A stretch of DNA of 61,117 bases from positions 1-61,117 of IMG/VR virus record IMGVR_UViG_3300020469_005555; one strand, 5' to 3'. Shown piece by piece: positions 1-61,117 of the stretch. The stretch is from a virus. Lineage: Duplodnaviria; Caudoviricetes. Under the pieces are notes generated by a model. That model saw only the letters and a list, made by a program, of their open reading frames with translations. It had not been told where the DNA came from and did no database searches. The stretch's first letter is position 1. The number at the start of each line of letters is the position of its first letter. Both the position numbers and the translations under genes were made by a program.

Positions 1-297
1 GGCAGGTATTTTAACACCCGCTTCCCTGATTAATCTTTCTAAATTATTGTTTTCAACTGCTGTTTCGATATTATTTTCATTAAATTGATGATCCATGTAA
101 TAAGTTAAAACATCACCAACGTAAGCACCTAAATCTAAGAACATTCCCCCTAAACTTGCATCAGAAAAATCAACAATGTTATCACTGAAGTGTGTCAACA
201 TGTAGCCTCTTAAATCATTTCTTAAGGATCTGAAATCTTTGCTGGTGTAAGAAACCTCTTTTTGTTTTTTAACTTCTTTTTTAATGTTTCTTGCCAT
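1..297 (-). CDS. Baseplate wedge protein, T4 gp6-like (N-terminal part; runs off the window)
   Basis: Not in the ORF track. Hand translation from ATG at 297 gives MARNIKKEVKKQKEVSYTSKDFRSLRNDL...DFSDASLGGMFLDLGAYVGDVLTYYMDHQFNE, the typical gp6/baseplate-J N-terminus; it follows a gp25-like gene. Confidence 0.85.
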   Translation of the reverse strand, partial: MARNIKKEVKKQKEVSYTSKDFRSLRNDLRGYMLTHFSDNIVDFSDASLGGMFLDLGAYVGDVLTYYMDHQFNENNIETAVENNNLERLIREAGVKIPA

Positions 298-301
298 TAA
301 T

Positions 302-796
302 TTATCCTCCTACAACTAAATCTACTTCTAAGCCTAACTTTCTAGATTTAAATCTTGGCACAGTATAACTAATCCTGATCCTTACTTTTGTTAAACCTAC
401 GCGATTTAAGTCATTTTTCTCATTTTCATCAACAAAAACTGCTGATATATCTTCGATGTTTATACTCGGTATAAATCTGCTCGTTGTATCTACTATTGAA
501 TTACTGACTAAATCAACAAAATCTGGAGAATTACTATATTCGTACAATATTGAATTTAGATTTGCTCCAAAGTCAAACATACCTAGTCTCTCACCGTGGT
601 TTGTTAATATGAGATTTCTAAAGTTGTCACTAATTTGTTTAACGGGGTCGGCATGCATTTTAAATATGTCATCACCTTGTTCGAGTGGTGTTTTAAAACC
701 AATCGGTCGAGATACAGTTTTTTTTGCAACAAATCGTCTATCGTCTCTGTTAAAACCACTACTCTTAAATTTGAACTGAGAATGACCCATATCCAC
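302..796 (-). CDS. Baseplate wedge subunit, gp25/GPW-like
   Basis: NFRNLILTNHGERLGMFDFGANLNSILYE motif; likely start is the ATG at 790 after GAGGTG. Confidence 0.85.
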   Translation of the reverse strand: MDMGHSQFKFKSSGFNRDDRRFVAKKTVSRPIGFKTPLEQGDDIFKMHADPVKQISDNFRNLILTNHGERLGMFDFGANLNSILYEYSNSPDFVDLVSNSIVDTTSRFIPSINIEDISAVFVDENEKNDLNRVGLTKVRIRISYTVPRFKSRKLGLEVDLVVGG

Positions 797-814
797 CTCT
801 TTTATCTATAAATA

Positions 815-2683
815 TCATTCACCAAAAATTTTGGTCGATTTAATGTTAGTATCAATTAGACCAACAAAGTCTGCAAAGTTTTCGTCGTTTACATTGTTAC
901 CTGCAATTTCTAGTGAAATAGGGATATTCTTGACATTAAAATTGTCAGGAATGGCTTCACCATCTTCATCTAATACTGGTGTTTTATATGTTAGGGTTCC
1001 GGATCCGGCTGGATTTAATTCTCTTGCTTCTCTCAAGGTCTTAACACTTTCCATTAAAGGGGACAATGCTGCAGCAACTGGTGGAACCTTTGACAGTGCT
1101 TCAAGTAATATGTCTATTATCTTATTTAAAAAAGCAGCATCGCCTCCTAACTTTTTCAGTATTGGTGCTAGCTCACTATGCAGAATATAAGGTTCAGTAG
1201 CTAAACTTTCGTCAGTAGGATCTGATCGCACAGCTAAATGTATTCCATCTTGTGATTGGATTCTTGTTTTTCCTTTTGCATGCAAAAGTGACATCCCAGT
1301 TGATCTAAGACTCAAAAATTGTTGACCATCACCTTTTGATGCTTTTGCAACAATGTTACCATGTGGGTCCAAATCAATAAAAGATTGTCCTATACTTGAC
1401 GCCAATCTGACGTCTGAAGAACCAATCACTCTGTTGTGTTGTGAATATGAAACAATACAAGGGCCTATATAAGATGTTAAAACGTCAAAACTCGATCCAA
1501 AAATATTGTCAACTGAACAATCCTTGGACATGTAAAGACGGGCGCCTACATCAGTTGCATCAAAGTCAAAATCATTTAACTCAAATGTATACATGTCTTT
1601 ACGCTTTTCTACATCGTTTGTCATCATGTCTGCGACTTTATTGTTTTCAACGTAATCGTGATACTTTCCCTCTGTGTTGTTTGGGTGCGCTTTAAGTGAC
1701 ATGCTTTCGTCGTTAAAAGACAGGCCTGTTAGACCACTTGACAACGCTGCTAATGCGTCCACAGATGATTTTTTTCTGGTTACAAACAAATCAATTGCAG
1801 ATGAGTTTGGTGTCCTGTTAGGCGGCACTGGATCTCCAATACCAGCATAAAACACGTCCTTTTTGCTCGATACATCAGTAAACTTTTCAGTTGTAATATG
1901 TATTCCCGCGTTGTTTGAACCCTGTATTAAAACATCCCCGCATTTTTTTGACAATCTAGGCACCGGTTCGCCCGTAAACTCTACATCATTTGAATATGAT
2001 CTCGCAAGAAGTTGTGTCATATTTAAAGGAAGATTGCTTCGTTGCCCAATTGCTGTACTATTAACACTTATATTACCTTCATTTGAAAAGGCTTCAATTG
2101 GGTCGACATTATTATTGCCTTTTAAATTATTGGCGTTTGTAATTAGGTTAGTAATGGCTGTCGTTCTTTCCATATTTGTAAAATTTAAGTCATCGAGTTG
2201 TATATGACCTACTTTTCTGCAAACCCAATAATAATATGAAACGTTGCCAATTTTTTCTTCAAGCAACCAAACATACTCACCAGCTTTAAGCGGAAGCGAC
2301 ATATGACCAGGAAAAAATGGATAACAAATTGAAATCTTTGGATTGTCTTTTATTTCGTATCCGTCCACAATGTACGCAAATATTGAATTTATCGGCATCG
2401 TGTCTATTAAGTCTTTGTGTCCGAGACGAAATGTAGTTGACGGGTTGTCTTTTTTATCTGGCAAATCTTGACTTCTAATTCTCCCAGATAAAACATCTTT
2501 TAAAAGAAAGTCTGTATCTTTGTAGTTTCTATTAAGATACTCGTACGGATTTGATATAACATCAGAAACAATTCCTGTCATGTAATTGTATCTAGGTAAT
2601 TTTTCGTATTGAAAATCTTCTTTTTCAATCGAGCTGCCAGCGCGCTCTCCAGTACTACTTTTTCCAAAACGATGGTCTAACAT
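815..2683 (-). CDS. Probable baseplate hub/spike (gp5-like) protein
   Basis: Position upstream of gp25/gp6; PLKAGEYVW and GDVLIQGSNN motifs resemble OB-fold and beta-helix segments of large-phage spike proteins. Confidence 0.5.
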   Translation of the reverse strand: MLDHRFGKSSTGERAGSSIEKEDFQYEKLPRYNYMTGIVSDVISNPYEYLNRNYKDTDFLLKDVLSGRIRSQDLPDKKDNPSTTFRLGHKDLIDTMPINSIFAYIVDGYEIKDNPKISICYPFFPGHMSLPLKAGEYVWLLEEKIGNVSYYYWVCRKVGHIQLDDLNFTNMERTTAITNLITNANNLKGNNNVDPIEAFSNEGNISVNSTAIGQRSNLPLNMTQLLARSYSNDVEFTGEPVPRLSKKCGDVLIQGSNNAGIHITTEKFTDVSSKKDVFYAGIGDPVPPNRTPNSSAIDLFVTRKKSSVDALAALSSGLTGLSFNDESMSLKAHPNNTEGKYHDYVENNKVADMMTNDVEKRKDMYTFELNDFDFDATDVGARLYMSKDCSVDNIFGSSFDVLTSYIGPCIVSYSQHNRVIGSSDVRLASSIGQSFIDLDPHGNIVAKASKGDGQQFLSLRSTGMSLLHAKGKTRIQSQDGIHLAVRSDPTDESLATEPYILHSELAPILKKLGGDAAFLNKIIDILLEALSKVPPVAAALSPLMESVKTLREARELNPAGSGTLTYKTPVLDEDGEAIPDNFNVKNIPISLEIAGNNVNDENFADFVGLIDTNIKSTKIFGE

Positions 2684-2685
2684 TA

Positions 2686-3021
2686 TTAGTCCCCTATAGA
2701 CTTAAATATGTCGTCTGGCGAAACTGTATTTTCTCTTTCCTGTTCTTTTGCAATTAATTCAGCTAGCTTTATTATTTGATCATTGCATTTAGACATTCTT
2801 TCTAAATACTTTGTTGCTAATGTGCCGTGAGTCGAGTGTGATGTAGGGTTTCCTGGGATGGTTACTAGTAAATCATCCAATAGAATTGATGCACTTTCTC
2901 TATCTTCTATTGCATTTTGATATGACTCCCTCCACAATAACTTTTTTTTATCTTCAGTATTTTCTAGGCTTTCTAGTAAATCAGAAAACTCTTTAATTTT
3001 GTCTTCTTTGTTTTTTCCCAT
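2686..3021 (-). CDS. Hypothetical helical phage protein
   Basis: 111-aa ORF abutting both neighbours. Confidence 0.7.
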   Translation of the reverse strand: MGKNKEDKIKEFSDLLESLENTEDKKKLLWRESYQNAIEDRESASILLDDLLVTIPGNPTSHSTHGTLATKYLERMSKCNDQIIKLAELIAKEQERENTVSPDDIFKSIGD

Positions 3022-3779
3022 TATATCCCCATTCTAAACATTGACTTGTATTCGTCGTTACTTTTAACTATTTCTCTAAAATGTTTTCTCACACTGGACA
3101 TTGCAACAGACAATTGTTTGGGATTTAGACCTGATATTTCTCTTAAATAAACAAATATAGCTCTTTTATTAAGTAATTCTAAGTCGTCAATATTTTTAAA
3201 AAGTTTAGTTACAGCTTTAACACATACTTTTTCATTTTCATTTTTTATCCGACCTTCAATTATTCCAAGCACTTGGAACATTCGGTCTCTATCTTCTTTC
3301 TGGATCATTATGGATTCAGGAGAAGGTACAATACTATAAACCTCAATACTTCTTTTATCTCTTACACTTAGACTAGCATAATCATCAAAGCTTACACTTC
3401 TTCTATTATTTTTGTTTCGTTTGTTAGTCTGTATTATTAAAAAGTTTTTTGCACACACATTAAAATATGAAAATGCTTTTGAGCCTCTTTCAGGATCAAA
3501 CTTTTCTAGTGTTTCGTATAAAAATGTCACACAATCAAGCTTTAAAGTCTGAAAAGTCACTGGGTCTCTTGCAAAACCGTGAATAAAAATTAAATTTTCA
3601 ACTAATTTTTGAAAAGAATGTCTTATTTTCTTTTCATATATTACATGTCTTTCATTTCTGCACTGTGTAGACTGATATTCAATTATCGCGTCATGTGCTT
3701 CCTTTCCAAAATATAATTTTTTCTTAGTTGTCTTTGAACCTCTTTTAACTGTTTTTTTCTTCAGTCTTGCCACTTTCAA
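3021..3779 (-). CDS. Phage sigma factor, sigma70 region-2 / T4 gp55-like (probable late sigma)
   Basis: LEKFDPERGSKAFSYFNVCAKNF resembles sigma region 2.2-2.4 (KFDP..G..FSTYA; gp55 FDPEK..NPFAYF). Confidence 0.65.
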   Translation of the reverse strand: MKVARLKKKTVKRGSKTTKKKLYFGKEAHDAIIEYQSTQCRNERHVIYEKKIRHSFQKLVENLIFIHGFARDPVTFQTLKLDCVTFLYETLEKFDPERGSKAFSYFNVCAKNFLIIQTNKRNKNNRRSVSFDDYASLSVRDKRSIEVYSIVPSPESIMIQKEDRDRMFQVLGIIEGRIKNENEKVCVKAVTKLFKNIDDLELLNKRAIFVYLREISGLNPKQLSVAMSSVRKHFREIVKSNDEYKSMFRMGI

Positions 3780-4062
3780 TCCCTGTGTTTCTTGTGAGCT
3801 TATTAGCTACTATGAGTATTGCTCTATGACACTCTCTAATATCAGCAATAACTTGACGGATTTCGACAGAATCAAAAAACACCGGTTTTTCCAGCACTTC
3901 ATTCATTTTACCGTATCTCTCGTTTAATATGTCGAGAGATTCTTCTATAGCATCCTCGACATCTATCAAAACAATCGAAAATTGATAAAGCTTCCAAGCA
4001 AGCCAAATTGACAGAGTAAGTAACAGACAACACAATCCAATAAGTATTATTTCAAAGATCAT
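3745..4062 (-). CDS. Hypothetical membrane-anchored coiled-coil protein
   Basis: Hydrophobic N-terminal helix MIFEIILIGLCCLLLTLSIWLAW. Confidence 0.7.
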   Translation of the reverse strand: MIFEIILIGLCCLLLTLSIWLAWKLYQFSIVLIDVEDAIEESLDILNERYGKMNEVLEKPVFFDSVEIRQVIADIRECHRAILIVANKLTRNTGIESGKTEEKNS

Positions 4063-5243
4063 TTTTCTGAATACCTTTCAAATAATTGGTCATATTTTCT
4101 TTTAACACTTGCACTGCTAAAATTAACTCTTATATCTTTTGCCATTTTTCTTGCTTTTGATTTTGCCTCGTCATAATTTTCGTAAGCTTTTCTAATCTCT
4201 CTTTTAAAACTATTTTCTAGAGGATCCGCCCACTTAAAACCTTTTTCAAATATCCTGTCATCAACCCTGTTAGGCGACAACTCAACTAAATTGTAGTCAA
4301 CAGCCCCAAAATATTTTCTATCTAAAAACTCTAAATGTCCGGACCAGTTTGTTGCTACAATTGGAAGGCCTGCGGCAGCAGCTTCTATAAGTGGCAAACC
4401 GTACCCTTCACCTCGTGTAGCCGAGACATAGAGTTTAATTTTGTGATGACTGTATAAGGCTGCAACTTCTTTTGAGGTCATATTTCCGTGAAGTAATTTT
4501 ATTTTAGGGTGTTTGTTTGGACCTAACTGTTGTTTAAAATTGTTAAGGTATTCTTTGCATAAGCTTCGATCAGACGTTGTACCTTTACCGAAGTTTGTTT
4601 TTAAAATTATTGCTACATCATCTTGCCCTTTAAATTCTTCAGAAACCCACTGTATAGTGTTTACTAGGTTTTTTCGATCGTCTTGTGGGTTTTGACTGGT
4701 AAGAGTGCCAATCATTAGTATACAAAAATTTTCAGATATTACATCGTATCTTTCATCATTTAAAGTTTTAGAAACTTGACTTTTATTAGTAACGTTTGAG
4801 TTATACCATTCTGGGATCACAGAAACAGGTGTTGTGAGAATCCCAGAACGCTTAAGAACATTTTTTGTAAACGTGGATGGGACAACGATATGTGACATTT
4901 TATTACATTTTTCAACCCAGCTTTTAGAACATCTGTCAGTTTCAACTAATGCAGTTACTCCAATAGCTGTGTTACCTATTGATTCATCCCACTCATCAGG
5001 TAATTGAACCTGTATTGAAATGTCTATTTGGTCTTTATCGTAAGGCTTTGAACAATTCATTATTTGGCCAATCAAACCGTCTTCATAATTATTGTTGAGA
5101 AGCCAAGAAGTTCTTCCCCACTGTAGACATTCAACATGCAAATCTACATCTTCGCGCTTGCTTAACCAATTAAATATTTGTCTGGAATGAACACCATAAC
5201 CACTGTTTGTTAACAAGGGTGCTCTTAATAATACTTTTTTCAT
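4059..5243 (-). CDS. Glycosyltransferase, GT4 (GT-B)
   Basis: TRGEGYGLPLIEAAAAGLPIVATNWSG signature; start adjusted to MKKVLLRAP at 5243. Confidence 0.9.
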   Translation of the reverse strand: MKKVLLRAPLLTNSGYGVHSRQIFNWLSKREDVDLHVECLQWGRTSWLLNNNYEDGLIGQIMNCSKPYDKDQIDISIQVQLPDEWDESIGNTAIGVTALVETDRCSKSWVEKCNKMSHIVVPSTFTKNVLKRSGILTTPVSVIPEWYNSNVTNKSQVSKTLNDERYDVISENFCILMIGTLTSQNPQDDRKNLVNTIQWVSEEFKGQDDVAIILKTNFGKGTTSDRSLCKEYLNNFKQQLGPNKHPKIKLLHGNMTSKEVAALYSHHKIKLYVSATRGEGYGLPLIEAAAAGLPIVATNWSGHLEFLDRKYFGAVDYNLVELSPNRVDDRIFEKGFKWADPLENSFKREIRKAYENYDEAKSKARKMAKDIRVNFSSASVKRKYDQLFERYSEK

Positions 5244-5244
5244 T

Positions 5245-6495
5245 TTATATTTCCTCAATTTGCCAATTTTTTCTTGATTTAAAATTTTCAATTGTTTCAA
5301 TCATAGTCTTGTGCCACAGATCTATGGTTTTTTGATAACTAAATTCTGTGTTTGCATATTTCTTTACTTTCCTTGACAGCGTTTTTCTTTCTTTGTCATC
5401 TAACTCAAATAGATGCATTATCCCACTTGCAAACTTTTCATTCTGCACATAGTCTTCGTAAATATATGGGACTGCCTGACTTCCAACAAGCGTCTTAAAA
5501 TCAATATCTAATGCCACTCCGTTATGTGTGCCATCATTACAGTTAACGACTTGTCTAGTAAGTCCTCCTGTTTTAGGTGCAATTATTGGTGTACCTGTCA
5601 ACATCGATTCTAAGGTTGATAGACCGAAACCTTCTGCGTATGACGTATTAATACAAAAATCACATATATTATACAATACATTCATTTTTTCAAATTCAAT
5701 TCGTTCTCTAGAGAAAAATACGTTTTCTTTAATATCTAACAGTTCTGTTACCTTAAATAGATTAGGGCCTTCTTTGTCTGTTGGTTCAGTGTGCATAATC
5801 AGTGTTGCTTTCTTGTGTCCGTGATTTTTCTCGAGATTATTTAAGAATATCGACCAAGCTTCTAGTAAGTCAGAAGGTCTTTTTCTCTTTGCATTACGAT
5901 TTACCCAGATACCAACAAAATGATCTTCACGATCTTTTCCAAGTAAATTTTTCTTATGTAATTTAATTTCGTCACTTGGTAACTGATAGAAAAGATTGTC
6001 AGGTAGTGCGTGTGGAATAAAGTTTGTTTTGTTTGGGAATGTTTCTTTCAACATTGTATATGTCATATGACTATGGCAGTTTATCATATCAGTAGCTTCA
6101 TAGTATGCGTTGTTAAAGACGGGATACGGATAATTGTCCCAAACATGCCACCAAACGATAGGACAAACTTGATGCACCTCATCCTCCATGTCGAACAACC
6201 AAGTAAAAAACCTTGGATCTGTAAATATAAACAACAAGTCAGGTTTCTCAGTAGCTAATGTCACACGTATTAAATCAGGACTTCCAAAACCATCAATAGG
6301 CTTTATAATAAAATCATCATTAACAACAATAGTTCTGTAATCGCTATGTTTTAACGCTGCTCCAAATTGCCTAAACGACCAACAATTTTTCTTTAACAAT
6401 CCCTCAATCAAGTGTCTTGTTTGAGTTCCTACGCCACTTGTTGACAAAGCATGATCTGATAGAACCAACACTTTTAATTTACCATTTTCTGCCAT
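5245..6495 (-). CDS. Glycosyltransferase, GT4 (GT-B)
   Basis: SYAEGFGLSTLESMLTGTPII signature; N-terminal SGVG motif. Confidence 0.9.
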   Translation of the reverse strand: MAENGKLKVLVLSDHALSTSGVGTQTRHLIEGLLKKNCWSFRQFGAALKHSDYRTIVVNDDFIIKPIDGFGSPDLIRVTLATEKPDLLFIFTDPRFFTWLFDMEDEVHQVCPIVWWHVWDNYPYPVFNNAYYEATDMINCHSHMTYTMLKETFPNKTNFIPHALPDNLFYQLPSDEIKLHKKNLLGKDREDHFVGIWVNRNAKRKRPSDLLEAWSIFLNNLEKNHGHKKATLIMHTEPTDKEGPNLFKVTELLDIKENVFFSRERIEFEKMNVLYNICDFCINTSYAEGFGLSTLESMLTGTPIIAPKTGGLTRQVVNCNDGTHNGVALDIDFKTLVGSQAVPYIYEDYVQNEKFASGIMHLFELDDKERKTLSRKVKKYANTEFSYQKTIDLWHKTMIETIENFKSRKNWQIEEI

Positions 6496-6583
6496 TCACT
6501 CACCTTTTAATGTACAATATTATAGACATTATGCCTTAATCTTGTTTCTAATTTTATACATTAAAGATTCAATGTAAACAAAA

Positions 6584-7423
6584 TTATGTACAGTGCTTGG
6601 TCTGGTGGAATTGGCAAAACTTACAACTATTTCTATTTTTTAAAGACATTCCTTTGGTCACAGAACTAATCATATTTCTCATAAGTTTTACACCCTTTGT
6701 ATAAGTTTTCGGCCCTACAGAAACAGTCACCAACTCGCACACCCTACCTGGTTTTCCGCCTCGTTTTAGTAAGACAAACCCACAACGAACATCTTTTAGA
6801 TCAATATTGTGCTTTTTTGCCCAAAAGTGTTTGTATAGAATTAATTGTGCTGTCATTCCTAAGTCTTGTTTTTTATCTCTTCGCCAACCCCAAGCTCCTG
6901 CTGTTTTCCAGTCAATAATCCAGTATACATGTCCTTTTCCTCGCGTCTTAGGTACTTTAAGCACACCATCAATAAATCCCTTAAAACTTAAGGGTACTTT
7001 TATATCATCAATTACTTCGTAAAGTTGTTCCTCAGCCTCAAAACACTCCCAACCAGGAAGCTCTTTATCTAAAAAGCCAAGTACTTCATCCCACATATTG
7101 TTAGCCCAAGTTTCCCATGTACTTACAGGTTCGTGCTTGTACCAGCCAGGTTGCTTAGTGTACCACTCTGGATTCTCATATCCAGCTTCCTGCCACTGTT
7201 GCTTCATTACCCCTAATATTTTATCACGGTCAACACTTCGTGTCTCTAAAAGTGTTTCACAGCCTTCGTGAACAGCTGTTCCGAAATGAAGATATGGAGA
7301 CGGTTCGAAAGTATCAATTTTATCAATGTATACTAATTTGTGTCTATACGGACATTCTTTCCACTGTTTAATTTCAGAAAAAGATATGTGAGGTTTTCCT
7401 GTCGGAAATAAATCATTACTCAT
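6584..7423 (-). CDS. PD-(D/E)XK nuclease, Cas4/AddB-like with Fe-S cysteines
   Basis: SFSEI..W.ECPY, FGTAVH, KGFIDG, IIDWKT, and C-terminal CKFCQF....C. Confidence 0.85.
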   Translation of the reverse strand: MSNDLFPTGKPHISFSEIKQWKECPYRHKLVYIDKIDTFEPSPYLHFGTAVHEGCETLLETRSVDRDKILGVMKQQWQEAGYENPEWYTKQPGWYKHEPVSTWETWANNMWDEVLGFLDKELPGWECFEAEEQLYEVIDDIKVPLSFKGFIDGVLKVPKTRGKGHVYWIIDWKTAGAWGWRRDKKQDLGMTAQLILYKHFWAKKHNIDLKDVRCGFVLLKRGGKPGRVCELVTVSVGPKTYTKGVKLMRNMISSVTKGMSLKNRNSCKFCQFHQTKHCT

Positions 7424-7452
7424 TTTTACACCATTTTATTAGAGTTATAACA

Positions 7453-7481
7453 ATATTACACAAAATATAGCGTTTTTACAC
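7453..7481 (-). promoter_or_regulatory. sigma70-type promoter GTGTAA-N17-TAATAT
   Basis: Upstream of the nuclease gene; same motif as six other sites in the window. Confidence 0.6.
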
Positions 7482-7482
7482 A

Positions 7483-8823
7483 TTAGTAACGATAATCATC
7501 TGTCTTGTAAGGGCCATCTTTGGCTACGCCTATGTAGTCTGCTTGTTTATCAGTAAGGTCAGTCAATCTTGCATCTAAATACCACAGATGTAACCTTGCT
7601 ACTTCTTCGTCTAGCTTTTTAGGAAGGACGTATAACTTATTTTCATATTTTTCTGAATATTGAAAAAGCTCAATCTGTGCTAAGACTTGATTAGTAAACG
7701 AACAAGACATAACAAAACTTGGGTGGCCTGTGGCGCATCCAAGATTTACTAATCTTCCTTGTGCCAAAAGAATTACTTTCTTTTCTCTATTTCCAAAACC
7801 CCGTCTATCTTCGACTGTATATGAATCAACTAGGTATTTGATGTTCTCATGACTTTTTGCATTTTTGTGCAACCAAGCAACATCAATTTCATTGTCAAAA
7901 TGACCAATATTGCAGATAATTGCGTTATCTTTCATCCACCCAAAGTGCTTCCCTACTACAACATCGCAGTTTCCTGTTGCTGTCACGATAATATCACCTA
8001 CAAGTACAGCATCATCAATCGGCATAACTTGGAAACCATCCATGGCAGCTTGGAGTGCACATATCGGATCGATTTCAGTTACGATTACTCGGCAACCTGC
8101 TGCCGCAAGAGATGCAGCTGAACCTTTACCAACATCCCCATATCCCGCAACAACTGCCACTTTTCCAGCCATCATTATGTCAGTTGCTCTGCGGATCGCA
8201 TCGACACAAGATTCTTTGCATCCGTACTTGTTGTCAAACTTAGATTTTGTGACTGCGTCATTTACGTTGATTGCCGGGAATGGAAGTTCAACCATGTCTC
8301 TTTCAAAGTCTTTTAATCTTAACACACCAGTTGTTGTTTCTTCTGTCACACCTATAATGTCGGGACAAACTTCTGGATATTTTTCGATAAGATGTTTAGT
8401 TAAGTCTCCGCCATCATCTAGAATCATGTTAGGGTTAGACCGGTTTCCTTCGTGATTTTTAAATTTAATAACTTCATCTAGACACCATTCGTAATCTTCT
8501 TCGGTCATTCCTTTCCAAGCAAACACAGGTATTCCCTTGCTAGCAACATATGCTGCAGCGTGATCTTGAGTAGAGTAAATGTTGCAAGTCATCCATCGCA
8601 CTTCTGCACCTAGTTCTACTAGTGTGTCTATCAAGACTGCAGTTTGAATCGTCATGTGTAAGCAGCCGGCGATCTTAGCGCCTGTAAGAGGCTTAATCTT
8701 ATCCTTGCTGTACTTCTTTCTCAACTCCATTAATCCTGGCATTTCAGCTTCAGCTAGTGCTACTTCTTTCTCCCCCCATTCTGCTAAACTTATGTCAGCT
8801 ATTTTGCAATCTTTCATATTCAT
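7483..8823 (-). CDS. ahcY: S-adenosylhomocysteine hydrolase
   Basis: [60 protein letters not shown] and C-terminal GPYK.D.YRY. Confidence 0.98.
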
Positions 8824-8986
8824 CCTCTAGATTCGATATTTCATTCATTAAAATAGAATATTGTCTTATGTTTCCGTTTCTTTGAAAGTTAATGGCCTCT
8901 TTGTATTTTTTATCAATCTGCTTTTTAATTTTTGTTTTCTCATCCCCAAAAATTAAATTTAATATCGTTTTTATCATTTTAATCAA
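8795..8986 (-). CDS. Small helical protein, DUF6435-like
   Basis: [18 protein letters not shown] motif. Confidence 0.55.
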
Positions 8987-9438
8987 TCCTTGTTTTGAGC
9001 TAACATCTGCTCCATTATTTTCTTTTTTAAGTCTGTCAAAGAATATTCATGATCCCTTTTATGGTAATAAACACTCTTATTAAGTTTTGTTTCCAAATAT
9101 TTTCCTGTATAACTAATATTTCTGTAGTCTGTACCTATTATTCTGACGTCCCAGTCTATTCTTTTAAGTAAATCTAAAAGCTCTTCCTCAGTATTGTAAT
9201 GAACTACATCGTCAACGTACTTTAAAGATTTTAGAATATATTCTCTTTCTTTAATAGTCTGTACGGGTTTGCACTTGTATGGTCTTTCAATTGTTGGATC
9301 ACCTTGCAGTGCCACTATCAAGACATTACAGGCATTAGCTTTCGCATCTTCAAAAAGCTTGACATAACCCGGGTGGATTACATCAAAATTACCTGCAACT
9401 ATTCCTATTTTTACACCCGGACTTTTATCAGTACTCAT
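8983..9438 (-). CDS. Cytidylyltransferase, TagD/glycerol-3-phosphate cytidylyltransferase-like
   Basis: GNFDVIHPGY (HxGH-like), LKYVDDV, IGTDY, R.H.YS.T. Confidence 0.85.
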   Translation of the reverse strand: MSTDKSPGVKIGIVAGNFDVIHPGYVKLFEDAKANACNVLIVALQGDPTIERPYKCKPVQTIKEREYILKSLKYVDDVVHYNTEEELLDLLKRIDWDVRIIGTDYRNISYTGKYLETKLNKSVYYHKRDHEYSLTDLKKKIMEQMLAQNKD

Positions 9439-10321
9439 TAATTTTATCTCTCAAATCATACCTTGGGATCCACCCTAAATCATTAATTGTGTCTTCGATG
9501 TCAGCTAACGTCTCCTTAACCTCAGCTACTCTTTCAGGTATAAAGTTTGTTTTATTTCCTATCATATCAGCAACTTCCCAAATTGAATAATTTTTACCGG
9601 TACCTACGTTGTATACTTTGTGAGGTACTTCTTGTGTTGAAGAATTCATAGCACAAATATTTGCAGAAACAACGTCATCAATATAAGTAAAATCCCTTCG
9701 CTGACTTCCATCACCTACAATTGTCATACTTTCTCCCGAACTATACTGTTTTTTAAATAGACCGATCACGGGAGCATATTCACCTTTAATAGGTTCTCTT
9801 GGACCATAAACATTGAAATAACGCAAAACAATACTAGGAACGCAATACAATTGATTATAAAGTTTACAAACCTGTTCTCCCATCCACTTCGACATTGAAT
9901 ATGGATTGAGACAGTCAGCAGGCATATTTGGTGCAAACGGTATTGAATTCTGTTTACCATACAAGGAAGATGTACCTGAATATATTACTCTTTTAACAGA
10001 GTTCAATCTAGACCATTCTAGAACCCTCTGTGTACCTACAACATTAACTTCAAAGCATTTATTAGGAGAACCAATGGTAGGTTGAATGCGACTGCGTGCA
10101 GCAAGGTGAAAGACATAATCAACGTCACTAAAAATGCTGCTACAATTATCTTTCGATATGTCTTTTTCATAATAAACTGCCTGATCATTGTAATAAAACC
10201 TCGCGTTTTCGTTTGCTGACAAGTCGTCAATGACACGAACTTCATGACCTAATAATACGAGCTTGTCAACAATGTGACTTCCGATGAAGCCACACCCACC
10301 TGTCACTAAACTTATCTTCAT
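9428..10321 (-). CDS. NAD-dependent nucleotide-sugar epimerase/dehydratase
   Basis: VTGGCGFIGSH, YSMSK (YxxxK), LRYFNVYGP, GDGSQRRDF. Confidence 0.95.
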   Translation of the reverse strand: MKISLVTGGCGFIGSHIVDKLVLLGHEVRVIDDLSANENARFYYNDQAVYYEKDISKDNCSSIFSDVDYVFHLAARSRIQPTIGSPNKCFEVNVVGTQRVLEWSRLNSVKRVIYSGTSSLYGKQNSIPFAPNMPADCLNPYSMSKWMGEQVCKLYNQLYCVPSIVLRYFNVYGPREPIKGEYAPVIGLFKKQYSSGESMTIVGDGSQRRDFTYIDDVVSANICAMNSSTQEVPHKVYNVGTGKNYSIWEVADMIGNKTNFIPERVAEVKETLADIEDTINDLGWIPRYDLRDKINEY

Positions 10322-11163
10322 TTTTTACTTGTACTCACTGCGCCTGGTATATCATACCAGTCTAGATCTTTTCTTACTTGTTTGTTTTTCTCCCAAGCAC
10401 CTTTCATTACATCAGGTGAAACGCCAAGTTCTTCAGCACGCTTTATCATTGCATTTAAATCTTTGGGGAAACATTTGCCTCCAAAACCAAAATCACCATC
10501 ATGCCCAGGAACGTCAATATGAGAATTCCCAATCCTTCCATCTGTTATAAACCCCTCTAGTGCTGATTCCCAGTCACCATTAATTGCTTCACAAACTTGA
10601 TACATTTCATTCATAAATGATACTTTGGTTGCAAAGAAACAGTTTGCCATATACTTGATTAATTGTGCAGTACCAAAATCAGTCTTAATTACTTTTGTGT
10701 ATGGAAATCTTAGTTTATATAGTTTTTCAACAATATTGTTTGCCAACAGGTTGTCGCTTCCCAATACAATTCTAGAAGTATTTATAAAGTCTAACCTTGC
10801 TTTTCTTTCTGTCAAAAATTCAGGATTAAACACAAAATTTAGTTCTGGAAAGTTGGCTGCTAAATTTTCAGTAGTTCCAGGCACTACAGTTGATTTAATA
10901 ACAATTACTTTCTGTTTCATACATTCATACTGGGCTAATTCTTCTACAACTGAATTAACAATTGACAGATCACATTCTCCTGACTCAAACATCGGTGTTG
11001 GAACACAAACAAATAATACATCTGAATTGTTCGCTAAATCTTTCATTGAGTGTGTCGACCTTTTTGGATCTTTATCGTAAATCATAATATCATCTACATG
11101 AAGTATGAATCCATGCATAATTGCAGAACCTACAAACCCATTCCCTATAATTCCTATTTTCAT
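10318..11163 (-). CDS. ugd: UDP-glucose/GDP-mannose 6-dehydrogenase (short form)
   Basis: GNGFVG, VCVPTP, IKSTVVPGT, FNPEFL, KYMAN, GFGGKCFPKD. Confidence 0.9.
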   Translation of the reverse strand: MKIGIIGNGFVGSAIMHGFILHVDDIMIYDKDPKRSTHSMKDLANNSDVLFVCVPTPMFESGECDLSIVNSVVEELAQYECMKQKVIVIKSTVVPGTTENLAANFPELNFVFNPEFLTERKARLDFINTSRIVLGSDNLLANNIVEKLYKLRFPYTKVIKTDFGTAQLIKYMANCFFATKVSFMNEMYQVCEAINGDWESALEGFITDGRIGNSHIDVPGHDGDFGFGGKCFPKDLNAMIKRAEELGVSPDVMKGAWEKNKQVRKDLDWYDIPGAVSTSKK

Positions 11164-11169
11164 TTTTAT

Positions 11170-11763
11170 TTACTCCTCTCCGGGTAAACTTCTCAAATAC
11201 GAGTCACCCATTCTTTCTTTTTCCTTTGATATCGACGGACAGTGACTTCCTGCCTTATGTATTAGATCATAAAGCAGCATAAGACAAAGAACTTCAACTG
11301 TATGGAAATATTCACAATTAAGAATTACTTCATCAATGTCGTCTTTTAATATCGTTGACTTTTGGCCAGAAACCATATGGGTCATAAAACCTTGCTCATC
11401 TGCCCAATGCAAAGATCCGATGATGTTTGATGAATTACCAGAACACGACAAGCCTAAAATTAAGCTTTCCTCTTTTTCGTCAACCATTGCAATGGTATCT
11501 AACCATCTAATAAATACTTTTGCAAAACCGTGATCATTAGAATTAGAAGTGATATACCCTACGCTATCAAACGAATAAAATGCTTTACCCTTTATAAGCC
11601 GAGACATGTCTGTGGCCATATGACTCGAGACAAAATGAAGCCCGCCGTTACCAATGATATATATTCTTTTCGCTTTTGTGATTTTTTGCACTAAGTCGTT
11701 ATAGTTTTTACTTTCAACTGTTGTTTTAAATTTACTTTCAATACTTTCAAAATCAGTTACCAT
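11170..11763 (-). CDS. SIS-domain sugar-phosphate isomerase, GmhA-like (divergent)
   Basis: IIGNGG...SSHMATD, ND.GF..VF, GLSCSGNSSNI. Confidence 0.75.
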   Translation of the reverse strand: MVTDFESIESKFKTTVESKNYNDLVQKITKAKRIYIIGNGGLHFVSSHMATDMSRLIKGKAFYSFDSVGYITSNSNDHGFAKVFIRWLDTIAMVDEKEESLILGLSCSGNSSNIIGSLHWADEQGFMTHMVSGQKSTILKDDIDEVILNCEYFHTVEVLCLMLLYDLIHKAGSHCPSISKEKERMGDSYLRSLPGEE

Positions 11764-11776
11764 TTTATTTCTCCAA

Positions 11777-12595
11777 TTATAATATTACTGCTGATATTCC
11801 CTTAACACATTTGTTACACGGGTTTATTTTATCTCTATTTCCTTTTGCAAGAAGAATCGTTGCTTCTTGCATCTTTTTTCCGTACCAAATCTCTTCCAAT
11901 GTGTTATCATTTACATTACCTAGTGTGTACTGGACTAAGGAATCCTCACAACATATTGGAACTTCACCATCATATCTAATATTCATTTTTGAGTGTATTT
12001 TTTTACAATTAGACTTTAATGGTACTTTACTGTCTAAATGTGCACCGCCCATAAACTTATTTCTTCTATCAACAGTTCCTGCCCGGTTGCCAAAGTTAAA
12101 GTATTCACCAACTAAATTATACCTTGACTTAGGTATGGATAATGTGCTTAGATAATTTTCCCACCAAGATAACAATTTTCTTCTACCTTCCATATCTTTA
12201 TAATCATACAGCGAAATGTTTGTATAGGAAACTCTAGAAAAGAACTCTTTTGCATACTGGCGATCAGATTTAAGTGTATCACCATTTGTCACAATTTCAG
12301 TATGACATTTTAACTCTACTGCTTTATCTAAAAATTTAAATAGTCTGGGATCAAGTGTTGGTTCATTATAAAAGTCAAAACCGACAGAAGCGTTAAAACC
12401 CTGACTTACATTTTGTTCAAGAATTGAATAAACTAGTTTATCTGTCATTTTAAGATCAATCATTTTTTTCTTGCCAGCGACGTTAATCTTCCATCTCGTT
12501 TCATCTTTTGATCTTGGACAGAACACACAGCGACGATTGCAGTCTGAATTTATCTCAATCCTTATTTGCTTAAATGGTCTAATCAAATTATTCAT
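11777..12595 (-). CDS. Radical SAM dehydrogenase with twitch/SPASM domain, BtrN-like
   Basis: IEINSDCNRRCVFCP, F.FYNEP, TNGD.L, NRAG, ICCED...LGNV...LEEIW, C..C; 272 aa; motif order matches BtrN as recalled. Confidence 0.75.
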   Translation of the reverse strand: MNNLIRPFKQIRIEINSDCNRRCVFCPRSKDETRWKINVAGKKKMIDLKMTDKLVYSILEQNVSQGFNASVGFDFYNEPTLDPRLFKFLDKAVELKCHTEIVTNGDTLKSDRQYAKEFFSRVSYTNISLYDYKDMEGRRKLLSWWENYLSTLSIPKSRYNLVGEYFNFGNRAGTVDRRNKFMGGAHLDSKVPLKSNCKKIHSKMNIRYDGEVPICCEDSLVQYTLGNVNDNTLEEIWYGKKMQEATILLAKGNRDKINPCNKCVKGISAVIL

Positions 12596-13626
12596 AACGT
12601 GTCAATATTTATCTTTTTAAAAATCTTTCTTATACTGTGTTCGTCAAAAGAAACCATATTTAAGTCTCCTTTTTCTTTTGCTAGTATACACCTTATTTCA
12701 TCTTTGTTTTTGTTCTTTTTATCACTTTTTAAAGCTTTGATATATATCTCAACATCAAAATTATCTCTAAACGTCACATAATGATTTAAATTTTTATTTT
12801 TAAAAATTGAAATGACACTATCTTCGTCTAAGTCTTTATTTGTGTACTTAGAAGCTAATGCAACTTTATTTGCTATATCAATACCTAAACCCACTGCGAC
12901 GCCGTGTGGAATTTTAAAATTAGTCATTGACTCAATTGCGTGACCAAACGTGTGACCAAAATTCATGATGTTTCGATGTCCAGTGTCAAACTCATCTATT
13001 TCTATCACTTCTTTTTTAATTTGGAGTGCGTGAAGTATTGTTTCATCATCAACGCTAGTTTTGTTTAGACAATTGATTATCTTTTTAGGTTTAATCCTAT
13101 TTTTACTGTCTACCACACTAATTTTTATAATTTCACCTAACCCGGAGTTTATATCTTGGTACTCAAGAGTGTTTAGGAAGTTTTTGTCAATTATAATTCT
13201 GCCTGGAGGGTTGAAGTTCCCAACTAAATTTTTGTAATCGCCTAAATTAATTGATGTCTTTCCTCCAATACAACTATCACATTGTGCGAGTAAAGTTGTA
13301 GGATAAAAGTTCCAGTGAATACCTCTGTAAATAATACTCGAAACAAACCCAGCAATGTCTTGTACTATTCCACCACCTACTGCGCCAATTACATTTCCTC
13401 GCTTTAATCCAAGACTAATTAATTTAGTAATATATTTTTCACAAGATGCATATGTTTTATTGCTTTCAATAGCGTCAATAAATACTATTTTTTGACTATC
13501 AATATTTTGAAATAATATTGGATACAAATGATATACTTTTCTATCTATCAAAAAGTAGTCTTCTTGGAAATTTATATCGCTTGTAAAATATACACTATAA
13601 TCTTTAATTCTTGATGTTATTAACAT
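12592..13626 (-). CDS. Sugar-phosphate cyclase, 3-dehydroquinate synthase (AroB) superfamily
   Basis: GGGIVQD, RGI, PTTLLAQCDSCIGGKT, KNLVG, R..MNFGHTFGHAIE, HG.AV. Confidence 0.9.
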   Translation of the reverse strand: MLITSRIKDYSVYFTSDINFQEDYFLIDRKVYHLYPILFQNIDSQKIVFIDAIESNKTYASCEKYITKLISLGLKRGNVIGAVGGGIVQDIAGFVSSIIYRGIHWNFYPTTLLAQCDSCIGGKTSINLGDYKNLVGNFNPPGRIIIDKNFLNTLEYQDINSGLGEIIKISVVDSKNRIKPKKIINCLNKTSVDDETILHALQIKKEVIEIDEFDTGHRNIMNFGHTFGHAIESMTNFKIPHGVAVGLGIDIANKVALASKYTNKDLDEDSVISIFKNKNLNHYVTFRDNFDVEIYIKALKSDKKNKNKDEIRCILAKEKGDLNMVSFDEHSIRKIFKKINIDTL

Positions 13627-14758
13627 TGCTTAAACTCTCAATAAATTCATTAGTTTTTTCAATTATATAGGATATTTCTTCTTGCGTCAATCCATTATAC
13701 ATGGGTAGACAAACATTATGATCTTTCATGAAATAAGAGTTTGAAAGATTGTCGCCTTTTACACAGTTCATTTTTTTGCTTATGTCTTGCTTGTCACACG
13801 TGTATTCGTAAGCAGCAGGAGGCAAATCAATATCTTTAGACTTCATGAATTTGTAAAACTTACTTTTAACTTTATTGTCACTAGCTACTACAAAATACTT
13901 GTAATAACCTGACTTTGTTTTATCTGGTATTTTAAATCTATCTAATTTTTTATTATATCTTATTTCTGTATCGTACCTTTTAGCAATATTTCTTCTCTCA
14001 TCTATAATTCTATCAGCTTTTTTAGTGTGCAATATGGCAAGCGTAGCAGTTATTTCTGACATCTTAGAGTTACTTCCAATCTCAAAAGATTCATAGTTGT
14101 TAATGCTTCTATCTAAACCTATTGCCCTTATTCTTTTAATCCTGGTGTTCAACTCAAGAGAGTCTGTTGTTATAATACCACCTTCACCTGACGTGAGAAC
14201 TTTAGAATGATGAAAAGAAAAACACGCAGCATGACCAAAGTTTCCAGATTTTACACCATTAAACTCAGCGCCGTGTGCGCAAGCTGCGTCTTCTATTAAA
14301 AAAAGATTGTTCTCATCACAATATTTTCTAATTTCAGAAATTTCATTTGTTATGACTCCACCTACATGCACTATCATAACAGCTTTAGTGTCTTCCCTTA
14401 CAGACTTTTTAATACTTTTGAGTGACAGCGATAAAGTATCACGTGATATATCAGCATATATTGGTATTCCCATACAATTATAGATTGACATGACAGAAGC
14501 TATAAACGTGTAAGCGGGTACTACAACACTATGTCCTTTGATATCGAGTGCACGAAGTATACACTCCAAACCAGTAGTACAATTACTTACTGCAATTGAA
14601 TATTTTGATTTATTAAAATCACACCAAAGTTTTTCAAAAAGATCAATATTAGGACCACCATCAGTCAAATACCCAACTTTAAGTGATTTTTCAATTTCAT
14701 TCTTTACAAATTCAATATCTTCCTGACTATATTCTAATCTATATTTTTTTATAATCAC
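13604..14758 (-). CDS. DegT/DnrJ/EryC1/StrS PLP-dependent aminotransferase
   Basis: SNCTTGL, IEDAACAHG, FSFHHSKVLTSGEGG, LPMY. Confidence 0.95.
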   Translation of the reverse strand: MIIKKYRLEYSQEDIEFVKNEIEKSLKVGYLTDGGPNIDLFEKLWCDFNKSKYSIAVSNCTTGLECILRALDIKGHSVVVPAYTFIASVMSIYNCMGIPIYADISRDTLSLSLKSIKKSVREDTKAVMIVHVGGVITNEISEIRKYCDENNLFLIEDAACAHGAEFNGVKSGNFGHAACFSFHHSKVLTSGEGGIITTDSLELNTRIKRIRAIGLDRSINNYESFEIGSNSKMSEITATLAILHTKKADRIIDERRNIAKRYDTEIRYNKKLDRFKIPDKTKSGYYKYFVVASDNKVKSKFYKFMKSKDIDLPPAAYEYTCDKQDISKKMNCVKGDNLSNSYFMKDHNVCLPMYNGLTQEEISYIIEKTNEFIESLSNVNNIKN

Positions 14759-15405
14759 GATTGCCTCGATTTTGCATATGACTCTGCAAACATAAAATCA
14801 ACATACGTATCAATATCAATGCATTCTGTTTCGTCTACATCAAAATTTACAAAACTATCTGTAATTCTTGATTTTTCTTTTAAAAAAGCACCAACTTTAA
14901 ATGTATAAAAACCGGCTTCGCGGAAAAGTGGTTCCATATACTGTGTACCAACAAGCGTTTTAGGATTGTGATTTACTGGTTGTCTTTGGTGCCAGAACCT
15001 ATCATAAACCTTATATAGACCAAAACAGCTTGTCTTATTATGTGATTCAAGCAAACTAAAAGATTTTTTAATTGTATTGGCTTCTAAAAAAGGAGTTGTT
15101 ACGAAAAACTGACCTAACAAACAATCTTCACTTAAGTTTAAACTTTTAATCTGATTCAATATTAAATCATTACCAGAAGTTTCTGGTGAGTTTAATGAAG
15201 GATCACGTTTAATTGTACTAAAATTAAAGTCTTTAGCAATTTGAATGATTTTATCATCGGAACAGTCTATAACAACGTCAATACCGATATTTTTGACTGT
15301 GTCGAAAAGATATTGATATAAAGGCTTACCAGCTAGCAGCATAGTATTCTTGCCGGGTAATCTTTGATTATTGGTTTTAATTGGGATTATAATAACTTTT
15401 TTCAT
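14755..15405 (-). CDS. Acylneuraminate cytidylyltransferase (NeuA/KdsB family)
   Basis: IPIK...QRLPGKN...L.GKPL, T.PF, IDIDT..DF. Confidence 0.9.
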   Translation of the reverse strand: MKKVIIIPIKTNNQRLPGKNTMLLAGKPLYQYLFDTVKNIGIDVVIDCSDDKIIQIAKDFNFSTIKRDPSLNSPETSGNDLILNQIKSLNLSEDCLLGQFFVTTPFLEANTIKKSFSLLESHNKTSCFGLYKVYDRFWHQRQPVNHNPKTLVGTQYMEPLFREAGFYTFKVGAFLKEKSRITDSFVNFDVDETECIDIDTYVDFMFAESYAKSRQS

Positions 15406-16457
15406 AACGATTTAACATACTCAATTATTTTATTAGAAACATTATCTTGTTGTTTAGAATTATACTCAAATTTATTTTGTTTTTCAATTTCGATTTGGAG
15501 TTTTTCCCAACCATCTTCGTTTTTCATGTCAATAATGTTTTCTGAGAAGTCTTCTCTAAAAAAATCGTCTATTTTGTGTTTTCTTCCACCTTCCGTTGTT
15601 AAAATAATACAGTTTGTATTCATATGCATAATATCAAAAAAAGCAAAACTATCATTTATTACAATACAACAGTCTGAAATGTAAGCATGTTCACATAGGC
15701 TTGACGGGAATCTTAAGTCTCTATCGATAATAACGTCTGGTTTGTGTTTCATTAAGTCAAGTGGACTACACCATTTTTCTCTCGGGTAGCCTTTTTCTCG
15801 TTTCTTCCATATGATTTCAAAACTATTTTTGTGTAAAAATTCTATTAGATTATCACAAAATTTAGCAATTTTAAGAGAGTCATTTTTATCTTTTTGACCC
15901 ATTCGCAAGTAAGTTTCCGGTATAAAACATCTTTTGACATTATCCTTTTTTCGAACTGCGTACTTTAAATGATCCATTCTTAAATTGCCCAAATACGTGT
16001 GTGGATACTTATCATAACCGTATTTTACATCGTCTTTTTGTTTTAATATTGACACCCTTGGTTTTACTTGGGGATCTTTTAAATGCTTTACTTCATCCCA
16101 CCAGGCAAAATGTATTATTTTAGCATCATTTAAAATCTTAGGATACCAAACTGGATATTTTGGATTAATCTCCTGTACATACACAACAGTCGGTCTGTAT
16201 TCTTTGTAATCTTTCAAATACTGATCGCGATCATCGTGTCGATAAAATGTAATTATAGGTTTTTTAAAATTGTATTGTTGACACTTTTCACTAAAAAATT
16301 TTTGTATTTCATTAATGTCATAACCGTGTAACTGACGTTTCTTACTGAAACAATCAAAAAAGCTTACCCAGCAGTCATCATCCTGACTTAAATGTTCAAA
16401 TAAAACAGGCAACATATCCTGGAAGTTTGAAGTTCCAAACATAAAAAAACTATACAT
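15402..16457 (-). CDS. Hypothetical, possible GT-B fold transferase
   Basis: Context within the glycan island; GNLRMD and DSFAFFD segments weakly resemble GT-B phosphotransferases/sialyltransferases. Confidence 0.4.
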   Translation of the reverse strand: MYSFFMFGTSNFQDMLPVLFEHLSQDDDCWVSFFDCFSKKRQLHGYDINEIQKFFSEKCQQYNFKKPIITFYRHDDRDQYLKDYKEYRPTVVYVQEINPKYPVWYPKILNDAKIIHFAWWDEVKHLKDPQVKPRVSILKQKDDVKYGYDKYPHTYLGNLRMDHLKYAVRKKDNVKRCFIPETYLRMGQKDKNDSLKIAKFCDNLIEFLHKNSFEIIWKKREKGYPREKWCSPLDLMKHKPDVIIDRDLRFPSSLCEHAYISDCCIVINDSFAFFDIMHMNTNCIILTTEGGRKHKIDDFFREDFSENIIDMKNEDGWEKLQIEIEKQNKFEYNSKQQDNVSNKIIEYVKSL

Positions 16458-17253
16458 TTTTAAAATATCGCTGTTTTAAATTATCATACTGTCTTTTATA
16501 ATGGTCATACACATGTTCTAAATTATTGATTGGCCCTAACTCTTCATCTTTTTCTAGAAGTATTTTAAGATCATCTTTTGTATAAGAAAGTGATAATCCT
16601 TCCTTTGAATTGTTGCTAAAACTATCTATTGCCAACTTCATTGCTTGTCCGTAAAAATTATCAGAAGTTATTTCGTTCAAATTGTAATATCCTAAATGGC
16701 CTCTATGAATTCTGTTTAAAAAAGCGTTATACATTTTCGAAGGGTATTGTTCGAACTCGTGTAAATTTGTCAATAAGTCGAAAAAATAAAAACAGTTTAT
16801 CTTCTCTTTGCAATAAGTGCCTATATAACTCTCAGGTTTCTGTATATCTTTTACCAAAGTATCTTGATTTTCAATGATGTGTTTAATTAAGTTTTTTGAA
16901 TAAACGTGAGGTGTTGCGCCTCTGAGTTTTTTCATAAAGCACTCGTAGCCTGACCCTTCACTTAACACGAAGCCATTATCACTTGCTAATAAAGCTTCGT
17001 GCGATTTTTCTACCATTTCCTTAATTCCATCAAAAACTAGTCTATCTGCATCACTCCTTATGAAGAGGTTTTGTTCTTTAAACTCATCTGACAATGCAAT
17101 ATTAAAAAATCTGCTCATCTTGTCAGCAAATGATTCTTCTTGATCTAGTACAATAATGTTTTTAAAACCTAGACTTTTAAAACACAAAACTGAAAGTTCT
17201 TTCGTTCTTTCTTCCATTTCAAATATTACTACCGGTACTTCTTCAACAATCAT
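16450..17253 (-). CDS. Hypothetical, possible GT-A glycosyltransferase
   Basis: FIRSDADRLVF (DxD) after a beta strand; cluster context. Confidence 0.45.
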   Translation of the reverse strand: MIVEEVPVVIFEMEERTKELSVLCFKSLGFKNIIVLDQEESFADKMSRFFNIALSDEFKEQNLFIRSDADRLVFDGIKEMVEKSHEALLASDNGFVLSEGSGYECFMKKLRGATPHVYSKNLIKHIIENQDTLVKDIQKPESYIGTYCKEKINCFYFFDLLTNLHEFEQYPSKMYNAFLNRIHRGHLGYYNLNEITSDNFYGQAMKLAIDSFSNNSKEGLSLSYTKDDLKILLEKDEELGPINNLEHVYDHYKRQYDNLKQRYFKNV

Positions 17254-17920
17254 ACACCAACTCTGCTGTTTTCTTAAAATTTTCTTTTGAATCTATATCA
17301 AATTGAAGATCTAACCCGAGACATTCTGAGAGATAAGACTTTAAATACTTGTTAACATCTCTTTTTGCAGTTTCGTGCGGCTTCCACCACGCGTCTAGAT
17401 CAAACTTTTCATAATCTTTTCTTTTGTTTTCGTATATGAGATCAAAACTTCTAAACGATTCTAAATCAATAAAGTTAATGGTATCATTATAAAATATTAA
17501 ATTGCACGGTGCTAAGTCTGTATATGTCCCACCTATCTCTATAGATTTTCTAAAAACATTTTGTATAAAAGTTTTTCTTTTATCTAGCGAGGTCATGCGA
17601 TTAAACATCGACCAGTCTTTATCACTTTTACCAGGCTCAGCTGCTGAAACACCTGCAATTTGTACATACCCACGTGGTCCAGACTCGTCTTCGATCAATT
17701 CAATTACTGATTGTGCATTATTAGCATTATAAAACTCTTGTTCAATACAAAAACTTGTAATCAAGCCTTGCGTCCAGTTAGGTACCCACAATTTAAAAAA
17801 CTTGTTACTTTCAGGTAGAAAATAAACAGCGCGTTCTCTTTTCTTTTTCACAGTAATTACTTTCTGTTTACTTATGCTGTTTAAAAAATCTTCATATTTA
17901 ACTTTAGATAAATGTTTCAA
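17243..17920 (-). CDS. Protein-kinase-like fold small-molecule kinase (APH/Kdo-kinase-like)
   Basis: FFKLW (beta-3 Lys), YTDLAPCNLI (catalytic loop), FIDLE (DFG-like). Confidence 0.6.
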   Translation of the reverse strand: MKHLSKVKYEDFLNSISKQKVITVKKKRERAVYFLPESNKFFKLWVPNWTQGLITSFCIEQEFYNANNAQSVIELIEDESGPRGYVQIAGVSAAEPGKSDKDWSMFNRMTSLDKRKTFIQNVFRKSIEIGGTYTDLAPCNLIFYNDTINFIDLESFRSFDLIYENKRKDYEKFDLDAWWKPHETAKRDVNKYLKSYLSECLGLDLQFDIDSKENFKKTAELVYDC

Positions 17921-19404
17921 CTTGTTTTCCGTAAAATAAAGTCAGGAATTTTTATATTACCCATTCCCATTGAATGTTCATATTTTATACCGGGACGAGC
18001 AGGATTAAACTTTATTTTAAGCTTTTCTCTAACTTCTTCTTCTAATTCGTTTCTAGCTTGAACAATTTCTTGGGGTTTTAAGTGGTCTGTCCACACATAA
18101 GAAATGTAACCACCGTTCGGATCACCTTTATAGTAGTCTAGTTCTGTAAGATAATCAATGTTTGATTGGTAAAGTTTATCCCCCGTAAGGTCTGATGTGT
18201 ATACATAATAGTCATCCTTTTTAATTGCATCGTCAAAATACGGTGATCCCGGGTATGTTGTTATAATTGTGCAATCAAATTCTTCAGGTTCAACTTCCAA
18301 CAACCACTTTTTTGTATTCTCTATTGATTCAATGCTTTCTCCAGCGTGTCCGATTGACATTAACGCTTTGACCTTAAGGTTGTGCCTTTTTGCAATTTCC
18401 ACTGCGCGAGTGTTATCTTCACGCTTAGCCATTTTTTTAATATTTCTGAGTATTCTTTCATCGCCAGATTCAAAACCGGTTAATAACCATCTAAATCCTG
18501 CCCTATACATTGCAGCCGCCTGGTCGTCTTTAAACAACTCTGCCTTCACAAAACCACGAAGTCTAAATTCCTCACCAAGTTCCATTTGTAGATCTGTTAT
18601 TTTATTCAACAGCTCTATTAAATTTTTGTTCACATTAAGTTCATCATCATAAAACATAAACCCTGTATATCCGTAAGAATGATAAAGATGTCTCATTTCT
18701 TCTACAATTGAGTCTGAACTTCTTTGTCTAATTTTCCTGAGAAACGGTGAGTTTCTTCCTGAACAAAATGAACACTTAAATGGGCAACCAAGTTGTGCGA
18801 TTAAGCTTGTTGCTTTTTTACCTGCAATGTTGTATTTGTATGAGTCAACATCAACCAAGTGACGTGCCGGCAATGGCAATTCTGAAAACTGTTGATTTGT
18901 TAAAAAGAAAGGAGACTTACGATCATCTGCATCAATCACACCCTTGTCTATTTTTAATGCTTCAAATATTGTATACTCACCGTCACCACACACTAGGACG
19001 TCAAATATATTAGATAAATTAGTGATATCAATCGTCGCCCTGTCACTTTTATCTAAGCCTTTTTTAATTTCTCTTTTGCTTGCTGTATTCATTAGTGTTA
19101 CATGAGGCCCACCTAATATTATTTTACAATCGACAGTGTTTTCTCTTATCACTTTTGCAATACTTACAGAAAAAGGAACTTGGGGTGTTGAAGCTGTTAG
19201 CCCAAAGTCCTTAATGTGTGTATTTTCCTTACAATAGTCTTCAACGACTTTTAAATAATTGTCAACGCCACTTAGGTCTAAAAAATCAATCTTAAAACCT
19301 CTACTTTCTAAAGAAGAGGCGACCCTAAGTATGCCAATGTGCATAAATACTCTTTCATCAAGTAAAAACGGAGATGGAGGTGTTATTAAACATATAGTGT
19401 TCAT
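17917..19404 (-). CDS. Cobalamin-binding radical SAM enzyme (class B methyltransferase-like)
   Basis: N-terminal B12-binding domain (IILGGPHVT, GDGE), GCPFKCSFC, FYDDE, GFESG, TYPGS. Confidence 0.9.
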   Translation of the reverse strand: MNTICLITPPSPFLLDERVFMHIGILRVASSLESRGFKIDFLDLSGVDNYLKVVEDYCKENTHIKDFGLTASTPQVPFSVSIAKVIRENTVDCKIILGGPHVTLMNTASKREIKKGLDKSDRATIDITNLSNIFDVLVCGDGEYTIFEALKIDKGVIDADDRKSPFFLTNQQFSELPLPARHLVDVDSYKYNIAGKKATSLIAQLGCPFKCSFCSGRNSPFLRKIRQRSSDSIVEEMRHLYHSYGYTGFMFYDDELNVNKNLIELLNKITDLQMELGEEFRLRGFVKAELFKDDQAAAMYRAGFRWLLTGFESGDERILRNIKKMAKREDNTRAVEIAKRHNLKVKALMSIGHAGESIESIENTKKWLLEVEPEEFDCTIITTYPGSPYFDDAIKKDDYYVYTSDLTGDKLYQSNIDYLTELDYYKGDPNGGYISYVWTDHLKPQEIVQARNELEEEVREKLKIKFNPARPGIKYEHSMGMGNIKIPDFILRKTS

Positions 19405-20312
19405 TTTTTTATACCCGAAAATTCTAGTAACTCTTTATAAATATTACAAGTGTTACTTATATGAAAGTTTTTAGAAAGTTCAAATGACAAATTCGAAAGA
19501 TGAGAATACAAACTTTTATCATTTTTTAGTATCTTTATCTTATCTAACATTGCATATTTTGACCCGCAGACGCACCACAGCAATTCTGTATAGTTGTGTG
19601 CTGTTATTGCGTCAATATAAGATTCATAAGGAGAGAAAAGTGCTGGAATTCCGTACGAAAACATATTTAAAAGTTTTGCGCTTGGCTTTGTAATTGTATA
19701 CGTGCCACCAATTCTTTCTTTTTCATGCGTGAAGCTAATGCAACCTAAATCTATTTTTAAAGTTGATTCTTCGTTAGAATTAATAGTTGGTTGCCGGTGG
19801 TACCATTGTAAATTATTTTGGTGACAAAAATCAATAAATGAATTATCATCAGTAAAAGTATCAGCCACTCCTAAATAACCGATCGTCTCAGGTGATACTG
19901 GTAGATCTTTTCTTTTTTGCCCTACAAAGTCTTTATCAAAATTTGTTAAAATATGTGGTATTTTAAACATAGGTTTATTGAAATTATGAATGTTTTTAAT
20001 AATGTGACGAGATGAGTCAGTGTTTACAATTAAAGCGTCTAAGTTATCACGATGTTGCATCCAATGTTTTTTTGAATCAACAACATCTAGTATTACTTTG
20101 GCACCGTTTTGTTTAACTGCTTTTGATTGGCCTAATCGGTCGTATTTAACAAAAACAACTGTATCACCGGCACTTACACTGTTTGGGTTAAAATTGTTTG
20201 CAACACAATACTTTGCATTTATTTTTTCATTTTGCATGCCCATTGCAGGGAGAATACCCCTTATGTAAGCATTTCCTGCTGTTAAATTGTCAATAACAAA
20301 AACTATACTCAT
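19401..20312 (-). CDS. Hypothetical glycosyltransferase-like protein
   Basis: KPSAKLLNMFSYGIP resembles a GT-B nucleotide-binding motif. Confidence 0.5.
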   Translation of the reverse strand: MSIVFVIDNLTAGNAYIRGILPAMGMQNEKINAKYCVANNFNPNSVSAGDTVVFVKYDRLGQSKAVKQNGAKVILDVVDSKKHWMQHRDNLDALIVNTDSSRHIIKNIHNFNKPMFKIPHILTNFDKDFVGQKRKDLPVSPETIGYLGVADTFTDDNSFIDFCHQNNLQWYHRQPTINSNEESTLKIDLGCISFTHEKERIGGTYTITKPSAKLLNMFSYGIPALFSPYESYIDAITAHNYTELLWCVCGSKYAMLDKIKILKNDKSLYSHLSNLSFELSKNFHISNTCNIYKELLEFSGIKK

Positions 20313-20319
20313 TTCTTTC

Positions 20320-21411
20320 CTACAATAATTTCTTTGACTTACTAAGCGCCGATCCTATTACTTGATGCATGTCATAGTACTTATACTCTGCTAATCTACC
20401 GCCAAAAAGCACATTTTTACATTTATTCTTTGCAATTGATCTGTAATCCTTGTATAAGCTATTATTTTTATCATTGTTCACTGGATAAAGAGGTATCTTC
20501 GATCTATCCCAAACATCTGGGTACTCAAATGTCACCACTGTGTCTTCGCATTTTTTAAACTCAAAATGTTTGTGCTCGATTGTCCTAGTATATTTAACAC
20601 TCGCTTCAGTGTGATTGATTGCAGCGTTACCTTGATAGTCTCCTTTCATTATTCTGTGATCAAAATTAATTGTGCGGTATTCAAGTATTCCCAAATCATA
20701 ACCAAAGTATTCATCGATCTTGCCTGTAAAAACTATTTTATCAGCTAGCTTTTCTAGTGAATTTTTGTTTTCAAAAAAGTCAACATTTAATTGTATCTCG
20801 ATTCCGTCTAAAATTCTTTCAAACATCTTCGTATAACCACCCACAGGGATCCCCTGATAACGATCGTTGAAATAGTTGTCATCATATGTTAATCTAATAG
20901 GTAGTCGCTTAATGATGAATGCAGGTAAATCCTTGGGATCCCTGTTCCACTGTTTTATTGTGTATCCTTTTATAAAAGTTTCATATACTTCATGACCAAC
21001 CTGTGTCAATATCCATTCTTCTAAATTTTGTGGATTTTCAATTTTTACTCTGACTTCTTCAAGCTTTTTCTCTGCTTCTTGGGGAGTAATAACACCCCAA
21101 AGTTGGTGAAAAGTCATCATGTTGATTGGGAAGGAATAAATACTATTTTTATTCTTTACTTTTGCACGGTATGTGAAGTGATTAAAATCTGTGAATCTAT
21201 TTGCATATTCCCAAATTTGTTTATTGTTTGTATGAAACACATGAGGACCATACTTGTGTACTTCAATATCTTTAATTTTTTCTGTGTAGCAATTTCCTGC
21301 TATGTGATTTCTTTTATCAATTACTAGCACCTTTTTGCCTGCATCTTTTGCTTGTCTAGCAAAAACTGAACCAAACATTCCCGCGCCGATAACTAAGTAA
21401 TCATATTTCAT
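20320..21411 (-). CDS. glf: UDP-galactopyranose mutase
   Basis: GAGMFG, HIAGNCY, HKYGPHVFHT, YQGIP.GGYT, TR.IEHKHF, GRLAEYKYYDMHQ. Confidence 0.98.
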   Translation of the reverse strand: MKYDYLVIGAGMFGSVFARQAKDAGKKVLVIDKRNHIAGNCYTEKIKDIEVHKYGPHVFHTNNKQIWEYANRFTDFNHFTYRAKVKNKNSIYSFPINMMTFHQLWGVITPQEAEKKLEEVRVKIENPQNLEEWILTQVGHEVYETFIKGYTIKQWNRDPKDLPAFIIKRLPIRLTYDDNYFNDRYQGIPVGGYTKMFERILDGIEIQLNVDFFENKNSLEKLADKIVFTGKIDEYFGYDLGILEYRTINFDHRIMKGDYQGNAAINHTEASVKYTRTIEHKHFEFKKCEDTVVTFEYPDVWDRSKIPLYPVNNDKNNSLYKDYRSIAKNKCKNVLFGGRLAEYKYYDMHQVIGSALSKSKKLL

Positions 21412-21924
21412 TTAAACCTCTATAGAATTTATTTTGCATTTTTTTTTAATAAAGTCGTTTGCTTGCATTGAGACTGTGCCTTTTTCAAACGAGTGAATTA
21501 TTATCCAGCTAGATACAATCGTGATTTCACCCGGAACATTTTTAATTCCCAACATTTCCGCTAGTGGGTTTTTTTCTACTATTTTAACACCGTTTAATAA
21601 AACCTTATATTTTTCTCTTGTCGATTTTTTAAATTTTATAATTTCTTCCCTATTGCTATAAAGAATAGATATTACAAGCATCTCCGTACCAAACTTTTCA
21701 ATTATTTTTCCTTTTTTAATAATTCTTGCATCTTTCTTGCTTGATCGATCTTGAATACTATAGAAATCAGAAAAATAATTGTGCCAATTTTTATCATTAA
21801 GTACAGCTGTGTACGCTTCTTTAATAACAAATTTTTGTTTAATTTCATTCAATAAATTTTCCCACAATGATTTTGCAGGTGAAAACAAGGTCATTATTAC
21901 AAAATCTTCACCCATGTTAATCAC
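21412..21924 (-). CDS. Hypothetical protein
   Basis: 170-aa ORF abutting both neighbours. Confidence 0.6.
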   Translation of the reverse strand: MINMGEDFVIMTLFSPAKSLWENLLNEIKQKFVIKEAYTAVLNDKNWHNYFSDFYSIQDRSSKKDARIIKKGKIIEKFGTEMLVISILYSNREEIIKFKKSTREKYKVLLNGVKIVEKNPLAEMLGIKNVPGEITIVSSWIIIHSFEKGTVSMQANDFIKKKCKINSIEV

Positions 21925-22976
21925 AAAAAATTAGGGTGAGTTTTGCTCTTTATCTTATCAAGAAACTCATTTAAATTATCACCTACACATAAGTGAGGAC
22001 ATTTTTGCACATCTAGATTAGCTAAAATTTTCTTACGAGTTTTACCATTCCATATCTCGTCAAATTTTTTAAACTTAATATTTCCAATCCAACCCTCCTT
22101 GTTACCCGTTAATGAACAACAAATGTACACGTCTCCGGTTGCGGTTATCGTGGTAGATTTAAAAGACTGTGCGTGACAGACATTGTAAGATCTACAAGTC
22201 CCTTTACCACTCAGAATTTTTTCATATTTTCCTTCATCAATTATTACTTTAAATTTATCTGTTTCATAAGACTTCGCTTTTTTAAATAATTCATTAAGTT
22301 CTTTAGCGTCTACTGACTTGTAATCGTAAAGAAAACCGAAACTTGGTCGGAGCTGAGCGTAATCTATTTTAGAGTTTTTGCAGACTTCAATGAACTTATG
22401 AATATTTCGATCCATTTCGGGATATTGGTTTGTTATATAACCGGCACCTAAGGTTGTCTTTAGTTTAAACATCCTCTTGATCCCAGACAACATTTTTAAA
22501 TTTTTAATAGTTCTATCAAAATTAGCTGTTTTTCCATGAGACTTCTTGTGCGTTTCTTTATCATATGCATCCAAGGATATTCTAATCCAGGTGAACATAG
22601 GTAACAACTTTGTCATATTCCACTTGTGAAACATCGAACCGTTGCAAATCAACCCAATCTCAAAACCTTTGGCGTGAGTTAGTTCTATGATTTTATCAAA
22701 TTGTTTGTGTGTAGTTGGTTCACCACCACCGGTATAGTTTATACCTTTAACGCCGCACCTTTTGAGTCCGTCGAGTAAGTCTTCAAATAAATCAAAATTT
22801 AGACTATTATTATCATTATGGATTAATTCATAATCAATACAACCAGGACAATCATGATTGCAGACGTTTGTTAGATCTATTTTTACAGTTACTGGACCAG
22901 ATGTATCAGCATTATTATACCACTCTGTATATTTTTTAGGATGATTTAAAACCTTGTTTGAATTTAAAAAGCTCAT
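21921..22976 (-). CDS. Radical SAM/SPASM protein
   Basis: CNHDCPGC, TGGGEPT, RISLDA, G.VYICC, IGNI....F.EIW, C...C. Confidence 0.9.
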   Translation of the reverse strand: MSFLNSNKVLNHPKKYTEWYNNADTSGPVTVKIDLTNVCNHDCPGCIDYELIHNDNNSLNFDLFEDLLDGLKRCGVKGINYTGGGEPTTHKQFDKIIELTHAKGFEIGLICNGSMFHKWNMTKLLPMFTWIRISLDAYDKETHKKSHGKTANFDRTIKNLKMLSGIKRMFKLKTTLGAGYITNQYPEMDRNIHKFIEVCKNSKIDYAQLRPSFGFLYDYKSVDAKELNELFKKAKSYETDKFKVIIDEGKYEKILSGKGTCRSYNVCHAQSFKSTTITATGDVYICCSLTGNKEGWIGNIKFKKFDEIWNGKTRKKILANLDVQKCPHLCVGDNLNEFLDKIKSKTHPNFL

Positions 22977-23038
22977 ATTTACCTGTCTATGCTAATAATA
23001 CAAAAGAAAAACTTGATGTTTAGGTTGAGAACTGTAGA

Positions 23039-23983
23039 CTAATCTAAGTATCTATTTAAATATTTACAGATCGCTTCTGGTGTCCAATAAAGCTTATAAT
23101 ATTCTTCGCACTGCTGTTGATATTTAGGATAATTTTGTACAATTTCAGATAAATCGTTTTCCCAGTTGACACTATTAAAGTCTATTTCAGGAATATGCTT
23201 TTTCCAGCTGTGTGCATTGTCATATGAATTTTTTCTCATTACGATGCAGTTACCTAGATAACTTTGATCAACCATTCTTGATGTGTATTCACCAATTCCT
23301 GGTGGATTAATGATTACTTTGCACTCAAAACTATGTTTTATATAATCTTCATATGAGCATGAAGTGTGTAAAACTTTTAAATTAGATTTTCTTAATTTGC
23401 TAATTAAATTTTGTCTCGAGTTGTTATCATAATAACCAGTATTTTTACTTCTTCCAGGTATGTTAAATGTATCATGGTCTGTATGTGAAATGTCAGGCAA
23501 AACTGAACTGGCTTTAGGGTAATGGTATTTTTTATCGCTAAAGAAAACACCTACATCATATTTTTTCTCAATGGAATCATACTTCTCTTTAATTTGCTTC
23601 TTTTTTTCGTATACGTAATTGTAGAAGTTACTATTAAAAGACCATTTAAAAAAGGGGACAACAAACCCATTGTTTCTTTGAGCATAATCTACAATATTTT
23701 TCGACCATTTATTAGAATATGCTGATTTTAAATAAACAAATGGTTTTCCTTGTGAATGTTCGACAACGTTTCTAACCCTTCCACAGTATTCAAAAATCTC
23801 AAGGTCATCATTTACTCCGTCAGAAGTATCAATGTAAACATTTTTTTCATTACCAACAAATGTTGCTGTTTTTAAAATTATTTCTGAACCTGTATATTTG
23901 ATCCGATCGTCATTTAGTAAATTTTTATGATAAAATTTGAACCTTTCAGGGTTGTAATAGCTTAAATATGTTTTTGATTTCAT
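23039..23983 (-). CDS. Hypothetical glycosyltransferase-like protein (GT47/GT90-like C-terminus)
   Basis: Y.....ECKVIINPPGIGEYTSR..D..YLG pattern. Confidence 0.5.
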   Translation of the reverse strand: MKSKTYLSYYNPERFKFYHKNLLNDDRIKYTGSEIILKTATFVGNEKNVYIDTSDGVNDDLEIFEYCGRVRNVVEHSQGKPFVYLKSAYSNKWSKNIVDYAQRNNGFVVPFFKWSFNSNFYNYVYEKKKQIKEKYDSIEKKYDVGVFFSDKKYHYPKASSVLPDISHTDHDTFNIPGRSKNTGYYDNNSRQNLISKLRKSNLKVLHTSCSYEDYIKHSFECKVIINPPGIGEYTSRMVDQSYLGNCIVMRKNSYDNAHSWKKHIPEIDFNSVNWENDLSEIVQNYPKYQQQCEEYYKLYWTPEAICKYLNRYLD

Positions 23984-23988
23984 AACTC

Positions 23989-24927
23989 TTACTCTATTTT
24001 TCCCACATGCTTTATTACGTCAAGATACTGTAGTATTTGTTGTTCAAGACTACCATTAAAATTCATTACCTTACTTTTAAGCAAATCAAAGTTATTAATG
24101 CAACTGTTTAGGGCGTTTTCAATATCTTCAGCTCCAGAATATTCGACACCATAATCAAAACAGTACTCATCAATACTTCCACCTCCTGACTTATAGATGA
24201 CAGGAAGACCTGCTGCAAGACCCTCAAGAACGTGATTTGCACCTGCTTCTAACTCAGAAGCAGTTAAATATATGTCAAATTCTGGTAAAGTTTTCGATAG
24301 TTGTTGTACATCAATAGGTTTATTAATGATGATTCCTTCTGAACTAAAACTAGAGTTATACCTCCCTATATAAGTAAACTCAATATCTTTTCTTCCCTTA
24401 ATCATTTTTCCAAATTTTTGATATATGTCAAAACCTTTCTTAGGATTGTCTGACCAATGGTGAGTAACAATTCGTATCTTATTACTGTCAATTATATTGT
24501 TTGTGTTTCTATTTTCATAGAATATTGACATTGGTTTGTTTTGTATTATGACATAATTTTTCTTGGAAAATCCAATTGCTTTTCTTGCCCAATTGCTTGG
24601 AAAAATTAGAAAATCAGAAAAATTAATTGTCTGTGATACGAGTTGTGTTATTTCAACACCACGATGTGTCCCTAAGTCACCAACACGTTGTATTATTTTT
24701 ACTTTTTTGTTTGAATTATTTTTATAGTTTATAAAATCTTGATACCAAACCCCTCTATCATCTGGTTTTGGATCAATACAAAAAATTACATCAATATCAC
24801 TTTCTTTTAAATCATAAGTTAACTGTATATTGTCATCATTAGTAAGATATTTGTCTAACAAGGTTAAAGATTTATTTCCGCCACCCCACGGACCTGATAC
24901 TGGTTTTCTATTTAAGTATACTTTCAT
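23989..24927 (-). CDS. Glycosyltransferase, GT4
   Basis: GPWGGGN, KKGFD, EAGANHVLEGLAAGLPV. Confidence 0.9.
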   Translation of the reverse strand: MKVYLNRKPVSGPWGGGNKSLTLLDKYLTNDDNIQLTYDLKESDIDVIFCIDPKPDDRGVWYQDFINYKNNSNKKVKIIQRVGDLGTHRGVEITQLVSQTINFSDFLIFPSNWARKAIGFSKKNYVIIQNKPMSIFYENRNTNNIIDSNKIRIVTHHWSDNPKKGFDIYQKFGKMIKGRKDIEFTYIGRYNSSFSSEGIIINKPIDVQQLSKTLPEFDIYLTASELEAGANHVLEGLAAGLPVIYKSGGGSIDEYCFDYGVEYSGAEDIENALNSCINNFDLLKSKVMNFNGSLEQQILQYLDVIKHVGKIE

Positions 24928-24930
24928 TGT

Positions 24931-25629
24931 TTACTGTGCTTTAAAAAGATTTTCATACGCTGCCATCGTTCTTAGATGAATATTATTTTTTTCTTTTGAA
25001 ATATTTTTAATTTGTTCTGTTTCTAAAAAATTATAAATTAGTCTTATTGATCGTTTCCCAGGTGCTTCAGGGACAACAGCATGCAAACCATTTGTGTCAA
25101 AAAGTATTGCTTTGCTTTTTTTTGATTTGATTTTTTGAACCTTAAGAATGTTAAACAACTGATTGTCAAAAGCACTTGTGGGGAAAAGTACACGGTTTGA
25201 TCCAAGTAAGTACAAAAGCCTGTCTTCAGCTTCCTCATTAAAAGAAGGATAATATATTATTTTTACTCCGTGAGGTGCTTGACCAATTAAAGTTCCATCA
25301 TTTTTGTAGTATGTATCACGGTGCCAATTCATATAACTTTTGTCGTCCTCTACGATTCTAATCTGGACGTGTGACAGTGCCATATTTCGAAGCGTGTAAG
25401 CTCTTATGACTTCACTAGACTTGTTTTTGATAAGTGCATTAAGAAATACCTCGTCGTAACTTATTACATCTGGTCGTAAATCGTATGTCTTTGCGTATTT
25501 TGTTCTCAACTCAAAGCCGGTTTTTACTTTTCCATTAAATATTTCTAATAAAAGATTATCGAGGTTTTCATCTACAAAATCAATTTCAACAATACCGTTT
25601 TTGTAAAATAATTCATTTTGATTAATCAA
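24931..25629 (-). CDS. 2OG-Fe(II) dioxygenase, PhyH-like
   Basis: WHRD (HxD), LFD..GLHA, distal R. Confidence 0.75.
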   Translation of the reverse strand: MINQNELFYKNGIVEIDFVDENLDNLLLEIFNGKVKTGFELRTKYAKTYDLRPDVISYDEVFLNALIKNKSSEVIRAYTLRNMALSHVQIRIVEDDKSYMNWHRDTYYKNDGTLIGQAPHGVKIIYYPSFNEEAEDRLLYLLGSNRVLFPTSAFDNQLFNILKVQKIKSKKSKAILFDTNGLHAVVPEAPGKRSIRLIYNFLETEQIKNISKEKNNIHLRTMAAYENLFKAQ

Positions 25630-25630
25630 T

Positions 25631-26347
25631 TTATTCCTCTTCTATTTTACTGATAAGTACTTGGCCATAATCTATATCTTCGTCTGTTTTCCCTCTGTCA
25701 TCGAAAAACATTCTTCTATCCATAATAATGACTTCTTTATCGTAACCTTCGATTTCATTTATTGCACGAGAGCATTCGATATCTTTTTGTTGTCTATCAC
25801 CAAAAATATAATCATCAAATAGAACTTTCTTATTAAAGTTACTCTTTGCATATTCCCAGTCACTTTTAACGGCATCATAACGGTGATCACCATCAATATA
25901 GACAAAATCAAACTTTTTATCTGGGTTATCAGTATAGAATTTTTCAGAAGTTGATTTTATAAATTCTATTTTTTGAAACCATTCCTGGGGGAATATTTGT
26001 GCTAATTGTTTTAGAAAATCTTCATTTAAGTTTGGATCAACCGTTGTTATTTTACCGTCAATTCCATGATCACACATTGCTTTTGCCATGCACATTGTTG
26101 CGTATCCACGACCAAAACCAATTTCCAAAACAGAATTAAATTCATTTTTTCTTGTCAAATAGTACATCAGTATGCCTCTTTCGTAGTTAGGTCTAAAAAA
26201 ACAACCGGCTGACTTGTATGACTCCTTATCTGGTGTTCTATTTTTCTTTGCTGTATACTCACCAATTACATCAAAGTCACCCATAACAATGTCTTCAATA
26301 TAAACACCCATTTCTTTTAATTTTTCTTGAATTATAATTTTTCTCAT
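25631..26347 (-). CDS. Class I SAM-dependent methyltransferase (Methyltransf_24-like)
   Basis: VLEIGFGRGYA, FDFVYIDGDH.Y, FDDY. Confidence 0.9.
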   Translation of the reverse strand: MRKIIIQEKLKEMGVYIEDIVMGDFDVIGEYTAKKNRTPDKESYKSAGCFFRPNYERGILMYYLTRKNEFNSVLEIGFGRGYATMCMAKAMCDHGIDGKITTVDPNLNEDFLKQLAQIFPQEWFQKIEFIKSTSEKFYTDNPDKKFDFVYIDGDHRYDAVKSDWEYAKSNFNKKVLFDDYIFGDRQQKDIECSRAINEIEGYDKEVIIMDRRMFFDDRGKTDEDIDYGQVLISKIEEE

Positions 26348-26713
26348 TTAATCTCCTTTCTCTATTCTAATGCTATCACTATCAAAGTGTTGTGTTGAGA
26401 ATTCAAACAACTCAGTGTCTTCTAATGCTTCCATACGATGTCTCAAGCCTCGATAAACATGAAAATTATCGCCAGGACCTAATATAGTTACATTTGCTGA
26501 GTTGATATCATCATCGTCAGAATAATAAACTTTTATTTTTCCCGACTGAATGTAAAAAACTTCGTCTTTTTTAATGTGATAGTGCCAAGAGCATTTTCTA
26601 TCTTTCACAAAGTACAAAAGTTTACCACAATATTCTTTATTGTTCACAATCCATTTTTCAAAGCCCCACCCTTTTGGGACAAACTTAATTTTTTGAGTTG
26701 AAGAAGTCTTCAT
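26348..26713 (-). CDS. Cupin (sugar isomerase-like)
   Basis: VPKGWG.E.W, SWHYH..KDE.F, HR...E.S; start adjusted to MKTSS. Confidence 0.85.
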   Translation of the reverse strand: MKTSSTQKIKFVPKGWGFEKWIVNNKEYCGKLLYFVKDRKCSWHYHIKKDEVFYIQSGKIKVYYSDDDDINSANVTILGPGDNFHVYRGLRHRMEALEDTELFEFSTQHFDSDSIRIEKGD

Positions 26714-27014
26714 CCTTAACCCCTTTGTCATCTACATAAATGTCACCTGCTGGCTTTCCTAAATGTAATTCATTATATTTTACGCCCCAACTGTCTAATT
26801 GTTTAACTGTGAAATCATAGAACATACTTGTTGCTTTTTCTTTGTCATTTTTAAATCTACCCATACCTCTTGCTGTTTGAAAAATTATATAATGTCCCGC
26901 TAAGTATAGATTATTAATTTTTTTAATTCTTTCAATGATTGGTTTCGCTTCTGAGTAGTCGCCTTCTATCAATGTGCAAATAGTTCCGTCAATGTCAAAC
27001 ACGTAAGTTTTCAT
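26685..27014 (-). CDS. HAD-family phosphatase (capsule-biosynthesis type; possible GmhB role)
   Basis: FDIDGTI, TARG, GKP..D.YVDDK. Confidence 0.85.
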   Translation of the reverse strand: MKTYVFDIDGTICTLIEGDYSEAKPIIERIKKINNLYLAGHYIIFQTARGMGRFKNDKEKATSMFYDFTVKQLDSWGVKYNELHLGKPAGDIYVDDKGVKDEDFFNSKN

Positions 27015-27780
27015 ATTCTGTCCTTGTGATTGTATAACAACCTAATTTTGTTACGCTCAAAGAAGCACATTTGTTAGCTGTTTTTATCGACTTAATAATA
27101 TCTTTAGTTTCTAGCCATCTTACTGCTAATGCTGCTAAAAATACATCTCCAGCTCCGCAAACATCATGTACTTCGACTTTATCTACAGGATAGCTTTTAC
27201 CTAGATAAGTACAACCTCTTGCGCCTAATGTTGTTATTAACTCAGCCGTTTTACTTTTATGTTTCATCGAGATTGATTCGATTTCGTTAATTTTTATTAC
27301 ACAGTTTTGAAAACTGGATAACATTTGTCTTTTTGTATCTACAAAAATTTTGCAATCTTTAAATTTTTCACACAAAGAAGTTATTGTTTTTTCGCTTAAA
27401 TAACCTTTATTGTAGTCTGAAATTACAATTAAATCGTAGTCTTGATCTGTTATTTCAGAAACATCTAGAGGAAGCAACTCTTTTTCAATATCATATCTCA
27501 TAATTTGATATTTTGATTTTTCATCAATATACCTAATCTTTTTAATTTTTTTAATTGAATTACAATAAAAGTGAACTTCCGTATTACTTGACATCTCCTG
27601 TATGTTTTTATGCACATTTCCAGACATTCCCAACCTGTATTCTTTTCTTGACTTTTTCAATACTGGTACTGGAGCTTCTGGACTAAGTCTATTGACTTCT
27701 CCAAAAACATAAACATCTTGGCATATTTCACCCACCAGTAATATTTTGTATGGCTTTTGTTGTTGAATAACCTGGGACAT
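26995..27780 (-). CDS. hldA: D-glycero-manno-heptose-7-phosphate kinase (RfaE domain I, PfkB family)
   Basis: G.VNRLSPEAPVPV, ISDYNKG, DVCGAGDVF. Confidence 0.9.
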   Translation of the reverse strand: MSQVIQQQKPYKILLVGEICQDVYVFGEVNRLSPEAPVPVLKKSRKEYRLGMSGNVHKNIQEMSSNTEVHFYCNSIKKIKKIRYIDEKSKYQIMRYDIEKELLPLDVSEITDQDYDLIVISDYNKGYLSEKTITSLCEKFKDCKIFVDTKRQMLSSFQNCVIKINEIESISMKHKSKTAELITTLGARGCTYLGKSYPVDKVEVHDVCGAGDVFLAALAVRWLETKDIIKSIKTANKCASLSVTKLGCYTITRTEYENLRV

Positions 27781-28126
27781 TATTAAATATCTTTACCTCA
27801 CAAATATCTTTTCCTACGACATCTTGGGGTTTATAATCACCACCTTTAACTATGACATCAGGATTAACTTCTCTAATTAGATTATAAGGTGTATCTTCTT
27901 TAAATACAATTACTTTGTCAACGTATTTTATACTTTCTAACATTAGTTTTCTATCTTGCTGGTTGTTTATCGGTCTTTTATCACCCTTTAACCGTTTTAC
28001 GCTAGCATCGCTGTTTAATCCAACAATTACAACTTTACCCAAACTATGACAGTATTTTAATAATTCAATATGTCCTCTGTGAAGAACATCAAAACAGCCG
28101 TTAGTAAAAATTATTTTTCCAGACAT
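27728..28126 (-). CDS. hldC: Heptose-1-phosphate adenylyltransferase (RfaE domain II)
   Basis: FTNGCFDVLHRGH, GLNSDASVKRLKG..RP, KGGDY, GYSTT. Confidence 0.92.
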   Translation of the reverse strand: MSGKIIFTNGCFDVLHRGHIELLKYCHSLGKVVIVGLNSDASVKRLKGDKRPINNQQDRKLMLESIKYVDKVIVFKEDTPYNLIREVNPDVIVKGGDYKPQDVVGKDICEVKIFNNVPGYSTTKAIQNITGG

Positions 28127-28968
28127 AATTCTTCCTGAATTAAGCGCACGATATTAGTTAGATCATAATTTTCAGCATCTTTTTTACAATCAGGACACTC
28201 TGTCTTTAAACCACACGGACCGTGTGAAGATATGTTAACATTGATATTTTGCGGGTAAGCCACCATTTTTTCTGACTGATAACCGGTTATTATAACTATT
28301 GACTTTGTATTTACAGCTGTTGTTGCATGCACTAAACCACTTTCTGTTGCCAAAAACAATTCTGATCTCTCAATTACTGATATTGCCTGCCTAAATGATG
28401 TTTGTCCTGTTAAGTCTACTACGTTGTTCAAGACAGGGGTACCTGCGTTACCGACCTGGACGATTTTTATTTTATTGTGGACTGCATTTACAATTTCTTG
28501 CCATTTTTCAAACGGATAATTTCTATTTGGCGTGTAATTATCTTTTGAAAAGGGTTCTATTGTGATGTATTTTTCACCTTTTAAAATAGAATTGTGGTAA
28601 TCTCTTGCCCATTCTTTTTCTAAGTCACTTAATTTTACAACACATTTTAGTTCTGGTTCTTTTATACCATAACACTCACAAATTTGTTCAATTATATGCT
28701 TATCATACCTATGAAGAGCTTTTGTTGGTGTGTCACTTTTGCAGTAATTTGCGTGAGGATTATTCAAAATAAGAGGAAACAAAAAAACGTTTTCATCATC
28801 GCTATCACCTTGGAAAAAATCAGAATTATTATAAAAGGAAGGACTTTTAATTAATTTTAAAAAATTACCGTGTTGTTCTACTGGTAACATTTTTACATTG
28901 TTATTGGCAACAACTTTTTTAATTTCTCTAGCTGCTGCTGTCCAAGTCAAATAACCACCAAGACCCAT
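28111..28968 (-). CDS. Glycosyltransferase GT9 (heptosyltransferase-like)
   Basis: GLGG.L, R.YP..KWQ, IVQVG, DLTGQTS, ESGLVH, and Cys-rich tail PC....ECPDC. Confidence 0.85.
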   Translation of the reverse strand: MGLGGYLTWTAAAREIKKVVANNNVKMLPVEQHGNFLKLIKSPSFYNNSDFFQGDSDDENVFLFPLILNNPHANYCKSDTPTKALHRYDKHIIEQICECYGIKEPELKCVVKLSDLEKEWARDYHNSILKGEKYITIEPFSKDNYTPNRNYPFEKWQEIVNAVHNKIKIVQVGNAGTPVLNNVVDLTGQTSFRQAISVIERSELFLATESGLVHATTAVNTKSIVIITGYQSEKMVAYPQNINVNISSHGPCGLKTECPDCKKDAENYDLTNIVRLIQEELCLEK

Positions 28969-29879
28969 TACTTTAATTCCTTCATTATGTTGAAATATTT
29001 ACTTACACATTTTTGAAAATTATTTCTATTATTAGTTTTAATCTTAACTGATTTTGAAAAATCCATAGGTGGAGGACGATATAATGCGATGGGCTTAAAA
29101 TCCCACTCATCTTCAATTATTAATATCCCATCATTGACAACCTCTTTTGTTCCACCAGTACTAGAGCATACAATTTGACAGCCGGAAGACTGTGCATCCA
29201 CAACTACGTTAGGGCAGTGATCTAGGTACGCCAAGTGAACAAATGTAGAAGAACGTCTATACAGTGATAGTAAACTCATATAGTCTAGTTCACCCATTAA
29301 AATTATCCGTTTATCATTTGGGATTATTGCTTTGGCGTCGTCCATTCCTATTGCGCCCGCAATTGCAAAAATAGCATCTTTAGGTGCGAATTCTAAAAAG
29401 TATCTAATATTCTCATTCAATCTTTTGTGTGGTCTCCAGCTAGAAGCACAACTCCAAACTTCTGTATTTTTACCGAACCTTTTATCCCAAAACCTTTTAT
29501 TCGCAGAATTTATTAACCTACTGTCACTTGCATTATTAATTACGTGACTATTTTTGTGAATACCGAACCAAGCTTCAACTAGCTTCTTATTGAACTGGGA
29601 TTGAAAAACTACTGCGTCTGCGTTATTGTAGGAATAGTGAATAATTGCGTTTTGCTTATTATATTCCTGTTCAGAATTAAACCATATTCCATCCAAGCGT
29701 AGCAGCATAGGTTTAACCTTAGGTAGCTGCTGTTGAATTAAACAGAATTCAACGTCGGCTTCTTCTTGATTACTAAACGTTACATTATCTTTCTCAACTA
29801 AAGATTTGAAAAGCGTTCTGGTGAATTTATTTGGTCCACTATTTGATTCAGGGTTGAAATTGTGAGTGAAAACTTTCAA
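28968..29879 (-). CDS. Glycosyltransferase, GT4
   Basis: SGPNKF, HKR, DHCPNVVVDAQSSG; paralogous to 23989..24927. Confidence 0.85.
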   Translation of the reverse strand: MKVFTHNFNPESNSGPNKFTRTLFKSLVEKDNVTFSNQEEADVEFCLIQQQLPKVKPMLLRLDGIWFNSEQEYNKQNAIIHYSYNNADAVVFQSQFNKKLVEAWFGIHKNSHVINNASDSRLINSANKRFWDKRFGKNTEVWSCASSWRPHKRLNENIRYFLEFAPKDAIFAIAGAIGMDDAKAIIPNDKRIILMGELDYMSLLSLYRRSSTFVHLAYLDHCPNVVVDAQSSGCQIVCSSTGGTKEVVNDGILIIEDEWDFKPIALYRPPPMDFSKSVKIKTNNRNNFQKCVSKYFNIMKELK

Positions 29880-30598
29880 GTGATATATCCTCTAGCTCTT
29901 ACCAAGCGTATTGCATCCATTTGATTCTTTTCTTTCCAATCTCTTACTTTTAGAGAGTTAGAGTTAATTCTATACAAGTAACATATTTCATCTAAAAACA
30001 TTCTTTTTCTTGCCAAGTAAAGAATAGGAAGAAAGAGTGCTTGGTCATAGCCTCTTTCGAACCAGTTACCTTCCATGTCTTGAAAATTGCGTGGATTAAT
30101 TTTTTTAAAAACATTTACATTGAATGTTTTTAAATGCGAACTTACCCATGGGTATTGGTATGGGTTTAAATTATCAGGGAGTTCTTTCGATATATTCATA
30201 CCGTTAATATCCCACGTGTGAGATGTCCACAATGCGTCTAAATTTTTATCTTCTTCATATGACTTTAATATTAATTCAACAGTGTTTTCATTACACAATG
30301 AATCGTCTCCGTCAAGAATTGCAATTATCTGTTGGGATGATTTGTTGTAATTTTTCAAGTAATCATAAATACCTTTTAGCGCAAATTTTTTGTGATCGTG
30401 ATTAATAACTGTTACTCTTTCTCTCTCATCAGCAAGTACAATTTTATTAGCAATTTCAAATGTATCATCAGTCGACATGTCGTTTAAAATAACCCAATCC
30501 CAATTAGGGTTAGATTGTTCTTTTAAAGACTCATAACATTCTTCGAGGTGAAAAGATGCATTATAAGTTGGTGTTACAAAACACACTGTTTTTCTCAT
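29876..30598 (-). CDS. Glycosyltransferase, GT2
   Basis: TPTYNA, ND.STD.T, LDGDD. Confidence 0.9.
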   Translation of the reverse strand: MRKTVCFVTPTYNASFHLEECYESLKEQSNPNWDWVILNDMSTDDTFEIANKIVLADERERVTVINHDHKKFALKGIYDYLKNYNKSSQQIIAILDGDDSLCNENTVELILKSYEEDKNLDALWTSHTWDINGMNISKELPDNLNPYQYPWVSSHLKTFNVNVFKKINPRNFQDMEGNWFERGYDQALFLPILYLARKRMFLDEICYLYRINSNSLKVRDWKEKNQMDAIRLVRARGYIT

Positions 30599-30904
30599 TT
30601 AGTTTCTCCTTCCGATTTTAATTTGTGTAGAATCTTGGAGTGACCTTACTGATTCTTTAATGTGTTCTCTTCTACTTTCTAATTCAGAAGTACTTCTTAA
30701 TATATGAAGAGTATCTTCTTCAAGTGTAGATATTAAATTCAAGTCTGCTAAAAAAGGATCCTTTTCTAACTCGTCTACCACTTTGTTAAGTTTCTCTGCT
30801 AATGTTCTACATTTAGTTCTTAATTCAACGTCACATTTGTTAAAAGATTGCTGACTTTGTATAAAAACTTGTGAAAAAACTTGAAATAAATTTTCTGATT
30901 GCAT
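30599..30904 (-). CDS. Hypothetical coiled-coil protein
   Basis: 101-aa ORF abutting both neighbours. Confidence 0.65.
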   Translation of the reverse strand: MQSENLFQVFSQVFIQSQQSFNKCDVELRTKCRTLAEKLNKVVDELEKDPFLADLNLISTLEEDTLHILRSTSELESRREHIKESVRSLQDSTQIKIGRRN

Positions 30905-32814
30905 TACTTTCTCTCCTCAAGCCAATTTTTAATCAAATCAGGATGTCCTGATTCTATTTTATACCAAGGTGTGGGCCTGCTAAAGTCTATTCTGTTGTGA
31001 AATATCCAACCACCTAATTCATTATTCATTTTTTCTGCTAAATTTACAATTTCTTCATCTGAGACTTCAGACCAACACTTGTCAAAAAACATGTTATTTT
31101 CCGGAATATCATCAGTTACTTTGTTATAAATACTTGCCCAATGTTTACTCCAATAATTTTTGTATGTGTATATTTTTCTTTTAATGTCAAACCAAGAATA
31201 GTGGTGAACAGTTGGCAATTCTCTAGCAGCAGAATTAATAAAGTTACTATAATTTTCTAAATTCTTATCTCTAAAGTTTCTATCATTTAATATTTGTTGT
31301 CTTATCTGTTCGTGCTGGGGTGTATAAAAATTCATATGCGGAATTGGTTGGTAATTATCTGTATGTACATAATCACATCCGTCTGAACCTAGAGAAAATA
31401 CGTTTCCATTTTCATCATATCTTCTATGTTGTGCAGGAATGTCGTGAGTGATATGTGTATCATTTCTTGATAATCTCCATTTCCATGGATTTACATCAAC
31501 TCTAACCTTATCCTCCTTACCCCAGTAATCAATTACAGGTAGGCATACAAGTTTAACAGACTTTGGTATCTGTCTAGCAAGCTTTTTAACTTTGTCATAA
31601 TCATTTTCGTGCACAACCTCATCAATATCCATTTGCCAACACCAATCTCCTTTGCATAATGAACGTGCAACGGCTTTTTGCTGACCGTCAAAAACTGCAA
31701 ACCTGTAGTGATCCCAGTCTCTTTTAAACTGATATATTCTTAACTTTTCTTCTACCATCGCCAAAGACTCGAGTGCTTCCCAAGTGCCATCAGTACTGCC
31801 ACCGTCGACAACTACTACCTCATCACAAAAAGCTAACAAAGATTGAATTGATGCTTCCCAAGGATAATCACTTGATATCACATTCTTCGTAGTAGTATAT
31901 CCACTTAACATTATGTCTCTATCAATAAAGTTAGATATCTTATCCCAGAAAACTTGGGGTCGACTAAGTAAATACGATTCGATTTCGTCAATGTCACTTG
32001 TGAACCAATCTTCATTCATGTGTTGTACATTATCATTAAGTAACAATTCCAAACCTAAAAGTGAAGCTTCAATTACAGTCCTGGGGCACGTATCACCGCC
32101 AAGTGGTTGAAATGACAATCCGTGAAACTCTGATAAGGACTTTAATAAATCATAATAGGATAAGCTTCCAAGAACTTCTACTGTACTTTCTGGAAACGTT
32201 TCAGTAACAGCAATTGAACTCTCTTCAACTCCTTTAATCCAACTATTTCCATCTATAACTGCCCAATGATTTTTACTCCAACCATTCGTTTCTCTTGAAT
32301 TTCTAAGCCTTTCAATATATTCTAAGTCATCAACAGAAAAAATAGAACTTAGCACTGTCTGTTTATTGTCTTTTAAAAAAGAAAACCTCTCATGATAAAT
32401 TTCAGACTGTCTTTGTGACATCCAAAAGATATGTTCAGATCCGTGTAAAAAAGCAGAAATAATTTTTCCTAGTTGTGTATCATTACAGTCACAATTTTTA
32501 CTAGTTTCTCTTTTATGTAAGTCAATTGATCTATACTGACAGAATTTATAATCATATTCTACGATTGCATAATGACAGTTTGCGACAATTAAAGGTATAA
32601 GGCTGTGATCCATACCCCTGTAGTTAAAAAATACCCAGAATTTACTTGCACCTTGTTGAATTACTTCTTGTGTTACTTCATTTGACTTTATTTTGCATGT
32701 TTTATACGGTGAAACTTCGAATAACGCTTCAGTTGTTCTCTCAGCACCGCCACCATAATCTTCAAGAAACATATCAGCAACAAATACAACATCAGCACTA
32801 CTAAAATTTTCCAT
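30904..32814 (-). CDS. Two-domain glycosyltransferase (GT4-like N-terminus fused to GT2 C-terminus)
   Basis: GGAERT, WIKG, DTCPRTVIEASLLG; then VVVDGGSTDGT and MDIDE. Confidence 0.85.
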   Translation of the reverse strand: MENFSSADVVFVADMFLEDYGGGAERTTEALFEVSPYKTCKIKSNEVTQEVIQQGASKFWVFFNYRGMDHSLIPLIVANCHYAIVEYDYKFCQYRSIDLHKRETSKNCDCNDTQLGKIISAFLHGSEHIFWMSQRQSEIYHERFSFLKDNKQTVLSSIFSVDDLEYIERLRNSRETNGWSKNHWAVIDGNSWIKGVEESSIAVTETFPESTVEVLGSLSYYDLLKSLSEFHGLSFQPLGGDTCPRTVIEASLLGLELLLNDNVQHMNEDWFTSDIDEIESYLLSRPQVFWDKISNFIDRDIMLSGYTTTKNVISSDYPWEASIQSLLAFCDEVVVVDGGSTDGTWEALESLAMVEEKLRIYQFKRDWDHYRFAVFDGQQKAVARSLCKGDWCWQMDIDEVVHENDYDKVKKLARQIPKSVKLVCLPVIDYWGKEDKVRVDVNPWKWRLSRNDTHITHDIPAQHRRYDENGNVFSLGSDGCDYVHTDNYQPIPHMNFYTPQHEQIRQQILNDRNFRDKNLENYSNFINSAARELPTVHHYSWFDIKRKIYTYKNYWSKHWASIYNKVTDDIPENNMFFDKCWSEVSDEEIVNLAEKMNNELGGWIFHNRIDFSRPTPWYKIESGHPDLIKNWLEERK

Positions 32815-32890
32815 ACAATCTCCTACTTTGTAAGAAATTATAATCTATTTGTTGATAAATTAAACTTTAATGAGCAAATTTCTTAGTGTC

Positions 32891-35479
32891 TTACGTTTCA
32901 TACAAGAAGGAATTAACAGACACCCAATTAAACTGACAAGTTCCTCCGGCATTCCAGTTTCCTTGAGGTGTTAAGCTTATGATAAAAGCATCAGTTGGAT
33001 TATAGTTGGAGCCTGAGAAGTTAAAATTAATATTTTTATTTGCATTGACATTGGCATCAGAAACAAGAACGTGCTCAACTGAGTATGCACTTGCTGGTGT
33101 CGAGGCGTCAGCTTCGTCAGCAAAGATGTAAAGTTTTGCAAGTAAATTGCCAACACTAGAGAGTGCTGTGTTAAAGGAGCCTCTTACAGTTAGTTTGTCA
33201 AAACTACCGCTAAAAGGACAAACAAAAATAAAGTTATCCCCTGATGATATTGAACCCTCTGTTCCACTGGTTGTACTTAAAAATTGCTCTGTAGTATTTG
33301 ACAAATTTAGTCGCGCGCCACCCCTGTTAACGTCTTTAAAAACGGACTTATTAGTTTTATCATATATATTTCCACTTACGACTAAGTCACCTGATACTAA
33401 AGTTACAGATTTTGATGCTGTTACACCTTTTGATCCAGCTGATCCGCTAATTAAAACACCTACATCGGTTCCATATGTGTTTGCAGGAGTTTCATATCTA
33501 ATGTCAGCGTCAAAGACAGAATTCAAAACAACTGGCGGTGAGTCGGTACTATTTCCTACAGTGACACCTACTGTAGATGTTTTAGCATATTGAACTTGCA
33601 ATCCATTAGAAGCAGTAATGAAAGCATTGGCCTGAAGTATATTTCCTGTAAAAAGTAAATTAGCTTCTCCGTTAATATTATTTGTCGCACCTTTTGCTGT
33701 CAATATTCTGTTGTTTACATCATTATCAATAGTAATACCACCAACAGAATTCCCTGCACCGTCAAAAATGTTACCACTTACAACTAAATCACCACCAAAT
33801 ACTGATGTACCTCTTTCTGATGTCCCTTTACTGCCTGAAGATCCGGAAACGTAAAAGCTGATATCTGCCCCCGAAGTCTCTGAAGAGGTAGAATCTCCGC
33901 CAGGTATGACAAGAACCTGAGTGCTTGATATATCAACATTTGTTGCATTATTAGCGATTAAACGAATTCTATCATTATTAAACGTAATATTGGTATTGGT
34001 ATCGCTCTTGTGCGCGATGCCGCTAGGAGTAATCAGAGAAGCACCTTCCTCGAGGGTCACATCTCCGGAGAAGTACGAAGCTCCGGAAACAACTAAATCA
34101 CCTGCATTTAATATTGTACCTCTTGTACTAGTACCACGACTACCAACTGTACCACTTAGTAATACCTTGACATCATTACCAACCCCTGGTTCACTTCCAA
34201 AATCTGTACTTAAAAATCTTCCTAAAGCAACTGCATCCTTACTTGCATCTACAAATACCAATGAGTGGTCTGTGTCACCCTTTACAAAAAAGTCATTTGT
34301 TGCTAACAGACTATTGTTAATTACAACGTCACCCTGTTCATATGCAACAATACTGTATGTTCCGGAGCCATCTCTTACTCCAAAAAACCTTGATCCAGAG
34401 GAATCACTATCGCCGTCGATGGTTAATATTATACTACCTTGTGCGTTTATATCGAAGTTATTTTCTGCCTCAATTTTAATTCCATCGAGATTATCGCTTT
34501 GCATTCTTATATTACCAGTGACAAATAAGTTACCGTTAACTCTTGCTTCACCTGTTACATCAACACCACTTAACAATACACTAGAACCACTTGTAACGAG
34601 ATCACCGGCGGCTAAGGTTACTCCTCGAGTTGATCCACCTCTTGAACCTCCTGATCCGCTTAACAATATCTTGACATCAGTACCAACACCTGATTGTGTT
34701 CCAAAATCTGTACTTAAAAATCTTCCTAAAGCAACTGCCTCTTCACTTGCATCTACAAATATCAATGAGTGGTTTGTGTCTCCTTTTACAACAAAGTCAG
34801 TTGTGGGTGACATGTCGAAGTTTACAGTGGTTGCAGCGTTTTCGTACACAATTAACTTGTAATTGCCTCCGCCATCTCGGATCCCAAAATAAGATCCGTT
34901 TCCACTATTATCACTATCTGAATCTAACTTCATAACAATATTGTTTTGTGCTTTTAACTCAAAAGTATTTTCTGTTTCAATATTAACGCCGTCAAAATTA
35001 TCAGATAACATGTGAATATTACCTGTCAAAATCAAATCTCCGTTAATGTTTACGTTTGGTGAGTTAGTATTTACCTTAAGTACATCAGTACCATCTGCTT
35101 TTCTAAAAACTGCGGATTCATCTGAATTAGTATCTGGTTCTACATACATATTACCTGTTACAAAAAAGTCACCGTCAGCAACAGAATCTACCTCTATTAC
35201 TTGTCTTTCAGCATATAATGTACCAGAAACTACTACATCCCCACCAAAAAGTGTTGCGTTAGTTCTTGAATTGTTATTGTTACTAATGTTTCCCGATACA
35301 AATAGGAAGACATCAGAACCTACATTGTTAAACATTGCTGAATCTGAAGTTCCGCCTTCACGATTTGACGCAATGGAACCACTGTACATTGCAATACCTG
35401 CTGATGTGCCGGCTAGACTTCCTGTACCGATTATTTTACTAGTTTCTAATTGACTTGCTCTAAAATCTTTTGTTGCCAT
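32891..35479 (-). CDS. Virion fibre/structural protein with Ser/Gly/Thr-rich repeats
   Basis: Beta-strand, Ser/Gly/Thr-rich composition; five xxSGxxGSxG...T..xGDLVVSG repeats; internal 168-aa duplication. Confidence 0.75.
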   Translation of the reverse strand: MATKDFRASQLETSKIIGTGSLAGTSAGIAMYSGSIASNREGGTSDSAMFNNVGSDVFLFVSGNISNNNNSRTNATLFGGDVVVSGTLYAERQVIEVDSVADGDFFVTGNMYVEPDTNSDESAVFRKADGTDVLKVNTNSPNVNINGDLILTGNIHMLSDNFDGVNIETENTFELKAQNNIVMKLDSDSDNSGNGSYFGIRDGGGNYKLIVYENAATTVNFDMSPTTDFVVKGDTNHSLIFVDASEEAVALGRFLSTDFGTQSGVGTDVKILLSGSGGSRGGSTRGVTLAAGDLVTSGSSVLLSGVDVTGEARVNGNLFVTGNIRMQSDNLDGIKIEAENNFDINAQGSIILTIDGDSDSSGSRFFGVRDGSGTYSIVAYEQGDVVINNSLLATNDFFVKGDTDHSLVFVDASKDAVALGRFLSTDFGSEPGVGNDVKVLLSGTVGSRGTSTRGTILNAGDLVVSGASYFSGDVTLEEGASLITPSGIAHKSDTNTNITFNNDRIRLIANNATNVDISSTQVLVIPGGDSTSSETSGADISFYVSGSSGSKGTSERGTSVFGGDLVVSGNIFDGAGNSVGGITIDNDVNNRILTAKGATNNINGEANLLFTGNILQANAFITASNGLQVQYAKTSTVGVTVGNSTDSPPVVLNSVFDADIRYETPANTYGTDVGVLISGSAGSKGVTASKSVTLVSGDLVVSGNIYDKTNKSVFKDVNRGGARLNLSNTTEQFLSTTSGTEGSISSGDNFIFVCPFSGSFDKLTVRGSFNTALSSVGNLLAKLYIFADEADASTPASAYSVEHVLVSDANVNANKNINFNFSGSNYNPTDAFIISLTPQGNWNAGGTCQFNWVSVNSFLYET
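34195..34799. repeat. Intragenic direct repeat, 504-bp offset (40-bp identical cores at 34195-34234 and 34699-34738)
   Basis: ttccaaaatctgtacttaaaaatcttcctaaagcaactgc occurs twice, followed by ~60 bp of near-identical sequence. Confidence 0.9.
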
Positions 35480-35488
35480 TTTTTATCC

Positions 35489-35719
35489 TTAGTTGAATCC
35501 AATAACAGTGTAATACAATGTGCCGATAAATTTTTGAGAAAAATTAATTCTAGCTGTTGTCTTTGTTTTATTAGAAATAAAAACATTTACATCAACAGAA
35601 GCTGATGCAGTTATTGCGGGTATATTAATTAAACCTAACGTACCATAATTTATATCAACGTAATCAACATTGTTGATTGCATCGCTACATGTAAATATCC
35701 TAGGTAATGATGTTGACAT
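35489..35719 (-). CDS. Small beta-rich putative virion protein
   Basis: P.ITA...VNVFI....T.....F.G pattern shared with 35722..36081. Confidence 0.6.
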   Translation of the reverse strand: MSTSLPRIFTCSDAINNVDYVDINYGTLGLINIPAITASASVDVNVFISNKTKTTARINFSQKFIGTLYYTVIGFN

Positions 35720-35721
35720 GA

Positions 35722-36081
35722 TTACGGGTCCTGTGAAACTACTTGAAAATTAACTTTACCAGTAAATGGTGCGCTTGTTTCAAAAGAAACAGACGACGTA
35801 GTTATCGATGTTATGAAAACATTTACATTTGCTGTGCTGTTGGAAAGGTTATCAACTGCTACTGCAGTGATGACAGGTGCATTTGAAAAAGTAATCGTTG
35901 GATCGGCTGTTGTGTATGTGAAGGTCACAGGACCACTAGAATTTGTGAATGTTACTTCACCAACAACCATTTTAAAGTTTGTGCTTGATACGAATTGGTC
36001 TATTGGTTTTCTTCTTATGAAACTGTATACCTTTCTAAACCTATTTGCATCACGCTTTTTAAAAATATGTGCTTTTGCCAT
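35722..36081 (-). CDS. Small beta-rich putative virion protein (H-type-lectin-like fold possible)
   Basis: G.VTF.....VTF.....FSNAPVITA....NVNVFI..IT. Confidence 0.6.
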   Translation of the reverse strand: MAKAHIFKKRDANRFRKVYSFIRRKPIDQFVSSTNFKMVVGEVTFTNSSGPVTFTYTTADPTITFSNAPVITAVAVDNLSNSTANVNVFITSITTSSVSFETSAPFTGKVNFQVVSQDP

Positions 36082-36089
36082 TATTTACC

Positions 36090-37436
36090 TCAAATAATTC
36101 TTGCTGCTACAGCAGATAAGTATGATCTTTCGCCTCTTTTCAACGCGATATGTGAGGCGCAATCTTCATTTTTAAATTTTTCAGAAACAATTGTTAAACC
36201 GTTAGACAATGCGTCAATGTATGGTGTGTCAATCTGGTCAACGTCACCCAATAAAATAATTTTAGAGTTTTCACCCATCCTAGTAATTACTGTTTTTAAT
36301 TCATGGATTGTTGCATTTTGTGCTTCATCCATAATTAAAATGCTGTTATTAAAGGTCCTTCCTCTAATATAAGATAAAGGTGCAACCTCAATAATCCCTT
36401 GTTCTTTTAGGGAGTTAAATAAAGATAAGTTATTATCCTTGAGTCCCACTCTAAAATTGTCCATTATTGGCGCTAACCAGGGGCTCATCTTATCATCTGC
36501 AGTACCTGGCAAAAATCCGATATCCCTTCCTACAGGTGTAATGTTACGTGTTATTACAATTCTATCATAGTATCCGGAAGTGACCAGTGCGTATGCTGAC
36601 ATTAAAGTGATAAATGTTTTTCCACTGCCGGCGAGTCCTGAAATTGTTACTAACGGTAAAGAAACATCAAGAAGAGAATTTAGAGCATACAGTTGTTCTC
36701 TATTTTTGGGTGATATTCCTAATTTTTGGAAATCTTCAGAAAATTCTTTAGGCTGATTAATTTTTTCAATCTTATCTTGATCCCACCTTCCTAAAAATGA
36801 AGAACTGCCACTTTTTATGCAAAAATACTCATTTGCGTGTGGTTTTCTACCTATTTTTTCTTCGCATAGATCTACGAACTCTTCTAGAACATCACCTTCT
36901 TCACCCATACAATAGCTATATAATCTATTTATTATGCTTGCATCATCAGTGTTTATGTCAAAAAAGCCTTTAAAGACTTCAGAATTTTCTAAAACAATTT
37001 TGTCTTTATAGTAGTCTTCTGATTTAATTCCTAGCGAATCACACTTCACTCTAAAATTAATATCTTTTGTAATTAAGATTACTTTTGATGAATTTTTTTC
37101 TTGCAAATTTAGCGCTAATGATATCATTTTATTGTCTGCGTATTCTGGATCTAAGCCAACGGGTACTTGATTGAAACCTGTTAAGGCAACTCTTATAGTT
37201 TGCCCATTATCGATTTCAATGCCTTTGTGTAAGCTACCTTGTTTTCGCAAGTCATCTAAATATCGATTAATATACCTTGCGTTTTCTCCGACCAGACCTT
37301 TTTTATCTTTAAAACGATCTAGTTCATCTAATACAACTAAGGGTATTAAAACATCATTTTCTGGAAAAGAATGAATTGAATTGCAGTCGTACAATAAAAC
37401 ACTAGTATCAATAATAAAAATTTTTCTTTCGTTCAT
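36090..37436 (-). CDS. phoH: PIN-PhoH protein
   Basis: IDTSVLL, ELD, TKD.N.R (PIN); GLAGSGKT, GFLPG, RGRT, DEAQN, GD..QID (PhoH). Confidence 0.95.
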   Translation of the reverse strand: MNERKIFIIDTSVLLYDCNSIHSFPENDVLIPLVVLDELDRFKDKKGLVGENARYINRYLDDLRKQGSLHKGIEIDNGQTIRVALTGFNQVPVGLDPEYADNKMISLALNLQEKNSSKVILITKDINFRVKCDSLGIKSEDYYKDKIVLENSEVFKGFFDINTDDASIINRLYSYCMGEEGDVLEEFVDLCEEKIGRKPHANEYFCIKSGSSSFLGRWDQDKIEKINQPKEFSEDFQKLGISPKNREQLYALNSLLDVSLPLVTISGLAGSGKTFITLMSAYALVTSGYYDRIVITRNITPVGRDIGFLPGTADDKMSPWLAPIMDNFRVGLKDNNLSLFNSLKEQGIIEVAPLSYIRGRTFNNSILIMDEAQNATIHELKTVITRMGENSKIILLGDVDQIDTPYIDALSNGLTIVSEKFKNEDCASHIALKRGERSYLSAVAARII

Positions 37437-37504
37437 CTATCACCTTTTGTTAATTTGGACATATCGATATATAATATTAATTATTAAGATGGAGCTGTAT
37501 AATA

Positions 37505-37759
37505 ATGAAATGTTTTCAATACAACAATCAAAACAATAAAAATTGTAGTAAAAATAACTGTAGATACTGGATTAATAGCAAAATTAATAAAAATTGTTGC
37601 TTAATCGCTTCCAGTGGTAGTAATAATATTAATTCACAAATAGAAAAATTTACGCTGCAAGATATAGGTGACATATTTAAGGTTACTCGAATGAGGATAT
37701 GTCAAATAGAAAAAATTGCAATTAAAAAACTTAAAGATAAATTTTCTAACTTTGAATAA
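37505..37759 (+). CDS. Stand-alone sigma70 region-4 HTH protein with Cys-rich N-terminus
   Basis: FTLQDIGDIFKVTRMRICQIEKIAIKKL matches region 4.2 (TL.EIG..F.VTRERIRQIE..AL.KL). Confidence 0.85.
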   Translation: MKCFQYNNQNNKNCSKNNCRYWINSKINKNCCLIASSGSNNINSQIEKFTLQDIGDIFKVTRMRICQIEKIAIKKLKDKFSNFE

Positions 37760-37762
37760 TAA

Positions 37763-37787
37763 AAAAGTCACACTAAGTGTGACTTTT
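37763..37787. terminator. Bidirectional rho-independent terminator
   Basis: aaaagtcacac-taa-gtgtgactttt between convergent genes. Confidence 0.8.
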
Positions 37788-37815
37788 AAAATATTGAATG
37801 TATAAAAAACTTAAT

Positions 37816-38007
37816 TTACTCTTTACTTGTGTCAAGAGAAGTCTTTACGATATCAGAAGCTAGTTTTTTTGCTTGACGCAAACCCTTTCTTGCTCTGACG
37901 CCGGCTGACTTGTTTCCTTGAGCATTCTTTACAACGTCTGTTTGTAAAGTTTCAATTAAAACTTTTAATTCTTCATACTGCGAAATTAGCGCTTCATTCA
38001 TTGACAT
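37816..38007 (-). CDS. Histone H1-like Hc1 family protein
   Basis: D..K...GNKSAGVRARK motif. Confidence 0.8.
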   Translation of the reverse strand: MSMNEALISQYEELKVLIETLQTDVVKNAQGNKSAGVRARKGLRQAKKLASDIVKTSLDTSKE

Positions 38008-38016
38008 ACCTTCCTC

Positions 38017-38274
38017 CTACTCTAGAATAATCTTTGGTTTGTTGTCCTTTACATTATTATCTGCTTGTTCGTCTTTGTTAATTGTTTCTCTATATTTTTT
38101 TAATGTTTCAACTATATTTTTTAGTGCTTCGTTATTTTCTAAGCTTAAACAAATCCCGTGAATGATATCATATTTTTGTTGTTCAGTGACACCAAAATTA
38201 ATTATTTCTTGTACTATTTCTCTAGATTTTTGTTTTTCTCTTGCTAATTTTTCTAACTTAACAGAATAACTCAT
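38017..38274 (-). CDS. Hypothetical protein
   Basis: ORF in operon with a GGAG RBS. Confidence 0.7.
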   Translation of the reverse strand: MSYSVKLEKLAREKQKSREIVQEIINFGVTEQQKYDIIHGICLSLENNEALKNIVETLKKYRETINKDEQADNNVKDNKPKIILE

Positions 38275-38750
38275 ATTTCTTCTCCAACTATTGTGTTATT
38301 TAAAACCTCTGATGCTATTTTAAATTTGTCCTCACTGTTTAAAGTCAAAACTTTTAAATGATGGACGTCATCAATAATTTCTCTTTTTATAATGATACTT
38401 TTAGGAAATAAATGATTATCAATAACTTCCTCAGATTCTTCATATATGTCAATTGTTGAATTGTATTCTTTCAGCAAGTTTGTCAATTTTTCAGGCAAAC
38501 TTAAAGAAACTTCACTTATAGATCTGACACTTTTAACGTCTTCTTTACCTAGCTTTATTTTAGACTTGCAAAACTCTTCAACATAATGAGTTACGCCGCA
38601 ATTGTTACAATTAACATACTTTGGTGTCACTTTTGATGTTTTTTCATCAAATAAACTATAAACTGCAAATTTATGGTACACTACAGGTTTTGTATTTTTG
38701 TACAATGGTAACACACAGTGACACTCGATTAAATGACGTTGTCCGGGCAT
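38271..38750 (-). CDS. Hypothetical Zn-binding protein
   Basis: ECHC and CNNCGVTH motifs. Confidence 0.65.
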   Translation of the reverse strand: MPGQRHLIECHCVLPLYKNTKPVVYHKFAVYSLFDEKTSKVTPKYVNCNNCGVTHYVEEFCKSKIKLGKEDVKSVRSISEVSLSLPEKLTNLLKEYNSTIDIYEESEEVIDNHLFPKSIIIKREIIDDVHHLKVLTLNSEDKFKIASEVLNNTIVGEEI

Positions 38751-38752
38751 TG

Positions 38753-38995
38753 TTAATTTAGTGCATTCTCAATCTGACCTGATGCTTTTACAAAAGAATT
38801 TGTTAAACTAGTTTCTATATAGTAACATATCTTTTTTAAATCATCTTGTGATATATCAACAGCACCTTTATTTTTTGCTTCAATTAGATCTGTAACTACT
38901 TGTTCTTTCATGAAAGAAACAACGGTAGCTACTGAAGTCATAACATTTGATCGATCAATAACTTTTGTATTGTTCTTATTTTTCTTTGCTGGCAT
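38753..38995 (-). CDS. Hypothetical protein
   Basis: Start adjusted to MPAKK after AGGAG. Confidence 0.65.
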   Translation of the reverse strand: MPAKKNKNNTKVIDRSNVMTSVATVVSFMKEQVVTDLIEAKNKGAVDISQDDLKKICYYIETSLTNSFVKASGQIENALN

Positions 38996-39005
38996 TTTTT
39001 CTCTC

Positions 39006-40253
39006 CTAGACAATAGCTGCATGAATATTAGTAAATTTACTTATCAAACTTTTTCTTTTGCTCTCTACAATATTAATAAAATGGTCGGGTATGTAAAATT
39101 TTTGGTCGTTAAGATTGACGATTCTCATTTTTAATTTTAAACAGGCAATAAACCTAAAAAAGTAATCAATTCTTCTAGAATAATTTGTGTCACTCAATAA
39201 CTGCTCCGGAACATAAAAATTTATGCGATTCCCTGTGAACATTTTAAGCCTATTCTGTAACACATCAATTCTTACATCAGGCCTTGTTTCAGCTTCTTCA
39301 ATTCTTTTTTTCAGAAACTTTCTATGACTTTCTATCTTTGCTTTACTCGCGACAGGGTTAATTGCGATGTGATTTTTAAAAAAAGATATTTTCTTTCCAA
39401 AATCTAAGTCCTTGCTTACTTCTTGTGATATCGTTTGACCTAGGTCACTTGTTACTACACTTGAATCGTGTATTGCAGCAATGTCATTGAGTATATTTAA
39501 GGATGATTCATCATTAACGTTTAAACACACTGGTAAAACTCTAAATCTCCCCATATTATTATTCTTCAATATTGTCTGTTTTACTTCCTCAGACATTCCA
39601 AAACAAAACAACACATACGGTTCTTTTGTGTTGTTAGCTTTATATAATAAATGATGAATCTCACCAATCGATTCAATAATACCGTTTATAATAATGAATC
39701 TGTAGTTTTTAATATCTTGACCTTTGATTTTACTAAAAAAAGAAAAGTCATAATCAATATTAAAAATAAAGTCAGATAAACATTCTACTAGAAACGTGTC
39801 ACCGCGGTATTTTTCAATGTTAATACTTCTATTTAAATTTGTATTTGAAAAAAACCAATTTGCTATATTTTCAATCACATTTGAATTTAAAGAACTGATA
39901 AATTTATTCTCATCTTTTTTTGAAAAAATAAAACTCCCACCACTGATCTTTGTGTGTTTTATCTGAAATAATTTGTGAAGCATATAGTCCCCTAAGTAAG
40001 GATACATTTTTTCGCAATTATAGTATTCTTTAAGTATTATATTTTTTAAACACTCTTCCAGGCTGTTTTCTGGTATAATATTTAAGTAATTAAGTGCAGT
40101 ATCATTAATAACAACATCTTTATTATATAAAACACTTGATTTGTCAATTAAATTTAAGAAGTCGTCTTTCTGTTTTTTAAAAATACATGCAATGTCGTCA
40201 TTACCAATAAATACTTCTTTTTTATGAATCTCGCCAGAGGTTGTTACTTGCAT
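39006..40253 (-). CDS. Degenerate GroEL/Cpn60-like protein (apical domain conserved)
   Basis: IIINGIIESIGEIHHLL......EPYVLF..GMSEEV..TI..N..MG...V, LNDIAAI, L..RI..AE......LQNRL..F.G align with the GroEL apical/intermediate domains; no GDGTTT. Confidence 0.7.
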   Translation of the reverse strand: MQVTTSGEIHKKEVFIGNDDIACIFKKQKDDFLNLIDKSSVLYNKDVVINDTALNYLNIIPENSLEECLKNIILKEYYNCEKMYPYLGDYMLHKLFQIKHTKISGGSFIFSKKDENKFISSLNSNVIENIANWFFSNTNLNRSINIEKYRGDTFLVECLSDFIFNIDYDFSFFSKIKGQDIKNYRFIIINGIIESIGEIHHLLYKANNTKEPYVLFCFGMSEEVKQTILKNNNMGRFRVLPVCLNVNDESSLNILNDIAAIHDSSVVTSDLGQTISQEVSKDLDFGKKISFFKNHIAINPVASKAKIESHRKFLKKRIEEAETRPDVRIDVLQNRLKMFTGNRINFYVPEQLLSDTNYSRRIDYFFRFIACLKLKMRIVNLNDQKFYIPDHFINIVESKRKSLISKFTNIHAAIV

Positions 40254-42156
40254 AAGTTAATATCTCCTCAGCAGAACTTTCGTTATAACCATATTCTTCA
40301 ATTAAAGTACCAATCATATCTGTGTATTTCTTTTTCTGATCATCATCTCTTGACTTTGAACGTGTCACAATACGCGCTATATCTTTAACAGATGTAATTA
40401 GATACTGTTCAATTGCTTCTTTAAGTGGCCCATAAGACTTATAGTCTACTGTTTCACCTTTTCTCATTTTAGAAAACATATAAGCAGTTACATCGTTTCT
40501 AAATCCGTCTCTAGCAGATCCTGTAACACTGATCATTTCTTCTATTGTTCTCATAAATTTTTCGTCTGGATCGCGTTCTTCCCTAGTGATTTTATCCTTA
40601 ACTCTAGTCTTTGTTGTATAACACTCAGCATTATCTAAATAAGAATCAAATAACGATTGTGCTTGTTCTTCATAAGCAGTAATAAATGCTTTTGCTATTT
40701 CTGTTTCTAGAATTCTCAAATATTCTTCGCGAATAACTTTTTGTAGAATTTCAAGATATCTTGTCTTCGCGTCTTCGTCAATTATCTGTTCTTTGACTTG
40801 TTTAATTAGAGAGTCTACTACATTAATAGGCGTGATCATTTCGTTGTCAGAATCTGAAAGTGCTGAATCTAAAGCTTTCATAATAAATCTTGTGGATATG
40901 CCCTCCATCCCTTCATGCTTTGCTTCATCTTTAAGGTCTCTAATGTCAACCTTTTTAACTCTTCCCTTTTCAATAATTGCTTCACCATTGTATATCTTCA
41001 TTTTTGTCAACATGTCACACTTATTAGAAGGTTGGAGCCGGCTCATAACTGAAAACATTGAAGCTACTTTTAAAGTATGCGGGGCGATGTGTGCATTTCT
41101 AAAGTCTGACCTTTTTATCATTTTTTGATATATTTTCATTTCTTGATCTAACTCTAGCACATAAGGAACATTTATCTTAACAACCCTATCTAAAATTGCT
41201 TCATTAGTATGTTCAGATTTAAATCTATTCCATTCACTTTCGTTACAATGAGCGAGAATTACTCCGTCGAAAAAAACCATATCATGCTTTCCAGGCGTTG
41301 GAACACGTTTTTCTTGTGTTGCTGTTAGCATAGTGTGTAAAAATTCAATTTCGTTTTTAAACACTTCAACAAACTCAACAATACCCCTGTTACCTACGTT
41401 AAACGCACCGTTTAAGGAGAGTACGCGTGGGTCATCTTCAGGATAAAGATCTAGTTTACTAATGTCCTCAGTTCCAATTAATACAGAAGTATCCTGTGAA
41501 TTGGCATCCATAGGAGGAACTACAGCAATTCCTCTCCTACCCCTCTGAGAAAAAGTAGATTCAACAACTTTAAAATTCTCGTATTTACCTTCGTATTCAT
41601 TTAATAACTTCCATCTAGCAACTGGACTTAAGTCACCCTCTATTGTTACCCCTAAAATATCTTCCATGTCATTTCGTAAAGATCTAGGAATTAACTGCAG
41701 GGGTTCACCTCTCTGAGGATCTCCTTCTAGATGAAAGTATCTTTGGCCATCAAGCGCGCTTTTAATATGTTCTGTGAGTGCTGATTTTCCGGCGCCTACT
41801 GGGCCCATTAAAAGAAGAACTTGTCTACTTTCTTCACCTTTGTGTGCAGCTGACTTAAGAAATCTCATTAACTTATTAATTACCGATTCCATTCCAAAGA
41901 ATTCTTTCTTGAAGTAATCGTATGTCCTTATTTTATCACCATTAAAAATATCTCTATACACATCTGAGTCGACATCTACAGTATCGATACCATGACTACA
42001 AATTGTTTCATACAATCTTTTGTGCGCTAATTTTATTTTATCTGGATTATCTCTAATTAATTCTAAATACTCTATAAATGTACCTTCAAATTTTTCCTTC
42101 TTTTTTTTGTTTCTTTGATTCTGTATGAGTTTTAACAATTCATTTTTGCGTGCCAT
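40222..42156 (-). CDS. prkA: PrkA/YeaG AAA+ ATPase / serine kinase
   Basis: FFGME, LMGPVGAGKS, EFVEVFKN, LLTATQE-like, HIAPHTL, EGMEGISTRF, YASNNLWRDS. Confidence 0.95.
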   Translation of the reverse strand: MARKNELLKLIQNQRNKKKKEKFEGTFIEYLELIRDNPDKIKLAHKRLYETICSHGIDTVDVDSDVYRDIFNGDKIRTYDYFKKEFFGMESVINKLMRFLKSAAHKGEESRQVLLLMGPVGAGKSALTEHIKSALDGQRYFHLEGDPQRGEPLQLIPRSLRNDMEDILGVTIEGDLSPVARWKLLNEYEGKYENFKVVESTFSQRGRRGIAVVPPMDANSQDTSVLIGTEDISKLDLYPEDDPRVLSLNGAFNVGNRGIVEFVEVFKNEIEFLHTMLTATQEKRVPTPGKHDMVFFDGVILAHCNESEWNRFKSEHTNEAILDRVVKINVPYVLELDQEMKIYQKMIKRSDFRNAHIAPHTLKVASMFSVMSRLQPSNKCDMLTKMKIYNGEAIIEKGRVKKVDIRDLKDEAKHEGMEGISTRFIMKALDSALSDSDNEMITPINVVDSLIKQVKEQIIDEDAKTRYLEILQKVIREEYLRILETEIAKAFITAYEEQAQSLFDSYLDNAECYTTKTRVKDKITREERDPDEKFMRTIEEMISVTGSARDGFRNDVTAYMFSKMRKGETVDYKSYGPLKEAIEQYLITSVKDIARIVTRSKSRDDDQKKKYTDMIGTLIEEYGYNESSAEEILTYASNNLWRDS

Positions 42157-42211
42157 AAGATATACCTCTCCTGTTTCATATATTAATTAATACGTTCTGG
42201 GTGTAAAATAC

Positions 42212-43540
42212 TTAAATTTCCCAAACTTCTTCTTCAATAATTGTAAAAAGTTTAACTTCTTTGTCCCAAACTTCTCTAATATGGTCCATTACTTTATCTG
42301 CATAGTCTAAGTCTAAGTCTCTTCCATCGTGTTCGTGTTTAAGAACTAATGCACCGTCACTATCTACTCTGTCGACGTATATGTGAGGTATCATATTAAT
42401 ACCGGTGTTTCTAATCATTTCATTCCTAACTGTCTTCCAATCGTCATGGTCTGTTACTTCAGAAACAACCGCACTGCCATCTTTTTTATTTTCATATGCG
42501 AAGAAATTTAATTCTCTAAAATCTTCTTCGTCTAATAACATTCGTAAAGCAGCTACGTCGTCGTGATTATCTCTTACTTCAAAACACTTTTCTAAACCGT
42601 GTTCTCTTTCCATTTTCTGAAAAATATAAAAACCTACATGATATGGGTTAACACCACCTAGATGTGGCCTGACGACTGCATTGTGCATTTTTAAAAACGG
42701 TAAGTGCATTGAATCTGGTAATTTTAAATCATGAAGTATTTTGTAATGCCAGAAAGATGCCCAACCTTCATTTAATATTTTTGTCTGTATTTGTGGCATA
42801 AAATACCAACTGTCTTGTTTTACAATTTCTAATAAGTCTAACTGCCAGTTTCTAAATTTGTCCGGATAATACTCTGTAAAAAAAGAAAGCATATCATGAT
42901 CAGGTTTTAGTAATCTTCTATTTTCTAATCCTTCATAGTCCAATAAAATACCCTTTTCTTTATATACATTGTATCTTCTAATCTCTCTGTCTTTTATTTC
43001 TTTACGTGTTTGTCTTGGTACACCGTATCGATTTGTCTGGTATTTTATCGCGTGGAGATTATCCAAAAAGGATTCTACTTTTTCTTGTCCTATTAGAGGA
43101 TCCTCAATATAACCTTGTATTCTCTTTTTTGCATTTCTCATTCGAGAAACGATATGTTCAGGATCAGTATCTTTAAAGCATCTATTGTTTTTAAAGAAAT
43201 CGCTATGTCCTACGCAATGTGCCATAATTAATATCTGCAAGTAAAGTGGATTTTGAAGCATTAAATACGCAATCGACGGGTTTGAATTTATGATCATCTC
43301 ATAAGGTAAACCACTTTGTCCCATATTGTAGTTTAAATGTGTTCTTTCAAAAGTTTTTCCGTAAGACCAATGATTGTAGTGGCTAGGCATTCCGTGATAT
43401 GACATATGTCCAATCATCTCATAATAGTCACAGATTTCATATGTAATTTCATGCCAGTCTAAACCATAGCCCTCTGCAATATTACATATTTTATCATCCC
43501 ACTCTTTTAAATCTTTTGTTGTATACTCAGATAAGCTCAT
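42212..43540 (-). CDS. spoVR: SpoVR/YcgB family protein
   Basis: GMP..Y.HWSYGK, YEMIINSNP, AHC.GH.DFFKNN, TKILNEGWASFWH, NPY..G, HDGRDLD; start adjusted to MSLSEY after GGAGG. Confidence 0.95.
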   Translation of the reverse strand: MSLSEYTTKDLKEWDDKICNIAEGYGLDWHEITYEICDYYEMIGHMSYHGMPSHYNHWSYGKTFERTHLNYNMGQSGLPYEMIINSNPSIAYLMLQNPLYLQILIMAHCVGHSDFFKNNRCFKDTDPEHIVSRMRNAKKRIQGYIEDPLIGQEKVESFLDNLHAIKYQTNRYGVPRQTRKEIKDREIRRYNVYKEKGILLDYEGLENRRLLKPDHDMLSFFTEYYPDKFRNWQLDLLEIVKQDSWYFMPQIQTKILNEGWASFWHYKILHDLKLPDSMHLPFLKMHNAVVRPHLGGVNPYHVGFYIFQKMEREHGLEKCFEVRDNHDDVAALRMLLDEEDFRELNFFAYENKKDGSAVVSEVTDHDDWKTVRNEMIRNTGINMIPHIYVDRVDSDGALVLKHEHDGRDLDLDYADKVMDHIREVWDKEVKLFTIIEEEVWEI

Positions 43541-44705
43541 ATTTACCTCCAAATAGTTTAGAAAACTGGGGCCATACATCTTTTTTATTTCTCAATCTTA
43601 CTATTTTAAATTTATCGCAAGTTAAAGGTTCAAAAACTTTAGCCATCTCTTCTCCCCACATTGATTCTTGTGAACCTTTAATCTGAATATAGCCAGCAAG
43701 TTGACTTATATTGATTAAATTTCTCATTTTATCTAGAGCTTTCTTGTTATCTTCGACCCAATTTTCTCCATCTGAACAGTGAAAAGTATAAATATTCCAA
43801 CTTGATGGGTTAAATCTCTCTTGTATTACTTGTTCAGCTTTTTCTAAACCTGATGAGATATGTGTTCCTCCCGATGAAGCTTTTTTAAAAAAGTCATCTT
43901 CATTTGTTTCTTTAGCTTCTGTTGTATGAGATATAAATACTAACTCTATGTTCTGGTACCTGTATCTAATAAACTGGTAAAGCAAAAAGAAAAAAGATCG
44001 TGCCAAGAATTTTTTGCGCTTTGTCATTGATCCAGAAACATCCATAATCATAAATATTACTGCATTAGTTATTGGTTTTTTAGTTACCTCAATGTGTTTA
44101 TACTTTAAGTCATCTTCATGAAAAGGAAATCTAGCTTCTTCATCATCTGGATTAAATGTTCCATTTTTAATTGATTGACTTTTTCTTCGTATCTTGTTTT
44201 TAAGCGTCTCTTTCTTTGATAATCTGGCATTAATACCTTTTGAACGATACCCTTTTCTTTTTATCCTCTCAGATGTCACAGTGTTATTCTGTTTCTTACT
44301 AAGTTCAGGTAGGTTTAAATCATCAAACAAGTACTTTGCTAACTCATCTAATGAAACCTCGACATCGTAGTATTCTTCTCCTGCTTCATTACCGGGTTTA
44401 TCTGGCTTACCTTTACCTTTACCTTTCTGATTAGGTTTTCTTACTACTTGACCTTTTTGTATATCTTGACCTTGTGCTGATCCAACTCCTTTAGTACCAT
44501 TACCCGTTCCATATATGAACTGGTATTCTTTGATACCTCTAACAGGTATTTTAATTTTCTTTTTACCATCTTGACCAATAATACTTTCTTCAGCGACAAT
44601 ATCATGTATGCCTTCTTTAATTGCTCTCTCAATCTTTTCTTTGTGCCTTCTTCTATCTGAAGCTGATCGATCAGCAACTGTTTTATGATTCTTAAATACT
44701 GACAT
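43527..44705 (-). CDS. yeaH: YeaH/YhbH (DUF444) VWA-domain protein
   Basis: DRRRH, EESII, LFDDL.LP.L, MDVSGSM (MIDAS), SGGT..SS, SDGEN. Confidence 0.95.
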   Translation of the reverse strand: MSVFKNHKTVADRSASDRRRHKEKIERAIKEGIHDIVAEESIIGQDGKKKIKIPVRGIKEYQFIYGTGNGTKGVGSAQGQDIQKGQVVRKPNQKGKGKGKPDKPGNEAGEEYYDVEVSLDELAKYLFDDLNLPELSKKQNNTVTSERIKRKGYRSKGINARLSKKETLKNKIRRKSQSIKNGTFNPDDEEARFPFHEDDLKYKHIEVTKKPITNAVIFMIMDVSGSMTKRKKFLARSFFFLLYQFIRYRYQNIELVFISHTTEAKETNEDDFFKKASSGGTHISSGLEKAEQVIQERFNPSSWNIYTFHCSDGENWVEDNKKALDKMRNLINISQLAGYIQIKGSQESMWGEEMAKVFEPLTCDKFKIVRLRNKKDVWPQFSKLFGGKYELI

Positions 44706-44777
44706 AATTTTTCCTATACTTAGTTTTATCTTATATAATTATAATTAATAAAGAGAATAAAGAAAGGTATATTTGTT

Positions 44778-45671
44778 ATGAACGACAATAAAATATTTAA
44801 GATAATTTTAGAAGATTTACAAAAATTAAATGAAAAAAAGAAATCTGATGGAATGAGAAGTGTCAAAAAAGGCGCAGATAATAATCCTAAAGTTACTAAA
44901 ATGGACTTTCTTCCTGACAAAGTTTTAAGAAAAATAGCTAAAGATAAAGACTTAGATGAAAAAAAGGGAGAAGAGTGTCCAGCATGTGGCCATGTTTCAA
45001 AAGGTGATGACACAAACTGTGAAATGTGTAATGAACCTTTAGATAATGTAAATTTAGATGAAAAGAAAAAAAGAAAGAAGTCAAAAAAGAGAAAGAAAAA
45101 ACAAGTAAAACACGACCCAAATTATGGAGCTCCAGAAGGTTCGAAAAGAGACTCACAGCTTGATAGAGCACGAAGAGCATATCAACGAGGAGACGTTGCA
45201 ACAGCAGCTAGGATTAGAAGAAATATGGAAAAGAAAGAGAGAAGTAAAAAGGGATATAAGAATATAAAGCGTGCTGATACTGCTATAACAGAATCAAAAC
45301 AAATTAACGAACTTAATGAACTAATCAATGATATGATTGAAGAAAGACTTTTAGACGAAATGCTCAACGATCTAGAAAAACATCTAGACGAAAAGCGTAA
45401 ACGTAAAAAGAAAAAGAAGAAGAAAAAAGGTGGTGGATTATCCGCTGCAGTTAAAAAGTCTCTTGATAAAAAAGCTGATCGAAGATGTCTAACAAGAGGA
45501 TCTGTATATTCAGAATTTAGAAAAGGACTAGCTGCTTACTTATCGTCAGGTTCTAGAAAAGGTATGTCAGCACATCAATGGGCTCATGCACGTGTTAATT
45601 CAGCAAACCCAAGTAAATCATGGGCAACAGTAAAGAAACGTAAAACTTGCCCAAAGAAAAAGAAGAAGTAA
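44778..45671 (+). CDS. Lys-rich protein with Zn ribbon and DUF5824-like C-terminus
   Basis: CPAC..CEMC; poly-Lys tracts; RKGLAAY.SSGSR.G.SAHQWAHARVNS. Confidence 0.7.
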   Translation: MNDNKIFKIILEDLQKLNEKKKSDGMRSVKKGADNNPKVTKMDFLPDKVLRKIAKDKDLDEKKGEECPACGHVSKGDDTNCEMCNEPLDNVNLDEKKKRKKSKKRKKKQVKHDPNYGAPEGSKRDSQLDRARRAYQRGDVATAARIRRNMEKKERSKKGYKNIKRADTAITESKQINELNELINDMIEERLLDEMLNDLEKHLDEKRKRKKKKKKKKGGGLSAAVKKSLDKKADRRCLTRGSVYSEFRKGLAAYLSSGSRKGMSAHQWAHARVNSANPSKSWATVKKRKTCPKKKKK

Positions 45672-46376
45672 TTACAAACTTAAGTCAACATCAAAAACAT
45701 TGTCGCGCATGTCATAAAGTTTTTGTATATCTCCCTCGCTACGCAGTATCTTATAAATAATATTCTCGTCAGACATTTCGCCTCCTTTATCGAGTCCAGC
45801 CTGGCGCATATTATTAATCTTTTTTATAAGTTTATCGAGGTCAGCAGTGTTTCTAGTATTTTTAGCTTCATCAATTTCCATATTAATTTGTCTTCTAAGA
45901 TATTTTACTTTCTTTAAAACGTTTTGCTTGTCAAAACTTTTTCGAAACTTATTAGGTTTTGTTAACCATTTGTCATCTTTGATTGAATATACACCACTCT
46001 CAACTGACTTCATATTTACATCTTGTGCAAATAACTCCACTTCAATGTTCAATACACGAATGTCGTGTCGAAAATTAAATAGTTTTTTCTTTGCCTTTAA
46101 GAATTCCTCAACTAAATCCACATCACGATTAATAGACTTTGGATCGACAATAATATGCAGGTCAATGTCTGAATAAGGTGTGTAGTTGTAGTTTGCGTAT
46201 GACCCTGTAAACGTCACGTCAATGACGTCTATGGAAATACCTAGGTAGTCTACGAAAGCATCGGATATTTCAAGCAGTTGTTCTCTAATATCAGGTTTTA
46301 GCTTATCTTCTTTCCACAACTTAACACTCAATTCATTATGTGGTAGGTGTTGTTTTATTTTGCTGCTAATTGACAA
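45672..46376 (-). CDS. Pol-beta superfamily nucleotidyltransferase (phage type)
   Basis: TGS.ANYNYT.YSDIDLH, VEL.AQD. Confidence 0.8.
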   Translation of the reverse strand: MSISSKIKQHLPHNELSVKLWKEDKLKPDIREQLLEISDAFVDYLGISIDVIDVTFTGSYANYNYTPYSDIDLHIIVDPKSINRDVDLVEEFLKAKKKLFNFRHDIRVLNIEVELFAQDVNMKSVESGVYSIKDDKWLTKPNKFRKSFDKQNVLKKVKYLRRQINMEIDEAKNTRNTADLDKLIKKINNMRQAGLDKGGEMSDENIIYKILRSEGDIQKLYDMRDNVFDVDLSL

Positions 46377-47287
46377 TTTTCATCTCCGTACATTTCACGG
46401 TACTTAAGTATCGCTTGCTCTTTAGCTTTTGCCTCAAATACAACATCTAAGTCTAGTCCATAGTCACTGACTTTATTTAAAATATAATCACTATGTGCTT
46501 GAGGTTTAACATTTAAATTTTCATTTAATGCTTTTGACTCAGAAAAATGGCATGTAGGCGTCACATTGCCCCATGTCGAAGCTGCTAACTTAACTGCTTC
46601 TTCTTCTGTTTGCCCACCTGTACAAAACTTGTGATGATGATAGTCAAATACAATAGGAACACCTAGTCGCTGATATACCTCATACAAGTCTTTTGTGCTA
46701 TACATTGATGCTTTGTCGTCATTTTCTAGTGTGATGCGACACTTAACATTATCCGGTAATAAATCATAATTTTTACACCACCTGTCGATTGCTGATCTTT
46801 TATCACCGTAAGTGGCACCAATATGAATGTTTATTTTTGCCCATCTATTTTTTGGCATGCCCATTAAGTCCATTAGTTTTCCGTGCATTCTTAAGTCAGT
46901 AACAGAGCTAGCAACAACCCGAGGTTTAGGACTAGTAAGAATATTAAAAGGTCCAGGATGAAAAGATAAACGTATATTATTTTGTTTTGCATACTCACCA
47001 GCTTGATGTAGATTTTGTTTAATTTTTTGATAATCAGGTAAGTCTTCTATTTCATATTCTGAACCCCAAGGTAACAAACAGGATGATATACGAAATACCT
47101 CAATGTTGTTTTGACGATTCCATTTTAATATTGGTAATAAGTTTCTAGTATTATGCTCTGCCAATTCAGAAGCATATCTAATACCTTTGGCTTTGAATGT
47201 TCTTTTAATCATACCTCGATTTGTAGTAACTTTGTAGTTTTTTTGTAAGTGCATATTGATACATGCGTAACCTAAGCGAATAGTCAT
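46355..47287 (-). CDS. uvsE: UV DNA damage endonuclease
   Basis: RLGYACIN, FRISS, RLSFHPG, NIHIG, LENDD, VFDYHHH, HFSES, AHSD, EAKAKE. Confidence 0.95.
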   Translation of the reverse strand: MTIRLGYACINMHLQKNYKVTTNRGMIKRTFKAKGIRYASELAEHNTRNLLPILKWNRQNNIEVFRISSCLLPWGSEYEIEDLPDYQKIKQNLHQAGEYAKQNNIRLSFHPGPFNILTSPKPRVVASSVTDLRMHGKLMDLMGMPKNRWAKINIHIGATYGDKRSAIDRWCKNYDLLPDNVKCRITLENDDKASMYSTKDLYEVYQRLGVPIVFDYHHHKFCTGGQTEEEAVKLAASTWGNVTPTCHFSESKALNENLNVKPQAHSDYILNKVSDYGLDLDVVFEAKAKEQAILKYREMYGDENCQLAAK

Positions 47288-47311
47288 TGTTTTCCTCCCT
47301 GGATATAAATT

Positions 47312-47340
47312 ATTATATCATGTAAAATATTTTGTTGCAC
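47312..47340 (-). promoter_or_regulatory. sigma70-type promoter GTGCAA-N17-TATAAT
   Basis: Upstream of uvsE and its GGGAGG RBS. Confidence 0.65.
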
Positions 47341-47358
47341 TTTTCGTATACTTAAAAT

Positions 47359-48162
47359 ATGAGGGTCTATTTTATGGAAAAAATAAAGTCTTATATTATT
47401 TGGGGGTTATGTATGTTGTCTATAACAGGGTTTTGTTTTTTAATTTTAACACATTTTTTAAGTTGTTACGGAAAACAAAAAGAAGTAGAAGTAGCTAAAC
47501 CAGTTTTTGTTGAAGAACACACAGACAAATTATCAAACTTTGTTTTTCTCATAAAAGAATCCCATTCATTATGTATTGCTGATGAAGAATCAAGTTGCGA
47601 TGAAGAACCTGAAATGATTCCTGTTGCGTCAGCATCTGGTCTTATTTTATCGTCGTCTACTTCACATATATTTATTTTAACAGCAAACCACTTTTGCGAA
47701 ACATCAAACATTGAAAAAGTAATGGGTGAAATTAAAATTAGAGCATTTATAGGTGAATCTAAAAGATTAGTTGATGTTGTAACATACACTTCCGAAGCTG
47801 ATTTATGTCTACTACAAGGACTAAAATACAATGGAGAGGAATTTAAAACAACAATTCTAGCAAAAGAAATGCCTTTAATAGGTGAAAGAGTAATCAATGT
47901 TGCTGCACCTGATGGCATGGCGTCCCCTCACACACGTTTAATGTTTGATGGTATTTTTGCCGGTTGCGAGAATTTTCAATGCATTTACACAGTACCTGCG
48001 ACTTTTGGAAGCTCCGGCTCAGCAGTTTATAACGAAAAAGGTGAGCTAATATCAGTTTTAGTTGCAGCTGCCACTAATTTTGAAAATGTTTCAATGGGTC
48101 CTCACGTAATATTAATACAAACTTTAGTAGATACAGTTCAAAAAGAAATAGATATATATTAA
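47359..48162 (+). CDS. Membrane-anchored trypsin-like serine protease
   Basis: N-terminal TM helix; LTANHFC, ADLCLL, FGSSGS catalytic triad motifs. Confidence 0.85.
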   Translation: MRVYFMEKIKSYIIWGLCMLSITGFCFLILTHFLSCYGKQKEVEVAKPVFVEEHTDKLSNFVFLIKESHSLCIADEESSCDEEPEMIPVASASGLILSSSTSHIFILTANHFCETSNIEKVMGEIKIRAFIGESKRLVDVVTYTSEADLCLLQGLKYNGEEFKTTILAKEMPLIGERVINVAAPDGMASPHTRLMFDGIFAGCENFQCIYTVPATFGSSGSAVYNEKGELISVLVAAATNFENVSMGPHVILIQTLVDTVQKEIDIY

Positions 48163-48175
48163 TAAAAGGTGTGGA

Positions 48176-48592
48176 ATGAAACTATATTTGGATGAGGGCT
48201 TAAAATATAGCCCAGAACAAATGAAATTAACCGGAGAGTTTATTCTCTTTTGCGCTGATAGTTTACCAATAGAAGGAGAATTTGAAGTACACCTTGTTAA
48301 TTCTCGGGAACCTCACGGAATATCAACTACAGCGCTTTATGAAGTTGGAAATAATTGTTGTAAAGTTTATTGTAAAAATAGAGCACTAGCTGACGTGTTG
48401 AGATCAGTTGCACATGAAATGACACATATGATGCAGGACCAGTTAGGTATTTTAACAGGTAATATTAGGGATGCAGGTGGATTTCATGAAGATCAAGCAA
48501 ATGCAAAAGCAGGTGAACTAATTAAATTGTTTGCTAAAAGTTCTCCTGAAAGAAAAATGATATACGAATCGCTCAAGAGATCGTTGGCGTAG
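48176..48592 (+). CDS. Zincin-like HExxH protein
   Basis: LRSVAHEMTHMMQ...HEDQANAKAG. Confidence 0.7.
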   Translation: MKLYLDEGLKYSPEQMKLTGEFILFCADSLPIEGEFEVHLVNSREPHGISTTALYEVGNNCCKVYCKNRALADVLRSVAHEMTHMMQDQLGILTGNIRDAGGFHEDQANAKAGELIKLFAKSSPERKMIYESLKRSLA

Positions 48593-50714
48593 AACCGCCC
48601 AAATATTTACTTAAAAATTTACCGTAACCAGTTGGTACGTGTATTCCATCACCTGATCTAGGTTTATAATTCTCAACAGACAAATCACTACAAGGATTTA
48701 TAAAATAAGTAGGTTGTTTAGTGTGTGCTTTAACGACAGGTTTAATAACCTCTTCGTTTCTTTTACAACGACTTTCTCTTTTCTTCAACCAGTATTTTTC
48801 ACTACTTTCTTCTTTAGAAACCATTGAATTATTTGAGCTTGGTTCGAACGCAGGTGGCCCACCAATCCAAACAATTGAGGCATTAGGCGCTAATTCATAA
48901 ATTTTATCTAATATCGATTTGCAATTTGATGCTTTGTTAGATGGATGACCACCTAGAGTTAGCAATACTAACTCTGCATCTTTAATGGAATTACTAAAAT
49001 TAGATTGATTTACAACAGTTCCTGCATGACCACCGCTGAGCATGCACACCCTTTCATTACCAATACTGAATCTATTTTTAATCCACTTACCTAAGCCACG
49101 GCCAACTTGACTGTCACCAATTAAAGCAACAGCTCCACTTGGAACGTTTAAAACACTTCTATTTACTTTTTCGCTACTAAATTTAGTTGATTTTTTATTT
49201 GATATACTTGTAGTGTCGTTACCAATTCCTACACCACCGAAAGAACCAAAACTAAAATCACGACCAGATTGTTCAGTTAATCCTCCGCCACCAGGTCCAA
49301 ATTCAAGAAAGTCTCTAGCACTCTTGTAACCATCTGCAGATTTGTGACCACCGTATTTTTTTGTGTCTGCTTTAGCTCTCGCAAAATCCCAACCAAGTTC
49401 TTCCATGTAATATCTACCGACATAAGCTCCGGTTCTATCAGCTCCGTGTGTGCAATGAATTAAAGTGTTACCTTTTTTTAGCATTTCTTTAGCTTTGTTA
49501 AATTTAGATCGATTACCCATATTGTCTTCACCGATAAAATTTTTAAAAACATTTAATCCTGCTTTTACAGCATTATTTGCAGCAGCTCTACCACCTTGAT
49601 CAGCATTCAATGAAATTACATTTTTAATTTCATATTCTTCACTTAATTCTTTCCAGAAGTCAACTGTTGGGTTTGTATGTTTTTTCTTGATTCCTGCGCG
49701 ATAATTGTTTTTGTTATCTAATATTTTATGAAAGTTAATTCCGCCCTTTATTCTTTCGCCCAACCTTCCTTTCCAAGAGTCCTTTCCACTCTTTGTGTTG
49801 CTTGAAAGTTCTGATTTTTTATTAATGCTATCAACACTTTCTCTAAAATATTTTGCGTACTCTTTTACGTGGTTTATATAATCAGTACTTCCTTGACCGT
49901 AATACATTGCAACAGCATCTGACCAGTTATTCTCGCCACTGTTAACTAATTTTTTAAACCTAGAATTAGATTTATGATTAACCCACTTAATAAACGCACG
50001 TTGAGAATAATCAATAGGGTTAGACTGAAAATCATTATATAATCTCACACCATCATTATTGTACTCACCTAACATGAAGTACCCTAATACTTGGTATAAA
50101 CCTATTGCTGCCCCTGTTATTGTTCCTGTTGGGCTAATTTTATACATTTTTTCAAATACAGGTTTATTCTTAGTGTGAGCATTGAAGTAAGAACCAGAAT
50201 ACTTTTTCCCCGACACAGACGGCTTTCTAGTCTCAACGCCCTCTTTTTTCCATGCATTAATAATTCGCTTTCTTTCTTCTTCGGTTATACCCACGTTAGT
50301 TGCGTATCTAGATTTAGGCACACTAAGTAAGTGTGGGTTTAAAGCCATCGCTTTTGCCTTACCGCCAGATTCTCTAGTTTGTATACCATATACAAAGTCA
50401 ATTCTTAAACCTGTTGCAGCAGCCATCTTTCTCACAGACTTAATATTAGCAGATCGCTTAGCACCTGAAGCTTTAAGTTTGTCGTTTAATGCAGTACCGT
50501 CAATATTTGCAAGATCGTCATTACTAATATCAATGTTTTTATCACTGGTTTTTTTGTCGTCTTTTTCATCATCGCTGTCACCGAAACCACTAGAACCAAT
50601 ACCTACCCCACCAAAAGATCCAAACTCTGCACTTCCACCTGCACGCTCTGATTGTTCTTTAATCAACGCGGTTCTAATTAATTCTCTTAATTCTTTCTCG
50701 TTGTGAATCATCAT
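48573..50714 (-). CDS. Multidomain protein: lysozyme-like muramidase + Cys-based phosphatase + SGNH hydrolase
   Basis: RESGG / IGLYQVLG / W...V.MYYG (DUF3380-like); LIHCTHGADRTG (CX5R); LIGDSQ...GDGIH (SGNH). Confidence 0.75.
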   Translation of the reverse strand: MMIHNEKELRELIRTALIKEQSERAGGSAEFGSFGGVGIGSSGFGDSDDEKDDKKTSDKNIDISNDDLANIDGTALNDKLKASGAKRSANIKSVRKMAAATGLRIDFVYGIQTRESGGKAKAMALNPHLLSVPKSRYATNVGITEEERKRIINAWKKEGVETRKPSVSGKKYSGSYFNAHTKNKPVFEKMYKISPTGTITGAAIGLYQVLGYFMLGEYNNDGVRLYNDFQSNPIDYSQRAFIKWVNHKSNSRFKKLVNSGENNWSDAVAMYYGQGSTDYINHVKEYAKYFRESVDSINKKSELSSNTKSGKDSWKGRLGERIKGGINFHKILDNKNNYRAGIKKKHTNPTVDFWKELSEEYEIKNVISLNADQGGRAAANNAVKAGLNVFKNFIGEDNMGNRSKFNKAKEMLKKGNTLIHCTHGADRTGAYVGRYYMEELGWDFARAKADTKKYGGHKSADGYKSARDFLEFGPGGGGLTEQSGRDFSFGSFGGVGIGNDTTSISNKKSTKFSSEKVNRSVLNVPSGAVALIGDSQVGRGLGKWIKNRFSIGNERVCMLSGGHAGTVVNQSNFSNSIKDAELVLLTLGGHPSNKASNCKSILDKIYELAPNASIVWIGGPPAFEPSSNNSMVSKEESSEKYWLKKRESRCKRNEEVIKPVVKAHTKQPTYFINPCSDLSVENYKPRSGDGIHVPTGYGKFLSKYLGGSTPTIS

Positions 50715-50724
50715 ATCAATCCCC

Positions 50725-53148
50725 TTAAACGTTTTTAACGCCCCCTGGAACAGTAACTGTCATGAAAAACTTTCCGCCGCCTAGTCTTCCTTTATAGTTA
50801 ACTTCATCTTTGTCAATAGTATCACCTTGCGCTGCTAGTAAATCTTTAATACTTTTTAAAGTACCAAATTTGAAAGCAAGGAGCTCTGATAGTTTTTGTA
50901 CTTTACCTAAAAGAATCTGGCCGTTTACTTTTCCGTTCCTGTTAAAAGAAACTTTAAGAATAATGCCTTCATTGTCTGTACCTGAGAAGTTTGGCTTTTT
51001 AATACCTTCAATTATTTTAAGTGATACTGCTCTTGTTGTACCAGGATCAAAACCCATGTCTTCTAAAGTATTAACCCCAGTTTTTCCAGTCTCAACTCTA
51101 ATCTGGACACCTCTTTCACCAATTCCTGTATTTGTTGATTTAGGTGTACCACTTCCTAAAGTAGGATCTACTTCTTTTTGTGCACTCGTTTCTGTTTCAC
51201 CTTCACCACTCGGCGCTTTTTCACTATCAGCCAGTAATGTGCCAGGACCAACTGAACCAGGTAGCTGCTTACCATTACCAAACTCAACGTTACCATTATA
51301 CATATCTAAAATCATTGCTAGCGCACCAGAAGGTCTAGCAACATAACCAACATAATTAGGTCCGTTATCATCTTGAAGTGCTGATGCCATTTCACCCCAC
51401 ATGTGATGCCCGTCATTGTATCGGTCTTGATCCGGATCTTGACTAAAAACAGGATGATTATCAAAGGAGTGATTTACAACAACATCCCATAGTCTGTCTG
51501 TGTCTGCACCCCATCTACCGTCTTCTTCAGTTGGGCTTGCTGTTAAATTGTATTTTTGCAAATATCTATTCATAACTTTTTGCATAGATTCAACATCATT
51601 ATACCTTTTACCAGGTGTAACATCCCCGCCCCTTGTTGCTGGAATGTCATCTTCACCCTCAGTTGTCCCATCATCAATGTCACTACCGTCAATGTCACCA
51701 CCATCACTACCGGTCAACCAGTCGAAAAATTCACTAAGTTTTTTTCCTATGTAACTGAATAATCCTGATAATCCTCCTGTAAGGGCTGCGATTCCACCAA
51801 CAAACACTCCAGACCACCAAGAAAAAGCTTTATCTATTTTTTCTGCAGCCCAGTTATAAGAAGTTGTTAAACCGTATTTGATTGCTTCCCACGTTTTACT
51901 AGCAAATGCTTTAATCTTTGCAATAATCACGTCAAATAATGGAGGTTCTAATTCGTCAAAAAATTCATTACCAATTGCAGTAAAATCGCTCCCAAAAGTA
52001 CCATAACCAGATAAAATTGAAATATCTCGCCCCATCAAGTATGGGCCTAGTTTGTCATGAATATTTTGTTTAAAAGGTAATAGTTTTTTAAGAAAAGCAT
52101 CCTCAATTGCAAACTTATTCTTAACTAAATCGTTTATACCCTCTGTATTAAAGTTAGAAAATGAAACATCATATTTTTCACAGAGATAATATATGTTGCT
52201 TTGGTCGGTTTTGTTGTAACTTTCTGCCCTAAAATCATCAATTGTAACAACAAAATGATCAGACATCACAGCACCGTCCCATTTAAATTCATACGTTCCA
52301 GCATCAATAATCATCCCCACACGAATGTCTATTTGATGCAAGTCATAAACAGTCAAATTTGGATTGGTAAAAATTGAAGTTAAGGCCTTTTCTGGTGCAT
52401 TGTCATTAACATTACCAGATCCTGCACCATCCCTTGTGCCACTGTTGTGTAAAGTTCTAACAAATTCATCAGCAATTGCCTGTGGATCCACTTTTGGATT
52501 TTTAAAGGCAGCGGGAAATGTACCAGAGAAGTCAGCTTTTGGTATTCCTAAAAAATTCTCAGCTGAACCTTGTGCCTTTAAATCATCAATTGCTGCTGCT
52601 ATTTCCGTTTGATACTTATTAAGATCAGTTTCACCAGGTGGTATACCATAATCAGCTGTGAAAGTCGCTGGTAATTCTGGCATATTTATTTCACCACTTG
52701 ATATACCTCTTGCTAACTCATTTGCAAAATTAACAACTGGGTTGTTTACTGCATCTTTCAAGAATAGTTTTTCAGGTTCGGAAAAAATATTGGCCTCTGC
52801 AAGTTTATCTTGTAAGTAATTTCTAGCAGCATACACACCACCTGATAATAAAGCAATAGCACCGACGTAAACAGCAAAATGACCAAGTGGTAGCGTGAGT
52901 ATTGTATATGCACCATACCCACCAATTATGAGTGTAGCAATATCCACAACATATGGTAATATTTCATTAATTGCAGAGGGCGACTGAACACCTGCGATAG
53001 ACCTAGCTAGTGTTGCAAGCGTTCCGCCAATACCACTCTGCTCCATTAGAACTAGTTCTTGAACTTTTGTATGACGCGTCGCTTCATATACAATTAAGCG
53101 TCTTCTTATAACTTCTCTAACTTCGTTTTCATTTAAAAACATGTACAA
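50725..53148 (-). CDS. Large putative virion/ejection protein with TM segments and a PG-binding-like motif
   Basis: Hydrophobic segments near aa 65-105 and 450-470; Trp-periodic amphipathic region; DVESMQKVMN...EDGRWGADT. Confidence 0.55.
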   Translation of the reverse strand: MYMFLNENEVREVIRRRLIVYEATRHTKVQELVLMEQSGIGGTLATLARSIAGVQSPSAINEILPYVVDIATLIIGGYGAYTILTLPLGHFAVYVGAIALLSGGVYAARNYLQDKLAEANIFSEPEKLFLKDAVNNPVVNFANELARGISSGEINMPELPATFTADYGIPPGETDLNKYQTEIAAAIDDLKAQGSAENFLGIPKADFSGTFPAAFKNPKVDPQAIADEFVRTLHNSGTRDGAGSGNVNDNAPEKALTSIFTNPNLTVYDLHQIDIRVGMIIDAGTYEFKWDGAVMSDHFVVTIDDFRAESYNKTDQSNIYYLCEKYDVSFSNFNTEGINDLVKNKFAIEDAFLKKLLPFKQNIHDKLGPYLMGRDISILSGYGTFGSDFTAIGNEFFDELEPPLFDVIIAKIKAFASKTWEAIKYGLTTSYNWAAEKIDKAFSWWSGVFVGGIAALTGGLSGLFSYIGKKLSEFFDWLTGSDGGDIDGSDIDDGTTEGEDDIPATRGGDVTPGKRYNDVESMQKVMNRYLQKYNLTASPTEEDGRWGADTDRLWDVVVNHSFDNHPVFSQDPDQDRYNDGHHMWGEMASALQDDNGPNYVGYVARPSGALAMILDMYNGNVEFGNGKQLPGSVGPGTLLADSEKAPSGEGETETSAQKEVDPTLGSGTPKSTNTGIGERGVQIRVETGKTGVNTLEDMGFDPGTTRAVSLKIIEGIKKPNFSGTDNEGIILKVSFNRNGKVNGQILLGKVQKLSELLAFKFGTLKSIKDLLAAQGDTIDKDEVNYKGRLGGGKFFMTVTVPGGVKNV

Positions 53149-53154
53149 CCCACT

Positions 53155-53925
53155 TTATTCTGATTTGGCGCCCATCATACTAGACAGTCCAGACATTGCC
53201 ATTTTACCTAAGCCACCAGCAGCGGCATCTTTTCCTAGCCCAAGAAGACTTCCAAATATTCCACCACCAGACTCACCAGATTCACCGCCACCAGAGAAAA
53301 GTCCTTTTATTGCATCCATAAGTTTGCCTTCACAAACAAATTCTCTCATCGGTTCTTGCAAGTAACCTTTTACTAAACCCACAACAACTTCGTTTATTGC
53401 TTCAGCAGGGACTGCTGAAAGTGAACTTTCTAAAGCACCTTGAACTTTATCAGCATTACCTGCATCTAAAAACTTGCCTGCAAGATAAGAAATTACTTTT
53501 GCACCACCAAGTTCAACAACGGTTTCTGTGATTGCTTCGGTTAACATTCCCATAATCTCATCACATTTGTTACTTCCAAAATACTTAGCTAGTTCTGTGT
53601 AATCAACAGCTTCTAAAACGTTTTGAAAAAACTTATGAAGAATAGGATCAGAAGTTTCGTTAACACCTAGAAAATTTAAAACTGCACTAGACAAATATCT
53701 TTTAATTAAATCAAAACCTGCGTCCATTAATCCTTCTTGAATTAATAGTTGCGCTAATCCTTCATTAATTTGAAACTGTGTCAAGCCTTTTTTGATTGCT
53801 TTAGATTCGAACAAAATCATTTTATTTTCAACAGAAGCAATATGTTCATGAAGCAATTCCTGTCTTTTGAATTCTTCCCTAATTAACTTTCTAATTTGTC
53901 GTCTTTGCGCATTACTTACTTGCAT
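53155..53925 (-). CDS. Hypothetical helical protein with Gly-rich tail (putative virion-internal)
   Basis: AGGAGG RBS; N-terminal RRQIRKLIREE leader. Confidence 0.65.
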   Translation of the reverse strand: MQVSNAQRRQIRKLIREEFKRQELLHEHIASVENKMILFESKAIKKGLTQFQINEGLAQLLIQEGLMDAGFDLIKRYLSSAVLNFLGVNETSDPILHKFFQNVLEAVDYTELAKYFGSNKCDEIMGMLTEAITETVVELGGAKVISYLAGKFLDAGNADKVQGALESSLSAVPAEAINEVVVGLVKGYLQEPMREFVCEGKLMDAIKGLFSGGGESGESGGGIFGSLLGLGKDAAAGGLGKMAMSGLSSMMGAKSE

Positions 53926-53981
53926 TTAATAGCCTCCTATTTTTTAATAAACCATTGTTAATATATATTAAGTAAAATTTT

Positions 53982-54311
53982 CTATATCTCAATCACATAT
54001 CTATATTTTTTAGACGGAACAATACTTCTTTTTTGGTGAGGTTTACACTTAAAAGCTTCTATTATGTTAAAGTCTTTATCTAAAAAAATAATGGTTAAGG
54101 GAATAAATGTATTTTTCATAGTAAAACTATGCTGCACATCATCGTTGTATATAAATATCATCCCATGCTTTCTAGGTAATAAAGAAATATTAGATAAACC
54201 ATTTGACTTTTTAGCAGAAGTATCAGCAACCCACAAGGTATAACGACCTCGGCCGTTAATATTTGTTTTTATTTTTCTATAATTTTTAAATTTTTTAAAA
54301 GCATCATTCAT
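53982..54311 (-). CDS. DUF192 family protein
   Basis: VADT......GL, GMIF, F.MKNT.IPL.IIFLD, YVIE; start adjusted to MNDAF. Confidence 0.85.
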   Translation of the reverse strand: MNDAFKKFKNYRKIKTNINGRGRYTLWVADTSAKKSNGLSNISLLPRKHGMIFIYNDDVQHSFTMKNTFIPLTIIFLDKDFNIIEAFKCKPHQKRSIVPSKKYRYVIEI

Positions 54312-54368
54312 AGTGCAACACGCGTGTAATTTTATTATAATATAAATATAATACAAGGAGAAATAATA

Positions 54369-54824
54369 ATGTTATCAATCATACTAACATTTCTAATTAG
54401 TAACGCCAACGCTGATGAATTACATTATAACTGGGTTTGGGAAACCTCACCATTAATTGAAATATGCCCAGATTCTAGCATGACAGTCAATGAAGTTGCA
54501 AAAAGCATTGCTTACTGGGAACATCAAGGTGTTGAAGTTGATATTACAAGTATTAATTACGTGGAAAATTGTGACATTACAAAAAGAAATGTGATACAAA
54601 TAATGGGCGACAGAAACATTGATCACGCCAAAGAACACGCAAAAACAAAAGTTAAATGGTATTACTACGGTGAAAAAAATGAAAACACAATACTTTACAT
54701 TAAAGCAGCACAAGTTCAGATACCACAAAACAACAAAGCAATGGAAGACATTGTACTTCATGAAATTGGTCACGCACTAGGATTAGGACATTCACATCAT
54801 GATATAATGAAAGCAGTACACTAA
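54369..54824 (+). CDS. Matrixin-like (metzincin) metalloprotease with signal peptide
   Basis: HEIGHALGLGH plus Met-turn IM; N-terminal signal peptide; AAGGAG RBS. Confidence 0.85.
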   Translation: MLSIILTFLISNANADELHYNWVWETSPLIEICPDSSMTVNEVAKSIAYWEHQGVEVDITSINYVENCDITKRNVIQIMGDRNIDHAKEHAKTKVKWYYYGEKNENTILYIKAAQVQIPQNNKAMEDIVLHEIGHALGLGHSHHDIMKAVH

Positions 54825-55273
54825 ATCCGCCACAATTTAACTAACTTATCAAAGATCGGCAAACGAACACCCCAGTTCTGATGTTGATCTTTTTCCATAT
54901 GATGTGCGTAATGCCAAGGCAACCATTTCTTACCCCACTCAACATCTATGTGTGACTTACGGTGAACATAATAATAAGCCAAAGCAGCGTATAACAGAGT
55001 TAACCAAAAATAAGGTATGATAAACAATAAGGGCGAATGAGAAAGAAGCAATAGAGATAACCCTAGAACCTCAAAAGCACTACTTTCTTTAGATAGCGTA
55101 AGATAGTTTTCATCATACATTTTATTTTTTCTTGCTATTTTATGATGCGTCCCAAAGTGTCTTTTAAAAACTTTCTTAAATTTTTTATTATTATGTAGAA
55201 CGTGTTTATGTATAAGATACTCTGCAGCATGTCCATATATCCAACCTGAAATAATCTGCAAAGCAATCCACAT
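54821..55273 (-). CDS. Fatty acid hydroxylase/sterol desaturase family membrane protein
   Basis: His boxes EYLIHKHVLH, HFGTHH, VHRKSH, WHYAHH; NWGV...FD. Confidence 0.8.
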   Translation of the reverse strand: MWIALQIISGWIYGHAAEYLIHKHVLHNNKKFKKVFKRHFGTHHKIARKNKMYDENYLTLSKESSAFEVLGLSLLLLSHSPLLFIIPYFWLTLLYAALAYYYVHRKSHIDVEWGKKWLPWHYAHHMEKDQHQNWGVRLPIFDKLVKLWRI

Positions 55274-55308
55274 AAAACAACCCCCCATATTTTTATGTAT
55301 GGGAGGTT
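55274..55308 (-). terminator. Possible rho-independent terminator
   Basis: Minus strand AACCTCCCATA-cataaaaa-TATGGGGGGTT-GTTTT downstream of 55340..55552. Confidence 0.45.
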
Positions 55309-55339
55309 TATATTACTTGACTTAAAATTTAATTAATTT

Positions 55340-55552
55340 TTAGCTGTTGCCATCAATATAAGAATTTAAAAAGTTCTGGAACGCTTTTGCTTCTTTAACA
55401 GTCATAGTAATCTGTGAACGTGAAGTAAAATAAGAATCATCTGATGGACTAGTAGTAATTGTTACTGTGTTTGATCCTGCTTTGTGAGACTTAGAGTCAC
55501 GACTGATGTTAAAATTGAAACGTTTTGTGTTTTTTGACTTAGTAAATTGCAT
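55340..55552 (-). CDS. Hypothetical small protein
   Basis: AGGAG RBS and its own promoter. Confidence 0.7.
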   Translation of the reverse strand: MQFTKSKNTKRFNFNISRDSKSHKAGSNTVTITTSPSDDSYFTSRSQITMTVKEAKAFQNFLNSYIDGNS

Positions 55553-55602
55553 GTATTTTCTCCTATACTCTGCGTGCTTCTGGATTTAAATCCATTACTA
55601 AC

Positions 55603-55631
55603 ATTATACCAAACACATAGACGCTTTACAA
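55603..55631 (-). promoter_or_regulatory. sigma70-type promoter TTGTAA-N17-TATAAT (extended TGG -10)
   Basis: Direct match upstream of 55552. Confidence 0.75.
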
Positions 55632-55731
55632 AATAAATCTTAATTAATTATACACTACGATATTCTGTGTACAACCAAATTAACCCAATCAAAACACCTA
55701 TGATAAACGCAGGTTCAGATACCATTACATT

Positions 55732-56013
55732 CTATTTGTTCATAATACAAACAATGTAAGTCGCACCATCGTGCTTCATCTGCTCAATCTTTTTACCAGA
55801 TTTTCCACCTTTCATCTTACATTTTTGCTCTGCTAGTCGTCGTGCCATATTAACATCATTCATTAATTTACCTACACCGACTGCTTTTTTACCGTCTTCA
55901 CCAAACTGCTCTTCAGCTTCTTTTTGCGCCGCTGCAGATTCGCCCTTCTTCTCAGATAAAATTCTTACTTCACGCAAAAGTAAACTTCTTAATTGTCTTC
56001 TATTTAATTTCAT
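55732..56013 (-). CDS. Small protein with MKLNRRQLR..LL.E leader
   Basis: GGAG RBS before the ATG at 56013; leader shared with the 58195 and 58570 ORFs. Confidence 0.75.
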   Translation of the reverse strand: MKLNRRQLRSLLLREVRILSEKKGESAAAQKEAEEQFGEDGKKAVGVGKLMNDVNMARRLAEQKCKMKGGKSGKKIEQMKHDGATYIVCIMNK

Positions 56014-56065
56014 ATTAACTCCAGTATCCATTATAACTATCTAGAAAACAATCATTAATCCTAGC

Positions 56066-56085
56066 GAAATTTTTCGGAGAAAATT
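56066..56085. repeat. Copy 1 (degenerate) of the intergenic AAATTT(T)CCGGAGAAATTTT element
   Basis: gaaatttttcggagaaaatt. Confidence 0.65.
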
Positions 56086-56110
56086 AAAAAGCGCCAGTGT
56101 CAACTGGCGC
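56086..56110 (-). terminator. Rho-independent terminator of the viperin operon
   Basis: Minus strand GCGCCAGT-TGAC-ACTGGCGC-TTTTT. Confidence 0.85.
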
Positions 56111-56174
56111 GAGCTAGGGCTACCCTATGAACGCCGAGTAGGACCCCTGCGGGCCCTCCTCAGCTCACTACTCT

Positions 56175-56525
56175 CTACTCATCCCTCACTACATGCGTCA
56201 AATGCCAAACATCATAATACTCAGGACACTCATAAACTTTTACTACTTCACACCTAGCTTTATCATTTATCTTCTCACACACAACTTCAATCTCATCACG
56301 ATCTAAATAAGCACGCTTCAATCGACCTCGATGATCCCGACACTTACACACCCGATAATGTGCATCATTTAAACGAGTCCTCAAATGCCACTTATCACAA
56401 CGCGCACAGCGATAAGGCACTAACTTACGATGCTTCCGCTTACATGTCTTAGCATATCGTCGCGCATCAGCCTTACTATAAAATACCATCATCGGCCGAC
56501 CAGATCCTAAATGAACACAACTCAC
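56175..56525 (-). CDS. Small Cys/His protein with two Y.C..(C)..WHL repeats
   Basis: GTG start overlapping the viperin TGA, GGGAGG RBS; YRCARCDKWHL and YECPEYYDVWHL. Confidence 0.75.
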   Translation of the reverse strand: MSCVHLGSGRPMMVFYSKADARRYAKTCKRKHRKLVPYRCARCDKWHLRTRLNDAHYRVCKCRDHRGRLKRAYLDRDEIEVVCEKINDKARCEVVKVYECPEYYDVWHLTHVVRDE

Positions 56526-57403
56526 TTCGTCACCTCCCAAGACCAAATACCACCACGACCCGAGAAAACATCGTCACTAAACATCGACTCAATCTCCGCC
56601 CAAGCGCGATCCATACCCACTTCAGGAATCGGAGTACTATGCTTAAACTCACCTCCCACATTATTATAAAACCTCAACTTACCATCAAGCATGCAATAAC
56701 TCCCAGTCATCAAATCATTAGACTCAACAACAGGCAATAAATGTCGATGCCGGCTGACCCAAGCAGAAAACTCCTCACTCGAAATCTCTAACTCATCCCA
56801 TACATGATCATTCTCACCCTTAATAGGCAATGCCTGGAAAACCTTCCAGCGATCAGGCGCGAGCCGCGCAACTAACTCAGACATGTTATCATAACGATTA
56901 TGCCGACAAACGACAGTATTCAGCTTAAGATTATAACCCAATACCTTAGCAGCATTCCAACTAACAAGAGAACGCTCAAGATGCTTACTATAACCTTTTT
57001 TAATCTCGCCAGCTCGACCACGACCAATCAAAGCATGCAAATGATCATTCGACGCGTCAATAGAAAAACCAATCCAATGAAGGTGCACACGCATTTTATC
57101 TAGCCAACGAGGTGTGACTTTGGTGCCATTAGTCACTAAACATGTGGTAAAACCCATCTCTGCTGCCAAAGTGATTCTGTGATCAATACGGCGATCTAAC
57201 ATGGGTTCTCCACCAACAAAGGTAATCTTGCGAACACCTCGTGTATAGAGATCTGCGTAAAGTTTAGGGATAGGATAATCGGATTTTTCTTCTATATCCG
57301 CGAAGTGTGCAAAACAGAATTTACACCGGTAGTTACAACGAGGCTCGAAATGCCAGTTAAGTGCGACAGGAAGGGACACTCGTCCCTGCGTAGGTATATT
57401 CAT
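56522..57403 (-). CDS. Viperin-family radical SAM enzyme (ddhNTP synthase-like)
   Basis: LNWHFEPRCNYRCKFCF, KITFVGGEP, VTNG, WIGFSID, KLNTVV, P.RWKVFQ.L.I.GEN, ESNDLMTGSY.MLD...RF. Confidence 0.9.
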   Translation of the reverse strand: MNIPTQGRVSLPVALNWHFEPRCNYRCKFCFAHFADIEEKSDYPIPKLYADLYTRGVRKITFVGGEPMLDRRIDHRITLAAEMGFTTCLVTNGTKVTPRWLDKMRVHLHWIGFSIDASNDHLHALIGRGRAGEIKKGYSKHLERSLVSWNAAKVLGYNLKLNTVVCRHNRYDNMSELVARLAPDRWKVFQALPIKGENDHVWDELEISSEEFSAWVSRHRHLLPVVESNDLMTGSYCMLDGKLRFYNNVGGEFKHSTPIPEVGMDRAWAEIESMFSDDVFSGRGGIWSWEVTK

Positions 57404-57415
57404 ATGTCACCCCTA

Positions 57416-58012
57416 TTATTGTCTAGAAGTGAACTGAAAACGTGAGACGTCAGTTATAGGCGATATCTCGACCTGATAACTTTTGTCCTGAACACTATTC
57501 AATCGCAAATAACGAGAAACCTGAGAGGCACACTTCGTGTAGAAGTGATCGCTTTGTAGTAACTCGAGAATCTCAGGTTCAGAAAACTTGCCCGGAAATA
57601 TTTTACTTGTCGCTGTGTGGATCTTCCAACTTGCAATATATTCTTCATCACGCACGTGATTCTTGAAATCAGGCAATAAACTGAGGTTAGCGATGGCTCC
57701 CCGGATATTCGCCGGATTCTTTTTTACGTAAAACTTAAAGCGATTTTTCTTCGGGAAATACGCGACAACAACTGACAAAGGCTCCACTAGTGGATTATGG
57801 TCGACCTTGCTATGTTGTGTAAGGTCATCGATACGATCAGCACGAATTCCTTTTTCTTTTGTACTATCGACTGAAACGATAACACGATGTGGATCGATTA
57901 CTCGCCCCATTGCACCGACTCGGCACGTGTAAAAGTTCTGCACTGGCATTCCGTCCAGTGTGTTGAATATGTCTAACAATTGTATGAGGTCATTTGGAAT
58001 ACTATTTTTCAT
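57416..58012 (-). CDS. Hypothetical protein, first gene of the viperin operon
   Basis: AGGAG RBS; 12-bp gap to viperin. Confidence 0.75.
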   Translation of the reverse strand: MKNSIPNDLIQLLDIFNTLDGMPVQNFYTCRVGAMGRVIDPHRVIVSVDSTKEKGIRADRIDDLTQHSKVDHNPLVEPLSVVVAYFPKKNRFKFYVKKNPANIRGAIANLSLLPDFKNHVRDEEYIASWKIHTATSKIFPGKFSEPEILELLQSDHFYTKCASQVSRYLRLNSVQDKSYQVEISPITDVSRFQFTSRQ

Positions 58013-58119
58013 TGCAATCTCCTATGCTTAAATTTTTGTTTATAGTATTGTTTGCCATATGACCCTGACAAGGCACCGCACGCCCAACGGTCGCTGAAAG
58101 TGTTAGCGTTAACATTAAT

Positions 58120-58148
58120 ATCATACACCGTTTCTATCACGGTTACAA
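58120..58148 (-). promoter_or_regulatory. sigma70-type promoter TTGTAA-N17-TATGAT driving the viperin operon
   Basis: Match to the recurring motif ~100 nt upstream of the 58012 ATG. Confidence 0.7.
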
Positions 58149-58157
58149 TAGTTTTTT

Positions 58158-58188
58158 AAAATTTTCCGGAGAAATTTTTGTGAGAATT
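58158..58188. repeat. Copy 2 of the intergenic element
   Basis: aaaattttccggagaaatttttgtgagaatt. Confidence 0.9.
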
Positions 58189-58194
58189 TAAAGC

Positions 58195-58482
58195 TTAAGC
58201 TGTTCCACCGGTTCCGTCGTCAGCAAGACCCTCATACCATGCTCTCCAAGCTGGGTCTTTCTTTAAGAATTCACCCAACGACTTTAAAGCATCCTCACTT
58301 ACATCACTCAACACACCCGGACGATCTGGAGGTCCATTCCACCAGTCACCATCCAACTCACCAAATACACGACGCATCTCTTCTTCTCGATACATGTCGT
58401 AAGGTGGACCATCAGCTTCGCTTATAAGTGCACTTACCTCTTCTAATAACATGTTTTGTAATTGTCTTCTTGTTAATCTCAT
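58195..58482 (-). CDS. Small acidic protein with MRLTRRQLQ.MLLEE leader
   Basis: GGAG RBS; AGATAGTTATA upstream. Confidence 0.75.
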   Translation of the reverse strand: MRLTRRQLQNMLLEEVSALISEADGPPYDMYREEEMRRVFGELDGDWWNGPPDRPGVLSDVSEDALKSLGEFLKKDPAWRAWYEGLADDGTGGTA

Positions 58483-58500
58483 TATATCTCCAATGTTGTA

Positions 58501-58561
58501 TATAACTATCTAAAGGTTCACCAAAAGTTCAAAAGAAATTTTTGTGAGAAATTAGGCAATG
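58501..58561. repeat. Copy 3 of the intergenic element, with linked TATAACTATCT
   Basis: tataactatct-aaagg...agaaatttttgtgagaaattaggcaatg. Confidence 0.9.
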
Positions 58562-58569
58562 CTTAAGGC

Positions 58570-58872
58570 TTATATGAGATTATATTTTTGTCGTAAAGCA
58601 ATCGATATGTAACTCTCAACATCGTATAACGCGTCCCTGAGTTCATCTGGGTTTAATGCATCTTGAAGTGTATATATCGCGCTTCTTGCATCTTGAGTCT
58701 CAGGACTGTCATCATTACCCACAACCATTAAGAGACCCTCGATAACTGCATCCGACGCTGGGAAGCTAGTTTGACTAGCGAGTGTATCTTGCTGTTTCAT
58801 ACCGCGGCCGTACGCAGCCGCTGACATTTCTTGCAAGATCATTTTTCTAATGTGTTTTCTGTTGAGTTTCAT
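58570..58872 (-). CDS. Small protein with MKLNRKHIRKMILQE leader
   Basis: AGGAG RBS; AGATAGTTATA upstream. Confidence 0.75.
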   Translation of the reverse strand: MKLNRKHIRKMILQEMSAAAYGRGMKQQDTLASQTSFPASDAVIEGLLMVVGNDDSPETQDARSAIYTLQDALNPDELRDALYDVESYISIALRQKYNLI

Positions 58873-58891
58873 CGTGTCTCCTGCTATACAC

Positions 58892-58952
58892 TATAACTAT
58901 CTCAAAGGCACCCAAAATTTCCGGAGAAATTTTTGTGAGAAATTAGTCAATG
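58892..58952. repeat. Copy 4 of the intergenic element, with linked TATAACTATCT
   Basis: tataactatct-caaagg...aaaatttccggagaaatttttgtgagaaattagtcaatg. Confidence 0.9.
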
Positions 58953-59177
58953 TCCACTGTCTGGCGTGCAGAAAAAGGCCCTAAAACTTTTATTGCTGCT
59001 GTGTGTTCGTATATTCCGGTAAGTTAATCAAAAAATGCCCGTGTAGTAAAATTGTACTTAGGCCCAGCTGGGCTATGGCCCCCTGCCGGTGGGCATTATA
59101 GGGGCCCGCGCGCCTAGGGCCCGCCCTCCGGGGGTCAGAGAGGGGCTCAAATAGGGGCCCAAAATAGGCCCTCGATA

Positions 59178-59206
59178 GTGTAACCGGGATCGCCCTGTGG
59201 TATAAT
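59178..59206 (+). promoter_or_regulatory. Promoter GTGTAA-N17-TATAAT (extended TGG -10)
   Basis: Direct match; first of two tandem copies. Confidence 0.8.
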
Positions 59207-59271
59207 AATAATGTCCACCCCACTCGAACTGGGGCACATAGGACAGGCACCGGAGGGGATCGGCTCCAAAA

Positions 59272-59300
59272 GTGTAACAGTATTCCAACTGTGGTATACT
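59272..59300 (+). promoter_or_regulatory. Promoter GTGTAA-N17-TATACT (extended TGG -10)
   Basis: Direct match; second tandem copy, also followed by GTCCACCC. Confidence 0.8.
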
Positions 59301-59351
59301 AAATAAGTCCACCCGGACAAATAACCAATAACCATAACCAACGGAGTCATT

Positions 59352-59765
59352 ATGACTAATATGAAAGCCCTTACAAACCTTCTTGTTGAAGGTGTTCTTA
59401 CCCAATCTGAGTTTGATCGTTTCGAAAAGCGAGTCCAACGCGCCGAAGCCAAGGCAGCCGAACACCTCCTGGTGGTTGGTCTGAGCCAAGAGGTGGTAGC
59501 CTTTGTGATCCCAGGTACCCAGTACAAAATCAGTGACCTGGTTCTCGGTGTGATGTCGATCAAAGCACCTTGTCACGGTTACAAAGAGACCGCTGAAGAA
59601 CGTAAGTTCCGTGACGGTGTGGCCAAGCCTCGTATGATCGCTGCCTTGGAATTGTTGGGCGCTGATAAACACGGAACTGGAGCCCAAACCCGTTACAGTA
59701 TTGGACAAGCCGAAGCTGCTGAGCTCGCCCCGGTAACTGAGGTTGAGGCAACTGAAGAGAGCTAA
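59352..59765 (+). CDS. Hypothetical protein, probably an early, highly expressed gene
   Basis: Two promoters, GGAG RBS and a strong terminator define a monocistronic unit. Confidence 0.85.
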   Translation: MTNMKALTNLLVEGVLTQSEFDRFEKRVQRAEAKAAEHLLVVGLSQEVVAFVIPGTQYKISDLVLGVMSIKAPCHGYKETAEERKFRDGVAKPRMIAALELLGADKHGTGAQTRYSIGQAEAAELAPVTEVEATEES

Positions 59766-59792
59766 GGCCTCTCGGATCTGAGATGATCCACA

Positions 59793-59818
59793 CCCCACCG
59801 AAAGGTGGGGTTTTTTTT
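59793..59818 (+). terminator. Rho-independent terminator with GAAA tetraloop
   Basis: CCCCACC-GAAA-GGTGGGG-T8. Confidence 0.95.
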
Positions 59819-59858
59819 GGCTTCCGTACGAGACTAGTCGCTCTCCGCTCCTCCCTGA

Positions 59859-60497
59859 GCGCGAGACAGCGAAAGGACGGTGTTGTGTTCATTGTCCGGG
59901 CGCGAGATACTTAGGGATATGCAACCTCCTCACGTGCCTCCGCCGCGTCTCACTCCCCATCTCCGACCGGGATTCTTGATTGAATGGTCTGATGATCGAT
60001 CGGGTGTGAGATACATTGGGATCATCTTGGCTGTTCACTTCCACGGGATAGCCGAACCGTTAGAGCACTATGTGACCGTATTATCTCCTTGGGGTGATAC
60101 GGTTTTCGTGCGTCAGATAACTGATGTGCTAGCTATTATGCATAACTCTCTATTCCTCTTCCGCGCGAGATGACGCTACCATAGCTCCCAGATCCGGAAG
60201 TCTGTGATGTAGATATATGCCGAGAGCGCGATCACTCCTGTCCAAGCGAGAGCGCGAGCTAGTGTGCTAGCACATCCCGGATCTTCGTGCGCGAGATGAT
60301 TTGTGTCCTGCAATGTTGCCTCCTCTGCGAGATGACTCGCGTGTAAAAAGTGCCGTGCGCGAGATGATCATCCGCGAGATACATTTTCCTCGGGGCGCGA
60401 GATCAGACGTGCGCGAGCTGTCTAGTCCTCCTGTCGGTGTATACCCACCACTGTCCTTCCAGAGTTACCAACTCTGTCACCGCTCCCTTGCGCGAGA
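59859..60497 (+). repeat. Array of co-oriented GCGCGAG(A) motifs
   Basis: Exact copies starting at 59859, 59900, 60163, 60252, 60289, 60357, 60395, 60411 and 60490, plus near-matches. Confidence 0.85.
59919..60173 (+). CDS. Possible small phage protein (SH3-like pattern)
   Basis: ATG at 59919 just after ATACTTA; LRPGFLIEW.....YIGIILAV pattern. Confidence 0.45.
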   Translation: MQPPHVPPPRLTPHLRPGFLIEWSDDRSGVRYIGIILAVHFHGIAEPLEHYVTVLSPWGDTVFVRQITDVLAIMHNSLFLFRAR

Positions 60498-60557
60498 CAT
60501 CTAGTCCTCCAGCGCGCGGAAGCTTAACACCAACCACGGAGTTTATTCGAATGTAAG

Positions 60558-60641
60558 TGCCTCGGGCCGGACTTGAACCGGCACAGCTGTACAGCCGTCA
60601 GATTTTAAGTCTGATGTGTCTACCTATTCCACCACCGAGGC
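60558..60641 (-). tRNA. trnL: tRNA-Leu, anticodon UAA (CCA not encoded)
   Basis: GCCTCGG/CCGAGGC acceptor stem, GGTAGAC D-loop, TCAGA-CTTAAAA-TCTGA anticodon arm, long variable arm, GTTCAAGTC T-loop. Confidence 0.95.
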
Positions 60642-60679
60642 ATATGAGTTCTAAGGGTCCATCTCCATCTCCTATATCT

Positions 60680-60709
60680 AGTATACCACGCCTCCCCCGA
60701 GCTTTACAC
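60680..60709 (-). promoter_or_regulatory. Promoter for tRNA-Leu: GTGTAA-N18-TATACT (extended TGG -10)
   Basis: Match to the recurring motif ~40 nt upstream of the tRNA. Confidence 0.7.
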
Positions 60710-61117
60710 TATCCCGAATCACTTTTTGCGGCAACCCGCCCCGGCGAAGACTCATAAAAGTACTGTCCGTCGTGTAATGATTTAGGCAAAGTGACTCGCC
60801 GAGTTCCTCTGATCTTGCGCGCTTAGTCCGAACTGACGACTGAGCAGATCTCAAAGATACACAGTGAGACAGGATGTCAAAAGTAGATACCCTTATTCAT
60901 AGTGATCCAAGACTCCAGGTACCGCCTTATTACGAGCCTGACTGTGGTTCTTTGACCACTGCGGTTCTGATGTTGTGTACAAGTTTTCATTGTGCGAGTC
61001 CTGAGATGAGAGAGATGATTTGTTCGGGTGTTTCGAGTACGTGAATGTGGCCGCCGAGTCGTCCCGCTCCCCACGTGATTTCAGTGATATCGGGACAGTC
61101 TGCTGGTCCTAGTTCTA

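What the first reader, a model, noticed from the sequence alone, without database searches (positions are those of the whole stretch)
11777..14758. Aminocyclitol (2-deoxystreptamine-like) biosynthetic triad in a phage: aminotransferase + sugar-phosphate cyclase + BtrN-like radical SAM
Seen: three overlapping genes encoding a DegT/DnrJ aminotransferase, a DHQS-superfamily cyclase and a 272-aa radical SAM/twitch protein. Known: butirosin 2-deoxystreptamine is made by these same three families (BtrC cyclase, BtrR aminotransferase acting twice, BtrN radical SAM dehydrogenase). The radical SAM motifs (IE.NS.CNR.C..CP.S; EQ....F...F.FY.EP; TNGD.L; NR.G; C.ED....GN......IW; L..G.R....C..C) follow BtrN as I recall it. 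Caveat: the cyclase has DHQS-type motifs (GGGIVQD, GGKT, R...NFGHT) rather than BtrC-type ones, so the ring may differ (for example C7 or carboxylated). No other shikimate genes are in the window. Inference: the phage makes an amino-carbasugar, either as a non-hydrolysable virion or DNA decoration or as an aminoglycoside-like molecule against competitors. I know of no described phage pathway of this kind.
Basis: partly seen in the sequence, partly recalled or inferred. Interest (0 to 1): 0.88.

Follow-up and report, generated by a model that had tools for sequence, protein, structure and literature searches.

The report
Marine phage amino-carbasugar biosynthesis module
A large marine phage carries a tightly packed operon whose enzymes look able to make an amino-substituted ring sugar, attach CMP to it and add it to a glycan, a pathway found in none of the papers searched.

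Summary
Three overlapping minus-strand genes encode a BtrN-like twitch radical SAM enzyme (11777-12595), a DHQS-type sugar-phosphate cyclase (12592-13626) and a DegT aminotransferase (13604-14758). BtrN is the radical SAM's only sequence match among solved structures and by far its best fold match.

The cyclase + aminotransferase + radical SAM logic is real. It recurs with three unrelated aminotransferase families: DegT here, class III in a related phage, class I/II in SAR11 bacteria.

It does not look like a 2-deoxystreptamine or aminoglycoside route:
- The cyclase keeps every AroB substrate and metal motif. It belongs to a viral clade sister to NCBIfam TIGR04425.
- In Bacteroidota, TIGR04425 sits in glycan loci with a SIS isomerase, an SDR and a PseF/KdsB-type cytidylyltransferase.
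- The phage operon also holds a SIS isomerase, a cytidylyltransferase and a GT-B-fold protein.
- In sister phages, Kdo-8-phosphate synthase plus an aldolase replace the cyclase, SIS and aminotransferase, beside the same radical SAM and cytidylyltransferase.

Best reading (about 0.4): a DAHP-like precursor is cyclised to a dehydroquinate-like ring, aminated, oxidised, CMP-activated and transferred to a glycan. Substrate and product are unproven. The papers searched describe no such pathway.

The parts
11777..12595 (-). BtrN-like twitch radical SAM enzyme (272 aa), a putative radical-SAM alcohol dehydrogenase acting on the ring or sugar
   Evidence: Pfam Radical_SAM + SPASM. The only PDB sequence hits are BtrN. 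CX3CX2C (C19, C23, C26) and four further Cys (C197, C215 invariant; C260, C263 in at least 90% of 27 sequences). AF2 model with Foldseek top hit BtrN, E 2e-12.
12592..13626 (-). DHQS-type sugar-phosphate cyclase (344 aa), in a viral clade sister to NCBIfam TIGR04425
   Evidence: TIGR04425 367.5 bits (cut-off 400); aroB 250.9 bits (cut-off 305). PDB: DHQS 162 bits, DOIS 95, 4p53 79, 5tpr 63. Tree. All AroB motif residues kept.
13604..14758 (-). DegT/DnrJ/EryC1-family PLP aminotransferase (384 aa) with its catalytic lysine present
   Evidence: Pfam 282 bits. The lysine in FSFHHSK aligns with the lysine of FSFYPGK in 7n63. PDB hits include sugar, inosose and Kdo8N transaminases at similar scores.
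14755..15405 (-). CTP_transf_3 cytidylyltransferase (216 aa; PseF/NeuA/KdsB type), overlapping the aminotransferase by 4 nt
   Evidence: Pfam 55.5 bits. Best NCBIfam PseF 74.9 bits, below cut-off. Conserved next to DegT in L002 and L203.
11170..11763 (-). SIS-fold sugar-phosphate isomerase (197 aa; distant GmhA-like), directly downstream of the radical SAM gene
   Evidence: gmhA model 51.7 bits, far below cut-off. A SIS gene is adjacent in 6 of 6 phage loci that have the cyclase, and in 0 of 3 Kdo-8-P synthase loci. A SIS gene is present in 8 of 11 bacterial TIGR04425 loci.
15402..16457 (-). GT-B-fold protein (351 aa), a candidate transferase for the activated product
   Evidence: No Pfam or NCBIfam hit. 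AF2 pLDDT 83.5. Foldseek: UDP-GlcNAc 2-epimerases, GT1 enzymes, TagF/TarL, a sialyltransferase; TM about 0.58. Atlas leads: LA_1612 O-antigen protein, polysialyltransferase. Sits upstream of the cytidylyltransferase in window, L002, L203, L209, L212 and L003.
17243..17920 (-). Small kinase-fold protein (225 aa; protein-kinase/APH/Kdo-kinase-like)
   Evidence: Atlas structure search: TM 0.57-0.64 to Pkinase, RIO1 and AceK-kinase clusters; feature hits to YrbL and APH families. Conserved in L002, L203, L204, L207 and L003. A lead only.
16450..17253 (-). Conserved protein of unknown function (267 aa) that travels with the module
   Evidence: No family hit. Homologues in L002, L203, L205, L209, L212 and L003.
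17917..19404 (-). B12-binding radical SAM enzyme (495 aa), a possible tailoring methylase
   Evidence: Pfam B12-binding + Radical_SAM. Weak NCBIfam hits to HpnJ, BchE, PhpK and AprD4. 71-85% identical in L002, L203 and L204.

Best explanation
The triad is the core of a translationally coupled sugar-tailoring operon: GT-B protein, cytidylyltransferase, DegT aminotransferase, cyclase, radical SAM enzyme, SIS isomerase. It sits inside the glycan island of a large marine phage.

Proposed mechanism (every step is inferred; none is shown):
1. A host sugar phosphate with a DAHP-like shape (2-keto-3-deoxy acid, terminal phosphate) is taken by the DHQS-type cyclase, possibly after the SIS isomerase has acted.
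2. The cyclase uses NAD+ and metal-dependent oxidation, phosphate elimination, reduction and aldol closure. The product is a dehydroquinate-like keto-carbocycle that keeps the alpha-hydroxy-carboxylate.
3. The DegT enzyme converts the ring ketone to an amine.
4. The BtrN-like radical SAM enzyme oxidises a ring hydroxyl to a second ketone. This allows a second amination, as in 2-deoxystreptamine synthesis, or an epimerisation.
5. The PseF/KdsB-type cytidylyltransferase joins CMP to the hydroxyl next to the carboxylate, as for Kdo or sialic acids.
6. The adjacent GT-B protein puts the residue on a glycan of the virion or of the infected cell.

The product would be a carbocyclic, aminated mimic of a 3-deoxy-2-ulosonic acid. 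It would not be a free aminoglycoside.
For: Families and overlaps.

BtrN likeness.

The cyclase keeps the AroB motif residues: R in YRG, D in CDS, K in GGK, N in YKN, E and K in GEIIK, K in IKK, R..N.GH..GH, H in PHG, and DKK. It keeps 58 of the 92 columns that are invariant in three true AroBs. It scores higher against DHQS than against DOIS or the two C7 cyclases.

It lies in a 34-member clade with 100% SH-aLRT support, next to proteins that are true TIGR04425 members. Six of the 8 proteins tested from outside that clade score over 400 bits.

TIGR04425 scores over cut-off in 10 of 301 Bacteroidota genomes and in one Chlorobiaceae MAG. In those 11 loci an SDR is adjacent in 10, SIS in 8 and a CMP-type cytidylyltransferase in 8. 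The cassette also holds an HpaI-type pyruvate aldolase and a YhcH/NanQ-like protein.

The module is conserved in phage loci L002, L203 and L205.

The aminotransferase is displaced by non-orthologous enzymes. L209 has true TIGR04425 (412 bits) + class III aminotransferase + SIS + radical SAM + SDR + cytidylyltransferase. Four SAR11 loci have radical SAM + class I/II aminotransferase + SDR + KdsB-like + DHQS paralogue. A fifth has KdsB-SDR-KdsB-DHQS paralogue-radical SAM-SDR. All five SAR11 genomes also hold a separate true aroB.

Module swap: in L003/L214, L211 and L212 the same radical SAM enzyme (54-58% identical), cytidylyltransferase and GT-B protein sit with a true Kdo-8-P synthase (332 bits) and an FSA-type aldolase. 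The cyclase, SIS and aminotransferase are absent. This suggests the cyclase product fills the chemical slot of Kdo.

No DAHP synthase, NeuB, type II dehydroquinase or shikimate dehydrogenase in G000 or G001.
Against: - No enzyme was assayed. Substrate, product and the order of steps are inference.
- The assignment of the conserved residues to carboxylate, phosphate or metal binding rests on my recall of the Aspergillus DHQS structure. I could not align DOIS, EEVS or DDGS sequences here to show that they differ at those positions.
- CMP activation of a carbocyclic tertiary alcohol has no precedent that I know of. Such a donor lacks a ring oxygen to help transfer.
- A YhcH/NanQ-like putative anomerase in the Bacteroidota cassette fits a true hemiketal sugar better than a carbocycle.
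- In a dehydroquinate-derived amine, the carbon that corresponds to BtrN's site of attack is quaternary. The radical SAM enzyme would have to act elsewhere.
- The SIS gene could instead belong to a heptose route. The window also has a PfkB-like kinase, a small nucleotidyltransferase and a GT9-like protein.
- The radical SAM gene is not always next to the cyclase. In L204, L206, L207 and L210 it lies beside another SPASM radical SAM gene.
- The cyclase scores below the cut-offs of both TIGR04425 and aroB.
Confidence: 0.4

Rival explanations
1. Non-cyclising 'phospholyase' route to an amino-deoxy ulosonic acid. The DHQS-like enzyme only oxidises, eliminates phosphate and reduces, giving a deoxy-keto ulosonic acid. 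This is analogous to what 4,6-dehydratases do for NDP-hexoses. The product is transaminated by DegT, tailored by the radical SAM enzyme and CMP-activated as a true hemiketal sugar of the Kdo8N/pseudaminic type.
For: A CMP-type cytidylyltransferase is always present. A YhcH/NanQ-like putative anomerase sits in the Bacteroidota TIGR04425 cassette. The module is interchangeable with a Kdo-8-P synthase module. A Kdo8N transaminase (PDB 5k8b) is among the aminotransferase's hits at 114 bits.
Against: From established DHQS chemistry (recalled), the enol formed after phosphate loss from a 7-carbon 2-keto acid cyclises readily. With an 8-carbon Kdo-8-P, the phosphate is not beta to the carbon made acidic by oxidation. 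The phosphate- and ring-binding motifs are unchanged from AroB, which argues for a DAHP-sized substrate.
Confidence: 0.2
2. A hexose-6-P or sedoheptulose-7-P is cyclised to an inosose-like ketone. It is aminated, oxidised by the BtrN-like enzyme and aminated again, giving a 2-deoxystreptamine-like diaminocyclitol. This is used as an aminoglycoside-like molecule or as a decoration.
For: The same three families are used as in butirosin. The aminotransferase hits BtrR-type 2-deoxy-scyllo-inosose aminotransferases (2c7t, 113.7 bits) and a scyllo-inositol transaminase (7b0d, 132.8 bits). The SIS protein could supply a hexose or heptose phosphate. An APH-like kinase fold lies nearby. A DHQS-like enzyme (EboD) is reported to cyclise mannose-6-P (passage read in PMC12904256).
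Against: The cyclase is closer to DHQS (162 bits) than to DOIS (95) or the C7 cyclases (79, 63) and keeps the AroB motifs. A CMP-forming cytidylyltransferase of the acid-sugar family is fused into the operon. A Kdo-8-P synthase module replaces the cyclase in sister phages. The surroundings are glycosyltransferases, not aminoglycoside genes.
Confidence: 0.15
3. The cyclase is an ordinary AroB carried as an auxiliary metabolic gene to boost host aromatic amino-acid synthesis. Its position next to the aminotransferase and the radical SAM gene is incidental.
For: All AroB motifs are kept. It is 43% identical to P0149, which NCBI and UniRef name 3-dehydroquinate synthase. JGI labels several relatives 3-dehydroquinate synthase.
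Against: It scores below the aroB cut-off (250.9 against 305) and higher for TIGR04425. It belongs to a separate clade, apart from E. coli and SAR11 AroB. P0149 and its group are TIGR04425 members, found in only 10 of 301 Bacteroidota genomes. The genes overlap within one operon. The cyclase co-varies with SIS and an aminotransferase across phage loci. No other shikimate gene was found.
Confidence: 0.05
4. The three genes belong to separate, unrelated sugar pathways that happen to be packed together in a mosaic glycan island. For example, the aminotransferase would act on an NDP-4-keto-6-deoxy sugar and the radical SAM enzyme on Kdo.
For: The island is mosaic. The radical SAM gene moves between contexts (L204, L207, L003). 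The window has other nucleotide-sugar genes: a UGDH-like gene, an epimerase/dehydratase and UDP-galactopyranose mutase.
Against: Cyclase + aminotransferase + radical SAM + cytidylyltransferase recur in three lineages with three different aminotransferase families. Chance packing would not be expected to give this. The start and stop codons overlap.
Confidence: 0.15

Closest known systems
Butirosin 2-deoxystreptamine trio: BtrC cyclase, BtrR/BtrS aminotransferase, BtrN radical SAM dehydrogenase
   Same: The same three protein families and the same order of chemistry: cyclise a sugar phosphate to a keto-carbocycle, transaminate, oxidise a ring hydroxyl with a twitch radical SAM enzyme. BtrN is the nearest solved structure to the phage enzyme.
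   Different: The cyclase is DHQS-type, not DOIS-type. The radical SAM enzyme is only about 22% identical to BtrN over the Foldseek structural alignment. The operon adds a SIS isomerase, a CMP-type cytidylyltransferase and a GT-B protein, and lies in a phage glycan island. No aminoglycoside glycosyltransferase or resistance context was seen.
NCBIfam TIGR04425, 'AroB-related putative sugar phosphate phospholyase (cyclizing)', and its Bacteroidota/Chlorobiaceae cassette
   Same: The closest family by HMM score and by tree. SIS and a PseF-like cytidylyltransferase are shared neighbours. Phage locus L209 carries a true member at 412 bits.
   Different: The window's protein scores 367.5, under the 400-bit cut-off, and sits in a separate viral clade. 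The 11 bacterial loci have an SDR, an aldolase, a 2-hydroxyacid dehydrogenase and a GFO-type oxidoreductase, but no BtrN-like radical SAM enzyme. The family itself has no characterised member: its name says 'putative', and a search for its accession found 0 papers.
3-dehydroquinate synthase AroB (shikimate pathway)
   Same: Fold, NAD/metal and substrate motifs are all conserved. It scores 162 bits to Helicobacter DHQS 3clh.
   Different: Below the aroB cut-off. A separate clade. No other shikimate gene found. Embedded in a sugar operon.
Kdo8N route of Shewanella: KdnB oxidase, KdnA aminotransferase, KdsB (pathway recalled; the KdnA structure 5k8b appears)
   Same: The logic is oxidise a hydroxyl of an acid sugar, transaminate with a DegT-family enzyme, activate with CMP. 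The sister phage cassettes are built on Kdo-8-P synthase.
   Different: Here the oxidant is a radical SAM enzyme, not an alcohol-dehydrogenase-type metalloenzyme. A DHQS-type cyclase also takes part.
NDP-carbasugar routes of validamycin and acarbose: C7 cyclase, kinase, nucleotidyltransferase, pseudo-glycosyltransferase (recalled)
   Same: A cyclase product that is nucleotide-activated and transferred. A kinase-fold protein and a GT-B protein lie nearby.
   Different: Those routes use sedoheptulose-7-P cyclases and glucose-1-P-type nucleotidyltransferases. They make free natural products in actinomycetes, not glycans in phages.

Membership tests
BtrN-type twitch radical SAM dehydrogenases | CX3CX2C radical SAM cluster motif near the N-terminus | tested here: met
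   C19, C23 and C26 are invariant in 27 aligned sequences. Pfam Radical_SAM 29.7 bits, just over the 29.5 cut-off.
BtrN-type twitch radical SAM dehydrogenases | Short C-terminal twitch domain with four Cys for one auxiliary 4Fe-4S cluster | tested here: met
   C197 and C215 are invariant; C260 and C263 are in at least 90% of sequences. The C-terminal segment 206-264 aligns with BtrN, including the CxxC. The match in spacing to BtrN's ligands is from my recall of the BtrN paper. That only one auxiliary cluster binds was not tested.
BtrN-type twitch radical SAM dehydrogenases | BtrN is the nearest structure or fold | tested here: met
   The only PDB sequence hits at E <= 1 are BtrN. Foldseek rank 1-2 is BtrN at E 2e-12 and 9e-11; the next hit scores 1e-6.
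BtrN-type twitch radical SAM dehydrogenases | Two-electron oxidation of a secondary alcohol on an aminocyclitol | not testable with these tools
   Needs anaerobic enzymology.
3-dehydroquinate synthase (AroB equivalog, TIGR01357) | Score over the curated cut-off (305 bits) | tested here: not met
   250.9 bits. True SAR11 AroBs score 338-357 bits.
3-dehydroquinate synthase (AroB equivalog, TIGR01357) | Catalytic, metal and substrate motif residues | tested here: met
   All motif positions shared with E. coli and SAR11 AroB are kept. The roles of the residues are recalled.
3-dehydroquinate synthase (AroB equivalog, TIGR01357) | Shikimate-pathway context | tested here: not met
   No DAHP synthase, type II dehydroquinase or shikimate dehydrogenase in G000 or G001. 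Both records are fragments.
TIGR04425 (AroB-related putative cyclising phospholyase) | Score over the curated cut-off (400 bits) | tested here: not met
   367.5 bits. Two other phage-clade members score 373.9 and 378.8 bits. L209's cyclase scores 412.4 bits.
TIGR04425 (AroB-related putative cyclising phospholyase) | Neighbourhood with SIS isomerase and a CMP-type cytidylyltransferase | tested here: met
   Window. Bacterial loci: SIS in 8 of 11 and cytidylyltransferase in 8 of 11.
2-deoxy-scyllo-inosose synthase / sedoheptulose-7-P cyclases | Closer to these than to DHQS, with their fingerprint active-site residues | tested here: not met
   Bit scores: DHQS 162, DOIS 2d2x 95, 4p53 79, 5tpr 63. 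That 4p53 is ValA and 5tpr is a DDGS is recalled. The fingerprint residues could not be compared, because no such sequence was available to align and the key papers were not held.
DegT/DnrJ/EryC1 aminotransferases | Family HMM match and PLP-binding lysine | tested here: met
   282 bits. The lysine aligns with that of 7n63.
DegT/DnrJ/EryC1 aminotransferases | Substrate class (NDP-sugar or free keto-cyclitol/acid sugar) | tested here: inconclusive
   PDB scores do not separate the classes: 146-126 bits for NDP-sugar enzymes, 133 for a scyllo-inositol transaminase, 114 for KdnA and BtrR.
Butirosin-type 2-deoxystreptamine pathway | DOIS-type cyclase acting on glucose-6-P and a carboxylate-free diaminocyclitol product | tested here: not met
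   The cyclase is DHQS-type. An acid-sugar cytidylyltransferase is in the operon. The product itself was not determined.

The most novel reading that the evidence does not exclude
Marine phages, and in parallel SAR11 and some Bacteroidota, make a CMP-activated carbocyclic analogue of a 3-deoxy-2-ulosonic acid: an aminated, quinate-like 'carba-Kdo'. They build it into a glycan. This would be, to my knowledge, the first carbasugar route dedicated to a glycoconjugate and the first virus-encoded cyclitol pathway. It would also be the first BtrN-type radical SAM dehydrogenase working outside antibiotic biosynthesis. Because a carbocycle has no glycosidic ring oxygen, the residue would resist glycosidases, including the depolymerases of rival phages.
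Probability: 0.3. Interest if true: 0.88.

Novelty: new variant of a known kind. Interest (0 to 1): 0.72.

Why it matters
Sugar-phosphate cyclases and BtrN-type radical SAM dehydrogenases are known from antibiotic and sunscreen pathways of cellular organisms. Here the same chemistry is wired to a CMP-transferase and glycosyltransferases, in an abundant marine phage and in SAR11 surface-glycan islands.

If the product is an aminated carbasugar acid, it adds a new class of monosaccharide mimic to cell- or virion-surface glycans. Such a residue bears on phage-host recognition and on resistance to glycan-degrading enzymes.

It would also give a function to TIGR04425, which has none so far, and to a large family of uncharacterised BtrN-like enzymes. 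I found 269 viral and 148 bacterial relatives.

The enzymes are small, soluble-looking and directly testable in E. coli.

Tried and rejected
- Nine literature searches found nothing relevant: TIGR04425; BtrN + dehydroquinate synthase + cytidylyltransferase; five terms including phage; sugar phosphate cyclase + phage (one irrelevant coral paper); cyclase active-site terms; 2-deoxy-scyllo-inosamine dehydrogenase + phage (one irrelevant food paper); aminocyclitol + bacteriophage + AMG (none of the 15 listed holds 'aminocyclitol'); dehydroquinate synthase + cytidylyltransferase + polysaccharide. I read passages of one hit, PMC8851196, and it was irrelevant.
- Wu et al. 2007 (PMC3127856) is not held. 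I did not look for Kean et al. 2014 by id. The published fingerprint residues of the cyclase classes therefore could not be checked.
- Passages read in PMC4426668, PMC5133447 and PMC12904256 gave superfamily background only. In PMC12904256 a term search counted no occurrence of phage, virus, radical SAM, BtrN or polysaccharide.
- GenBank phages hold no close cyclase: the best matches cover at most 67% of the protein, at 31-41% identity. The only radical SAM matches are 26-27% identical, in Campylobacter phages.
- Two large unknown ORFs (32891-35479, 50725-53148) have no match in GenBank phages. I did not find structural genes in the window.
- RNA evidence is inconclusive. Two oligo-dT marine RNA libraries hold short exact contigs inside the SIS, cyclase and aminotransferase/cytidylyltransferase genes. 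The tool warns that DNA can be present in such libraries, so transcription is not shown.
- One contig of viral metagenome X5 joins 10509 to 15410, which would skip the module. Only 24 letters lie on the shorter side, below the tool's own reliability bar. I do not rely on it.
- A nonulosonic-acid (NeuB) route is rejected: no NeuB in G000, G001 or G002.
- A phylogeny with characterised DOIS, EEVS, DDGS and EboD sequences was not possible, because no such sequences were available from the tools.

Full report
**1. What is there**

On the minus strand, a run of overlapping genes reads, 5' to 3':

| Coordinates | Size | Identity |
|---|---|---|
| 17917-19404 | 495 aa | B12-binding radical SAM enzyme |
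| 17243-17920 | 225 aa | unknown |
| 16450-17253 | 267 aa | unknown |
| 15402-16457 | 351 aa | unknown |
| 14755-15405 | 216 aa | CTP_transf_3 cytidylyltransferase; best NCBIfam PseF 74.9 bits, sub-cut-off |
| 13604-14758 | 384 aa | DegT aminotransferase, Pfam 282 bits |
| 12592-13626 | 344 aa | DHQ_synthase/DHQS_C protein |
| 11777-12595 | 272 aa | Radical_SAM + SPASM protein |
| 11170-11763 | 197 aa | SIS protein; gmhA model 51.7 bits, far below cut-off |

A short UDP-glucose-dehydrogenase-like gene, an SDR epimerase/dehydratase, a small nucleotidyltransferase and S-adenosylhomocysteine hydrolase follow. The triad genes overlap by 4 and 23 nt. The cytidylyltransferase overlaps the aminotransferase by 4 nt.

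**2. Is it a phage?**

- The window is an IMG/VR virus record, estimated 18% complete.
- A protein identical to the cyclase lies on a 220,724-bp contig.
- I found PhoH and PD-(D/E)XK genes, and a PrkA-like kinase whose relatives sit in jumbo phages. I found no structural gene in the window. Two large ORFs have no GenBank-phage match.
- The syntenic record G001 has a large terminase on the same contig.
- The 4.2-kb stretch is held near-identically in 18 runs from a dozen or so studies (13 across all 20 rows that hold any of it). Many are labelled viral or marine metagenomes.
- Viral origin is therefore likely but rests partly on outside classification.

**3. The radical SAM enzyme**

- Against all PDB sequences at E <= 1, the only matches are the two BtrN entries (E 2.4e-13). 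They align over both the N-terminal core and the C-terminal Cys-rich part.
- In 27 aligned relatives the CX3CX2C cysteines and C197 and C215 are invariant. C260 and C263 are nearly so.
- An AlphaFold model (pLDDT 77.8) finds BtrN first (E 2e-12, TM 0.66/0.73). SuiB, anSME, PqqE, SpeY and DesII follow, at 1e-6 or weaker.
- One JGI homologue is labelled 2-deoxy-scyllo-inosamine dehydrogenase.
- It is a BtrN-type twitch enzyme by every feature I could test. Its reaction is inferred.

**4. The cyclase**

- It scores 367.5 bits for TIGR04425 (cut-off 400) and 250.9 bits for aroB (cut-off 305).
- Among solved structures it scores 162 bits to Helicobacter DHQS. It scores 95 to DOIS 2d2x, 79 to 4p53 and 63 to 5tpr. 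From recall, 4p53 and 5tpr are ValA and a DDGS.
- An alignment with E. coli AroB, two true SAR11 AroBs, TIGR04425 members and SAR11 paralogues shows the AroB motif residues all kept: YRG, DS(S/C)xGGK, KN, (A/G)ExIK, the K of the helix before R...N.GH..GH, HG, and DKK.
- 58 of the 92 columns invariant in the three AroBs are kept.
- Changes shared with TIGR04425, in E. coli numbering, are G108Q, F124W and E266V/I/Q. None is a residue that I recall as contacting substrate.
- In a maximum-likelihood tree of 83 proteins, the window falls in a 34-member clade of metagenomic proteins that includes the viral L002 cyclase (100% SH-aLRT). That clade sits beside a group of which 6 of 8 tested members pass the TIGR04425 cut-off. 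E. coli and SAR11 AroB lie across a long branch.

**5. What TIGR04425 sits with**

- It passes cut-off in 10 of 301 Bacteroidota genomes sampled and in one Chlorobiaceae MAG. It is therefore not a housekeeping AroB.
- In those 11 loci an SDR is adjacent in 10. A GmhA-like SIS protein is present in 8, and a PseF- or KdsB-like cytidylyltransferase in 8.
- One representative cassette also has an HpaI/GarL-type pyruvate aldolase, a phosphoglycerate-dehydrogenase-like 2-hydroxyacid dehydrogenase and an IolG/GFO-type oxidoreductase. It further has a YhcH/NanQ-like protein and an arylformamidase-like protein.
- None of the 11 loci has a BtrN-like gene.
- So cyclase + SIS + CMP-transferase is a conserved, uncharacterised glycan-locus cassette. 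The phage version replaces the SDR with an aminotransferase and a radical SAM oxidant.

**6. Conservation and mosaicism in phages**

About 40 protein clusters are 46-89% identical to the radical SAM enzyme. The loci I could read fall into four arrangements.

| Arrangement | Loci |
|---|---|
| cytidylyltransferase-DegT-cyclase-radical SAM-SIS | window, L002, L203, L205 (cut at DegT) |
| GT-B protein-cytidylyltransferase-SDR-true TIGR04425 (412 bits)-class III aminotransferase-SIS-radical SAM | L209 |
| cyclase-SIS-radical SAM on a short contig | L208 |
| cytidylyltransferase, true Kdo-8-P synthase (332 bits), FSA-type aldolase (CBS tail in L003/L214), methyltransferase and/or two SDRs, then the radical SAM enzyme; no cyclase, SIS or aminotransferase in the locus | L003 (identical to L214 over its labelled genes), L211, L212 |

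- For L003, the whole 24.6-kb record lacks a cyclase.
- L204, L206, L207 and L210 place the radical SAM gene next to a second SPASM radical SAM gene. L213, L215, L216 and L217 are other or uninformative.
- SIS accompanies the cyclase in 6 of 6 loci. An aminotransferase accompanies it in 5 of the 5 that can be judged.

**7. A bacterial parallel**

- Among 80 bacterial loci with distant relatives of the radical SAM enzyme (24-34% identity), five hold a DHQS paralogue. All five are Pelagibacteraceae.
- Four read radical SAM-class I/II aminotransferase-unknown-SDR-KdsB-like-DHQS paralogue. The fifth reads KdsB-SDR-KdsB-DHQS paralogue-radical SAM-SDR.
- Each of the five genomes also has a true aroB at 338-357 bits. 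The island paralogue scores 236-256 bits.
- The same four activities thus recur with three unrelated aminotransferase families. I take this as the strongest evidence that they form one pathway.
- Across all 160 loci, frequent neighbours of the distant relatives include Kdo-8-P synthase (20 loci, 14 of them viral) and SDRs. They also include class I/II aminotransferases (23 loci) and a weakly sialyltransferase-like protein (26 viral loci).

**8. Other members of the operon**

- The 351-aa protein upstream of the cytidylyltransferase models with pLDDT 83.5 as a GT-B fold. Its structural matches are UDP-GlcNAc 2-epimerases, GT1 enzymes, TagF/TarL and a sialyltransferase. The language-model search points to a Leptospira O-antigen protein family and, weakly, to polysialyltransferase.
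- The 225-aa protein has a small kinase fold.
- The wider island has GT1, GT2 and GT9-like glycosyltransferases and UDP-galactopyranose mutase. It also has methyltransferases, a PfkB-like kinase and a further SPASM radical SAM enzyme.

**9. Interpretation**

- Shown: gene order, family membership, the BtrN-like fold, DHQS-type motifs, and the co-occurrence patterns.
- Inferred: the cyclase takes a DAHP-like 2-keto-3-deoxy acid phosphate and gives a dehydroquinate-like ring. DegT aminates the ketone. The radical SAM enzyme makes a second ketone. The cytidylyltransferase forms a CMP adduct at the alpha-hydroxy-acid carbon. The GT-B protein transfers the residue.
- The swap with a Kdo-8-P synthase module suggests that the product occupies the chemical niche of Kdo. 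A quinate-type ring is the carbocyclic analogue of a 3-deoxy-heptulosonic acid pyranose.
- I put about 0.4 on this specific reading. I put roughly 0.65 on the broader statement that the module makes a CMP-activated tailored sugar or carbasugar for a glycoconjugate rather than a free aminoglycoside.
- The weak points are listed in the Against line. The chief ones are the unprecedented CMP-carbocycle, the putative anomerase in the bacterial cassette, the possible heptose role of SIS, and my reliance on recalled residue roles.

**10. Comparison and novelty**

- The module works like the BtrC/BtrR/BtrN logic of 2-deoxystreptamine. It fails the membership test for that pathway at the cyclase and in its context.
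- It is close to TIGR04425 and AroB but under both cut-offs.
- Nine full-text searches found no description of such a pathway, in phages or elsewhere. In a 2026 review of cyclitols, a term search counted no occurrence of phage, virus, radical SAM, BtrN or polysaccharide.
- I class it as a new variant of a known kind, with a real chance of something categorically new if the CMP-carbasugar reading holds.
None seemed to bear on the claims.

Noticed in passing
window 56522-57403 (-): A 293-aa radical SAM protein strongly resembles viperin (RSAD2 5vsl 137 bits, E 7e-39; viperin-like enzymes 120-134 bits). It lies in a stretch of raised GC: 0.43-0.47 at 56-60 kb, against about 0.33 elsewhere. A viperin homologue in a phage, in a compositionally foreign patch, deserves its own look.
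   Followed up: partly
window 40222-44705 (-): A PrkA/YeaG-like kinase (phrog_22605), SpoVR (366.8 bits) and DUF444/YeaH (384.5 bits) lie together, like the bacterial yeaG-yeaH-ycgB stress set. The kinase has 29-35% relatives in Thermus phages, Ralstonia phage RsoM2USA and huge uncultured phages.
   Followed up: partly
window 26995-27780, 28111-28968, 8983-9438 (-): A PfkB-like kinase C-terminal part, a GT9 heptosyltransferase-like protein and a 151-aa CTP_transf_like nucleotidyltransferase hint at an ADP-heptose-type route in the same island. Such a route could also use the SIS protein.
   Followed up: no
window 10318-11163 (-): The UDP-glucose-dehydrogenase-like ORF is only 281 aa. It matches positions 67-296 of the 413-position NDP-sugar dehydrogenase model. 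This short form is 61-89% conserved in L002, L203, L209, L211, L212 and L213, so it is not an assembly artefact.
   Followed up: partly
window 7483-8823, 17917-19404, 21921-22976 (-): S-adenosylhomocysteine hydrolase, a B12-binding radical SAM enzyme and a second SPASM radical SAM enzyme lie in the same island. With the viperin-like gene, the window holds four radical SAM genes.
   Followed up: no
L202 (Campylobacter phage vB_CjeM_WX1, record 109957-121688): Eucampyvirinae phages carry a 26-27% identical 'BtrN protein'. In vB_CjeM_WX1 it lies beside an amidinotransferase, a class I/II aminotransferase and three more radical SAM genes. This is a second phage cluster with aminocyclitol-like enzyme logic. 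I did not look for any study of it.
   Followed up: no
L004-L081 (viral contigs), e.g. L062 2792-3559 and L063 5910-6722: Distant BtrN-like radical SAM genes are common in viral contigs: 269 relatives, of which 80 were kept. They often lie beside Kdo-8-P synthase (14 viral loci) and a weakly sialyltransferase-like protein (26 viral loci). Radical-SAM tailoring of Kdo-type sugars may be widespread in marine phages.
   Followed up: partly
window 46355-47287 (-), 36090-37436 (-), 60557-60641 (-): UV-damage endonuclease UvdE (211 bits), PhoH (phrog_2765) and a tRNA-Leu(taa).
   Followed up: no
window 10509-15410: One contig of viral metagenome X5 joins 10509 to 15410 with 35 other letters between. 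This would be a variant lacking SIS, radical SAM, cyclase, aminotransferase and cytidylyltransferase. Only 24 letters lie on the shorter side, so it is unreliable.
   Followed up: no
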